Positions 1 through 64,000 of a stretch of 64,000 nucleotides of DNA are shown here, one piece after another. Under the pieces are notes generated by a model. The model saw only the letters and a program-made list of their open reading frames with translations. It did not search any database and had not been told where the DNA came from. Origin of the DNA: Amphiscolops sp. MND2022 (Eukaryota); assembly GCA_964187785.1 (NCBI GenBank), contig OZ076409.1:43650001-43714000 (forward strand). Direction: 5' to 3'. Position 1 is the stretch's first letter. Each line of letters starts with the position of its first letter. Both the position numbers and the translations under genes were made by a program.

Positions 1-291
1 GAAACTGCTAGATGTAAAAACTCTGATTGGCCGAATCCGGCCGTTTCCACCAAAAATAGAGCAAAGTTCTCGGCGAATCTGTCCGAAAGACAGGAAAAGG
101 ATACAAACGTTTCGGAAAGACATTCCACTAATGAAAACGATGCACAAAATTCTCCAAAAGAGGGGGATGATGTTGTCGTTCCCGAAATATCCCAAAACGA
201 TGATAGAAATGAAAGTCTGAGCCCTAGAGAAGGGAAATATAATCTCAGGCCTAACCCTAATCCTAACTACTCAGAAGATTTCAGATACTAA
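1..291 (+). mobile_element. 3' end of an ORF running in from the left edge; possibly the C-terminal tail of a Gypsy-type pol/integrase
   Basis: Frame 1 is open from base 1 to TAA at 289-291; low-complexity polar tail ending GKYNLRPNPNPNYSEDFRY. A terminal Y-x-L-R motif is common in Gypsy integrase tails. No catalytic motif is visible in the window. Confidence 0.35.
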
Positions 292-519
292 GAAATGGAT
301 TCTTCCCGAAAATGGGAATTCTGTTGTTTTTTATCTTTCATTTTTTGGTCCCCTTTTTAGTGTTTTGAATAAATAAGTGGGCACTTCAACAAGGATCCCG
401 TTGCAGAGCGAATAAAAATGGGCTCAAGAAATCAAAACAAAAGAAAATAACAATCAATAAATACAAACAGAAAATGGACAAAGTTTACAGTTCAAGTGTA
501 CATATATACATATGCACAG

Positions 520-3500
520 TTAGTCATTAGAACTGCCGGCACTGGGATCCACTAGAACAGAGGAAGAACTTGATAGGAAAAGGCGGCTCCTATCCATCCG
601 CCTCCGCTTGCTGTCACTAGGCAGTTTAACAGCAGGTGCAACATTTACGTGCAACTTCAGTATCAACAATTGCAGCACTCTTAGCACACTCATCTGACCC
701 AAAGATAGCAGAACGATGGGAAGACATAAGGGATTTGTAAATGGACGAGCGTCCAAAAGTGTCCACATATGTCCATGGGTCATAATCAGGGGTAAATCCA
801 GACTGTCCAAACGAAGCTGGCTGAGAGAAAAGAGAATTTGTCGAGAATGACATCGGAACAACAGAGACCTAAGGAATCAGGAACCTCGGACAAATAACTC
901 TGGCAGGGTAACACTACATCTGCTACTCGGGCCTTTGGTATCTTTTTTCCCATGACTACGGCTGGGTACTGAGGACTAGCGGAAATCAGGCATAAACAGC
1001 ATAGTTTGAAGAGGTAACAATTATGCTCATGTGAATGAAAGAACGCCAACTAAATTAGAAACTCTACAAGGTCAAGGGGTCCACTAGTAAGGCTAAAGTC
1101 AGAAGAATGGTTCGTCCGGAGGTAGTCCAAAATTGCTAGGTACTCATCCCTGCAGGAGGCCTCGTTTGTAGCCGAAACAAAGGAGCGTAGCTGAAAAGTC
1201 GAGTATAGATTGCCGAAATGACGAAGGGCCACCTCGGTGGGTCTCTTTAACATGATATGAGGGTCGAACGCTGCCAACCCTTTGACGATATCGGAACTGA
1301 GACCAGTGTGCTGAAGAACAACCCGCAGTAAATATTCGATGAATCTTTTAGCGCTGGTAACAAAGTCAGTCTTGGCCGCCTCAGCTGTCTTATCGATGGC
1401 CGCTTTGCTGGACTTTTTGTTGAAATTAAGCCCGGCAGCCTTCAAATTACTGGCAGCAGCCACCTCATTGGTCATCTTAAGTCGAATCAAGAACTCGTCT
1501 TCTTCCATGAAAATTTTCTCACTGGTCCTGTAGTCCAAATGGCGGAACCAAGCATTCTCGAGAGGGACTGTATCAGGGATTGTAGCCTCCCGTCTTTGTG
1601 CAAGATTGGTGGCAAAACTTGAAACGTCTGAAACATAGAACCAAGAGTCCAAAACCGGACAATCGACTGAAACGTTTTGAGATGTGGTATACTTACAATC
1701 ACTGACGAGGCGTTGGAAGAATTCTAGTCTGACAGCGAATAAATCGTCGGATATCAAGGACCACTCGAAACTTTGGACCTTGTTGTGGACCCCTTGGTTC
1801 TCTTGTCGGCGGGAATGGACCGTCAGATAGCGAAGGACTGCTTTCCACCGCTTGAGCAAGTCCTGGCATAGGTCAGGGAGTTTGTCAACTTCTAGCTTGC
1901 AGGTAGCTACAGCCTAAGCAGGTGTTATGACAAAAGGGCGGTCCTGTCTTTTTAATCCCTATCCATCCCCTTCCGTTCTCACATCAAAGCAGAGCAAAGG
2001 TATACTAACTCGGGTAAGCTCAGGGGTTTCAAGAACCCAGTTTTCTGTGGTGGACCCCCAAGTGAGACGAGAAGGCACTGTAGAACGGAGAACATGTCAT
2101 TTCGTCCGAACACGCTATAACTCGACTTGTGCATCAGAGACTGTAGATCAAGCTGTTCGAAACGGAAACAGCTCTGGACGCCTCGTGGGAAGGAAGGATG
2201 CTGGTCTATCGCTCGTATGAAGTCAATTGCACATCCTGAGCAGGTAACCATGTCGGGACCGGTTGACACCACTGACAGCAGACGTGACAGGGAGCCCAAT
2301 TCGCCAGTAAGCCCATTGGTTGGAAGTGCATTTCGACAGATAAAAACTCTGCAAAGCTTGGTCCCTTTCCAAAAGCGTAGAACATCAGACGGTTCGTTCC
2401 TTTGTCTTCAAACTCAATGGAGAAATGCTGAGTTGAAGCCATTCGCTCCGCAATGTCCTCCATGACACAATTGAAGATGTGTTGGAATAAGGCCTGAAAT
2501 GGGAAATAATGGTCAATAGTACTAGCCCATAAGTATATACTCACGTACATATACACATTCATATGTACGTACACATGCAAGTGACAAACCAAAATAAACA
2601 AATCATGCTTACCGTTATTCTCTCTTCGCTCCAATCAAAATCATGGAAAGCAGCTTGGTAATCTGTAAAAGACCCAACTCGTGACCACAATTTTCGGAGT
2701 ATGGCAATATCTCCCTCTCTTCGGATGAAATCTCCAATAAGACAAACTTGGCCCGCGATTGAGGAGTCACTAAGGCTGTGGTACTTCCTTTGAGGTAGTC
2801 TTCGTAGAAGGGAAACCTTTCTCCTATGTCGATGAGGTCTTTGTGGATGAATTTGGGGAGCTACTGCGCCAATTCAACCTGGCTAAGACTTTTCACATTT
2901 CTACCTCTGACTCTGTGCTGGAAATTACCCGTAACAGGGTTGATGCTTTTGAGATGCTCGTAGCGCCATCGCTGATATCTTCAGAGGTGTTTCTCAGTCC
3001 TGTGATGCCTCAGTATTTCAACCACATTTTTGGCCTTCACTGAGAAATTGTCTTTGCACTTGTGGCACCAGACCATGTGAGGATTGTGGAGCGGGTCCGC
3101 AGGTCCGGATATGAAGGACCGCGTCCACCCAATCTTCCATAAGAATTCCTCTCGCATGGGCACTCTCGTTTCTGCATTCTTTTAGGCCTAGTCGTTCTCT
3201 TGGCCTGCCTTTTTTTGGGCCCGTACTCGAGTCCGGAACTGCTCAACCTTAGAGGGGACTGTAGCTTGAGTTCCCTTAACGGCCCCACTCACCTTTTTTT
3301 CCATGGTTGAGCAAGTCATGCTGATGGCCTCATCGGTTAGAACCCGCAGCAAGTGGAAAATTTGAGGTTCAGTGAAAGCCACCGTCCTGTGTCCCACTGG
3401 GAAGGTGTAGGGGTCCTATGTTTCAAAATATAGATTTAAAATAGCCCTACTGCGGCCCGATAACTTTCTCAGTGGCTCTTCCTGTGGTTGTACGGTCATT

Positions 3501-4874
3501 TTGGATGACCCTTGTTGATTGGCAGAATAGCTTTCGACTTCAGTTTCTACGTCTCTCTCAGACCCAAGCTCGGAGCAGACAGGAATTGCACCGTAAAGAG
3601 GTGGGGAGGTCGTCCTGGTTAGATCTTCCTCCAGTTGCGTGAGCATCGCTGTGGTCTATAGGGATTCTGATTCGAGTTGTTCCTCCTGCCAGTGGGGGAG
3701 GTCCCCTAAATGTTGAAGAGGAGACTTCTTCAGTTTGAAGGAAGCATATATCTGCCTCTTCTCTCCACATGTCAGTTGTGAGGTGCAGTTCTGGAAGCTC
3801 GGCATGAGTTGTTTCCGCTATCTGCAGGATTGATTCAAGCTGGGACAGGCTTGCAGCTTCAGATTGGCCCTGGTCAGGTGGAGTCGGTGTGCTTGTTCTT
3901 CTTGACTCGGGAAGTTGTGTGGTAGGCAAGTCCTCCGAGTCATTTGGCACCCCAAGCTCATCCCTAGCGAGATCTTTTACTTCCGACTGTGCAACTTCTA
4001 TTTCCATCCGCTGGACCATCTCACCAGCATTAGCGGTAACGTCCACATTGCTCTCTGTGCTGAATGGGGAATCAGTCAAGTTTCGGACCTGGCTAGTTGA
4101 GATTCTTATTGGAGGAAATGGAGGTGGAGAAGCAACTGGAGCCCCGTTCGTACTAGAGGTGGTAGTCGGAACCACTGTCTGTTCAGACCGTGCTGGAGTA
4201 TTCTCTTCAACGTTGGTTGGATTCTGATGTTCATCTGCGTTCTGGTTCTCTAAACAGAAAGAGATGAAATTTGGCGCTTAGCTGTCTCGAAAGAAAACCA
4301 TATTGCCGCATTAGAAAACGTTCGGAAGTGTTTTGAAAGCTTTGAACGGAACGTGTTGTCACGTGTTCACTGGTGGAATCAGGAAGCACCTTGTGAACAA
4401 TATTTAACCCTGATCAAGTTATATTAGTTCAAACTGAAAATCCAAATCAATCTGTGTTAGAAGACATTCCGCAGTGAGGAAAAATCCCTCCGGGTAGCAA
4501 TCCTTAAAGTCCTGATGAAGTTGAGGGAAATAACCGAGCTCGGCAGGAAGGGGACAACGTTGGACTGATCCAGGAAAGAAGTTAGCAAAAGCAGTTGGTG
4601 ACGAAAATTGAAGGATGACGTAAAGACAAATTCAAACAACATGGAATATGAACGATCACAGAATTGAAAAGTGATAGTCTGGGGGAAAACTGAAAGTTGG
4701 AGATCGTGGCTGAAGAAAATTACTAGATTAAAATTTTAAGGTTACCTACACATTTAAAATTGTACATGGAGTCTGCCAGCGAAGTGTACAGGAAACCTTC
4801 CGTTATTTACAGTTTAGTTAGTTAGAGGCCGATTACGGCCGCTTACCTTGTTTCGTTTTGGCGTTTCGTTTCAT
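520..4874 (-). pseudogene. Spliced, decayed gene: disordered N-terminus + BED/TTF-like Zn finger + hAT-transposase-like (ZNF862-type) body
   Basis: Exon 1 ATG at 4874 (MKRNAKTKQ) ends at a GTAAGC donor (4846) and joins in frame to a tttctgtttAG acceptor (4250). A second GTAAGC..tttcAG intron lies at ~2612-2495. Zn finger WTRSF..VWCHKCKDNFS..ILRHHRTEKH at ~2985-3130. After intron 2, CVMEDIAERMASTQHFSIEFED resembles the hAT first-Asp strand; LAAFDP and LFKLCCLCL resemble the hAT C-terminal region. Many stops and frameshifts (ORF pieces 3558-4175, 3416-3646, 2981-3163, 1979-2299, 1050-1859, 786-1049). Confidence 0.55.
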
Positions 4875-5348
4875 TATCCTCATTGTTTTAGTTAGAATAT
4901 CCGCCATTTCGGGTTGTTTTTAGTTATGATTTTCGCCATTTAATTTATTCATTTTGATTTTATCAATGGACAATTTTGATTGGCGAAAGCCATTTTGAGA
5001 AAGATCGGTGGCGCATGCCGTTAATTGCCTACGAGCGACCTGTTAATTACCCACTCGAGACGAGTGTATTTGATATTAACAGCACAAGCGTCATTCGTAC
5101 CTCTTCGAATGATGGTGCTGATGAGGGGTGAATATTGGATTATCAAAGGATGCCGACTATCTATGGAATTCTTTCCAAGAAAAGTTTACGTCGTATCAGG
5201 AGTTTCAACCGCCAAATTAAAATTTTCGGGAAAAGCCACCCAATTTGGTATGCTTCAGGATTTGTAGTGATTTCATTCTACTCTAAAGCCTTGCCTAATT
5301 CAGTCGCATCTTGAAGTTCTAAAATTGCTAGGATGGTTTTGTCTTAAA

Positions 5349-6138
5349 ATGCAGAAGTTTAACTTGTCTAGAAAGCTTTTCGACTTTAAGGAACAAGACT
5401 CTGACCGTTCAATGGACTCAGTCATATACATATCCAGCGACAGTGAGGACGATGTGTCGGATTTCTGGGATTCAGAGTGGTCTACGGACACAGATGCGCT
5501 AATCAACAGGATAAAGCGCGAAGTTAAATTAAGCCCAATTCTCATTGGGGGACGTGCTATAACCGTGGAGGGACCTTACGATGAGATGGTGGCTGGTCCT
5601 AGTAACTCACAGCCGGGTCCGTCCTCTACCCCGAAGTTGGGCCCGAAGTATTTTGACAAGAAGTTGTTCTACGCGCCACCCAAGGAAGTAAAGAACACCA
5701 AGATAGAGCTTTGCAAGACTTTGCTCACCATCCTAGAATCTCCCATGTCTCCTCCTGCTCATGAGAGAGGGCCTCCGCAGGACGTTCCTCAACTGCAGTC
5801 TATGGATACGGGCTTCCACGCTTCTTATCATATTCAAGGCTCACAGCCGCATGCGGACCTAAGCAGCCAGAGGTGCCTCGATTGCATGGTGTGTGGCAGG
5901 TCTGTAGACGAAATCCAAGAGCAAAAAAACAAGATGGTACATGGAAAGATCTACGCCACGAGGAGAACCGGCTTACGTTACGAACATCAGGCGGGAAGCT
6001 TATATGAACGGTCTCAATGCCGGCAGTTTGCTTTTCTTGGCACCCGCAGTGCCGCAGGATGCCGCCTGTGACGGTACCAGCATTACGACTACGACTTCCG
6101 GGCAAGAGGCCGTATTCAGCACTTTACCGATATTTTAA
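5349..6138 (+). pseudogene. Unknown ORF with acidic N-terminus and CxxCxxC motif, frameshifted in an A-run; divergent from the hAT-like gene
   Basis: ORF 5325-6071 (ATG 5349; SSDSEDD..., CLDCMVC) switches frame at the A-run ~5923-5929 into ORF 5941-6138. GC content is higher than in the flanks. No family recognised. Confidence 0.4.
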
Positions 6139-6171
6139 AAAAACTGTCATTATGAATAATCTTTTTTTTTG

Positions 6172-6770
6172 AAAACCGCTGGGCTTTGTTTTTGACATTG
6201 GAGGAGTTCAGGATTTGTTGCTTCCTGAATGCAAAACAATGTTTGCTAAGCCTTGAATGTAACATTTTTTGCTGGTGGTGTTTGTAGTTGTTGAATTTTT
6301 TTGGCTTAGATCGATAGACAATCAAACACGAGTTTTCTACATTTTCCCAAGAATGATTTCTTCAGTACTTATAGATATGTGTACCTCAGATCGTTGAAAA
6401 ACCGGAAACCTGAAGATCCTTTACTGAGCACATTTCTCGTATTTACCTTTCGAAACCTCATTTTGCCCATTCAAAGTCAATTTCTGAGCGTGTGTTGTCA
6501 CAAAGTAGGCGTCGGTTGTCTATAAGGATATTTTAGTATAAAAATTCTTCGTTTTTGCAGTTTTGGAACTACAGATTTTTTTGACAGATGCTTCGCAGCA
6601 ATCTGATTTACACATGGTTCTATATTTCAGGTAACGATTGTGTGGCCTCTGTTACCGAGACTTGCAAGAAACTTCTTCGAAAACCGTTGGAATCTGTTTT
6701 CGACCTTGAAGGAGTTCAGGATTTGTTGCTTCCTAATTGTTAAACATTGTTTGCAATGCCTTTGAATTGC
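6172..6770. repeat. Two diverged ~90-bp direct repeats ~510 bp apart
   Basis: aaaccg..ttgacattggaggagttcaggatttgttgcttcct..tgtttgc at ~6172-6260 recurs as aaaccg..tcgaccttgaaggagttcaggatttgttgcttcct..tgtttgc at ~6680-6770. Confidence 0.6.
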
Positions 6771-9700
6771 TGTATTTCTCAATTTTGAAGTATTTCCTTT
6801 ATAATCATTCTAATTCAGATTCACTTTTTATTCTTTTTTCAAATCGCTATTAGTAGAGGTTTCAGCTTTCTAAGTAATCGTAGAGAAAATTCATTTTTCT
6901 AGCCTAGTTACAATGTTGAGAAAGTTTTTAACGTGTTTTTACACTTGCGCTGACGTTCGCGAAAACAAATGCAGGGACTTTTTTCAAAAAAATTGCAGGT
7001 TGCAGCGACTTTTTTCAATGCGCAGTGAAATGCTGTCAGGATTTTCCATGCTGCAATGTAATTTTACAAGTTTTTTCCCTGCGCGCAGTCTGAATTTTCT
7101 ATGTTTTATAAAAATTAGCCTGCGTGCATTCCTGCAACATGTGAAAAGTCACGGCAGTTTCGTCTTGTAGGGAACCATTATGAGCTTTCTTGAAACAAGG
7201 CACCACGAAGCTTTTCGTTGGAACTATTATACCAACGACCTATTTTCAGGTATGAGCGTAGTCAATAAAAGAGAGTTGCGGAAACAAAGAGACTTTTCAC
7301 ACTTTTTGGTTCATTTTATATTTTTCTTGACAAAACTTGAAATTTCTCAAAGATATGCTAAGTAGCTAATTGATTTGTCGTTGAACTAGTAGATATTATA
7401 AATCTAAAAACGTCCAAAAAAGTCACACAGTAATGAAAAAGTTCGTATCAAGTTTTGGAATTTGCATGAAACTCAAAGAAACAAAAGAGGGTGTCACTCT
7501 GCACCCACTCATAAAAAATTTTTGCAAGTTACACATTGCCGACGAAACATTTATAGACTTCTAGATTGCATAAAAGATTCGGAAATTGAAGAAGGGGCCG
7601 TCGTAGCAAAACGTGAATTACTTGGGTGAGAAGTCAAAAACTCAGATATAGTGTGCTGTTGTTTCTTTTTCGGAAGGAAACGAAACATCGAAACTGATAA
7701 GATTTGAACTTTCGCATCCTTGGCAGTAAAAGGCAAAATCCATTTTCGTTTCGGATATAACGTCACAAATTCTGATTTAGAATTTCGCATACTTACATAG
7801 GACAAGACGCCCGCTGACAAGCAGGAAGTTTTCCGTCCAGCATTGGTATATGTTTGAGGCCCAAGAGTAGCCATTGCACTATGCAAACGCATAGAAGTTT
7901 TTGATATTGTCATCTCTTTTCAGAAGGAAACATTTCAAGAACGCAATGAACACCTGTTTGATTTTTGACGGCCTGTGTGGATACCAAAACCTAACCAATC
8001 AGTAGTTTCTAATTTTGCATGAAAAGTTATCAAAGTGTCAAAAGTTGGAAATTTTTGATTTTTCGACAACTTTGAGGTCAATTGAGGCAAGAAACTCTAG
8101 ATGTCTTTTCAAACACGCCTATTGAATACCGGGTCTAGTCGTTGTTGAAATACGAAATTGCTCGAATGGTTCCCAAAAGATTATATAAACATTTCCGAAT
8201 ACATCTCCAAAAACATGAAAATTTTGCATTTTATGCAAAATTTAGGTCGCTATCACGAATGTTTTTACATACAAATTTGTAAAAAATCCAACATTCTGCA
8301 TGCCAATTTGAAAAATTGAGAGTTTTCGAATATTCTGGAACTTCGGTAACTTTTAATAAAATTTCACAAATTGTAACACGACTGCCAAAAATTGTTTTTT
8401 TTTCCTCGACAATTTGGGGAACTTTTCGAAGCTCTTTTGTAACGTGAAACTGCAATTGACCTTCTAAAAGCCCACTGGATAAGGCAGTTGCAACTGATTT
8501 TCGAACGGTTTACTGTCTTTTGCGTTTGTTTGCTGTCTCATTTTTCTAACACACGAAATATTCAACCGGACTAGTTTTTCGGAAAAAATTGATATTTTTG
8601 ATTCCTTTGGATCAATCTCAGATGACGATCCACAAAGATAACTACAAAGTTTTCCTTCAAAATTTGTACTGCATAGCTTGATATATCTTTTGAAGCTTCA
8701 GGAACACCTAATTCACAAAAAATTCACAAAGAATCACTAAAACTGACAAAAAAGAAAAAGTTTTATATTTTGAACTATTTTGGATCCTTATTGAGACGTT
8801 TTCCCAACACAAATCAGCAATTATTTCCCACAAAAGCAAACTGGTTAAATTCAAATGTCGTTGAACTTTTTTATTGTTCTAACCCTCGGAACGTTTCAGA
8901 ATTTTCGCAGACGTTGCACTAAAACGTTTGTATTAGAATTTTCTTTTGTCCAACTCAGTGAGGTTGTGTTTGAAGTGTTTTTGATGTACAACAATGTGGT
9001 TTTGTCTTCAGAAAAAACTACATACCTAGTTTGTTTGCTAGTGGTTGTTTTGAACGTTCTATCTCACTTTCTAAACACGAATTTTTACGGACTTTTGGAC
9101 AGTTTTGGTTTCAAATTCAAGTAGATTTGCATCACAAAACTACATTTGTTCCATCAAAGAGCCTACTGGACAACAAATTCAATTGTTGTTGAACGATTTC
9201 AGAGTTTGAATTTATCAAAACGTTGAAACTTTTACAAAACTTACCTTAGAAAATCAAAAACTTGTGAAACAGGTTCATGATTTTTTGACTATTTCGGGGT
9301 CATTGTGGCAGTTTTTCATTGTCTCCCCCAAAAACTATATTGGACAACAAATTCATTCGTTGTTGAACGTTTGCAATTTTCTAAGCCAGCGAGTCTTTCG
9401 AAAATTAGTCAAAACTTGGATAACAACGTTCAACTCTTAAAATGTTAATGTTTTGGATTTTTGTCAATTTTGATCGGCATTGTTTTCAACACACCGCCGA
9501 CAACGAGGGATTTCCTATTCGAATGTTTTCAACATTCTTAGCTACCAAATGGTTTTTGGAAACTTATTCAAAATTCGATCAAAATGGCATGAAAACGTTC
9601 AAAACTGGAAAACTTTCCAGTTTTTGCCATTTTGAGGTCACTTTCGGCCCATTCAGGGGTGTTTGAGGCAACCAAAAAGTCCAAAAATGTCTACAAGTAC

Positions 9701-12700
9701 ATACCGCATGATTAGTAATTTTACTTCAATTGAAATATTTGAGTGAAAAATTTTGCATATAACCAACTTGGATATAAATTTGGAACATGGCAAATTTTGT
9801 AAAAAAAAAAACGTTTGATTTGAGTATTTTTCTTTTCCATATGAAATATGAACGGAAAAAGATCTTTGGGATACTTTCAACCAATCAGAAAAAGCTATTC
9901 TTATAGTACAAATGACGGAGCCAAATTGTACCTTTTTAGATTGCGTTCAAATTTTTTAGAACTACTTTGTTCAGTTCGCCTTGCTTGAAAAAAAAACGAT
10001 TTAATGCCTTCGTATGCTCAACAACCCGGGAACGCCATAAAGCAGCACCCCACTGTAAGTCAAAAAGAGCTAAGAATGTTTTAAAAGCTCTCAATTTCAA
10101 AAGTAACTGTTTTTCAAACTTGGAGATAAATGGAACCTCAAAACAGATAGGATTCGAACCTCAGCCTACTGCGTTGTTCAATGCAGTTTACTTCGGTTAT
10201 ACTGTCAATTATTCGGATATAGCGTGCTGGGCCGAACAGTACATTTCACGATTTTATGATTTTGTTGAACTTGAAATGTGTTGGAAAAATCGAAAAACAC
10301 CACGGAAAGCTTCTATTATAGTTCCGATTCTTTTAAATGTATCTCTTCTAAATATCTTATATCTTTTCGGAAATAAAAAGTTTTGGCAAATTTTGGTTCT
10401 TTCCAGGAATAGTTTTTCTCCTAAACACCAATGAGGTCTTTGAAGCGGCAAGCAGTGATAGGTTTCTTAACACGTTAACAGAGGTGGATGAATCTGCAGA
10501 AAAGGTGTATTGGTCGGGACAGGCACCTATCGCCACATTTTCATTTTGCCTCCAGGGGTGAAATACGTCCCGAGGCCGTTGGTGCTTCGACCGAATACCG
10601 TCTTCGATTGCTAATAATAACGGACAACTTTCTCCGACACTCTAAAGACCACCGTTTAACCAGCACATAAAAACAATACCAAAAATAGAGTATATTTCTA
10701 TTTCGAGGTCGACATGGAATAACGTCTAAAATTGCAAAAACTAGCTCTCGAACTAAAAACTACAGCTAATAACAGTGAAAATACATCGAATAACCTAGTA
10801 TTTTGAAGTGGGGTAGTATTTTGAAGCTCCAAAGTTATCAATTGTCGGGGCAAAATGGTTAATGACAACGAAGATCCTGCTCAAGACGAATCAGCAATTC
10901 CCAGCCATTTCACCCGGTTTCAAAAGTGAGTTCTCCCATTTATTTCAAGACCTTTCCCCAGTTTTAAAATTCACCACTTTTTGTCACCGTTCTCACGTTT
11001 TTTCAATGTTGCTTCTCAGTTTGATGCAAGGTTCCTTTGTAGGCAATTTCAACCGTTTTTAGTCGCAATTCAATCACTGTAATCGTGATTCTTTCAATAA
11101 GCAATAGTTGGTGCTATAAATTTCGATCTATCACCAGTAATGTGTATCTGAATTTATAATTCAGGAGCCACCAAAACACATCAACCAGGCAGACCACCAT
11201 CTACGAGCTGGGGCACAGGGGCTCCAAGTACCAAATAAAGGTCCCTAAATGAAAAGATTCATTTGTTTTGGTTTTGGCTACTTAGGGTAGCAAAGTCAGT
11301 GAAAACCGGTGTTCACTGCTCAGAAAGAGTCTTTCTAGTGGTTTTAACAGTCTCTACCAGCTCTGGGGCTACTTCGTTCTCGATGGGCACGCTCTGTCTG
11401 CTCCTGTCTTCGTTTTGAATCTTGGTGGAAATAGCGAAAAGAGCAATCACTGCTTAGTACTACGTCACTCATCGATTAGAATTTTCCACCAAAATTCTGA
11501 ACATGTCCAAATTCTAATTTCGACTGATTTTGGTGTATATGAGGATACCATTACAGTCGTTAAATTCGGTGGATGTTTTAATCTACGCAATAATCCTAAA
11601 TTCGTGAATTCAATGCACAAAACCCTCAAACAAAATTAGCTTTCGCTTTGAACATTCTGGAATTCCATTAGAACAAGATTCAACAATTGTTTTAAAAATG
11701 CCTAAAACGACCGATGGGAGAAAAATTCTCCTGGAAAGCGAACTACATGGCTTAACGGTTCATCGTTGAAATCTGTTGATCTCTTAACCGACCAAATTTT
11801 TCAAAAGAAGCTAAAAATTGCATGAAAACAATTTCTTTTTTTTTGAAATTTTTGTTTTTTTTCCTGATGTCATTCCGGGGGAACTTTTCTTTCAAAAACA
11901 TCCAATTTGTTTAAAAGCTTACTGGGCTGCTAATTTTTAGGAAGCAGAGCTCTGTGGGTATTTTATTTCACTAAAACGTTCAAAACTGTGCACAAGTTGA
12001 ACATAACTTATAAGAAAAAATTAGAAAAATGTGGAATTGTTTCTTTAGGTCAAGCACTTTTACCAAGATTCAATGAATATTAACTGCACAGTATTTGTCA
12101 TTTCGTGCGTCTATATAGGATGTCACTGCTATAAACTGCTCTTCTGAAGCGGCAACCAAGAAGTGAGCTAAGGAACTTATCATTTTGCGTTAAACTTTTT
12201 GAGATATTCATGCAGACGAATACATTCAAAAGTTCTATAAAATATTGAATTATTTTAGTCGAAACAAATCCTTGAAACCCTCAAATATAATTTTACTCCG
12301 TTTGTCTAAGTACAGATCGCGTTGTACTCGCGTGTAAAAAGATACACGCGTGTGAAACATTACCTTCAGAGTTAACAATTGTGAGAAAAACAGTAAAACG
12401 ACAGTTAGATTTTATATTTTAAATTGTGATTTTTCAAGAATGAGACAGAGGTTATTAAATTAAAACACATACATCGCAAGTCAAGTGTAGATAGGCATTT
12501 TAGAAGGAATAGAAAAATCGCTGTTGGAGTTGTCGAAATTGTCAAACGCTTCAATTTTTAAAAATAAATATACATGCCATGTAGATTGTTTTTAGTCCTT
12601 GTCATGCTTTCAACAAGTTTTTGGGAAAGAAACAAAGAAATGAGCTCCAATTTGTGATAATAAAGTGCTTTCATTGAGTTATGAAGATATATCAGTACAC

Positions 12701-12795
12701 AGTATTACCGCTTATTTTATTTTGGGCTTTCTTTGGTTTTTATTGAGCCAAACACTTCGGATGCAGATTCGTGGCCGTCAGAGTCATTTTTGCGT

Positions 12796-14196
12796 CTAAA
12801 TTGCGTCATTAAAAATCCCATAAGTTTCCTCAAAATATTTGACAATTGAGACTACACTCAACCCCAACCACATGCCTAGAAGGCCACCCAGATTGCTGAC
12901 GAAAGTCTCAATGTTGACTCGTGGCACAATTTCATCAACTTTGACTTTCCACTTCTGCGCGAAGATCGCAACTTTTCCCACTCCTTTCAAAATCTCAAGG
13001 GGATCTTTCGGTGAAGTTCCATCATCAGAAGCTTTCAGAATAGGCCCAGAAAGAATGCTACGATTTGTAAGCGTGGCCAAAAACTTGGTAACACCTCTTT
13101 CTCTGCTTAGAGAAGGCTTATTCATGATACTCAGCTTGAAGTACTTCTCAGTACATTTCGGGTGACAGTTTTCTTCACAGTTTGCAACTGTTTCGAGGAA
13201 ATTGGGAGTATTTTTCAAGGTCAAATTCCGGATACATTCCCTGTTTTCTGCGTTTTCCAGGCATTCAGTGTTCGAAATATTCCACCCGTTTGAAGGCGCA
13301 CAGTTGCAAACTTCGTAGTAAGCTCTGGCGTAGCACAGATCATCGCACGCATTCTGGTAGTATTCTGTTTGAAACGGCACACCTGTGAATGTGTACGTGT
13401 CTGGTCCATCAGAAAATCGACACTTGCTCTTCTCAAAAGATTGGGTTTGTTTGATAACATTAGTGCTGGTCGATATTATGTAATCATCAAGAGGGCCCAC
13501 GAAGATTCCATCCAGCACAGATTTGTAGTCCTCGCCGTGAGATACAGCAACATAGGCCCCCAAACTTGAAGTATACTTTCCCACGTTTATTTCTGGGTCA
13601 AAGTAGAGCATAAAACCAATGGCATTGTCTTTCCCGAAGTTTTTCGTTGAAAATGTTGCTTCATAGCATGGCATTGAGCCATCAAAAGTGAATTTGAATT
13701 TGTGAAAACAGTCTTCTATTTTCGGAATCAGGAAACAAGACATCATGAATTGATCCAAATCTAGTTTGAAAGCTTCAAGAAATCGAGAACTGAGCAAGTA
13801 TCTCTGGTCTACATATGACCTGAAGACCCAAGACTCCTCTTGAAATGAGTCATTCACTGTGTTTGCATGAAACAGGAACTCGTAAGATTTAGGATCAAAC
13901 TCCGATCCATTGTAGTTTAAAACTTTCTCCAGATCCACAAACACATTGTTGCATATCTTCACTTTTATTGGGTTATCAATTCCGCGGGCGTTAATGTAGT
14001 TTGTAACAGTTATAGGATCGTTGTTTTTGTAATCTATAGAAATGGCAGTTATAAAAATTGCGAGTGACAAGAAGCAGCCACAATAAAGTGAGAAGTGGAA
14101 GAGTTTCCGCAAGCTAGCAATCGAGGTTATATTCCTACAAGAATGGAAGTTCGTTGGAATTGAAGCCAGCAACTTGGAAAATGGAAATCTATCCAT
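12796..14196 (-). CDS. Intronless DEG/ENaC (amiloride-sensitive sodium channel/ASIC superfamily) subunit, paralogue 1
   Basis: 466-aa ORF with TM1 (LFHFSLYCGCFLSLAIFITAISI), post-TM1 PIKVKICNN (cf. FPAVTxCN), Cys-rich thumb (YYQNACDDLCYARAYYEVCNCAP...CEENCHPKC) and TM2 FVSNLGGLLGMWLGLSVVS with the GxS filter. Confidence 0.9.
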   Translation of the reverse strand: MDRFPFSKLLASIPTNFHSCRNITSIASLRKLFHFSLYCGCFLSLAIFITAISIDYKNNDPITVTNYINARGIDNPIKVKICNNVFVDLEKVLNYNGSEFDPKSYEFLFHANTVNDSFQEESWVFRSYVDQRYLLSSRFLEAFKLDLDQFMMSCFLIPKIEDCFHKFKFTFDGSMPCYEATFSTKNFGKDNAIGFMLYFDPEINVGKYTSSLGAYVAVSHGEDYKSVLDGIFVGPLDDYIISTSTNVIKQTQSFEKSKCRFSDGPDTYTFTGVPFQTEYYQNACDDLCYARAYYEVCNCAPSNGWNISNTECLENAENRECIRNLTLKNTPNFLETVANCEENCHPKCTEKYFKLSIMNKPSLSRERGVTKFLATLTNRSILSGPILKASDDGTSPKDPLEILKGVGKVAIFAQKWKVKVDEIVPRVNIETFVSNLGGLLGMWLGLSVVSIVKYFEETYGIFNDAI

Positions 14197-15893
14197 TGAC
14201 TTATTATCAAAGCGAGAACTGTTCAGATAGTTTTCACCTCAGGATACCCCCACAAAAATGGATGAATGAAGACAAGATTCAAGCAATCAAAACTAAGTTT
14301 GCAGAAGAATAAAGATGAGATATTTAACTGTTTGAAACGTTTTTCTGAACACTTTCCACAGTTTTCTTCATATTCTGGAAAAGAAAAGGAAGTGTCTTTA
14401 AAATGATAGATGTTTATGTTTGTTTTAATTATCGCTAGCTGTTTACCAAGGAAATAACGTACTCCTTCCCGGTAAAAAGAGTATTTGTCAAAAAAAATAC
14501 ACAGGTGAAAATCTAACAGATTTTTGATGGAAGTCGTGTATTTGCAAGCTTCCAGCTGAATTCGATGCGTTTAACGAAGCCGTTCCGTTTCATGAGTTAA
14601 CAATCCAACTTTGAAATCGAAAAACGGTCAACAAAAGCCAGAAACGGTCCCTGAATAAATCACCTGTTCTAGTGGACGGTTCCTACTCATTCAGAAGCCG
14701 AAATTTTTGAAAAGAATACCCTGGATGACCGAAAATGCAAACCCTCGCAGATTGTTGCTAAGCTATTGCAATGAATGAACAACTTGAAGGAATCTGTTAG
14801 AAAACATTCATCTTGCAAGAGTCTGAAATGTCATGCATAACTTACAATATATATTTCAAGATTCTAGGAAAATAACTTGTTCCTATCTTGCGAGATACAA
14901 AATTCAACTGAAACCAAAGAAAACAAAAATTCATTGCAATCTCAACAATATCGTATCAGAACGTTACTCAGAATTTGGTGGAAAAAGTGACAGTTTCCAC
15001 GGAAATTTCACGTTATTTTTACTTCAAAAATGGTAAAGCGAGACAATAATATCTCGGCCACGTTCTTTTGATGGCATTGCCAAACTCTAGTTTTCAAATT
15101 AAAGAATGAAGATCCGTTCGTTTAAGATATTTACACAGTGTAGAAGTCCTAACATGTTTAGAGGCTAGAAACAAATTTCAGCAGAAATTTGAACAACTTC
15201 TCCAGTTGATAGAAATCACGGGTTTTTGTATTCCAGCAGGAAATAATCCTAAACGTTCAATGCCTATTTCATAAAAAACTTTCCGGTAAAATCTCAACAT
15301 ACAGTTGAACTGAAACCATCAACGCTCCATCTCACTCAGCCGCAAAAAAAAACAAGACAGTCTCGTGGATTCAGAGATTTGGAAAATGCTAACAAAGGGA
15401 AGTAAATGCTATTTAAACGTCCCTAGAGATCTGAGAAGTTACCACAAGCATTTTTTCGAGCCGAAAGATGTTTCTCTGAAACGCATTCAGAATTCTTAAA
15501 GAAATTTTTCGAAAAAGGATAATGACTTAAGCACTTTTGATCAATTTAAAAGACTTTTGGACCCAGAAAGAACAGCACAAAATGTTGCAAATGCACAAGA
15601 AAATTTGAGCCTCCGTTTCGAAAAATGTCCTCACTTTTCATCTAAGATGGTCGAATTCTGACTGCATGACGTAGTGGTCCACTGGAGAGAAGGATCTTAC
15701 TCTTCCTAGGTTCTATGACCATCATTTCTTTTTTTTTCAGTCTGTACTTGGTACATAACCACCAGTGACTTCTCGTCGAACATTTTATTTCAAAACGAAC
15801 CTTGGTTCAAATTGTCTGGTGAAGAACGCAAAACCTCTTTATTTTTCACAGCACCAATTGACGGGGTCAAAAGGACATATGGCCAAGTTCTAG

Positions 15894-16010
15894 GATGTGA
15901 AATGTTTGAAGTGTGGTAAACTTAGCCACCAACAAATAATTGCGGATCAAAATTGACTGTCATAGTAGGTTACAAGTTTTTTGAAAAGGGGCACAAGGCA
16001 ATGAAATACT
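15894..16010 (+). mobile_element. Decayed retrotransposon gag fragment with two CCHC zinc knuckles
   Basis: Translates DVKCLKCGKLSH(QQ/NC), then GYKFFEKGHKAMKY, in which the three Cys positions are each one substitution from TGY. Frameshifted. Confidence 0.4.
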
Positions 16011-17685
16011 TCGGGAAGAAAAGTTAGTAGAAGACAGGAGCTTCGCGTGGTCTCATGGCAAACGTTTTTGAGAGAGAGCGTGTTCGTGTTTCTCGCTTCA
16101 CAACAATCAGGATAAAAGATTCAAAAACTTTTGAGCTGCAGAATATTATCATGATAAAGATGCTGAATTGTTCAGAGACTTGAACGTTTCGAAAATAAAA
16201 AAGATGAATGCGCGAAGGGATTCGAATTCACTATAAAATTCACAGGATCCAAGTTCAAAATTTGGAGCCTGGAGTAAAGAAAACTCGCATAGTCATTAGT
16301 CAATGATGGAACCTTTCCGACAAGGTATAAAAATACCTTAGAGCAGAAAGTATACCAGCAAAAGCAATGTCGCATCAACATCTCTGTAACCAAGACACGT
16401 AAAAACGGGCCAATATAACAAAATGGTGTTCGATGCTTGCCGAAAGCAGTGACCAATATAAAAATAATAGTTGTAGGCAAGGATCATAGCGATTTGTATA
16501 ACACCGCAGAAGCTTTGTGTTTACACGTAAACAGTAGGATATAGAGTTTTGAATCCTTTCAACATTGTTCACGGAGAGGTCTCGTTAATAAACACCGTGC
16601 ACATCGACAGCATCGAATATGCTTCAGGATTTGTTGATACTTTTGTAACGTTCACTGTTTGATTACGGAAAAGAAGAACTGAGGTCGGATGTTTTAAAAC
16701 AAACTTCAAACATGATAACTGAGTTTGGAAAAGCTCGCAGTTTTGTCACTTATAATGCCAGACTTCAATGTCGGAAATTTAGGGGATTTTTGCTTTCAGC
16801 GGGGTTTTCATCAAGGGTTTAGTATGATCACAGTCCTGAACAAAACAGGAAAATAAAAAGCAATTTGCGGAACGCTCGGCGTGATGGCTAGGTGTCTGTT
16901 GAAATCGGCAGGCTTACACGAATGCTTTTAGTGCCTGGCAATTTCAGCTGCTTTCAATATAAAAATGGTGCTTTTACTCTGCTCAAGATACAACACCCTT
17001 CGAGGAAATTTTGATAAAAAATATCGTTCAGTAAGAAGTTTTCGAATGGCAAGCATTCATATATGTAGAAAAACTGTATGTAGTAAAACACGTTTGAAAG
17101 AATTTTTTCGGAAAATTCTTTACTCAGTTGTAGCAATAATTCCAAAGCTAATTTGACTGGATTTTCAAATGGCCCAATCTCAACAAAGGATGAGCAAAAT
17201 TTGAGTTGCAAAACCGCTATTCAGAAAACTTCCTACCTGACAACCCAAGTTCGATTGTGTACTCCAGGTCTAACCAGCAACTTGGTATACAATTTAGGTT
17301 TGTCAGATCCGATAAAATGAAACGCCCTCTTATTATAGCGATTATGTTGATTACCCGTTGCCGAATACCTTGGAGAAGCGCTATCCACTCCATAGCAGCT
17401 CCATGCGTTGAAAGCGGACTACTATTCTATACAACAAAAAAGGGAATTCGTTATTTATTGAAAAGTATAGAAGTCTCACTTTCAATCTGGAAAAAGATTC
17501 TGTGAAAGAATTGACGTGTTTTGGTTTTTCTGTTGGACAGTATCATTAGCTTCTGATATTTAATTAGAAAATCATTTTTTAGTAACTTCTCTGAATACTG
17601 TTGAGTTGAAGATGTCAACTTTTTAAAAATCTCACTGTGTCTCAAAAGACAAAACGTTTCGTTTATAAGTTTCAACATTTTATAT

Positions 17686-18064
17686 TGTTACGACAGTTTA
17701 CCGGAGTTGTTTTGGAAGTAGTCGTTTTTGATCTGATTGGGGTCGAGGTTGTGTTTGGTAGCATGCTTTCTGATTCAGAGTCAGAGTTTTCTAAGTTTTG
17801 GACAGTAGATGTCTTTCTGATGACTGGAGCTATCAGTTTTAGCATCTCCTTACCTGCAAGAATTTTAGTGAGATCAGACATAATTTCTTTTCTCAGAGAC
17901 GTTCTAATGTCGTCTAATTCCTTAGGCTGTATTTTGGGGGATTTGCTCGGTCCTGCAACGAGAATCTCAACTAAGTTGTTTTCAAAAGTCGAAGCTTCAA
18001 ACTCTCCTGAAGCTACCTCAGCTACAACTTTTTTCTGTCTTCTAGTAGTCATTTTCGAATGCAA
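17686..18064 (-). mobile_element. Probable LTR-retrotransposon end fragment carrying a gag-N-terminus-like ORF
   Basis: Protein-like ORF MTTRRQKKVVAE..AGPSKSP..DIRTSLRKEIMSDLTKIL..TTSTP stops looking coding at an LTR-like terminus (TGTTACG at 17686, i.e. ...CGTAACA on -). The other end was not located (near the gap). Confidence 0.4.
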
Positions 18065-18431
18065 AGATGCGAATTGGTCTTTGGAAAAGGTGAATTCGTC
18101 AAAGACGTTTTCGTTTCAATTGCGATGATTGTAAAATTCTATATTTCGGCTTTATAGAATTCGTAAGAATTTCTACTGTTAGAAATTGAAAACAGTGAGA
18201 GTTCAAGATTCTTCTATACGAGAACAGTAACAACCTTAAAGTGGGTTTTTCAATCCCGCCGTTTCAATTTCGACTCAATCGTAAATCGGAAATAAATTCA
18301 CTAACTGACGTGAACAGATGATTTTAATACACTGAATAGCAAGACCTTTTTCAAGTTTATTCAGACGTGTATGAACAAAAGTAGATGTTTTGGACATGCA
18401 AACATTTTTCTCAAACGATTTCTATTTGCTA

Positions 18432-18631
18432 NNNNNNNNNNNNNNNNNNNNNNNNNNNNNNNNNNNNNNNNNNNNNNNNNNNNNNNNNNNNNNNNNNNNN
18501 NNNNNNNNNNNNNNNNNNNNNNNNNNNNNNNNNNNNNNNNNNNNNNNNNNNNNNNNNNNNNNNNNNNNNNNNNNNNNNNNNNNNNNNNNNNNNNNNNNNN
18601 NNNNNNNNNNNNNNNNNNNNNNNNNNNNNNN
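18432..18631. other. Assembly gap (200 N)
   Basis: Run of exactly 200 N; a round number suggests a scaffolding placeholder of unknown true size. Confidence 0.99.
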
Positions 18632-20340
18632 AAACTGTTTTCAAAGCTTTTCATGAATACGTTGCTGAGCATTTTATAAAACGCCGACTTTGGACGTTCC
18701 CGTCTTATTATGTTCATACGGAAGGTGGGCCTTTTAACATTCATCTGCATTCTGAAAATGGGCCGGGATGTCAATATGCGCTAAATTCATCTCAAAAGAG
18801 TTACCTTAAAATCCCATAGTTCGTTTCATTCCTTGTACTGAAGTCTCAAACGCTACTTAAAATGAAGGCCATGTTTTGTTTTTATGAGCCAAGCAGTATA
18901 GTTCTCATTACGAGAAAAAAACTTCTCAAAATTTTTGTTAAGTCTTACACTAGAAATTTTGCCTTAACATTCAGTTTTACCAGCAATCAGGAACCTCAGT
19001 TGGGCTTTTGTTTTTGAAGTATTGAGACTTGCAACGTTTCTCTCCGGTTGAAAAGCACTTGATCGAAAAACTGACTTTAAACCACACGCTTTCGTTTTAC
19101 CACAAATTTTACAGGTGTTGAGAGTAAAAACTACAGAACTCCATACTCTGAAATTCAAACTTCTATTGACCTCTATTTCTACCTTTTCTTAGTTTGTTCT
19201 CTCTTTCTTAAAACAACTCTTCATTCAAGTCGCTTTATTTCAACCAATTTTTTGGTGGCCATTGAAAGCAACTTCCATTCAACGAAAAATCGATTCTTTA
19301 CTGACAAAATAAGCTTGCCCTTTATTTTCGAAACAAAAGCTGATTCAAGAAAACACACACGTTTTTTAGGAAAAACAAGAAAACAATCTTTCGAAAAATT
19401 TCTCTTCGCTCCAATCAAAGTTTCAAAGCAGTAAAGTCAATCCGTACAGTTTTAACTGCATACGAAATATTTCACGTTTCAAAAGTTTCAAAAGTATCCA
19501 AGGTTTAAAAGATCGAAGCATCCAAACTTTGTAGACTAATTCAAAAAAATCAGAGCAATTCTCAACAGTATTCAAAAATTCAAAGTTTGTACAGACAAAA
19601 TGAAAGTAGTTTAAAGCAGTATGCGTGACTATTCAAAGATACCAAAGTTCTCGAAAAGTATTTATTGTCAAGTCCTTCTCAAAGTCCAAAGAAACGTAAC
19701 CTATAGTTGAGCAAAGTAAGAAAAGGAAGAAACAACGCTGAAAAAAAAAGAGTTCAAAAGTCAGAATGACAAGAAAGAAATGCAAAAAAAGTCGGTTGCC
19801 ACTGAATACTAGACAGAAGAAGAATCCCTAATGCTGCAGACATGCTCTTTGACAATCACCGATGCACTTATCCGATTGGAACGACTACACAAAAACCTCT
19901 CAAGAAAACAGACCTTTCTGAATGACCTCAATCAACAAATTCAAGCGAAATTTAAAAACGAAGAAGTCCTGGTAACCGACTTTCTGCAATCAGAAGAAGT
20001 CGACGATAAATTAGTTCAACAACTGAACCAGATGGACCGATTCATCAAAACCAACACACCAGCTGTACATGGATTAACAACAACATCATCAACAACCATA
20101 AGAAGCACGCCATCTGCAGCTACAGCAAATTTACCTAAACTGGACCTGCCAATTTTTTCAGGAGATTAACTCTCATGGACCTCTTTTTGTGACTTGTTCA
20201 CTGGAGCAGCCTGCAGAACAGCCAAAATTTACAGTATAACGAAGCATCTTTGAACGGCGATGCAGTAAAGTTTCTGGCATCAGTAACTATCACTGACGCT
20301 AACTACATTGTCACCTTGAAGACATTGCGAGATCGATACC

Positions 20341-21295
20341 TGTAGGCGCCAGTCAATTGCGAGATCAGAAACTCAAATTTGACCGTGACTGATGAAACTT
20401 ACAACTCAAAACACTTAGAAACTTTGTCAAGATTTTAATTGGAAAATTTACAAGTTTCACCAGAAATATGGCGTCACCAAAAAGGGCCAGCCCCCCCCGT
20501 CCCGATAAACCACTCATTCAATCACCTTCAAACTTGGCACACGTATAGTAGTGGTGCTATCCTAACTTTTCACTAGGAACAACCAACCCCGTATCTCCCC
20601 TGGGTTCCGAGCTATTAACACCCAAAGTGACCTAGGTCGGACCCCATGAATTACCCAATTTTTATGTATTAATTATTATGTGATTTTCCTATATGACCTT
20701 GAAGGAAATTCATCTCTGTTGAAATTACTGATATTTACATTGTGTAAACATACTTTCTAACCCACCTGACCAACATGCCAAAACCAGCACATAGTTTGTT
20801 TACTTAGCCAAAAACTTCATTTTATGCTTTAAATGTCATTTTATTTATACCACATATTTCAACTGATATTTGCTTATATTTACTGTAGAACTGTAAACCA
20901 TATGTATACCATTGTTAGATAGAGATTTTCTCCACTGAATAGCTATAGTCAAGTTGGGTCTTAGGACCAAGAGACTAATTAATCAACTTCTCAATCTTCA
21001 CAACTTTTCGCTAGAGTCAGAGCGACTAAGTAGCTACTCTCATAGTTGGAGAGCCGGAGCGCGTGAAGATACTGTGAGGGAAGTGTGTTACGGATCACAT
21101 CGGATCCAAATCAGTGCAAAAAGGAATCGCAGGAGATTCCACGGGTCACATCGGACCCACCAGTCTAAAGATACAGTCCTTTAAAACAAGAAAACCAGGA
21201 TTTGTTTAGTGACGGTCCACAGCACTAAGCAACGGATCAGGGCGGCGTAAAGCTTGTCAAGCCTCAGCGCAGGATAAAGGCAAGCAGCCGTTACA
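20341..21295 (+). repeat. 5' LTR of BEL/Pao element (955 bp)
   Basis: Begins TGTAGGCGCC, ends GCCGTTACA; about a dozen differences from the 3' LTR by eye (~99%). Confidence 0.97.
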
Positions 21296-21297
21296 TT

Positions 21298-21314
21298 TGG
21301 TCCGCCGACCCGGA
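21298..21314 (+). promoter_or_regulatory. Primer-binding site, tRNA-Tyr-like
   Basis: TGGTCCGCCGACCCGGA starts 2 nt after the LTR. Its complement TCCGGGTCGGCGGA-CCA has the G72/A73 end of eukaryotic tRNA-Tyr and resembles the common BEL PBS TGGTCCTTCGAGCCGGA. Confidence 0.7.
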
Positions 21315-21413
21315 CAACTCTTTGGTGGACGACCCGGACTAGAAGAAGACGACTCGTTGGTGGACGACTGAGAAGATTGCCCAAGAAGAACAAGTGTCTG
21401 GATCTTGGAGTCT

Positions 21414-21637
21414 CTACTGTGTCTCTGGGAGATTGGGCTACTGTGTCTCTGGGAGATTGGGCTATTGTGTCTCTGGGAGATTGGGCTATTGTGTCTCTGG
21501 GAGATTGGGCTATTGTGTCTCTGGGAGCTTGGGCTATTGTGTCTCTGGGAGATTGGGCTATTGTGTCTCTGGGAGATTGGGCTATTGTGTCTCTTGGATA
21601 TTGGGCTATTGTGTCTCTGGGAGATTGGGCTATTGTG
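21414..21637 (+). repeat. 24-bp tandem array (9 full units + partial) in the BEL/Pao leader
   Basis: Consensus CTATTGTGTCTCTGGGAGATTGGG, head-to-tail without spacers, few substitutions. Confidence 0.97.
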
Positions 21638-21671
21638 ACTTTGGAACTAAACTCAATCGACAAGAGAAGAG

Positions 21672-24600
21672 ATGGCAGAACCAAAACGGTTCGATATCAA
21701 CAAAATCGAAAACTTTCTGAAGAACTCTGCTGACAAAGCCCAAACGTTGAGTTATTGGAATGCAGCTGTCGAACACGGTAAGACTGTTAAAGAAATTGAT
21801 GAGAACCTAACTAGCAATGTTGACGACAAGCAGATAGCAGATTTACTACTAAGACGAACAGATTCCATGAACAGGAGGGATCGGCTCATTAAGGCAGTCG
21901 AAAATGCGATCAAAGTCAAGTATCAACCGCAGATACCCGAAATCTTCTCAACAGTGAACAAAGAAATGCAGAGCCGATTGGCTGAGTTGCAGCAGCAAAT
22001 CTCTAGCGTTGGAAAGGTACAAATGCTGATGTCAGCATTGCAAGACGAAAATCAGATACTAAATTACTTGGATCTTGACGAAAAGAAACGTGCTATTGAT
22101 AGACTAATGGATAGCAACAAAAAGTTGCGGGAAGATTCAATCGCAAATGGCAAAGTTGTCGACGAAGAAGATTATGCTGCAGCATGTCAAGAATTGCTGC
22201 AGAAACGGTCTGACATTAAAACGAAGATTGAAGATCTGCTGAAGACAGGAGAAGGAGGAGCCATTTTGCGAAGTCTTGAAGACGCTGAACAAAGACTGGC
22301 AGACGCTCGGGTAAACTCAGCAGCAGACAAATCCAGTAAAAATGGTACCTCACCACAAAAGGAACCACAATCAGACAATGAGCAAAAAAGACATGATGAT
22401 GGCCATAACGCAGATGACAGACAAGAGCCAAGAAATGGAGCTAGTTCATTGCCAATAGACGAATTGAGCATCATTCGCGAAGTAAAAGAACCAAAAGCAA
22501 CAAAACGTCTGTGATTTCAAAAACATCTAGTGCACGACGATTTCTCGATTTGGAGCTGAAATCTTTGAAAGAGCAAGAAGAACTTCAAACCCGCCTAGAG
22601 AAACTGAGACGTGAAGCAAACGAAGTTAAGATAGCTAGCTTGCAAGATGAGATGGTTAGCTTGCAAGAGGAGATGGCCCGCAAAGCCAAAATTGCTGAAA
22701 AGGAACTACAAATGGCGCAAGTGTCGAGTAGTGATGGGTCTAGCTTCCGAAGTATCTCACCAGTCGGGACTCCAGATGACAATCTGACGAAAGTCTCAGG
22801 ATGGATGGACAAGACAGAAGAAGCTGAAAACGTGGCATCGCAGATTAACGTGCCATCTGTATACCAGCAAACGTCCGTCTCAGCACCAGTGATTAAAGTA
22901 CAATCAACGCATGGAGGACAATGCTCCGCGCAAGTCAGGGACTTGAAACCCTCAGTGAAACCGACCATATCCATAGAAGCCGCTGTGCGAGGTCTTGGAA
23001 TGGACAGAACAAAGACTGTCATAGGAGTTGGCAGCCAAAGAGCAACAACGCAACCAGAAGTGAAATTCGCCACATCGAAGCCGTCAATGACCCTTATGGC
23101 AAACCAAAGCTGGGTACCACCTACGAATGGGGGCAACCCGAGTAGTGCATTTCAAGTACCACAGCTTGAGAACACACAGAAGCAGTATATGCCAAGTCAA
23201 GGGCCAAACATAGTGTCAAATGCGAGAGATGACTACTAGATCAGATCTAGCTTGCCAAAACTGAAGCTGGCAGAGTTTTCCGGTGACCCATTGGAGTGGC
23301 CAGAGTGGTCACAACTCTTTCAAGCAACCGTCCACGCAGCCAATATGGATGACAGTGTAAAGATGAATCACCTGAAAACCATGGTCACAGGCAAAGCCAA
23401 GGAGGCGATTGCTGGCCTTGGGTACACTGCCAAGATGTACAATGTGGCGTGGAACGTTCTAGTTCGAAACTTTGGAAAACCCCAAATGGTTGTGAAAGCC
23501 CAGTTGAAGCGAATCTATTCCTTCCCCCTATGAAACCTTATGATGGAGCTGCATTGATTAAGTTTGCGAGAATAGTGTCGAGTTGTGTGAACGTTCTGAC
23601 ACAATTCAACTACGTGGGAGACCTAAACTCAGAAGGAGTTTTAGGCAGTGCCACAAGGAAGTTAACACTGGACATGAAAACGAAGTGGCTCACTTATGTG
23701 AAGCAAATGAACCTGTATCAACCTGGACTCGCTGTGTTCAGTGAATGGCTCAATGATTTAGCAGATGTTCAAGACGAATTGCTTTTGTCTTCAAACCCGA
23801 ATGCTGACCGCGCGAAGTCGAACTACAAGGAAAAGGCCAAAGGCTCCACGTTTGCCACATCAACAACAAACACAGCCAGTGACAACTCAAAATACCAGCG
23901 AGGGTGTGGGCTGAAAGATGGCAAACATCCCATATGGAAATGTGAGAAGTTCAAGAAGATGAACGTCGAAGAAAGAGGACAAAAGGCGAAAGAGTTGAAA
24001 TTGTGCTTCAAATGTTTGTCAGACGCGCATCAGATGAGAAATTGGTCTGGTAGACTCTGCGACGTAAGTGGTTGCGGAAAACCTCATCACAGATTGCTAC
24101 ACAGACCATACAAGAACGTGGAACAAAAGAAAATTGTTGAAAATGTTGAGGAGGTTTCAAATCTGTCCTCTATGAGAAGCAGTGGAGTGCTTCCCGTCAT
24201 TCCAGTATCGATAGGGAGTGGGAGCAAAAATGTGAAAACGTTCGCTTTGTGCGACTCTGGAGCAAGCCTGTCCTTTGTGGACGAGAGCCTTATGAAAACG
24301 CTAAATCTGACGGGACAGCCAGTGGATTTGAATGTTGCAGGGATTCATGGAACGTCAGATATTAGTAGCAAACGACTTCGAGTCAGGATTGGAGATCAGG
24401 ACGGAAAAGTCAAAGAAGATATCATGGCATATAGTCATCCCAACGTGAATGCAGGAAATCGAACTTACAACCTCAAGAAATTAAAAGAGACATATCCTCA
24501 CCTGTCAGTATTGAGGGAGTCTACCATCAACTTGGGAGAAGTGAAAGTCATCTTGGGCCAAGATTGCTACCACTTGCATAGAGCAATCGACTATAGAAAG

Positions 24601-27600
24601 TGTGGAAACGCAAAGCCCTGGGCAGTGCGAACGAAGCTGGGATGGATGCTCAGTGGACCCTTGCCTCAGCAAGAGACTGCGAAGCTTGCTACTGAAAGCT
24701 TAGTCGCTGCAGAAGTGGACCCATTAGCGGATCAAGTGAAAACTTGGTGGAGCATGGAATCGTATGCTTCCAACTGCAGCGCATCCGGAATGTCCAAAGA
24801 GGATGACAAAGCCCTCGAAATGCTCAAGGCAACCACAAAGTTCGATGGAGAGAGGTATGAGGTCGGGCTACTTTGGAAAAATGCAAAGCCGTATTTGCCG
24901 AACAACTACAGTTCAGCAGTAAGTCAATTGAAGTCTCTCGAGCGCCGACTGGAAAAGGATGAGAGCTTGAAACAACGCTACAAAGAGACAATTGACGTGG
25001 ACGTACAAAAGGGGTTTGTGAGAGTTCTGGACGAAGCAGAGCTTGAAAACACTAATTCAGACCTTCAGTGGTATGTTCCGCATCTCCCTGTGCTGAACCC
25101 GAACAAGCCGGACAAGGTGAGACGAGTGTGCAACGCTGCCTCAAAGTTCGGAGGTGTTTCGCTGAATGATAACTTGATGGCCGGTCCAGACCTCCTACAA
25201 TCGCTGATAGGAATTATCTTCAGATTCAGGGAAAAGGAAGTCGCCCTGACAGCAGACGTCGAAGCAATGTTTCTCCAAGTGAAAGTACCCCCTACTGATT
25301 GCAGAGTACTGAGATTTTTGTGGAGAGAAAACCACACTGACCCTATCTCTGTGTATGAATATGGAAGACACATTTTTGGAGCTAAGAGTTCGCCAACATG
25401 TGTCAACTATGCTTTGCAACAAGTCGGACGAGACAGCAGAGATGACAATGGGATGGTTGCAAAGTTGATCAACAGAAACTTCTATATGGACGATTTTGTG
25501 AAGTCAGTAGCTTCAGGGGAAGAAGCTGGCTGTGGAAGTGTACAAGTGCTTGCGAAAATCCTTAGCGGATCGTGGCTTTCAACTAACGAAATGGATCTGC
25601 AACTCAAAGAAAGTAATGGAAGAAATTCCTTCTGAAGATAGATCAGACGCGCTAAGTAAAACATTCGAAGCTGAACCCTTGGCACCCTCTATCTTGGGAC
25701 TCCAGTGGAATGTGGAGTCAGACAGTCTTGAGATTTGCCGCGGTACGGCAAAAGAGGTGCCTGTCAAGATCACTCAGAGAATTGTTCTATCTCACGTATC
25801 CTCTGTGTTTGACCCGTTGGGATTGTTTTCCCCCTTCACAGTGAGAATGAGATTGTTGCTCAAAGGAATTTGGAAGAAGCATGGGCAATCGTGGGACGAA
25901 CAAGTTTCTCCAGAAGACGAGATTGCTTTCAAGGATTGGGCATCGGAGTTGAGTCACATGAATGAAATGGCTATCAAAAGAAAATATCTATCGAAAAATG
26001 CTGAAGTAGTGGACTTGCATATTTTCGCCGATGCATCCCTGGAAGCCATGTGCATGGTTGCGCCTACTTTCGAGATCAGCAAACTAGAGAGCTTGCCTAT
26101 GTGGTTGGGAAATGCCGAGTAGCGCCAATGAAGCAACAATCAATTCCCCGACTAGAGCTACAAGCAGCTATGTATGGAACCCGATTAAAACAACTGATCG
26201 TAGACGAACACGACATTCAAATTGAACGAACTTTCTTTTGGACGGACTCGACAACTGTTTTGCAATGGTTGCATGGAGCTGATAAGAAACAACCGGTGTT
26301 TGTGGCGAACAGAGTCGCAGAGATACTTGACAGTTCAACCATTGATCAGTGGCGACATGTCGAAGGAACCTTAAACCCTGCCGACATCGGAACAAGAGGA
26401 AAATCCGTCCATGAATTAGAAAAGAGCGAGTGGTTCACAGGGCCGGCATGGCTTCAAGAAAAGGAAGATGCTTGGCCACAAACCTCACCACAGTTGTTTC
26501 AGCAGAAAACAGAAGACATAGAGCAAGTCTTTGAAGTCGTGTCAGAAGAAAAGGACATTGATTGGGAGAAGTTCGGTTCTTTCAGAAGAACGACCCGCAT
26601 CTTCGCCTATTGCCTTCGGTTCAAATCAAAAAGCAAAGGAAAGGTGGTAATAACAGAAGAAATGCAGCAAGTGATCCGACTGTTACTGCGGAAGAGCCAG
26701 ATGGAAAGTTTTGGTCCAACATATCAAGCATTGGCCGCAGGTAAACCAATGGCTGCATCTGATCACTTAATTTATGGACGAGCAGAACCTCATGCGATTA
26801 GGAGGACGACTGCGTCATGCTGAGGCCAGTTATGAAATGAAACATCCAATTTTGCTATCTGCGAAGCATCCAATAGTGAGGAAATTGATTGAAGATGCGC
26901 ATGAAAATAACTACCACGAAGGAACAGAGTATGTTCGCAGTATTTTGCAGCAGAATTATTGGATAATTGGACTCCGAAACGCGCTTAGAAATGTGAAGCT
27001 GAAGTGTGTTAAGTGAAGAAAGCAACTAGTCGGAGGAGTTCAACCTTTCATGGCAGACCTACCTAAAGAAAGATTGGAAGAAACAGTTTTCCCATTTGCC
27101 AACACTGGAGTAGATTATTTTGGACCATTCGAAGTGAGATTCATGAGTAAATCAATGAAACGATGGTGTTGTCTATTCACATGTTTGACAACAAGAGCTG
27201 TGCATGTTGAAATTGTGCCCAGCCTGGAAGCCGACGCATGTCTTGCTGCAATTACGAGTTTCATCGCAAGAAGAGGAAAACCGAATATCATTCTAAGTGA
27301 TAATGGAACAAATTTTGTGGGTGCAGCGAGAGAAATGCGAGAATGGATAGAAGCTTGGAATCAATCAGACATTGAGCATTCTTTGGCTCAGAAGCAAATA
27401 AAATGGAAGTTCAACCCCCCAGGAGCTCCGCATTTTGGAGGTGTTTGGGAGCGAATGGTCAGAAGCTGCAAGAAAGCTATGATGGCAATTGTAGGAAACA
27501 GAACACTGACAGATGATGTATTATCCACAACAATGTGTCTAGTCGAGCAGATATTGAATTCGAGACCTCTGACTAGTGCCAGTGATGATCCTGAAGATTT

Positions 27601-28069
27601 GGAAGCTTTGACTCCAAATCACTTCCTGCTAGGACGTGCAAGTCCAGCAACCCCATTTATTCCTGACGCTCAGCGATATACCGATCTGAGAAAAGTATTT
27701 AGAGTATCACAAGCATATACAGACATGATTTGGAGCAGATGGAATAGAGAATATTTACCACAATGGAATGAGAGATCTAAATGGAATAAAGAAGAAGTTA
27801 GACAACTGGAAGTCAATGATTTGGTTTGGATAGTGGATGAGAATGTAAAAAGAGCACACTACAAGATGGGTAGAGTGTTGGAAGTCTACCATGGAAGCGA
27901 TGGGCGAGTGAGATCAGCGTTGGTGAAAACAGAAGATGGAAAACTCAAAAGACCAGTAGTGAAACTGGCACCCATGTTCTACGAAAGTGTTTTTCGGGAG
28001 AAAAACAGGGCCGGCAATGTAGGCGCCAGTCAATTGCGAGATCAGAAACTCAAATGTGACCGTGACTGA
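21672..28069 (+). pseudogene. BEL/Pao gag-pol polyprotein with several frameshifts and stops
   Basis: PKLKLAEFSGDPLEW (Pao gag), CFKCL..CDVSGCGKPHHRLLH, protease ALCDSGAS, RT NFYMDDF, RNase H LHIFADAS, integrase GVDYFGP / SDNGTNF / GGVWERMV. Lesions near 22500, 23237 (TAG), 23525, 25525, 26060, 26770 and 27014 (TGA). The ORF ends inside the 3' LTR. Confidence 0.95.
27996..28017 (+). promoter_or_regulatory. Polypurine tract
   Basis: GGGAGAAAAACAGGGCCGGCAA immediately before the 3' LTR TG. Confidence 0.7.
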
Positions 28070-28970
28070 TGAAACTTACAACTCAAAACACTTAGAAACC
28101 TTGTCAAGGTTTTAAATGGAAAATTTACAAGTTTCACCAGAAATATGGCGTCACCAAAAAGGGCCACCCCCCCGTCTCGATAAACCACTCATTCAATCAC
28201 CTTCAAACTTGGCACACGTATAGTAGTGGTGCTATCCTAACTTTTCACTGGGAACAACCAACCCCGTATCTCCCCTGGGTTCCGAGCTATTAACACCCAA
28301 AGTGACCTAGGTCGGACCCCATGAATTACCCAATTTTTATGTATTAATTATTATGTGATTTTCCTATATGACCTTGAAGGAAATTCATCTCTGTTGAAAT
28401 TACTGATATTTACATTGTGTAAACATACTTTCTAACCCACCTGACCAACATGCCAAAACCACCACATAGTTTGTTTACTTAGCCAATAACTTCATTTTAT
28501 GCTTTAAATGTCATTTTATTTATACCACATATTTCAACTGATATTTGCTTATATTTACTGTAGAACTGTAAACCATATGTATATCATTGTTAGATAGAGA
28601 TTTTCTCCACTGAATAGCTATAGTCAAGTTGGGTCTTAGGACCAAGAGACTAATTAATCAACTTCTCAATCTTCACAACTTTTCGCTAGAGTCAGAGCGA
28701 CTAAGTAGCTACTCTCATAGTTGGAGAGCCGGAGCGCGTGAAGATACTGTGAGGGAAGTGTGTTACGGATCACATCGGATCCAAATCAGTGCAAAGAGGA
28801 ATCGCAGGAGATTCCACGGGTCACATCGGACCCACCAGTCTAAAGATACAGTCCTTTAAAACAAGAAAACCAGGATTTGTTTAGTGACGGTCCACAGCAC
28901 TAAGCAACGGATCAGGGCGGCGTAAAGCTTGTCAAGCCTCAGCGCAGGATAAAGGCAAGCAGCCGTTACA
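28018..28970 (+). repeat. 3' LTR of BEL/Pao element (953 bp)
   Basis: Near-identical copy of 20341-21295, followed by TSD ATACC. Confidence 0.97.
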
Positions 28971-31900
28971 ATACCAATACAATCGCATGATTTTGCGCGC
29001 GCATGTTCATGCCATATCTACACAGAAACAGCTTACCAATGAAACAGCTCAAGATCTTCGTCAACTCATAGGAACCGTAGGAGAACACTGAGTGGCCCGG
29101 GAGAACATGGACCAACAAGTCGATCAGTAAGATCAAATAGTATTTCTAGTACACCTCGTCCCAAAAACACTCCCTGCCGACACGAGGAAATTTTGGAACC
29201 CTCAATGACTGGAACGGATTCTCGGAGCTGAAACGATTTGAAAAAAATCCTGGAAGATGGATGCTTGGCTCTAGAAGCATCGACAATCTCAAGGCCAACA
29301 ACTGCACTCTCGCAACGGAACTACAATACCAACCCACGACAAACGTAGTCAATTGCGATTGTTACAATTGCACTCACGAAATACATCTTTGCTCAAAGTT
29401 CAAGCAACTTTCTGTTCCGAATCGCGCTGAGTTTGTCAAACTCAACAAAAACGTTGCTTCAATTCATTGAAAGCAGGTCACCGACAAAAATGCAGATGAA
29501 CAACTTGTAGAACATGCAATATGAAGCATCACACTCTACTTCATCTTCAATTACCACGACAATCACATTTTTTACAGCACAATCGCAGTAACTATTCGAA
29601 ACAATGAATCAGAAAACACAACTACTGCAGCATCATCACCACCAGAGAAGTTCACCGCTACCTCGCTCTCTCATCAAACAACCGGAACAGTATTCCTGTA
29701 CACTGCTATGATACCAGTTTTGGTAAATTTGGTAAATAGTGAAACGACCCTTTGCCGAGCACTCCTCGACTCAGGTTCCCAAAGTATTTTCATCACTGAG
29801 AATCTAGTCACACGACTAAGTCTTCCAGTGAAAAAAAACAACATTTGCGAATCTTTGGTCTGGGGGCCAAGGGCGAGCTGCAACATCGCGAAACCACAGA
29901 CGTCCTTATCACCCTCAAAAAAGCAGCAGTTATTCCAGTGAGAGCCTTCGTAATGTCAAAGCACACCAACGACTTGGTTTCATACAAGTTTCTGACATCA
30001 TCTATCTTTCGTTGGTAATGACATGCTCATCGGAGCGGAACTTTTTGAAACCATCATGTTGGTTGTCATTAGAGGTTCGACTTCAGTGTCATTTCAAACC
30101 CTCACAGCCTGTCTCAGCTCACTGAGTTGGATTCCCGAAGAAGAAACGGCATCACCTCCTCAAAGCCATCACCTCGCCAAAGAAGAACAAGCCTGCGGAC
30201 AACACTTCCAACAAACCACAACACGAAACGACGATGGATTATTCATTGTCAAACTAACTTTCAAAGAAGACGCCACACCCCTTGGTGACTCTTTTCAGCA
30301 AGCAAAACGTCGCCTCGAAAGAGAAAGAATTCTCTACTAACTTTCCGATGACGAGAGGCTCCGTACTAGATACGCAGCCTTCATCAAAGAATTTTCGGAT
30401 CTGGGACCCATGGAGAAAATCCCGGATTCCGAAATCCCGATTGCATCCAGAAAGTCATTCTACCTGCCACACCACTGTTTTTCAAGGATTCCAGAACAGC
30501 AATCAAGCTTCGTGTGGTTTTTGACGCCTCGGCGAAAATAACATCCGTAGTTCCACTAAATGACAACCTCATGGTTGGTCCGAAAATCCAAAATCATCAC
30601 CTCGAGATCTTGATCAGGTTCAGGTTTCACAAAGTGGCTTTGTCAGCCGACCTTGCCAAATTGTATAGTCAGGTACCTCTCGACAAAGGAGACCGACATC
30701 AGGCATATCGAGTCCGAAGAATACTTCATCAAAACACTTCGTGTCGTCTGGAAACCGAAACAGGACATCTTCACCATCAACGTGAAACCGACCGAAAAAA
30801 TCCCATAAACGAAACGTCAAATTCTCTCCGATATCACCTGCATCTTTGACCCGTTGGGTCTCCTCTCACCGATTGTCATCAAAATACAATCGTTCATTCC
30901 AGCACTTTGGTTAGATAATTTGTCTTGGATTCAACCATTGACTCACAACTTCTCGCAATATCATAACCATATCAGAGGCATTCTCAAGTCAAACGACGAG
31001 ATATCGACACCCTGAAAATCATTTTCGATAAGAATGAGCCTTCCAAGAACCCACTTGAACTCCACTGCTTTTGTGACGCCTCTACAACCCCTTACGCCGC
31101 AGCTATCTACATCCGTCAACCCATCAGCTAAGGAAATTTTCGAAGTCGTAGCCAGCTACTCGTAGCTAAAACACTAGTCGCACCAATTAAAACAGTTTAT
31201 GTTCCCCGATAAGAGCTCTAAGCAGCTCTATTGGAAGCGCACTTGTTCAATCAATCAAAATTGCCTTGTGTGACGAACAAGTTCCCGACCTCGAAGTTTT
31301 TGCATTGATCGATTCTACAATCACATTGGCTTGAATTAAAAACTATCCGAATAGTTGAAAAACCTTTGTTGTCAATCGCGCGGCGAAGATTCATAAATCA
31401 GTCCTGGCAGAAAACTGGAAACATGTCCCCACTGAATTCAATCCAGCCGAATGGGTCAGCAGAGGAATGTTGCCTATAAAACTTCAAAGTCACAACCTGT
31501 GGTGGCAAGGACCTAAGTGGTTGGCATGCCAGCTTCGGTGAGGTCTCAAATCGATGTTGCTCTGTCAGAAGACAGTCTAAAAGAAGCCAAAAGGTTGAAC
31601 ATATTTCTGTTCAGCTGGGCCACCGAACAGTTGTGAGGAGTAACTCTCACGAAAACAAAACCCAGAAACATCAAAGCCTTGTTCACCTGTCAGCCCGTGA
31701 ACCACCGATTGTGAACCACAACCAAGAAAAAACAGCAGCAATAGCAAAACCAGCAGAAGAAGAACAAGCAGACGATCAAGAGGGAAAGAAAGAACAACAA
31801 CAACATCTGCAGAACTCACTCAACACAATCACACCAATCGAATCGAACCCCGGAGATTACAAAGAACCCACTATTATTGACAATGCAAGACTCGTTGCAG

Positions 31901-32362
31901 CCAACAACCATTCGAGGTTCAAGAAGCTCGTCAAAGGTTTCATTTTTGTCCTCAAGTTTGTTTCAATTGTGAAACAAAAGAAGAAACCGACAGAAGGAAA
32001 AAGAATAACACACCCAACACACAAAGTAGAAAGGACAGTTACACCTTCCGGCAACGACATTGAAGAAGCAAGACTACTGATTTTGCGAACCTTTCAAAAA
32101 CAGCAGTTAACAGAATTTGAAGTCCTCAAACAAAGCAAAAACTTGCTCGGTAAGAGCACGCTTAGGGCCCTTGCTCCGTTTTCTGACGAAGAGTAACAAA
32201 TCTTTCAAAATGGTGGATGTCTCGCCAACAGCAACAGACACCACATGGTTTTCAATTTTCCAATCAATGTACCCCGGCGGTCGATTATCAACGCACTCCT
32301 ACCTCAAGACAAACTTTATCACGGAAATTTCTAGGAAACTCCAGTCAGTCTCGAGCCCAAAC

Positions 32363-35300
32363 TGTTGACAAAAGTAAGTCGAGACCGGAAGAGCTGCTCT
32401 TTCTAACATTTTATTACGGTATCCGTGACCTAGTAGCGTTGTAAGGTAGCATTGAGCAACACTGAAAAACGTTCAATGTCTCTTGCTGAGAACCAAACAG
32501 TGGGCATTGCTTTCAATTAACGTTGCATTGAAAGAAGTTGAGAAATTCCCTCTTGTTCGGAGACATTTTAAGTAGAAGCCCGCGTAGGCCTTTTGGGAGA
32601 CTCGTTGAAAGCTGTGAGCCCAGTGGCGATCGTGAAACCTACGTAGCCCTCCGAGTTGGTATTCTTGGTACCCGTAGTAGAATAACATTGATAGAGAAAC
32701 TTGGCGGTAGAGAAACGTGTATCCCACAAAAATATAATAACCAACTAACACCTGTCAACAATCATAGATCTTCATAAATATCATTCAGTTATTTGCTGTT
32801 GCATTGAATGTTACGATTTAATTTCCAATTCATTCTTCATTCATTTCTGGTTTCGATCAAAATTACATTTTAATATGGCGTTGCGATCAGAAACTTCATC
32901 GTCTAAAGGACAGTTACTTCGTTACTGCTGGAATTACTTTTATTTTGGCCAAAAGACACCAAGTCACTATCGATGGAATGGGAAAAGACGTTAGAACATT
33001 TTGCTGTGGTTGTTAATGCCAGAATTACAGAGCTTTTTACCTCTTTCCAAAAGGAGTCCGGTTGCAGAGCAATTAGTTCAGAGTTTCCTAATTTGTTCAG
33101 CTAACAGTTACAAAATTCAAATTGAGTTGAAGGACGGTGCGCGACTAACTCAACAGGTCATGGAATTCCAAACCAACTACAAAAGCAGGTATATGGAGGA
33201 AACGAAAGTGTGGTTGAACAGGGAAATTTTCAAAAACTAAACACTAAATAAGACGACGTAGCCATACAACCAGTGTTAATAACAGTGGAGAAAGAGCGTT
33301 CGGTCAGAATTGCCTTGGGTGTGCGGGCGTGAAAAATCTTGAGCAAAGGACAAGTTTTTTGAGGAACTTACGTAATGTGTAGGTGGAGACTTATTGACAG
33401 GTTCCAAAAATGAAAGTACCGCAAAGCATTGTGAAATTCAAATCATAGGCGAAAAACCAACAGGAACCTATCGTTTCATAGAAGACCATTACAGTTTAAC
33501 AAAAATGCCCGCAGAATTCAGTTACTTAGTTATAGACATAACGCTTAAAAACGTGAATTTGAATTGTACGTTTGCTTATGAACGACAACTTGATTGTTAC
33601 AGAAGGTGAAAAACAAACGTATACATGCAAAGAGTCCGTGAAGCACTAGAAGTATTAGGAAAAACCAGCTTGCATTTGGGTGCCGATAAATTTAAAGTAG
33701 CCTGTAAAACGATTGAGTGTCTGCGATAAAAAGTGTCACGTAAAGGCATTCCACTAGTAAATGGCGACGTTTAAGGAAGCAAAGAAAGATTGAACCCGGA
33801 AAATCTGGAGAATTGAGATAATCCTTAGTAGTAATCAAACAATTGAAAAATTCGTCCCAGAGATAGCTAACATTTGGTCACCATTTAGACTAATTCTGAA
33901 AAAAGCAGAGTGAAATTGTACCCACGAACATGAGGAATCTTTTTGAACACCTAACAAAGAAAGTAAAACAAAAACTGAGCAGGCCCATTCCAAACAAAAC
34001 TGGAAATTGAGAAGTATTGGGGAGTGCCAGTGAACGAGGATTGGGGGCGGTGCTTCATCAACAGCAAAACAATCGAGAATGGAAACCAGGGGCATTTGTG
34101 TTGAGTTTTTCAACAGACGTCAAAACTAAATAAAAGATGAACGAGCAGGAACTTTTGGCGGTAGGCTGGTCGATCTCGCATTTGAAACACCAGGTAGAAC
34201 GGGTGAATTTTTAGGTATTTTTTATCATAAGGCAGAAGCATCAGTATTGAAACAGAATGGAGTGAAAAAAACCTTCTGAAGCACAGTACCAAGATTAGTA
34301 GATCCCCTACTACCGTTCTAGTTTGAGTTAACTATCTATCGAGTCATCCAAGGGAACTGAAAAGAAGTTCCAAAGAAACGGAAAAACTATGGAGCGATTT
34401 CTTCACTGGAAATACTGCAACGGAAATCAATGCTACTTCTGAGATTGAGACAACTCCATTTGAAATGTCAACACCAATGAAACTGTTGAGCGCGCATGAT
34501 TCTGTAGTTATCACGAGTGGAAAGCGAACATGACCGTCGGCAGGCACCGAATGCAAAAGAACAAAACGGTAGTGAATAAATCCAATCGCTAGAGATAGCG
34601 TAAACGAACGCAATGAGGAAGTCAGTGCTGCCAATAAACTTTATAACGTGAGTCAACGCGAATGAGAAAACAACAAGAGCATGCAAACTACTGCATCCGA
34701 AATTATCGACAAATTAACGATTCAAAGTTGCCTGAATGATATGAATCTGATAAAATGCTTCAGAAAAGAATAATAATAGTAAAAACCAGGAACGGGGCTA
34801 AGAACTCAAGGTTGCCAGCTCTGTGGCAATAGAAAATTAACACGCTTAGTGTCGACAATCAAAATGTCTAATATAAGGACCAGCGTTTAGTCATACCTTT
34901 TATCTTCGCAAATCAAATCTGTGTTTAATTCATTGTGGTCATCCAGACAAAGACACAATGTTACGCTACATAGCAGCCATCTGGAGGCCAACATTTCACC
35001 GGGAAGTGATAATCACATCAAAATGCTAAGAACAGCGCAGCCCAGAATATAGAAACGTTAAACAGTTCAACAACAACTTCAGTTCGGGGAAATTCCAAAA
35101 TCGCTGAAAGCGAACAAAGAAACAGCGTTTGCCGATTCGTTTCAATATGTGTAACACGGAAAAAGGTATTTGATTGTAGTTGGATAACTTCTGGGTTTGG
35201 CCCGACGCCCGATTCCTACATAAACCGACAACGAAAAAAGGTTGATTTTTTGAAAAACCAAATACCTGGATATTGCATACCGAAACATTTTAAATATGAC

Positions 35301-36429
35301 ACGGGTTCAGTTTTTGCCGGCAAAAATCCTAACTTTTTTGCCGCCAATATCATGTTGAACACATAACGTGTCCAGTAGGCGATCACAGAGAACCAGCAAA
35401 TTGAGCTATTGATCTGAACCATCAATGAACGCCTGAGAATAAATGAAAGCTTCGTCTTGAAATGAGATAAATCAGTTTGCCGGAACACCTCTATGCATAG
35501 AGCATAGGCGAAACATTTTACGAAAAGTCGCTCTTTGAAAAACTCTACGGACGGAAACCCAATACAGTAAAGACGAAACGTCGCAGATCGATTTGAAACT
35601 TTTCAGAAACGGACCCTAAGTTTGTCTTACGCGTCTCAGATTTCGAAGAAGAAGAAGATTCCACCATTTACCATTATTGTGAGAGAAAGACAAAAAGGTC
35701 TAAGGTAGAGGGGAAATACAAAGGACGAGCGGAGAAGGTGGTGGAATAAAGTGCGCACAAAATTACATTTCTTACCAAAAAGAACAAGAAGGAAATCCAG
35801 TATACAAAAAGAGATGTGGCCAAGGACAATACACAGATGAAAGCTGACAGCTCAAAGCAGTCTCTAGTCGAAAAAAAAACATCAGCGGACGAGCCATTTG
35901 TACGAGATTTATGTTGGAGAAAAAAGAAACAACAATGACTGATTAGACAATTGAGGAATCAGAGATAATAAAAGACAGCAGTATCAAGTGAACAAACTGG
36001 CAGAAGAAAAAGACCAGATCAAATCAACCATGGAACCGAAACTCTCAAAAACTGCAAATCCGAAAAAAAATGCAAAAAGAGAGGGAACTACCAGAAATGG
36101 TCCTGCCGGAAAGAGAAGAAGCAATAACCACTAAGAAAAAAGCAACGAAATCATCAATTGAGTGGGTACGCTCCGCCAGTTTTGTCTGAAAACGGTGTGT
36201 GTAGTAGAATTACTAGAAAGATCTTGATAGAGAAACTTTGGTGCTAGACAAAATATGTATTTCATATTATCAAATAATATTTTTATTAGTAGTACTTACC
36301 AACACCTGTCAACAACGCTAGATCTACATATATATCATTCAGTCATTCGCTGTTGCCTTGTATTTAACAATACAGATCTCAATCCATTCTTCATTTGTTT
36401 CTGCTTTTGATCAAAGTTACAATTCAACA
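32363..36429 (+). mobile_element. Highly decayed Gypsy-type LTR retrotransposon lacking gag
   Basis: TGTTGA..TCAACA termini. Diverged LTR 3' ends at ~32747-32875 and ~36300-36429 (both aacacctgtcaaca..tagatct..tatcattcag..cattcttcatt..gatcaaa). PBS-like TGGCG at 32876. RT-like IQPVLITVEKERSVRIAL (~33264) and TAKHCEIQIIGEKPTGTYRF (~33418); integrase Zn-like HCGHPDKDTML..IW (~34931). No TSD found. Confidence 0.7.
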
Positions 36430-37284
36430 GTACCCCAGTGTTTACCTGATAGTGATCTGGGACCCACTTAATTCTTAGGACAGGAGTGACTCGCTCAGTT
36501 GAGTCGGGTAAAGTATTTTTCTTCAAACAGTCGTAAAAGCATTTGCAAAAGCGGGTACAAGGCCCTGTGGGTTGATTGCATTTTCCGAAGGTCTCTTAGG
36601 GTAACCTTCGTGGGCTGGTTTATCCCAAATTAATCAAGTATGCAACTAATTTCCTCTTTTTGTCTCTGCCTATTCTCCCAATTTACAGTATTTCTGGTGA
36701 TGATTGTAAAATACGCTTCCTGGAGCGCTGTTCATGGTTTCAGTGCTTCATACCAGGGCATAATAATCTAAGTGCACCAAATGTTTTTCGATCATGATTA
36801 AAGGAATAGGAGTTTCCTCCCAAAATTTGTTGGCAACAAGAAAGATCGGGAACATTTGGAAGCAGTTTCAACAAGTGTTTTTGCTGAAACGCGTGTAATA
36901 TACTTTTGCCTTAGTCTCGATCATTTGTGATCTTTCAGAAATTTCTCAACTTGAGGTTCGTTGAGTGTTTTTGGCTAATTATAACTGATTATATCTTGAG
37001 TATCTCCTTCTCAATACAGTCACGGTATCACGCAATTTGGCACGAGGAGTTAACTTAGAGCTGTTTATTGGTCTCAATGAACACACACCGACACCGAGGC
37101 GTTCAAATCATTAAATCTAAAAGGTTTTTAGTCAAATTAGGTGCAATTTTGGAGGTTGCACTCAATCAAAGCATGGTTGCTGAAATATACACAATTTTGT
37201 TCAGCAGTTTCAATCAAACCGCTATTTCATGAAGAAGAAACAAGAATTTCTGAAATCGATGCGTATATAAGCTATTTCCCCACC

Positions 37285-39173
37285 TGTGGAAATGTTAGTT
37301 TTTGGCGTCTACGAAAACCCATTGCGTTTGCGCAAAGTACAAACGATCGACAGAAATATATTAATCATGTTTTTAGACCATCGAAATGGTAAAAGCAGCT
37401 GAAATGGCTGACCAAAGCGTACTTTATTAAAGCTCATTTGGCAAACTTGATGTTTACTTGGCAAACGAAACTTCTTAGCTGAAACTATAAGCTAAAGAGT
37501 GACGTCGACAATGAAATTGTTCGAATCGGCTAAATCAGAGTTGAAACTCTGAGAGCGAATTTTACTAAGTCTCACTTTCGAGCGAAAATATTCTAAGATA
37601 CGCTAGGAAAAACCAATCATCAATTTTCTGCAAACCCCCCCCCAAACGGTTTTTCTCAAAGACTATTTATCGTAGAGACTTGAAATTTGGCACACGTATA
37701 CCTGAGCTGTTATGCTACCGATCTATAAAAACGGAACCGAGCCGAGACCCCCCAGCCCCGGACTATTAACACCGGAAGTGACCTAGGTCGACCCCCCCAT
37801 GAACTCGTCGGCTAAGCACGGAATAAGTCATATTATATATGGAATAGATAACCCACATGATCTTAAGCCGTCTGTGTATATTTTCGGAAACCCACAACGC
37901 GTGTAGGAGGAGCAGGGACCCTGAGTAAATAAACCCGGAATATCGTGTAAATAGCCACCAGATGACCGGAAGATCATGAAACTTGCCTAAGATGTTCACC
38001 TAATGACCCTAAGAAAAATACATGAAAGATACATTAATCGGTCCACCACGCGCGGAGTAATGTTTATTTAAGGCACGGGGGACCGGACGCACGGGCCCGA
38101 CCGATGAATGACATTTGACCTTGGCTTGTAATATATCAAACGAACCGGAATGATGAAGGTAGTCGATTTATAACGTGAATGAGACCGTATTTGTAACCCA
38201 TGCCGGGGTAGCCGCCTTAAGTAAACAAATGATACGCATATCATGTAACTCGGGAACTGTTGACCCTAGAATGATATAACTTGGCATGTAGCAACCTTAG
38301 ATGACAACAAATAACTTCAACGTCACCGATGGACCTCAAGGTCATTTTAGATGTAACCCCGGAACGTATGGAAGAACTTGCGATAAAACATGTAAATCAG
38401 CGTCTTTAGGTGATAATTTATGCATTTCAGTCAGGCGAGAGAATTCGCGATGCACCGAGCTCAGAATAAGAGAAGATTACCCCTTACGCGTAGAGAACAT
38501 GTAAACCATGAAATTGAAGGTCATTGAACAATTGTCTCGATATTAGAAATATCTCGGGTGACTTGAATTATTATATATATGTGAACTTTGTGCAACCATT
38601 GTTGAATTATTTGTCGGTGGCGGCAAAGAATGTTTAGCTGAAGTATAAACAGTGGCGTTTGCGATGCCATAAACGGAATATGTAAATATGAAGGTATAAA
38701 TAATGCTAAATTAAGACACCGACGCCCTACATTAGAAATGTCAAAAACGAAATACACAACCGAGTTAGAGAGCTAGAATTCAGATGCGCCTCAGGACGGG
38801 GGCAAGAGATTCGAACTAGCTGGAGTAACTTGTCGTCGTTAACTCCGGGAGTCGGTGACAGAAATTGTACATGTCCGCGACTGGACGATTGTTTGATTCA
38901 GTTGGCTGGATCGTGATATACTTATATATTCGCTGAGTAATCAATTGGAAGATCGTTTTCATCGTGTTTTGTGATTTTATATCAATTTCTAAACTCGATC
39001 ATTCCAACCTACAGTCTCATTGCAAATATAGAGCCGATAGAGCAATTTGGAGAGAAACTAGTGTCAAACTAGTCCTATGAGCAGAAGCAAGAACTCACCA
39101 AATAAAAACCTTTTCTGATAGAGTTAGATCCTTGGGAAATCTCTCCAGCCCTCGCTATCTAAAAACTTCTACA
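37285..39173 (+). repeat. 5' LTR (~1.89 kb)
   Basis: Starts TG after the TSD and ends CTACA just before the PBS; the distal 1.32 kb matches 43685-45000 (~97% by eye). Confidence 0.9.
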
Positions 39174-39174
39174 G

Positions 39175-39193
39175 TGGCGCTCCTGGGTGGGCT
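39175..39193 (+). promoter_or_regulatory. Primer-binding site complementary to the tRNA-Asn 3' end
   Basis: TGGCGCTCCTGGGTGGGCT is the complement of AGCCCACCCAGGAGCG-CCA, matching the conserved metazoan tRNA-Asn(GTT) T-arm/acceptor end (GAGCCCACCC(A/G)GG..CG). Confidence 0.8.
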
Positions 39194-39292
39194 TTGCTTT
39201 GCTCTTGCGTTCTATTGTTACCAGTTACTTTTTACGGCGTCATGGAGTCTAGATATTCCTCATTCAGTTAGAGTTGATACGACAGTTTCATT

Positions 39293-40233
39293 ATGGATCA
39301 GGACGAACGAAGACAGCTACTGGAAGTTGCGGTACTTGCATTCGGCCGAGTAATGAATGGAAATCACAATTGAATTTGCAACAGAGGAACAAATCGACCT
39401 GAGTGCTTTCCGTCCGATTCATTTACTGGTTGGGTGCCATGGAAGTCCCACCTTGCTGCCACGGACGAAGCGAATCGGTGGACCCATGCTGAAGCTATCA
39501 GTGCGCTGCCAGTGTGTTTTAATGGACCAGCCTTGGACGAGTTTAAAGTAGCACCCCAGGAATTGATGACTCAAGTACCGAACTACCCGGCACCTACTTT
39601 ACCAGCATTATTTGAGCACATGGATCAGGCGGTGGGAGTCTTTCGCAATAACAGAGCTAGACAGATCGAATTTGGGTCTCTTGTTCGGAAGGATAACGAG
39701 ACTCTTCTGGAGTTTGCACGCAGAGTCAGAAGCATGGGTTCACTAGTTTTGCCCATCGAGATGTAGATGAACGAGACGAACTTCTGCGTGAGCGATTTTT
39801 GGAGGGACTGAGCAATCTTGAAAATTCAGAGACCTTGTTGCGAGAAGAAACCAGAAGCTTTAGTGAAACGGTTGGTAGGGCAGTTGACCTAGAGAGCATC
39901 TTACGTTCCGCCAGAAGCCACCGGGACGCGAGAACAGCTACAGTGCGCGTGGTGCAAGAAGCTGCGACGTCATCGTTGTCACGAAACCTGAACGACTTGA
40001 AGAAGCAATTGAACGGGCTGATGGTGACAATAAAAGATCTCACAAACGTGATGACACAATTCGTCCTGACTTATGGGGACGATTTTCGAGATGGCCAACT
40101 GCGACCGAAGAACTTAAACTCGCAGGGGCCGGGACACCATCAGATGAAACGTTCATCCCGGCTGTCTCCAGAACAACTGCAAAAGAACCAAGGGAAGCCT
40201 CAAACGTGTCAGAAACGGGCACCGTCAAATTAA
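39293..40233 (+). pseudogene. Gypsy-type gag (capsid), frameshifted
   Basis: ATG at 39293; fragments ANRWTHAEAISALPVCFNGPALDEF, RKDNETLLEFARRVRSM, ELLRERFLEGL, SFSETVGRAVDLE fit retrotransposon capsid helices including the MHR-like segment. Confidence 0.75.
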
Positions 40234-41390
40234 ATTTGGCAGGAATAGAGATGACCGCAGTGTTGGATGCCAGTATGACCGAGAATGTCATAAGCTTCAA
40301 AACTCTGTATGAACTGAAGTCGTTTCCAAAACTCCAGCAATGTGAGAACAACGTGGTCTGGACTGAGAGTGGACCCATTAATATCGTGGCAGAGTCTTGC
40401 CCAAAGGTGTTAGTCGGCCAAGAAGAGGGGTACGTGAACTTTTTGGTATCTCACGATATTGGGCATTCTGCCATCTTGCGATCAACATTCATGGGGGAAC
40501 ACCACTTGATGGGGGCAGCTCACATAAAACCAGAACGGGTTGAGGAAGTTTCAGAGATCATGGAGAACGAAGAACATTTTCAACGACTGGAGAAAGTTGG
40601 ACTGCTGACAACTGCTTTGCTCCGCGGTTCTGTTGGAATATACGGAATCACGACTCCCCATGCAGGAAAGATATCCAGTGATCCGGCAAAATGCATCAAC
40701 GGCCTCGGTACTGCAAGTGGTGAACCTAGGCTAAAAATAAATGAAGGAAATGGGATCATTGGTGGTACGAAAAGTAAATGCACCCACACTAACCCAGAAA
40801 CAAGCGCTTCACCCGCAACCCCCAACTCGATAGCTTCTCGAAGAGAACCCGAAATTCCTATACAATCAAACTGTGAGATACTAGTTGGTTGGGATTCCTC
40901 AGTGCCGGATCAAGCAGACGGCAGACACTGTCACATGAGTGGCGAAGAACTCCCGAGCACTGCTCAAGAAGTGGAGGACGCAATGACTTGGAAGGGCTTC
41001 GAAATGGGAGACGCAGAACCCGGCCAGCTGCCCGAAGAGGGCGACGTGGGTGCACTGGATGCGTATATTGAAGAACCGCTGCCAGAACTTGAGACAGATG
41101 AAGGGTACGAGTTTCCCTCCAAAGAGCTAGATTTTGATGTGCATGAAGTATTGGTTGATGTGAACACGTTTGTCGAGGAGGAACACCCAATGGCTGTGTC
41201 CAATCCAACTACGGTGCAAGACGGAAGATTCGATGATGACTCAGATGATGGAAAGATCGAGGAACTGTTGAAAGAACTGGAAGAGCTCGCCAAACCACGT
41301 GAAAGGTCCGCGGACGATGAAGCGACAATTGATGCGCTACTGCTAGAACTGGAACTCGAGTTGACGTGCTCGAACAAGTCAAGTCGATAA
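40206..41390 (+). CDS. Degenerate retroviral-type aspartic protease fused to a long acidic low-complexity tail
   Basis: VKLNLAGIEMTAVLDASMTENVIS (DTG/DSG replaced by DAS) ... FLVSHDIGHSAILRSTFM (cf. ILGxDFL), followed by ~290 aa of E/D/P-rich sequence. Open for 394 codons. Confidence 0.65.
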   Translation: MSETGTVKLNLAGIEMTAVLDASMTENVISFKTLYELKSFPKLQQCENNVVWTESGPINIVAESCPKVLVGQEEGYVNFLVSHDIGHSAILRSTFMGEHHLMGAAHIKPERVEEVSEIMENEEHFQRLEKVGLLTTALLRGSVGIYGITTPHAGKISSDPAKCINGLGTASGEPRLKINEGNGIIGGTKSKCTHTNPETSASPATPNSIASRREPEIPIQSNCEILVGWDSSVPDQADGRHCHMSGEELPSTAQEVEDAMTWKGFEMGDAEPGQLPEEGDVGALDAYIEEPLPELETDEGYEFPSKELDFDVHEVLVDVNTFVEEEHPMAVSNPTTVQDGRFDDDSDDGKIEELLKELEELAKPRERSADDEATIDALLLELELELTCSNKSSR

Positions 41391-43684
41391 CAGAAGTGAA
41401 AGAAACTGGAACCGTTGTGAACTGCTGGGACGCCTTCGAGGTGTCAGCTCAGAGTACAAGGCAAGTCAAAGAGGCCAGCAGCTCAGAAACTAGGTTTATA
41501 GCGGAAGGGAAGTGCTGTTCCCGAAAATCCCAAACGACTGATAGTCGTGAGCGAGACCCTGCCTTGTCCCCTTTGGAGACACCCAGCAGCAACCAGCCCT
41601 AAAACACAGAAGGCGACTCTGGGAGCCCCTCAGGAAACGTGGAAGACGAAAGACGGCAGAGCAGCAAAAAAGGTTCCCGGTATCCTGCTGGACACCCCAT
41701 CGGAAGCGAAGTAAATGGAAGACCCGATTCAACCCACTGGACATCCGAAGTCTCCAGCAGAAGAAGGGAGCACATCTCCACTCGCGCTGCCAGTGGAAAA
41801 GCGGAAACCGAGCTGACGGCAATGCGTGCCCACCAGACGACGCGGCGATGTACGTGAAACTCCATCCGCCGAACATTTCAGTATATTTTCTGACAAAACC
41901 AATTTCGAACATTCCCTTAATTTTTTTTCTTAAAATTATTGTTGCGAAGTCATCGTAACTTTTGTTGTCAGGCAAATCGAGGTTCCGCCGAAGGCGGTTT
42001 TTTCGCGAGACGATGAAATTGTATCTAGTTTTTTTATGAGTAACTTTTCAGAGGCTGAACTTTGCGGAGCCTAATTCTCTGTTTATATCCATTTTAATGT
42101 ATCAACACCCAACCCTGACCCTAACCCATTTCATTTAATATGTGCCTATGAACAGACCTATACCCCTATCTCGCAAACCCCTACCTTAGTGCTATTCTCT
42201 TTGTTGTTTTGTTAGGCGCGGTAACTAGCCTCAACCAATCCACACTTATCTTCGAACATCTAAATTAGGATCCGTAGGACTACTCCCTTGTGTATTGCCA
42301 AAAAAGAAAGATACAATAAATTGATTTAGTAGGTTAAAGGGAATGAAGCGATGGATGATGAAATTAGGATTGAAAAGATCGTTTTGTTCAAGTGAATTCA
42401 GGATAGGAAATCCGGAGGCGACGTCTTTTTGAAAACTCTTTGAAGCGTTCGTCGGGCCAATCGTAGCCGAATCGTCTGACACTCGACGCTTTCCCCTGGG
42501 ACGGGGAAATTCAGTAGAAACGGGGTAAATTCGACCCAGCCAGGCAACAGATGTTCTAGCAAAAGCTGTTCCCCTCCTTCCAATAATATCCTTATGCCGT
42601 AACCCCCGTCTACACTCAGGTTCTGCGTAGAGAAGATCCTCCGATAGCAAAGGGAAGCCGATCGCAATCGTATTATGATATTCTCATGCATCTTGGTTTC
42701 CACGTATCACGAAATTGAGAAGATGTAAGTGTACAATTTTTTAGTTCCGAAACGTCAAGTTGGCGAAAGCTGATTTTAGGTGAAGGGTAAATTTGCTGAG
42801 TAAACAAAGCTTTCAAGAGCGAAAATTCCTCTCATGTAATAGATGATTCTTTGACGTTGTTCTAAATGTGGATAACTAAGCAAGCAAGTATGGAATCATA
42901 GAAGCCCGTACCCGAATGTTGCGGAAAGTAATAGGATTACAGGAAACAATTGTTTGATCTCTAAACAGCTCTCGAAGCAGTCCTCCATATGAAACACCGC
43001 TAGTACGAAAATTTGAGTATAAGCATCTTTCCTGTTGCGGGTAGAAAGTAAAGTTTGAGTTTGTTGATTACTATTATAGACTAATTTTTCACCATTCTTA
43101 CGGTCATGGCTTATATTGGATTGTATTGGAATTGAGACTGCCGGGGTTTCCACGAAGTGGTGTTGTTAGAGAGGATTTTTTTTACTTCGGGGATGCACCC
43201 ATGATCGCTAGGATCCATTGCTCCGACAGGCTCAGGAGAAGGAACCTAGAAGTCCACCCGGGAACGCGGATGTGGACAAGCCTGCTTGCAACCCTAAGAG
43301 AAATCTTCTCTTTTGCGGGAAACCTCCACCCTGAGCATCGGTTGCAAGTTGGCAAATTAATCATGTTCATGGCTAATTCCAGAAAAGCGCGAGATTAACT
43401 CACTCCCAAAAGTTCTTTTTTTAAATACTCAGGCTCTTTATTCAATCAATAATTTAACTTAAGTTCATTAGTGTACACCCCCCACCCTCTTGCATAGTCG
43501 CTGAAAACTAAATTAGCGAAAATGTTTGTTTTTAGAGTGACATAGGTAAACTAAATGATTTCTTCTATCAATCCATTCTAGTGTTGTTATTTTTGCTCTC
43601 GTTCAATGTATATACTATTCATGGTCGGTGCTATTGACTTCATTTTGGAATGTTCTGACCAATGCCCAACCCATTAATTGAAAG

Positions 43685-45000
43685 CCCACATGACCTTAAG
43701 CCGTCTGCGTATATTTTCGGAAACCCACGACGCGTGTAGGAGGATCAGGGACCCTGAGTAAATAAACCCGGAATGTCGTGTAAATAGCCACCAGATGACC
43801 CGAAGATCATGAAACTTGCCTAGGATGTTCACCTAATAACCCTAAGTAAAATACATGAAAGATACATTAATCGGTCCACCACGCGCGGAGTAATGTTTGT
43901 TTAAGGCACGCGGGACCGGACGCGCGGGCCCGACCGATGAATGACATTTGACCTTGGCTTGTAATATATCAAACGAACCGGAATGATGAAGGTAGTCGAT
44001 TTATAACGTGAATGAGACCGTATTTGTAACCCATGCGGGGGTAGTCGCCTTAAGTAAGCAAATGATACGCAAATCATGTAACTCGGGAACTGTTGACCCT
44101 AGAATGATATAACTTGGCATGTAGCAACCTTAGATAACAACAAATATCTTCAAGGTCACCGATGGACCTCAAGGTCATTTTAGATGTAACCCCGGAACGT
44201 ATGGAAGAACTTGCGATAAAACATGTAAATCAGCGTCTTTAGGTGATAATTTATGCATTTCAGTCAGGCGAGAGAATTCGCGATGCACCGAGCTCAGAAT
44301 AAGAGAAGATTACCCCTTACGCGTAGAGAACATGTAAACCATGAAATTGAAGGTCATTGAACAATTGTCTCGATATTAGAAATGTCTCGGGTGACTTGAA
44401 TTATTATATATATGTGAACTTTGTGCAACCATTGTTCAATTATTTGTCGGTGGCGGCAAAGAATGTTTAGCTGAAGTATAAACAGTGGCGTTTGCGATGC
44501 CATAAACGGAATATGTAAATATGAAGGTATAAATAATGCTAAATTAAGACACCGACGCCCTACAGTAGAAATGTCAAAAACGAAATACACAACCGAGTTA
44601 GAGAGCTAGAATTCAGATGCGCCTCAGGACGGGGGCAAGAGATTCGAACTAGCTGGAGTAACTGGTCGTCGTTAACTCCGGGAGTCAGTGACAGAAATTG
44701 TACAAGTCCGCGACTTGACGATTGTTTGATTCAGTTGGCTGGATCGTGATATACTTATATATTCGCTGAGTAATCAATTGGGAGATCGTTTTCATCGTGT
44801 TCTGTGATTTTATATCAATTTCTAAACTCGATCATTCTAACCTACAGTCTCATTGTGAATATAGAGCCGATAGAGCAATTTGGAGAGAAACTAGTGTCAA
44901 GCTAGTCCTATGAGCAGAAGCAAGAACTCACCGAATAAAAACCTTCTCTGATAGTTAGATCCTTGGGAAATCTCGCCAGCCCTCTCTAAAAATTTCTACA
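43685..45000 (+). repeat. 3' LTR, 5'-truncated (lacks the ~567 bp equivalent to 37285-37851 and the PPT)
   Basis: Homology to the 5' LTR begins abruptly at cccacatga (43685 = 37852). Confidence 0.9.
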
Positions 45001-45896
45001 CCACCCCACGTCATGGAAACTGAGTTTTTGTCTTGTAAATTACACTAAACTTACTTTTTAACAATTCCTGAAGCACAATATTTTTTGAAGTTGCATGAAT
45101 TCAATCAGCTAATGATCTTTGCCAACTTTTCAATATTTTCACAATTTCACGTGTGCAGATTTCAACTTCAGATGAGTGCAAAAACTAAAGTTTTTGAAAG
45201 TTTCTCAGCAAAAAGAAGTTCCGAACATCACATTTTTTGAAAAAAAAATCACAAAAAAAACCTGCAAGCCAATCTAAAAAAACCTGCCAACGTGCGCTTC
45301 TCATTTTGAAGAACTTCATTTTTGCTTCATACATTTTGAAAGCATATAAAGTAGACTGCATTGAAGTGCGCATAAAAAGCACAAAGCATCAGAATAGATC
45401 CGTAGCTTGACTATACATCGGAGCAGAAATGCTTCAAGCTAGTATTGTCTTTTGATGCAGCAAAGATGACCACTCAAATCACCTGTCTTTATCTGGTTTG
45501 ATTTGAACCACATCTAATCAAACGCGGCCGCATGAACAGCAGCGTTGGTATTATAATACCAACCGTACAGTATACCAACAGAAGCGTCGTGTACGCATAC
45601 AATGCGTCTTCTTTCAAAAACGAGCATAGCAACGACACTTTACTGTACGTGCTAAAATTCCTTCGGATTTTTCTTCTCTCGTACCAATAAACTTAGTCTT
45701 TCCAAAGCAGCGCTGCTTATTTAGCAATCAATTCTATTAATCATTCACAAAAAGAAAATCGCCAGTATCTTGCATAAATACGAATTAGCCAAAATTCTGT
45801 GGATTTTCTCACGTGATACATTTTTGTTCACGTGGAAAATTTTGAACGAGTTGGAAATCATTTGTTAGAAGATATATTTTATTTTTGTCTCTCAAA

Positions 45897-46433
45897 ATGG
45901 TTGACATAGCCGTGGCAACCCCAAAACCAGCCTCAGCGCCCGTGCCCTTTCGACCCCTGATGCGTTTGGCCACCGCTTGCGTGGGTCCTGAGCAATGGCA
46001 GAGCGATACGGTGCGAACTTTAAAACTGGGAAGAGCTCTCAACAAAAAGACGGAAAAAGAGCGGGATTATGGTCGCCAACACGACCCCTTACCTATATTA
46101 CGCGACGTCCTAACAAGGCAGGGTAACATGGTGGCGTTTGGTTACGTCAGAGAAGTTCGGGTTGTGGTGATAAAGTTACGAGAAAACCTAATTTTGACCA
46201 ACGAAGAAGTTAAGTTATTGATCAAAGCGAAAGAGGCTTTGCAGAGAATGCTGGATTGTTTGCGCAAAGATATTATAATGAACAAAAAGTGTGTTGAAAT
46301 TAGAAAGACCCGGCCAAAACGGGAGAAAGACACGGACGAGGCTGACAAATGGATAGAAATGGAAAGATGCGAAATCGAAAACCTCAAAAAGATGTTGGAG
46401 GGACATTTGTCTAAAGTTAAAAAGCATCTCATT
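45897..46433 (+). CDS. CCDC105: Tektin-like coiled-coil protein CCDC105/TEKTL1, coding exon 1
   Basis: ATG in aaaATGG context; ATACVGPEQW, PLPILRD, NKKCVEIRKTRPKREKDTDEADKWIEMERCEI (tektin-like RP motif; recalled human [25 protein letters not shown]). 179 codons, then phase-0 donor GTGAGT at 46434. Confidence 0.85.
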
Positions 46434-47613
46434 GTGAGTATATGCATTCGTTTCTTACAATCTTGGCTACAAGTTTTGTTTTAACTTCACGCATTTCATC
46501 TTAGCAAAGAGTTTCATCTTGAAAACTTGCTGTTTCTGCAACCTTATATTTATTTCAACTTCTTTCGATGAGCCAACCAAATGTCGTTACTTGTAAGTGA
46601 AAGTCGCACAAATAGTTAATATTTTTCTCGGATTGTCATTGGGAATTCATTAATTATTACCTAAAGAATAAATAATAAAAAATAACACTTATCACAGCAT
46701 GGAGAATTTTGGGTGTTTTTGTCAATTTTTTTTCGAGTGCCGGAGACAGTCTTGGCAGTCTTGACAAAGCCCAGAACACACAATTATTTCCTAAGTATTA
46801 CCACCCAGAGTGCAACATGATCAGCAAGAGTCAGAAAAAGTGTTGGAATTAAAAGTTAGAAGAAACAATTGAGGCTAAGAACTGTTTTCCTGATGTTGTT
46901 TTCTATCAACAGTGGTTTCCTAGGTACAGTACGAAAAAGTAGGAAAATGCGAGAAATCACAAAAAGCCAAGTGCTGAGTCACTTCTATTTTTCATTTCAT
47001 TTCATTCAGTCAAATAAAAATATTGTCGTAATTTTTCAAAAAGTTTCTGACCATTCTGCTCTTGAGTGCTTCTTTGAGTCAGGAAATTTTGTTCTAGCCA
47101 AATTAGGTGTCCTTAGCTTGGCGCCATGGTGTATCTTTCCATCAAATAACGTGTTTCGCGTTTGTATTAAACCTGTAATCATACAATTCGATAGTTTCTT
47201 GGATTCCATAACTATTCCCACCATCTAATGTTTGGGACTGGAGGAATCAAATTATATGCGATACTCGTATTGACTGTTTTTCGCTGAAACTGAGAAAGTT
47301 TGTTAAGTTTTTGAGGTATTGATAGATTTTTATCAAGCTGATTTGGTGATGAAACCTATAAAGACTTTGCTGTACTGTAAAGTTCGGCATCATGCATTGG
47401 TTCCATTCTTACATACAATTGAGACTTTAAAAGTTTCGTCACCAGTTTTAAACAAAACAATTTCATTTTTATTCCTAGCTGAATCATCTGGAAAAGAATT
47501 CATGCATCGTTTATCACTTGAATTGTATTACTTTCGAAATCATCCATAGTCATAGATGTTTTCTCGTTACATTCAAATCATGATAAAATTGTTCATGGTA
47601 AATGTCATATCTT

Positions 47614-47887
47614 TGAAAAATGAATATTCATCCATGATTATGGTTATGTTGAGAATCCGTTTTTAAGACATGCAGATCGGTGACAAAACTGACACAATTT
47701 GTTAACTATCAAAACACACACATGCATAGCTAGCGTACAGTCGGTTGTTATCGATGAAAAATGAATAATCATCCATGATTATGCCTATATTGAGAATCTG
47801 TTTTCAACACATGCAGATCGGTGACAAAACTGACACAATTTGTTAACTATTAAAACACACACATGCATAGGTAGCGTACAGTCGGTT
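47614..47887. repeat. Tandem duplication, period ~141 bp
   Basis: tgaaaaatgaat..catccatgattatg..catgcagatcggtgacaaaactgacacaattt..tagcgtacagtcggtt occurs at 47614-47747 and 47755-47887. Confidence 0.9.
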
Positions 47888-47949
47888 CCAATCACTGCAA
47901 AGGTTACGTAATTCGATTCAACACGTTCAAAACTATGAATACACAAACG

Positions 47950-50900
47950 CTTCAAAAATTAAATTCGGTTGATCGTACTGATGGAAATTCTGTTCGATCC
48001 TTAATTCAAGAATTGATACAACTCAATGATAATAAAAAAACGAGGTTATTAAATTACGTACGGATTACGATCAACTTAAAAACAAAAAGGACCAAGTGAG
48101 AAAAAATAACGAAAAGTGGACAATACTCTTTGTATATGTGTCTGACATTCCATGGTATTCGAGATGGTGGTGAGTACCGGTACATAAAATTGTAGAAATC
48201 ATCAGGTCAGTACAAATTCCAATCGAGCCTTAAGATGTTGCAGCATGTCATTACCTTCCCGGTGATAGTAGAGACCAAGCAAATTTTGTTGAATTTCTTC
48301 ACAAACATCAACGTGATAAATTTTGGGAGCTGCGTAAATCTTCTTTTGATCCACAAACAAAGTCAATTATTTATGTCAGTGAAAGGCTTGCTGGAAATGA
48401 TTGTGACATTTACAACTACTCTAGAAAAGAAAAACTTTTCATTGCAGCTACTCAAAAAAACAAGTACGAGTCAAGGATTCCGAACATGATAAAACATGGT
48501 ACGCGTTGGACAGTCGTAAAGACGCTGATGCTATTGGGAACAAAATGGTCTCCACAAGCGAGCTCGCTGAGTGGGGCATGGAAAAATATCCAACCAACGA
48601 AGTAAACATGGATGAAAAGAAAACATTGGAAAAACGAAATCGACACGTTGCATTTAATTCTCCCTTTCCCCAATGAGAAACAACCAGATCAAAGTGACAA
48701 GATGGATAAATTATCCAATCTCACTGAAAAACTCTTCACGTTACTGGTAGAGAGGCAAACGCCGCCATAAAAATAAATCTGCAATTGAAGACGAACGCAA
48801 TAACGAATCTAATGGAAGCATTGATTGAGAAGCCTGAAACAAAATTTCTGAAGTGTCAGTTATTTCGTTTTACAAGGAAGCGCCGAAGAGATCAACTATT
48901 TTGGGCCTAATCATTCAGTCTTTAAGACTCCATCAACCTGATTTAACTTTGCTTCTTGATACGATGACAAGTGAACCTGACATTATATTATCGACGAAAA
49001 CTTGGCTAACTGAAAATGACCCCATAGATAAGTTGAATATCGAAGGCTATCAACCTCTCGAATCAAAATCTCGAAGTTTTTCTAACCCAAGGTCAGGCGG
49101 TGTATGAGCATATTTTTCAGAGGCATGTGAGTATCAGTCGATCCCCTATGAAACTGTTATCGAATGCGCAACCTACGAAGTGACATTTTATGATAAAAGA
49201 TGGTTTTTTGTGTTTTTTGCAGACCCGAGACTGTCAGACTAGCCAAGTTTTTGAAACATTTGAAATTTCTTAAACTCAATGAACCAGAAAAATTTAATTT
49301 TCGGAGATTTCAACATCGCCAAACTACCAGACGAATAGGTTCAACGAGATAACAAAACCCTGCTTAGTGCTTACAATCTAAGAATGAAAAATTTCAGCTC
49401 AACACGGGTAACACCCATGTCGAAAACGTGTATTGATCATTTTATTACAATGAACGAAACTGAAACTGAAACTTTGCAAACAACGAGAAGCGATCATTTC
49501 ACGGTTTCTGCTCAAGTTTCTCATATTTTAGCATGCGAACAACAAGATCCACCAGGTGCTAAAGTTCGGAAAAATACTTGACTTTTTTCTTTCTTCTCGA
49601 TCAAAAGTTTAAACAACTCCCACAACATATGAATGGAAATGATTACGTGGATGCATTGGCAAAAGATATTTATGGAAATGGTCGATGAATTTGCGCAAGG
49701 AAAGCGTGTTCAGAATATTAAAAAACATGTTATAGAGACTTGGATCTTTAACGAAATTAAAAATGCAATTTTAAAAAGGAATTAATTGTTCAAAAATTGG
49801 ATGCAAAATCCTACAGAAACGATTCGCGAAAGATACAAAGCTTCACGTAATAACGTTACCAATTTGATCAGAGAAGAAAAACGCAACAAAAATTTCCAAA
49901 AACTGGGGAAATCCAAAACCCAAACAAATCTAGAAAAGTTGTAATTGAAAAATAAGGGCCAAAACTGTTAAATAACTATTTTCCTTCTTTCGGACCCTTC
50001 TTGTCTCAAAAAATTCAAGAAACATCTTCAATTTTCTTTATAAAAATGCAACTAAAGACTATGTTCTTGAGCGAAACCAATAAACAGGAGATTTCCAAGA
50101 TCTTATGCAACATAAAAAACAAGAAGGTTATGATGGAATCTCAAACGAAATTTTGAAAAGTTGTTCTCCCATCATTGAATGCTATCCTGCAAAAGCCGTG
50201 ACCAAATGCATAACTGAAGAAATTTTTCCCGATTGTTCGAGAATATCGAAAGGTCATTCCTTTGTACAAGAAAGAGGATAAAAAAGGACCAGGAACCTAC
50301 AGACCTTTTGGTTTACTAATCCCTTTGAGCAAAATTTTCGAATCTGTTCTCCTTAGAAGGATGTTAGGTTTTACTGAAAAGTGTACACTCCTATCATTAA
50401 ATCAGTTCGGTTTCAGACCTAGAAAGTCATGTATCCACGCGATTGCTAAAATTACTGATTATACCAGAAATTCAATTGATAGAAAGGAAACAGGACAAGC
50501 TTGCTTCGTCGATTTGAGTGAAGCATTTGATACGATTGATCATTCAGTTTTAGTACGCAAACTGGAAATAGATGGTTTCAGAGGGAAAAATTTCAACCTA
50601 ATTGAAACCTTCTAACCAGCTGATTACAAAACATTGACTCTCCCGAGAAGACATCAGGGAAAGGTAAAGTTTTATGTGGTGTTCCACAAGGATCAGTGCT
50701 AGGCCCTTTCCTTTTCTAGTGTACATTATTGGCATAGACAATGCTTGCACAGAAACTTCTTCAACAAGGTTCGCCGTTGACACAAGAGGTATCAAAGCAG
50801 CTCGTAGAACTGCTTTTCTGGTCCTCGAAGATGTGAAAGTAATGACCCGTTGGTTCGATGCTAACAAATTGACAACCAATGTTGATAAATTTGAAGCGAT

Positions 50901-51850
50901 TCTTTTTGAAAGGTGCTTACCTGATGAAGTTCAGACAAAGACAACCAATTACATTACAAACCCTGTTGTAAACATTTAGGTGTTTGCATTGATCCAACGC
51001 TGACTTTCAGAGACCACATAGACAATGTTGTGAGAAATCTGAATAAAATCTGCGGTTTAATTTACCACGTAAGGCATCTGTCCCCAAATAATTGTTTGTT
51101 ATTGTTTAACAACGCGTATGCTAAATCGAACATAATATATGGCCTTCTATCTTACGGAGCTGCGATCAAAACTAATCTATCTAAGATAGACAGTGTGCAA
51201 AGAAAACTTCTACGAGCTATTTTTTTAAGAAACGACAAGATTCTTTGCAAGAAATACTTGCTGTAAACAAAATCAATACTGTTTACGAGCTTTTCATGAA
51301 AGAATTGGTTTTTGAAGTTTTTAAAATGAGATCTGATTTTCCATTAAAACTACTAGATTTTGAGAAACTGCCCAAGTCCAACACGACAACAAGATGGAAC
51401 TCTAAAGGAGTTCTCGCTCCAATTGTGTCTCGACTCGAAGTGTAGTCAAGAAAAAATGCTTAGCAAATTTTTTAATGAAAGCTTATAATTGGTTGACTGA
51501 ATAGAACCTCATACCACCTAACGTGATAAATTTGAGCCAGGAGCAATTGAAAAAACATATGAAACTTGTTAACGACATATACATCACTGACAATAAAGAG
51601 CTCTTTAGTCTGTATTTTTGTGCCTAAAATATTTAATCCAGCAAGATAGCATGCAAGTTGGTGCTTTCAATCGATGCAAAAAGGACACTAGCTCGAACAG
51701 CAATTATGTTCGTCTAGTGTCCTAACTGGTTATTTTGTATGATAGGTAATTATTTGTTATTTTTGTCTCATGCTATTCGGTTAAATTAACTTCTTCTTCT
51801 ATGGAAATTTTAGCTAGCATGTGATAAGTTATGCATTGCAATAAAAACAG
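47950..51850 (+). mobile_element. Decayed near-full-length non-LTR retrotransposon (CR1/L2-group LINE) in CCDC105 intron 1
   Basis: ORF1 remnant DVAACHYLP (~48235); APE endonuclease PDIILSTKTWL, GGV, GDFNI, TRVTPMSKTCIDHF, SDHF (48900-49500); RT YRP..LSKIFE, NQFGFRP, FVDLSEAFDTIDH, CGVPQGSVL, degenerate FAVDT (50260-50790); 3' stem-loop and AATAAA at ~51840. Boundaries approximate. Confidence 0.88.
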
Positions 51851-52300
51851 TCAAAATCCTTCGAATGCAATAAATTATGCAGATGATTTTTTTCGTGAAA
51901 ATATGTAAAAATCAAAAATGAATAAAAAAACGTGAATTAGCAAATGTGTTAAAACATATTCATAACGTAGTTTAACGTTCAAGCTAAGTGTAAGTTCATA
52001 TACTTTGCTTTCTTTTAGACGCTGAACTATTCTTCAACAATATACCAAATTTTGAAACATTTTCTATTTTAGCTGTATTAAAAAGCATCGCTAATGCCCA
52101 AAAACAAACATCTAGTTTAATGCAAAATAATTCATGATGTTGAATTCGTGGGTTTTCGTCCATTAGCATTCCTGACCTCATATTTCATCCATGATCATGC
52201 ATAAAGTAATAGCTTTATCTATGATTATCTATTAATCATAATCATGGGTATCTTTCCATGATCGTTGAAAATTTTTCGGCTGGGTGATTACATGGTATGC

Positions 52301-52723
52301 GGAAAACTCGTCGAAAACAACTCGCCGAATGCAACTCGTCGAAAACAACTCGTCGAAATTAAAGGGCGGAAAACTGGTCGAAAATTAACTCGTCGAATGA
52401 TAATTAAGTGCAAACTCGTCGAATAATTACAGAGAACCCACTGGGATGGTTCAGTTCTAATTATTTTTTAATTTTCGCTAATTGATGCGTAAAATCTTAA
52501 GTTTTACGCATAATATAGCTTGTTTAGTTATATAATTGCGCAAAATGTTTCACTTTTATAGTTTACAGTGTAACACTTCATAATAATTTAGAACTTCATA
52601 ACACGGTATGATCACAAAGTTAGCTCTATATTTGCCTGAGATTATCTTTTATTCTTGCGACGAGTTTTCCGCCTAGAATTTTCGACGAGTTGCTTTCGGC
52701 GAGTTGTTTTCGACGAGTTTTCC
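52301..52723. mobile_element. MITE/foldback element with inverted termini built from ~14-bp subrepeats
   Basis: Left GGAAAACTCGTCGAAAACAACTCGCCGAATGCAACTCGTCGAAAA mirrors right TTTTCGACGAGTTGCTTTCGGCGAGTTGTTTTCGACGAGTTTTCC; AT-rich non-coding interior. Confidence 0.85.
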
Positions 52724-52933
52724 TAGATTCGTCAGACAGCTCAAATATATAAAATCACACACAATTCATCAATTTTTTCATTCTATCGCCCCACTCGCTT
52801 CAATCATGCATCTCCCAGTTTGATTCTTCTATCTGGGAAGCTCACACAAAATATTCACAAGTTTCAATCATTTTTGATTTGAAATAATTCCGGTCATTTC
52901 TTCGTTCTCCCTGCTTTTTAAACCAGTTGCTTT

Positions 52934-54815
52934 TTAATCTGTGGGTAAAGAATTTGCAGGCCCCACTTTATTTTTGCGAATCTCGGATCCTTTGAAGTAC
53001 AACATTACTTTTTTGATGATACATTCAACATATTGTAGGACTGAAATTACGCTCAACCCAAGCCACATACCCAAAAGTCCCCCAATATTGCTAGTGAAGG
53101 TATACAGAGTCATAATTTGTACTGATTCTATTACCATGATAGGGGAGTTTTCAGGTACAAATATACTCAATTGCGCCACATTTTTCCCATTTCTTTCCAG
53201 AGCTGTGGAAATATTGTGGGAAGATGAAACATCTTGCAGAATCCGTGCAGCCATAGGACTTCTCGCATTGCTGTAATTCAATTCACCAAGCAACTCCATC
53301 AAAGACTGCCGATCAGCGTTCAAATCTTCTTTTCTTGGATTTGTGAAGAAAAGTTTTTGTTCACACTTTGCGACACATTTTTGTTTACATTGTCCGCTGT
53401 CGGATACCGCTTTAGTGGCAACATTTGGGTCTTTCAAGCACTCTCGAAAGTCTTCTCTCTCAAGACACTCAGTTTTGGTAACATTCAATCCCGTGAAGGG
53501 CACACAATGACATATTTTGTAGAATGCTTCAGCAAAACATAGATGATGGCAGGTCGAGGGACTATAGAGTGTCTGAAATGGTTCCCCTGTAAAGTTTTGC
53601 ATTTCGAGTCCTTGCTTTGAGACGCACTTAGATTTAGAAAAAGATGTTTCTTGCTTTTTGTGGACTATGGTTACTGGAACAATAAGTGCTTCTCCAGGCC
53701 CAATATACGATGCCGCCACACTGGGTGTGTAAGTTTCAGGATGATCGACTACAACGTTAGCCCCAATTGTCCTCGAGTACTTGCCCAAGGTTTTGTGTGG
53801 ATTGAAATAGAAGTAGATATTTACGTTATGATAGTGTCCTTGTCCCATTAGGGACACAGTTCCTTCGAAGCACGGAGAGCGTGGTTCATCATAGAAATGG
53901 AAAATCTCCGAACAGTTTTTGAAAGAATAGTCCACAACGCAAGATATCATAAACTGGTCAACGTCCATCAGAAACTCTTTTACGATTCGTTGGCTCAGGA
54001 AGAAGCGATTGTTCATGTGGTTTTTAGTCACCCACGTTGAGTCATCGAAGGTGTAGTTTCCCGCAATTGCCTCCACTAGAAACCAGTAGGTGTCCTTGCC
54101 GAACTCAGTCCCATTGTAGTTTATGATTTTGTCCGGATCCAGGAAGACTTTGTTGCAGATTTTGATTTTGATTTCAATCGGCTGATCCTTCAAGTTACCC
54201 AAAAGAGATGTCTTTGCTCTAATTTTTAATCGAGTTATTCCCGAAGAAGAAAACATTTTAATGAAGTGTGTTTTTTAATTGGATAAGAAAGAAAACCTAT
54301 GTTAGTTGTCCAATTTTTTGCGTGGGCATTCCAAGCTTCAATCTCATCCCTAGAATGGGACTATTAACTACCACTACTACACTAATTCATGAGGCTTCCA
54401 TGCATGGAATCATATGATCGGCTGAATTGCATGCGATTCCATGCATGGAATCATGAAACTTTTGATTTCCATACGTTTCTATGCAGGGAATCATGATTCC
54501 CTGCTATTCCATGCATGGAAACGGCATGAATTTATCATATGGAATAATATGATTCCATGCAAGGAATTGAATGTAATCGCTCCCCAATTTAGCTACTATA
54601 AGTAGTGAAAAACATCCCTGTGGGATATCTTGGTAGCTAGTGATTGTGACAGGGTTGTGTTTGGAATACTCTTTCATCATTTCCCAGCACAAGTTAAACA
54701 GGAAAAAGAAACACGTCATTCGCACCGCAATCCAGTAGCCCTTGTGAAGTAAACTTGGAACTTTCAGCCATGGGATCAAAACTACTTTATCCTCCACGCA
54801 CAAAGCTTCATTCAT
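52934..54815 (-). CDS. DEG/ENaC-family subunit, paralogue 2, nested antisense in CCDC105 intron 1 and interrupted at 54188-54617 (possibly a pseudogene)
   Basis: N-part 54815-54618: TM1 GYWIAVRMTCFFFLFNLCWEMMKEY..PVTITSY. C-part 54187-52934: DQPIEIKIKICNKVF, YSPSTCHHLCFAEAFYKICHCVP, CKQKCVAKC, TM2 FTSNIGGLLGMWLGLSVIS. Colinear with paralogue 1. Confidence 0.85.
54395..54570. repeat. Cluster of palindromic TTCCATGCATGGAA motifs plus a 22-bp perfect palindrome
   Basis: Motif copies at ~54397, 54437, 54507 and 54554 (variant); GCAGGGAATCATGATTCCCTGC at 54483-54504. Confidence 0.8.
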
Positions 54816-56818
54816 CTTTTCTCGAGGTCTGTTTCACCCCTGGGAACAAAATTTCAGAAAGAACAAACAAGTTAGCAGACAAAGAAGTGCAGTGGTACCG
54901 TGCCTTTGGACGGGGCCAGGAGGATTACCAAGACAAGACACTCGCTGACCACCTGAATCCATTTAGCGAAAACACGTTTTTAGCCCGCCTTGAGCGTAGC
55001 CAATATACTACGAAAGTTGTACGAAAATTTCGAGAAATTTTGACTATTTTTGGCCACGAAAAACGTAGGTCAATGATGCAATGTTTCGTATTAAGTGTTT
55101 TGGATCCAAGTCAAACGTTCTAATTATACCAGTTCAGAAATGCCGCAGATGAATTTACAATTACTAAAAAGTAGTAGCTGATTTTCGTCGGTAACGAGTC
55201 TGAAAAAAAACGAAGACTTACCTCAATAACACTCCGAGAGTGTATAAAACCTACACAACTTCTCCGCAAGGTATGTAGTTGAACCTTTGGCACACCAACT
55301 TTGCATACCACGCTTCACTAGCTAGTGAATAATATTTAATAAAATATTTACTTAAAATTAAATAAAAAAAACTGAAAAAAAATTCAATATACTCCCCATC
55401 TTCAAAGAAGCTACTCCGTTAAATCTTTGCGGTTTTCCCTCCAATTTCCGAAGGGTAAACATTTTCATTCCCAGGTGTACACTTTTTGTGAGTTCTTCTA
55501 TTTTTTTTCAAAGCTTTGTAGATCCATCTTGGCACACTAATATTTTCCTTGAATATCGGTAGTAAACAAATTTTTCTGAACCTTTTACTCAGCATTCAAA
55601 ATTGTTTCCGAAACTCAATTGATTAATATGAAGCTGTCAAAATGTGTTCATCCCGGTATTTGCATTGAATTTTTGGGTGACAAAAAACACACTTCTGTTC
55701 TAGTTAAAAATCGTAAAAACGGGCAATCTTGATACGTAGCTAATTCATACAAAACATGCTCAGTTGATGCTTAAAACAACGCCAATGCATCATGCATTGG
55801 CGTTGTTTTCTCAATGATTGAGATTTTGGCCCATCTGGTAGTTTAGACGAACGAAAAAATCACATACGATTTCCCCGTACAGTACTAATCGTAACCAGTT
55901 GCTTCAAAACTGCTCGAAAGGTTTCATTTTAGCTTGTCAATTAGTCAAACTAGTCACTGCTCGTCAAACAATGTCAATCAATTTTCACCCAACAACCGTG
56001 AGAACAAAATGGCAGAATGTCTCAACAGTAATTGTATCACTAGGAATTTCGTACCATTGAAAAATCGATATCGAAAGCTGTAGATACAAAAGCTGCAGCT
56101 CAAGCGGCCGCGGTGTGAAAATGAGAAACATGTTTCAAATACCATCATGTCGACATCGTTTGCGATGAAATTTTGGTCCACTGAGCTAATTGATTTCGAC
56201 AAAAAATCATCTTTACCATTGACTGCCAGTCTGATGACTAAATGAAGGAACTTTTCCAGTCAGTACTCCGACGCCCCGAAAGCTGTTTTGAAGAATCGTG
56301 GATATCCGACAAAATATTAACCAAACCAAGAAAAACGCCGTTGAGTTCTTTATATTCGAGAGATGTTCTAAAAAACACTGAATTTACTTTTGGTTCGATT
56401 TTAATTTTCAGTACTGTAAAATGAGGGCCTTTCAGTACAATTTTAGCTTGTTCCAGGCGTGCAATTTTGCTATCGTGGACAAATGTATCAAAAAATATGG
56501 TCATTTGGACAAAAGCATCTGTAGAGACCATCCTATAAATATTCGTAACAATATAAAATTCTTTTATCCGTGAATTATATTTTTTCAGGAATAAAATGCG
56601 CTCTCGTGTTATTTAAAACCTGAAAGAAGGTGTATACGGGGGAAATAAAAAATATTGTCCCAAACTGTTTGAAAAATTTACAAACTAAATTTAACAAGCT
56701 TTTTGAGCAGTGAAAAATTTATACGTGTTCTGACGGCAATGCAATGAACTAACCTTGAATAATAGAGCTTTGTGTTACAAACGTAACTTTGATGTAACGT
56801 AACTTCAAATTTGATTTT

Positions 56819-57297
56819 AACAAGACGAGAACGTCTAAAGTCGCCGCTATATCTGAGGCCTCAAAAGCGCAAAACTTTTGGAAGAAAAACTAGAAATTTT
56901 TGATTTTTTTTGAAAATTTCGCATCGTGCCGAAAAATGTAGAAGAGGGACCCTTTTGGATTTATTAACATACATTCTGTTGCAAAATATCAAAACACTCG
57001 AATGAGGGACCCTTTGGGGACGATAAAAATTTTCGGAAAAAAAGTCGCACAGTGCCGAAAGAAATTGAAAGGGGGACCTTTTAGTCTCGTCCGGTTTTGT
57101 AGGTTACGTTAAAAAAGTAAAAAAAATGAAAGGGGAAACAAAATTTGCTTTGGCCGGACTTGGCCTTAGTGGTTCAGGAGTTTCTCTAAAAAGTGGACCG
57201 ATCAATGTGAGGTCTGTGGTCTGAAGAAAAAAATGGTCTGAAGAAACTGTAATAGTAGGGCGTTTTTCTTTAAAAGGAAAACGCACCGACTAAAAAA
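56819..57297 (+). mobile_element. Non-autonomous Helentron/HINE-like element
   Basis: Starts AACAAG next to a T-rich site; internal ~60-bp subrepeats (gtgccgaaa..ggggaccctttt/gg, about 3 copies); imperfect 3' hairpin TAGTAGGGCGTTTT..AAAACGCACCGACTA (57253-57292) followed by an A-run. No TIR/TSD. Confidence 0.5.
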
Positions 57298-58803
57298 CAC
57301 TGAAACTAGTTCCGACTCCATCTCTAACAATTTCATTCTCTAACCTAACTTGTTGGCGCGGAACAAGCAAGTCGGCGTTTCTAAGCAGCACCTTTACAGA
57401 TACTATCTCCTCATAGCAAGCTATAGTACCGTGTTTGCAGCCAAGTTGTCAAGCAATGGTTGACTTGGAGCTGTGGTTTCAAAGTGACAGGTTCAAGATC
57501 AAAAAGGTCTGACTACTTGCTCGCTGTTGCTATTTTCAACACTTCGGAATTTATTTAGGTTTTCGGAAGTATTAAACGTGTTATTAGTTTTTTCCGTTCT
57601 TAACGTTTTTTCCGGCAAATTTTTCGTCTTCATATTTTTTTCATAGGTCACAATTTTGGATCAATTGCGGCACTTAAATCTGACATTTTCGAACTTTTTC
57701 AACATTTTTTTGCTAAATACTTGACTTAGCAATGATCGCCAAAAAATTCAAACTGTTATTGAGTAGCTGAGTGATACTTAAAGAAAACTGTAAAGGGTTT
57801 GAATGTTGAATGGATGCAGTACGTATTCTCTAATTCAATTTTTTTAACTGACACAGTTTTTGCTGAGATCTTTAGACTGGTATTTAATTGATGTTGACAA
57901 CTGATGATAATAAATGTTTACAAGTACTTCGGTCTCTACTACACAAACGTTTCCTCCGATTGTTATTCTCTTAACACGAACAAACTTGGTATAGGCGGAG
58001 AAACTTGATCGGTTGGGGCCTTGCAAAATGTACTTGTTTCTTACATTTTTAATTTTTGTCCGACATGAATGATTTTTCGGTAGAATAATTGGCAATAATT
58101 TTTCAAAAATCGAACTTTCAAGAATTTTGCTAAAGACGCTAAAGCAAGAAATGTTTGCTAAAATCCGCCTAGATTTTTAGCGAGAATACAAAACTCACTT
58201 ACTCAAATTAAAGCACTTACTATTCAATTGGACCACCGAGGCCGTGCGATTAACATTTTAGGTTGCGCAGGATAGTTAAGCAATTTCAATGTCTACTGAC
58301 GTCATGTCTGTCTGTACTGACAATCCGTCGATGGCCATCCGTGGACCACTGATGACCAACGGTGGAAGCAAGTTTTTCTCAGTTGAGCCCATTCCCATCA
58401 GTGACCAGCGGAGAACTATCTGTAGGAAAATTTCTTTTTTTTCTGAACTTAAGGGAGCACAACACTTGCGGAATATTAGGCATCATATTCCATACATCAT
58501 GGCTATCATAGAAACCAAGGGCTATAGGTGCACCTATGGAAATAGTCAACATTTTGTTCAAAAAGAAACAAAACAACACGCGGCTGATGCCTAAACAAAT
58601 TTTCTCATAATTGGTTGATCCTTTTTTTTCTCGGAAGCGTTTCTGTAAAACCCACACTGTATGTCACGAATGTCAGTTGTCTATTTTTATTCAATTATTT
58701 TTGATTCAAATCTAGTCAGGTTTTCGGGGTTTTTTGTAAAACTTACTTTTTATAGTTTTGTGTAATTTTTTAATGGGTGATTAATTATTTATATTTGTTT
58801 CAG

Positions 58804-59010
58804 TACTTAGACCAATGCAGAAAACGACTGGCCAGAGTTTTGGATGAAAGAAACCAAGTTCTGGACCTCATTTGTCACTCGCGCAACTCGATCAAGCATG
58901 AAAACCTTTTGAAAAGCCAGCTTTTACCCAACGGAACTGACCTCTTGCGACCCAACACCTCCGCCATGTCAGGCATGCTGACCCCTAAAATCGAAAGCCA
59001 AAAAATTACA
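58804..59010 (+). CDS. CCDC105: CCDC105/TEKTL1 coding exon 2
   Basis: tttgtttcAG acceptor, 69 codons YLDQCRKRLARVLDERNQVLDLI.. (cf. human [22 protein letters not shown]), GTAAGT donor at 59011, phase 0-0. Confidence 0.85.
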
Positions 59011-59649
59011 GTAAGTATATGGCTCATTTTCAAAAACATACCCTAATTTAGTTAGTGAGTCAATAAATGGCAAAACTTTTTTGTAACGTTTCTCGTAAAA
59101 TTAGTTCACGACACAATCACTTTCGGAACAGCCATTGGAATGAGCTGTTTTTTGAAGCGCGGCACATTTTGTTGAAACAGTTTAGGAGAACGTTAGTTTT
59201 TTCAGAATACTGTTCTAGTTATAAGGTGTTTTCTGCCAGAAGTGTTTTTTTTCGTACATTTTTCTGACTTGGCATACGAAAAGCAGGTTTTCAAAAACAA
59301 ACAACGCTTGTGTAACAGAAAAATGGACCAATCGGAGCTCGCTAAATGCATCCTTTGAAAAATGGAAATGAATTTTTGGGCATAATCGATTTTTTATACG
59401 ATTTCTCTGACGTTTCAAAATTCTTCTTCCGAAAACGAACCAGTATTAATTATGGCCACCAATGCAAATTGTTACTGATCCAAAATTTCTTTTACCGGTG
59501 GCCGCTGGTAGTCCACAGTACAGTGGCAGCACATGTCAACCTACAAACATTTTCGCAATCTTTTTCCCTAGTTTTTTTAATTTAGGAGTGTTTACTACTA
59601 TTTTCTGATCAAAACGTTTTCATTAAATATCCGTATCCAACGTCACGAT

Positions 59650-60390
59650 AGATTCTATGTAATTCCATGCATGGAACTACTTGGTTCCATACAATAACTC
59701 CCTGGCGCTTCCATGCATGAAATCATGGCGCGATTATTGCGTTTGTTTCTCGGAAAAATGCACCTTTCACTAGCGGTTTCATCCAATGGTCACAAAAACG
59801 AAACAGTTTGCATCAGTCGACACAAATAAAACTTTTTCATAATGATTTATTAACAAGAAGATTCTCCTGGGCAAAAAGCTTGTTTCAGTCATTTAAATTT
59901 CATCAACTGAATTTTGACTCAACAGAGACTGCTGGATTGATTCAATGTTTCAATTATCGAATGGCGAAGAAACTGAATTACAAACTCCAGTCTAAATAAT
60001 ACCTCTAAAAGTGTGATTCTAGTAAAGTATCATAAATTTTTCATTGCAAATTGAACTGGCATTTGGAACACAGCTGCAATGTTAATTGAAAAACAAATAA
60101 CCCACTCATATTTTGTTCACGATTAAGAGTTTGAAATTGATCGGTACGAACCTTAAACGATCATACTTGTAGTTTGTTTTGAAAAATGGTCCGACAAAAC
60201 GTGAAAAATCATAATTTTCGATACCTGGTATAGCTTTTCACTATTTTATAATAAAGATTGCATTATGCATTCATATTATTGCTTTTGAAACACCATATGG
60301 TTCCATAGGTTTCTATGTATGGAACTATAGGGTTTCATGCATGTAAACTCATTAAATTTGTGGATGTCATGGTTCTATGCATGGAATCTC
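59650..60390. repeat. Probable non-autonomous element bounded by TTCCATGCATGGAA-type motif clusters
   Basis: Motif copies at ~59662, 59709 and ~60310-60388, the same family as 54395-54570. Exact termini not resolved. Confidence 0.45.
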
Positions 60391-61218
60391 AAACCGTACC
60401 TAGGGGCACGGTAGAATGTGTTGAACGTCGCCCTCAGTTGGTAAGAACAGTTGCCTGACTAGAACAGTAAATCTCACGGTCGAATCCGTATACCGGTCGA
60501 AATTGTTTGTACTTCTGAAACTAAAAAAAGACGACAATTTACTAGATGGTATCGTACGTAATTTTTTTTCGAAAGTATGATATTTTGGTAGTGGAAAAAA
60601 TGAATTAACATAGCCAGCTACATCCATGGCCATATAATATCAATCACCAGGATTTGACCAATGGATCGCTTTCAAGACGAAAAACAAGAATGAAATCTAC
60701 TTCCCCAGTTCCACAGTGTGGACACGAAATTAACAATTCAGCTTTTCGAATTCAGTGCCTTTTCGGGTACTATCTCTTCACAGCAATCCATGGTACCTTG
60801 TTTGCAACCAAGTCGTAAAGCCGTAGTACGTCTCGAAGCTGTGCTTTCAAAGTTATTTTCGGAAGATCTCAAGTGTCTCACTGCTCGCCGATTTTTATTT
60901 TCTCCGCCAAATGCGTTATTTTTGCCAAGACTATTCCACTAAGCCACACGGACTTACGCCATGAGAAACCATTTGATTTGTTTTTTTGGAGGAGTAAGAA
61001 AAAACTCGTCATACTGTAGAAATTGCAATATTGTGATATGTTATATGGGGACTGGGTTTCAACTAAGTTATGTCAGAAAACAAATGCAAAGGGAATGTCT
61101 TGAGAAGATATAATCAACTGTATCCTGCATGATGACGAACTCTGAACTTTTTCACCCTTGAACTAAAAGTATCAGGCCATTTCATTAATTTAATAACTTT
61201 GCTTTCACTTTTCTGCAG

Positions 61219-61227
61219 AAGCCTGTG
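61219..61227 (+). CDS. CCDC105: Candidate 9-nt microexon (Lys-Pro-Val) of CCDC105
   Basis: taataactttgctttcacttttctgcAG|AAGCCTGTG|GTAAGA; phase 0-0, matching the flanking exons. Confidence 0.5.
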
Positions 61228-61764
61228 GTAAGAATTTGCTGCTTGAATATGCGTTGTGTTCTTCATCTTTCATCTTTTCTTGGTTCAACTTTGATTAATA
61301 TTTCAGCACTAGTGCCGAATTCTATGATAATTTTATTCAAGATGAGAAAAATAAAGTGTGGATTTCTTCGTTATAGTGATGGCTATCTGCTGCTTATGTT
61401 TGCATGTGCGTGATTTGCCAGCAAAAAACCTCCATGGTATAAAAAACTCTAAAGTATATTTTCGCTACCAAAAATATCCACGCGCAATACTTTTTTGTAT
61501 ATGCAATGAACAAAAAACTCACTAGCTGGAAAACATTTGTACTTTTGTTGAAACAAGAGTCCTAGAAATTAAATTAAGCTTGAGCCCATTCTCTTTGTGA
61601 TCATTTTGCTTTGTTTATACATAAAGGTTGGATTTTATCTCAAGAAAAATATTAAAAGTGTCAACCTGCCGTTTTTTGTTGTTGCCGTTGATTTTTGAAT
61701 CACTTTCTTGGAAAACTTCAAGACACAAATTAATATTATTTTTGTAATCTTTTAGTTTTCGGAA

Positions 61765-62391
61765 CAGAACTGAGATTAAGAATTCGTCCCCTATGCGATG
61801 AGCGTCGTTATCAACCAATTAGAATTGTGTATTTGCTCTCTATTTTAATTCTGATTGGCGCATCAAGTGAAATCTCCGGTGAAGAAAGAACACTTCTGCT
61901 ATTTTCCCAGTTTTGGGCAGATTTTTGATTTTTTTCTGAAAATTTTAAATTCATCGAATTCTACAGATCGTATAGAACTCAATGATATATTTTTTGTTTC
62001 AAAAACATTCTAAATGTATTCCTATCTTAATACATGCAAATCGACGAAATTATACTTTTCGAGCATGATATTTCAAAAACGGTTGATTATTTTTGAAATC
62101 GAAAAACATCCATAGATTCAGTAGATTTGTGCGAGTTATTTGAGCATAAAACTTGCCTAAAAAAGTGTGGATAAAACGGTTTAAAATTTGAAAAACGGAA
62201 GAAAAGCTTCAAATTTGCTCAAAATCAATTATATGTAACTTTCTCAACTTTTGTCCCAGAAATATTTAAAAACACTAAAATAAACTAGATGGAATTCTAA
62301 GAAACTTTTATTTCTGATGTTTTTCAAAATTTTCAACAGATTTCGAGAAAATGGAGCCTAAAATCGCCCCGTTTTCTTAATCACAGTACTG
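61765..62391 (+). mobile_element. Tc1/mariner-type MITE, copy A
   Basis: TIRs CAGAACTGAGATTAAGAA / TTCTTAATCACAGTACTG followed by TA; reverse-complement homologue of 62561-63233. Confidence 0.8.
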
Positions 62392-62560
62392 TATTTCATC
62401 GAATTTTAAAAAGCGTGTCAAATTGCTCTCCAGCGAAAAATGCTATATTTAGTTACTACGTACCATCGTTTAGCTTGTTTAGAATAGCATTATATCATTT
62501 ATTGGTAATGTCTCATTATCATGCTTTGTTATTTCATTGTTGAAACTGTTATTGTAAGTA

Positions 62561-63233
62561 CGGTACTGTGATTAAGAAAACGTCCCCGGGGCGATTTTAG
62601 GCTCGATTTTCTCAAAATCTGTTGAGAATTTTGAAAAACATCAGAGATAAAAATTTCTTAGAATTTCATCTAGTTTATATTAGTGTTTTCAAAATTTTTC
62701 TTGAACAAAAATTGAGAAAGTTACTAATAGCTGATTTTGAGCAAATTTGGGACTTTTTTCCGATTTTCCAATTTTCGACCGTTTTATCCACAGTTTGTTC
62801 GGCAAGTTTTATGCTCAAATAACTCGCACAAATCTAATGAATCAATGGATATTTTTCGATTTCAAAAATTATCAACCGTTTTCGAAATATCATGCTCGAA
62901 AGGTAAAATTTCATCGATTTACATGTATTAAGATAGGAAATGAACATTTGGCGGCGAAAAACTGCGGTTATTTCATCATTCAGAATGTTTTTGAAACAAA
63001 AAATATGTCATTGAATTCTATTCAATCTGCAGTTTTCGATGAATTTAAAATGTTCACGGAAAATTATTTCAAAAACCTGCCAATAACTGGGAAACTAGCA
63101 GAAGTGTTCTTTTTTCACCGGAGATTTCACTTGATGCGCCAATCAGAATTAAAATAGAGAGCAAATACACAATTCTAATTGGTTGATAACGACGCTCAGC
63201 GCATAGGGGGACGATTTCTTAATCACAGTACTG
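62561..63233 (-). mobile_element. Tc1/mariner-type MITE, copy B (inverted relative to A)
   Basis: TA|CGGTACTGTGATTAAGAAA ... TTTCTTAATCACAGTACTG|TA, i.e. TA TSD on both sides. Confidence 0.88.
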
Positions 63234-63702
63234 TATTGACAGCAAAAAGCTCAGGTATATGTAGCGAAGTGGAACGTAAAAATTTCACTCTGCGCATCAT
63301 AGATTCAAAGTATCAAATGTTTAAGGAGGTTTTTCTTCAAAGTCAGACCCCTTTCCAAAATAATGCATTAAAAATAATACCATTACCTTCTTTCCTACAG
63401 ATTTCTTTCGCGTCATTTATCTCGACTCCTCATTGAATAAACCTTGAATCGAAATCAGGCCCTAATGAAGCGCTTCGTGGGTTTTTGCTTGGAAAAAATG
63501 CTTTTCTAACAAAAAACAAATGTTGGAATGTTTTTTTGCGGTCATGAAGTGGATTGAGGTGTTGAAATTTTGAACGGTTGCAACACTTAGTGTCTTTTGC
63601 AATGGTTCGAAGCACCAAAACCTTTACATAATACTTGATATAGTTGTTCACGTGAAGGCTGTAAAGGCATGCAACCAAGTCTCTGTACCTTGTGCTTCGC
63701 AG

Positions 63703-63888
63703 GAAATTCTGGTCAAGACTGCAGGTGTAGGGGATGACATGTCCGCGGGAGATGTGCTTGCGGCCGAGAGGGGAGACAAGAGTGCCATGATGAGGGGTGG
63801 AGTGTACACTGCACGGACTCTCCGACCCTTGGATGGGGAACGCCCTAAAACTCCACCTGTGGCTAACCTGGGCCCATACACTCCGGAG
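63703..63888 (+). CDS. CCDC105: CCDC105/TEKTL1 next coding exon (3' boundary uncertain; gene presumably continues beyond the window)
   Basis: tgtgcttcgcAG acceptor, phase 0; ends RPKTPPVANLGPYTPE (cf. human QKTPPPDPVGTYNPA); the putative donor GTTAAC at 63889 is weak. Confidence 0.75.
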
Positions 63889-64000
63889 GTTAACGCCACT
63901 TTCACGTATAACCTGAAAAAACTTTCCATAAAAAACCATGTAGATTTTAATAAGTCAATTATGGTGATGTATGAAAACACTTCAGTCATACAATGACCAT

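Follow-up and report, generated by a model that had tools for sequence, protein, structure and literature searches.

LTRs of different retrotransposon superfamilies are, to our knowledge, not expected to have more in common than their end, TATA and poly(A) motifs. Some conserved motifs do span superfamilies, but those described in the accessible part of PMC3601003 consist of terminal inverted repeats, the TATA and AATAAA motifs and a GT-rich stretch and not of an internal block of 160 bp, and BEL/Pao LTRs lie outside the LTR models given there. Within a single family, LTR blocks with factor sites are known to be swapped: as far as the available text of PMC8912925 goes, HERVH LTR7 is a mosaic of cis-regulatory blocks with likely factor sites, which recombination spread between lineages and which have unrelated flanks. 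There the exchange took place among subfamilies of one family, and a site was active in a reporter. The “clan” model of recombination in reverse transcription (PMC6894440, main text) offers a way in which U3 sequence could pass from one element to another, although its cases come from within the Ty1 and ONSEN families and the word “superfamily” is absent; homology and co-packaging are named as barriers to the process, so that an exchange between BEL and Gypsy elements would be unusual. Maize Sireviruses, by the title of PMC4728375 one plant Copia lineage, likewise have LTRs whose regulatory part contains conserved palindromic motifs. Outside the LTR retrotransposons, the accessible part of PMC7492417 reports that the central repeats of oyster Helentrons consist of monomers of 140–180 bp with two conserved segments common to otherwise dissimilar monomers.

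Here we analyzed a window of 64 kb (the whole stretch of DNA examined, to which all positions refer, with all features on the + strand) in which a block of this kind is common to the LTRs of a BEL/Pao and a Gypsy-type element. In contrast to LTR7 it joins two superfamilies and is known from sequence alone, and in contrast to the Sirevirus motifs its palindrome is lost in a third copy. No report of a block common to BEL/Pao and Gypsy LTRs was found in the literature, mostly open-access and judged mostly by titles and abstract openings.

Results and Discussion

The first element carries a 5' LTR of 955 bp (20341..21295, TGT...ACA), a coding region in several frames (21651..28069) and a 3' LTR (28018..28970) that is 98.7% identical to the 5' LTR. 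With its paired TG...CA LTRs, a 5-bp target duplication (ATACC on both sides) and the Pfam domain order protease, RT, RNase H (Peptidase_A17), integrase and DUF5641, it is a young BEL/Pao element. The second element begins with a 5' LTR of 1889 bp (37285..39173) that is followed by TGG of a primer-binding site; its start matches its inverted 3' end at 10 of 12 bases and CCACC flanks it on both sides as target duplication. Its interior holds a disrupted gag of Ty3/Gypsy type and a stretch that resembles a protease (39374..41390), and its 3' LTR remnant (43676..45000) is 96.6% identical to 37843–39173. By its sequence this is a deleted Gypsy-type element, classed by gag alone because no RT or integrase was found among its ORFs of at least 120 aa. 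Pfam gave no match for the element's own frames, and the assignment goes through gag relatives, 25 of which were scanned out of 76: six matched PNMA, four Retrotrans_gag, ten zf-CCHC and one an aspartyl protease, mostly under the curated cut-off, which fits a Gypsy-type gag (PNMA/Retrotrans_gag capsid, single CCHC) followed by an aspartyl protease. A tblastn search with the BEL proteins against the interior of the element gave no match, and a word search found no longer relatives of the gag piece. Both classes agree with those proposed in an earlier, sequence-only reading of this DNA, BEL by Pfam and the Gypsy-type gag by its relatives.

That reading had described two boxes, A and B, in the LTRs of both elements, and the cassette is real. 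The first copy (20491..20650, BEL 5' LTR) consists of a C-run, box A (20527..20547), a spacer, box B (20612..20639) with the palindrome GACCTAGGTC, and the tail CCCCATGAA. It is repeated in the BEL 3' LTR (28168..28325, box A 28202–28222, box B 28287–28314), which is no independent copy. The second copy (37635..37803) lies in the Gypsy-type 5' LTR, with box A at 37680..37700 (19/21 identical to copy 1) and box B at 37763..37790 (26/28); as the 3' LTR of this element begins at 43676, without the first 558 bp, only one of its LTRs has the block. The starts of boxes A and B are 85 bp apart in BEL and 83 bp in Gypsy, a C-run precedes box A and CCCCATGAA follows in both, so that the described layout was confirmed in these points. 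Two details go beyond the earlier description: the block is in only one LTR of the Gypsy-type element, and the C-run lies 28 bp before box A in BEL versus 36 bp in Gypsy.

The best local alignment between the whole BEL and Gypsy LTRs scored 128, whereas 150 shuffles averaged 49 and never exceeded 76.5. Spacers and the remainder of the LTRs had been said not to align. This holds for the remainder, as alignment tests found the 100 bp upstream (p = 0.45) and downstream (p = 0.26) unrelated and the best LTR-to-LTR scores with the cassette masked (44.5 and 54) fell inside the null range; a likeness near the 3' ends of both LTRs was rejected since its score was within the null. It does not hold for the spacers, which align with identity in 34 of 66 columns (p = 0.0015, 2000 dinucleotide shuffles). 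Because the spacer aligns, the whole block is of common descent, which points to transfer or a common source and not to two free boxes. We therefore regard it, on these alignments, as one homologous non-coding block of about 160–170 bp that includes boxes A and B. Within the block, conservation is uneven. The boxes are identical at 45 of 49 positions; in 20,000 permutations each, uniform divergence reached this in no case for the whole block and in 11 cases for the stretch from box A to box B alone.

For further copies we turned to relatives of the BEL element. At least 161 were confirmed in metagenome contigs and the best 80 kept, while viral contigs and bacterial genomes yielded none; 36 of the 80 loci had fewer than 400 bases after the integrase and were excluded, including L003, L004 and L015, the three next closest relatives. 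The block was found in one of the 44 informative loci (from the best 80 of at least 161), the other 43 scoring 23–29, including L005, whose score of 29 was judged background. The positive locus, L002, is the closest BEL relative among the matches listed (66% identity in the integrase) and carries a diverged block copy in its LTR (L002:1558-1725). Its boxes, 94 bp apart, reach 33 of 49 positions, the best box pair among 81 loci (matches listed), and within its own LTR both the box pair (p = 0.0003) and a local alignment independent of the boxes (p = 0.001) stand out. Outside its LTR context this copy is weak: over all loci nhmmer gave it E = 0.81, below L060 (E = 0.065), a chance match in coding DNA. 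Its spacer is not significantly similar to that of BEL (p = 0.10) or Gypsy (p = 0.72), and local alignment starting from the Gypsy copy did not recover it (p = 0.18). The exact two-box pattern (24 bases) had no match in viral or metagenome contigs, and a looser one hit one viral contig and 15 bacterial loci, which are chance matches (box A 13–17/21, box B 9–15/28, spacing 71–90) as the similarity does not continue through the boxes in any of them. The cis-module with uneven conservation that the sequence-only reading had proposed is supported by the boxes at 45/49 versus the spacer at 34/66 (0/20,000) and by a diverged third copy in a related BEL LTR.

The three copies also bear on two other explanations of the boxes. 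An old shared stretch could have drifted neutrally and received two short, later gene-conversion tracts that resemble boxes, and two stretches of exact identity, 14 and 15 bases long, within a spacer that is 52% identical could be such tracts; but the same two places are best kept in L002 (a copy first found by the box scan), and conversion between sequences so different would itself be improbable, making this patchwork very unlikely. The boxes also track the host record and not the superfamily (45/49 between BEL and Gypsy versus 32/49 between BEL and L002), as might be the case if binding sites for one pair of host factors had arisen independently in both LTRs. Against such convergence stand the alignable spacer (p = 0.0015), the same order and the common C-run and tail, and single factor sites are shorter than boxes of 21 or 28 bases, leaving it with hardly any probability.

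In all three elements the block sits toward the 5' end of its LTR and in one orientation (n = 3 independent copies), box A starting 186 bp (BEL), 395 bp (Gypsy) and 273 bp (L002) from the LTR start. By this position, between the LTR start and the presumed promoter region, it is placed in U3; downstream of it the Gypsy LTR has TATA-like words and AATAAA (39101), and the BEL LTR has no canonical TATA-like word or AATAAA. No block was found outside LTRs in the 64-kb window, no additional box pair appeared among the top matches of a window-wide scan, and a third LTR family in the window (32.6–36.4 kb) is without it. The spacings of 83, 85 and 94 bp correspond to about 8, 8 and 9 helical turns; a strict spacing constraint, as had been suggested, is not supported by these values, of which 94 rests on a weak match. 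A nucleosome-positioning unit was not supported either, with p = 0.32, 0.53 and 0.73 for a 10–10.5 bp A/T dinucleotide periodicity (1000 shuffles, with low power at this length). The palindrome, compared to nuclear-receptor half sites in the sequence-only reading, is present in the BEL and Gypsy copies and lost in L002.

The block is no coding remnant, as all 18 frames contain a stop and no open frame exists. It might instead work as RNA, since in the 3' LTR it follows the integrase stop by 100–260 bases and in this 3' untranslated part of the genomic RNA its boxes could be recognized by a factor for export, packaging or stability. The BEL copy does form a hairpin around box B (z = −2.2), but the Gypsy copy does not form it and folds with z = +1.2 versus shuffles, no fold is shared between the two (covariation term 0), and the block has no Rfam or tRNA match. 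A function as RNA is therefore improbable in our view, with an unstructured protein-binding RNA motif being compatible with the fold results.

A further possibility is that the block comes from a Helentron-type (HINE/DINE-like) repeat spread over the genome, one unit of which entered each LTR in a separate event, so that the boxes would be parts such repeats always keep and any use by the LTR optional. By the accessible parts of PMC7492417 and PMC4067079, the block shows several likenesses to Cg_HINE of the Pacific oyster and DINE-1: a unit length of 140–180 bp versus 160–169 bp for the block, C-runs, GTGACCT words, a TGAAAYTT core with similar upstream bases, and two conserved segments in dissimilar monomers. 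When the 28 bases before the TGAAAYTT core were compared by eye and in register to an oyster monomer (cluster CL1, supplement 2 of PMC7492417), 17 matched in Gypsy and 14 in BEL (uncorrected binomial p = 0.0002 and 0.008), but only 9 in L002 (p = 0.33); over the 25 bases that follow the core, 8 matched (p = 0.36). The Gypsy LTR contains two further, weaker units that resemble box A (37963..38306, cores at 37979 and 38277); they are suggestive only, ranking 4 and 9 of 130 by their flanks alone, and a 297-bp period was not found. The exact box cores AAATTTGGCAC, AAACTTGGCAC and GTGCCAAATTT had no match in the 3.35 million characters of the PMC7492417 supplement, and box B is without a counterpart at the matching place in the oyster and DINE-1 repeats as far as these sources show them. 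Unlike those repeats, the block is single-copy inside LTRs and forms no tandem array of 140–180 bp units; subterminal inverted repeats (11–15 bp) bound it in neither window LTR, L002 having only a 71% A/T-rich inverted pair, and neither a TT or T-rich insertion site nor a target duplication was found at its approximate edges. Such repeats have a palindrome near their 3' end; GACCTAGGTC lies about 12 bases from the block end in the two window copies and is missing from L002. All three copies sit in U3 in one orientation, with none outside LTRs in 64 kb. Of the Helentron/DINE-like link suggested for box A, a low-level resemblance around this box thus stands and nothing beyond it, and separate uptake of such a repeat is possible but rather unlikely.

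We consider it about an even chance (probability roughly 0.5) that the block represents a non-coding cis-module of U3 that would act as DNA, was moved between BEL and Gypsy lineages and has been kept by selection on two predicted protein-binding sites. The block would have crossed once between these lineages in the ancestry of this host, either through template switching in reverse transcription or through ectopic DNA recombination. A BEL donor is simpler to assume, though the comparison has no root, because a related BEL element from another record already has the block. As U3 is copied into both LTRs in every cycle, the recipient would then have spread it. Boxes A and B, separated by about 8 helical turns, may be bound by host proteins that may raise or protect transcription from the downstream LTR promoter; such binding would lead to selection on each element that preserved the boxes while the spacer drifted. 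The first origin of the block may possibly be a Helentron-type repeat unit. A wider proposal, which we find unlikely on present sequence, is that a portable two-site U3 module from such a unit circulates among the LTR superfamilies of this animal lineage, its boxes binding a host factor or complex at whole helical turns (8 or 9) and changing in step with the host, giving unrelated elements the same control switch.

Conclusion

In summary, a block of about 160 bp with two well-kept boxes is common to a BEL/Pao and a Gypsy-type LTR. Were it an ordinary dispersed repeat, it would be a nested insertion of little interest. If the proposed transfer is true, the block would be evidence that regulatory DNA is able to pass from one superfamily to another, and it would offer a short starting point for work on the conserved but unexplained segments in Helentron-type repeats. 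The agreement of the boxes with the host would then point to a host factor licensing or shielding several retrotransposon lineages at once.

Results and Discussion

Two LTR retrotransposons and their surroundings

The window is animal DNA, as indicated by two frames of the ENaC/degenerin family and a tektin exon. An LTR retrotransposon cluster occupies 20.3–45.0 kb. Its first element is a BEL/Pao retrotransposon with LTRs at 20341–21295 and 28018–28970 (98.7% identical), the target duplication ATACC and Pfam matches to protease, reverse transcriptase, Peptidase_A17, integrase and DUF5641. Its integrase clusters with 27 members at 95% identity and 119 at 92%, so the family is large. At the start of its interior (21366–21692) a 24-bp unit is repeated in tandem in about ten or more copies.

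The second element shows a direct repeat (37843–39173 and 43676–45000, 96.6% identical), and the cassette described below lies outside it. CCACC occurs only once within 36430–37843, at 37280, with TG directly behind it, and the same five bases come immediately after 45000; the start of the element matches its inverted far end in 10 of 12 bases. The 5' LTR is therefore 37285–39173, with the cassette inside, and the 3' LTR is without its first 558 bp, together with which pol appears to have been lost. Where pol would be expected (41400–43675), the sequence is unrelated and includes CCCTAAC-like short repeats around 42105–42190. Classed by gag alone, the element is assigned to the Gypsy type: 76 relatives of the gag piece were found, and the 25 of them scanned gave mostly weak matches to PNMA (6), Retrotrans_gag (4), CCHC knuckle (10) and aspartyl protease (1).

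Directly 3' of the BEL element lies an old broken BEL/Pao relic (29000–32200, plus strand, tblastn matches about 30505–31523) in which no LTR was recognised. A direct repeat (32744–32873 and 36298–36427, 79% identical) flanks 3.4 kb of decayed sequence and probably marks an old LTR retrotransposon whose terminal repeats are short. Long unbroken frames of the amiloride-sensitive sodium channel family are present on the minus strand at 12796–14238 and 52934–54274 (480 and 446 aa; 13898–13969 and 54102–54173 are 76% alike), and a tektin-family frame (45846–46484, plus strand) adjoins the Gypsy-type element on its 3' side. Other features are a 141-bp tandem duplication (47608–47889, 91% identical), a MITE-like element (52301–52723) with 45-bp inverted ends made of 14-bp repeats, a foldback-like element (61764–63241) with arms of about 630–680 bp (85% complementary), and the palindrome TTCCATGCATGGAA with variants, clustered at 54385–54577, 59652–59723 and 60300–60324.

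One shared and unevenly conserved segment

The sequence-only reading had proposed a two-box cassette common to the LTRs of both elements, and this is a real feature, partly as first described. Box A (20527–20547 in BEL, 37680–37700 in Gypsy, 19/21 identical), box B (20612–20639 and 37763–37790, 26/28), the spacings of 85 and 83 bp, the C-runs and the tail were all recovered. The two whole LTRs reached a local alignment score of 128, whereas none of 150 shuffles exceeded 76.5. As had been stated, the rest of the LTRs does not align: with the cassette masked the score drops into the null, and the 100-bp flanks give p=0.45 and 0.26. The claim that the spacers do not align either was wrong (34 of 66 columns match, p=0.0015), and since the spacer aligns and the flanks do not, the two LTRs have a single segment in common, which measures 160 bp in BEL and 169 bp in Gypsy. 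The suggested comparison of boxes with spacer showed that conservation is uneven: permuting the match pattern 20,000 times never produced two windows as well matched over the whole block, and did so 11 times in 20,000 when restricted to box A–box B. What has been shown for the block is its homology, its position and orientation, and its uneven conservation. Beside the aligned spacer, convergence of the boxes is very hard to credit; that they are conversion patches, set in a less similar segment, is quite improbable.

No further box pair was present among the top window-wide matches, and the block is absent from the older LTR pair at 32.6–36.4 kb. The best box-A-like site outside the LTRs (59249–59300, plus strand, rank 1 of 130 on flanks) has no box B after it. 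A faint likeness towards the 3' parts of both LTRs (20813–21024 and 38949–39131) scores within the null.

A search of metagenome contigs for integrases of the BEL type gave at least 161 confirmed loci, of which the best 80 were kept. Of the 81 loci then examined, L002, a BEL locus and the closest relative among the matches listed (66% identity), had the best box pair. The pair lies 273 bp into the LTR on the same strand and follows a C-run. Within this LTR none of 3000 shuffles reached the box-pair score and none of 1000 reached the score of a local alignment with the BEL block, and L002 scored 33 against 23–29 for the others among 44 loci with at least 400 bases past the integrase (from the best 80 of at least 161). 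In a two-copy profile over all loci it had E=0.81 and ranked beneath a chance match, the Gypsy copy did not recover its block by local alignment (p=0.18), and its spacer similarity to the two window copies was not significant (p=0.10 and p=0.72). Judged from these comparisons, it is probably a diverged homologue.

All three copies are identical at 13 of 21 positions in box A and 18 of 28 in box B. The boxes of the window BEL and Gypsy elements (45/49) are closer than those of the window BEL element and L002 (32/49), so they follow the host record. The palindrome noted in box B occurs in the window copies but is not kept in L002, and the spacing, proposed to be conserved, is 83 and 85 bp in the former but 94 bp in the latter. 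These three values, 7.9, 8.1 and 8.95 turns, are only a hint of helical phasing.

Every copy has a stop in every frame, leaving no open frame in the block, and no Rfam or tRNA match to it was obtained. An RNA element in the 3' untranslated region is improbable: the BEL copy folds a hairpin around box B (z=-2.2), the Gypsy copy is without it (z=+1.2), and the covariation term is 0. The idea of nucleosome positioning was not borne out, as no 10-bp A/T periodicity was found in the block. Searches of viral, metagenome and bacterial collections with exact and loose two-box patterns yielded no genuine copy. Three bacterial loci (L090, L094 and L096) have one common stretch near 1500–1604 meeting the loose pattern with 85-bp spacing; this is probably one conserved gene resembling the block by chance.

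Relation to Helentrons and to known LTR modules

An origin from a Helentron/DINE-like core had also been considered. In oyster, non-autonomous Helentrons contain central repeats of 140–180 bp, and some otherwise dissimilar monomers have two conserved segments in common (PMC7492417). Rows of cluster CL1 from its supplement were compared by eye, anchored on the TGAAAYTT core. The 28 bases 5' of the core match at 17 (Gypsy), 14 (BEL) and 9 (L002) positions (binomial p 0.0002, 0.008 and 0.33) and the 25 bases 3' of it at 8 in Gypsy (p 0.36); these values are uncorrected, the stretch having been picked after the Gypsy match was noticed and rows from five of 13 clusters having been looked through. 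The exact box cores do not occur in the supplement file of PMC7492417. The Gypsy LTR holds two weaker box-A-like units. When a matrix was trained on these together with L002, the genuine box A was its best held-out match, but on flanks alone the two units ranked 4 and 9 of 130. Helentron-defining features, as given in PMC4067079, were not found at the block edges. By sequence the block looks partly like a Helentron-type repeat unit and may belong to such repeats; separate uptake of a genome-wide unit of this type by the two LTRs is a somewhat unlikely explanation.

We favour, at a probability of about one half, a U3 DNA module that would have passed between the BEL and Gypsy lineages, with boxes A and B as putative protein-binding sites maintained by selection. 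The transfer, its direction, protein binding and effect are what we infer. The motifs known to recur in the LTRs of all groups are a GT-rich stretch, AATAAA, TATA and the ends (PMC3601003). Regulatory LTR blocks are described as having been exchanged among HERVH subfamilies (PMC8912925) and within the Ty1 and ONSEN families, for which homology and co-packaging are given as barriers (PMC6894440). No case of BEL–Gypsy block sharing was found in the literature covered, mostly papers free of subscription. The block belongs with the mosaic LTR cis-modules already known, and its occurrence across superfamilies is the notable part.
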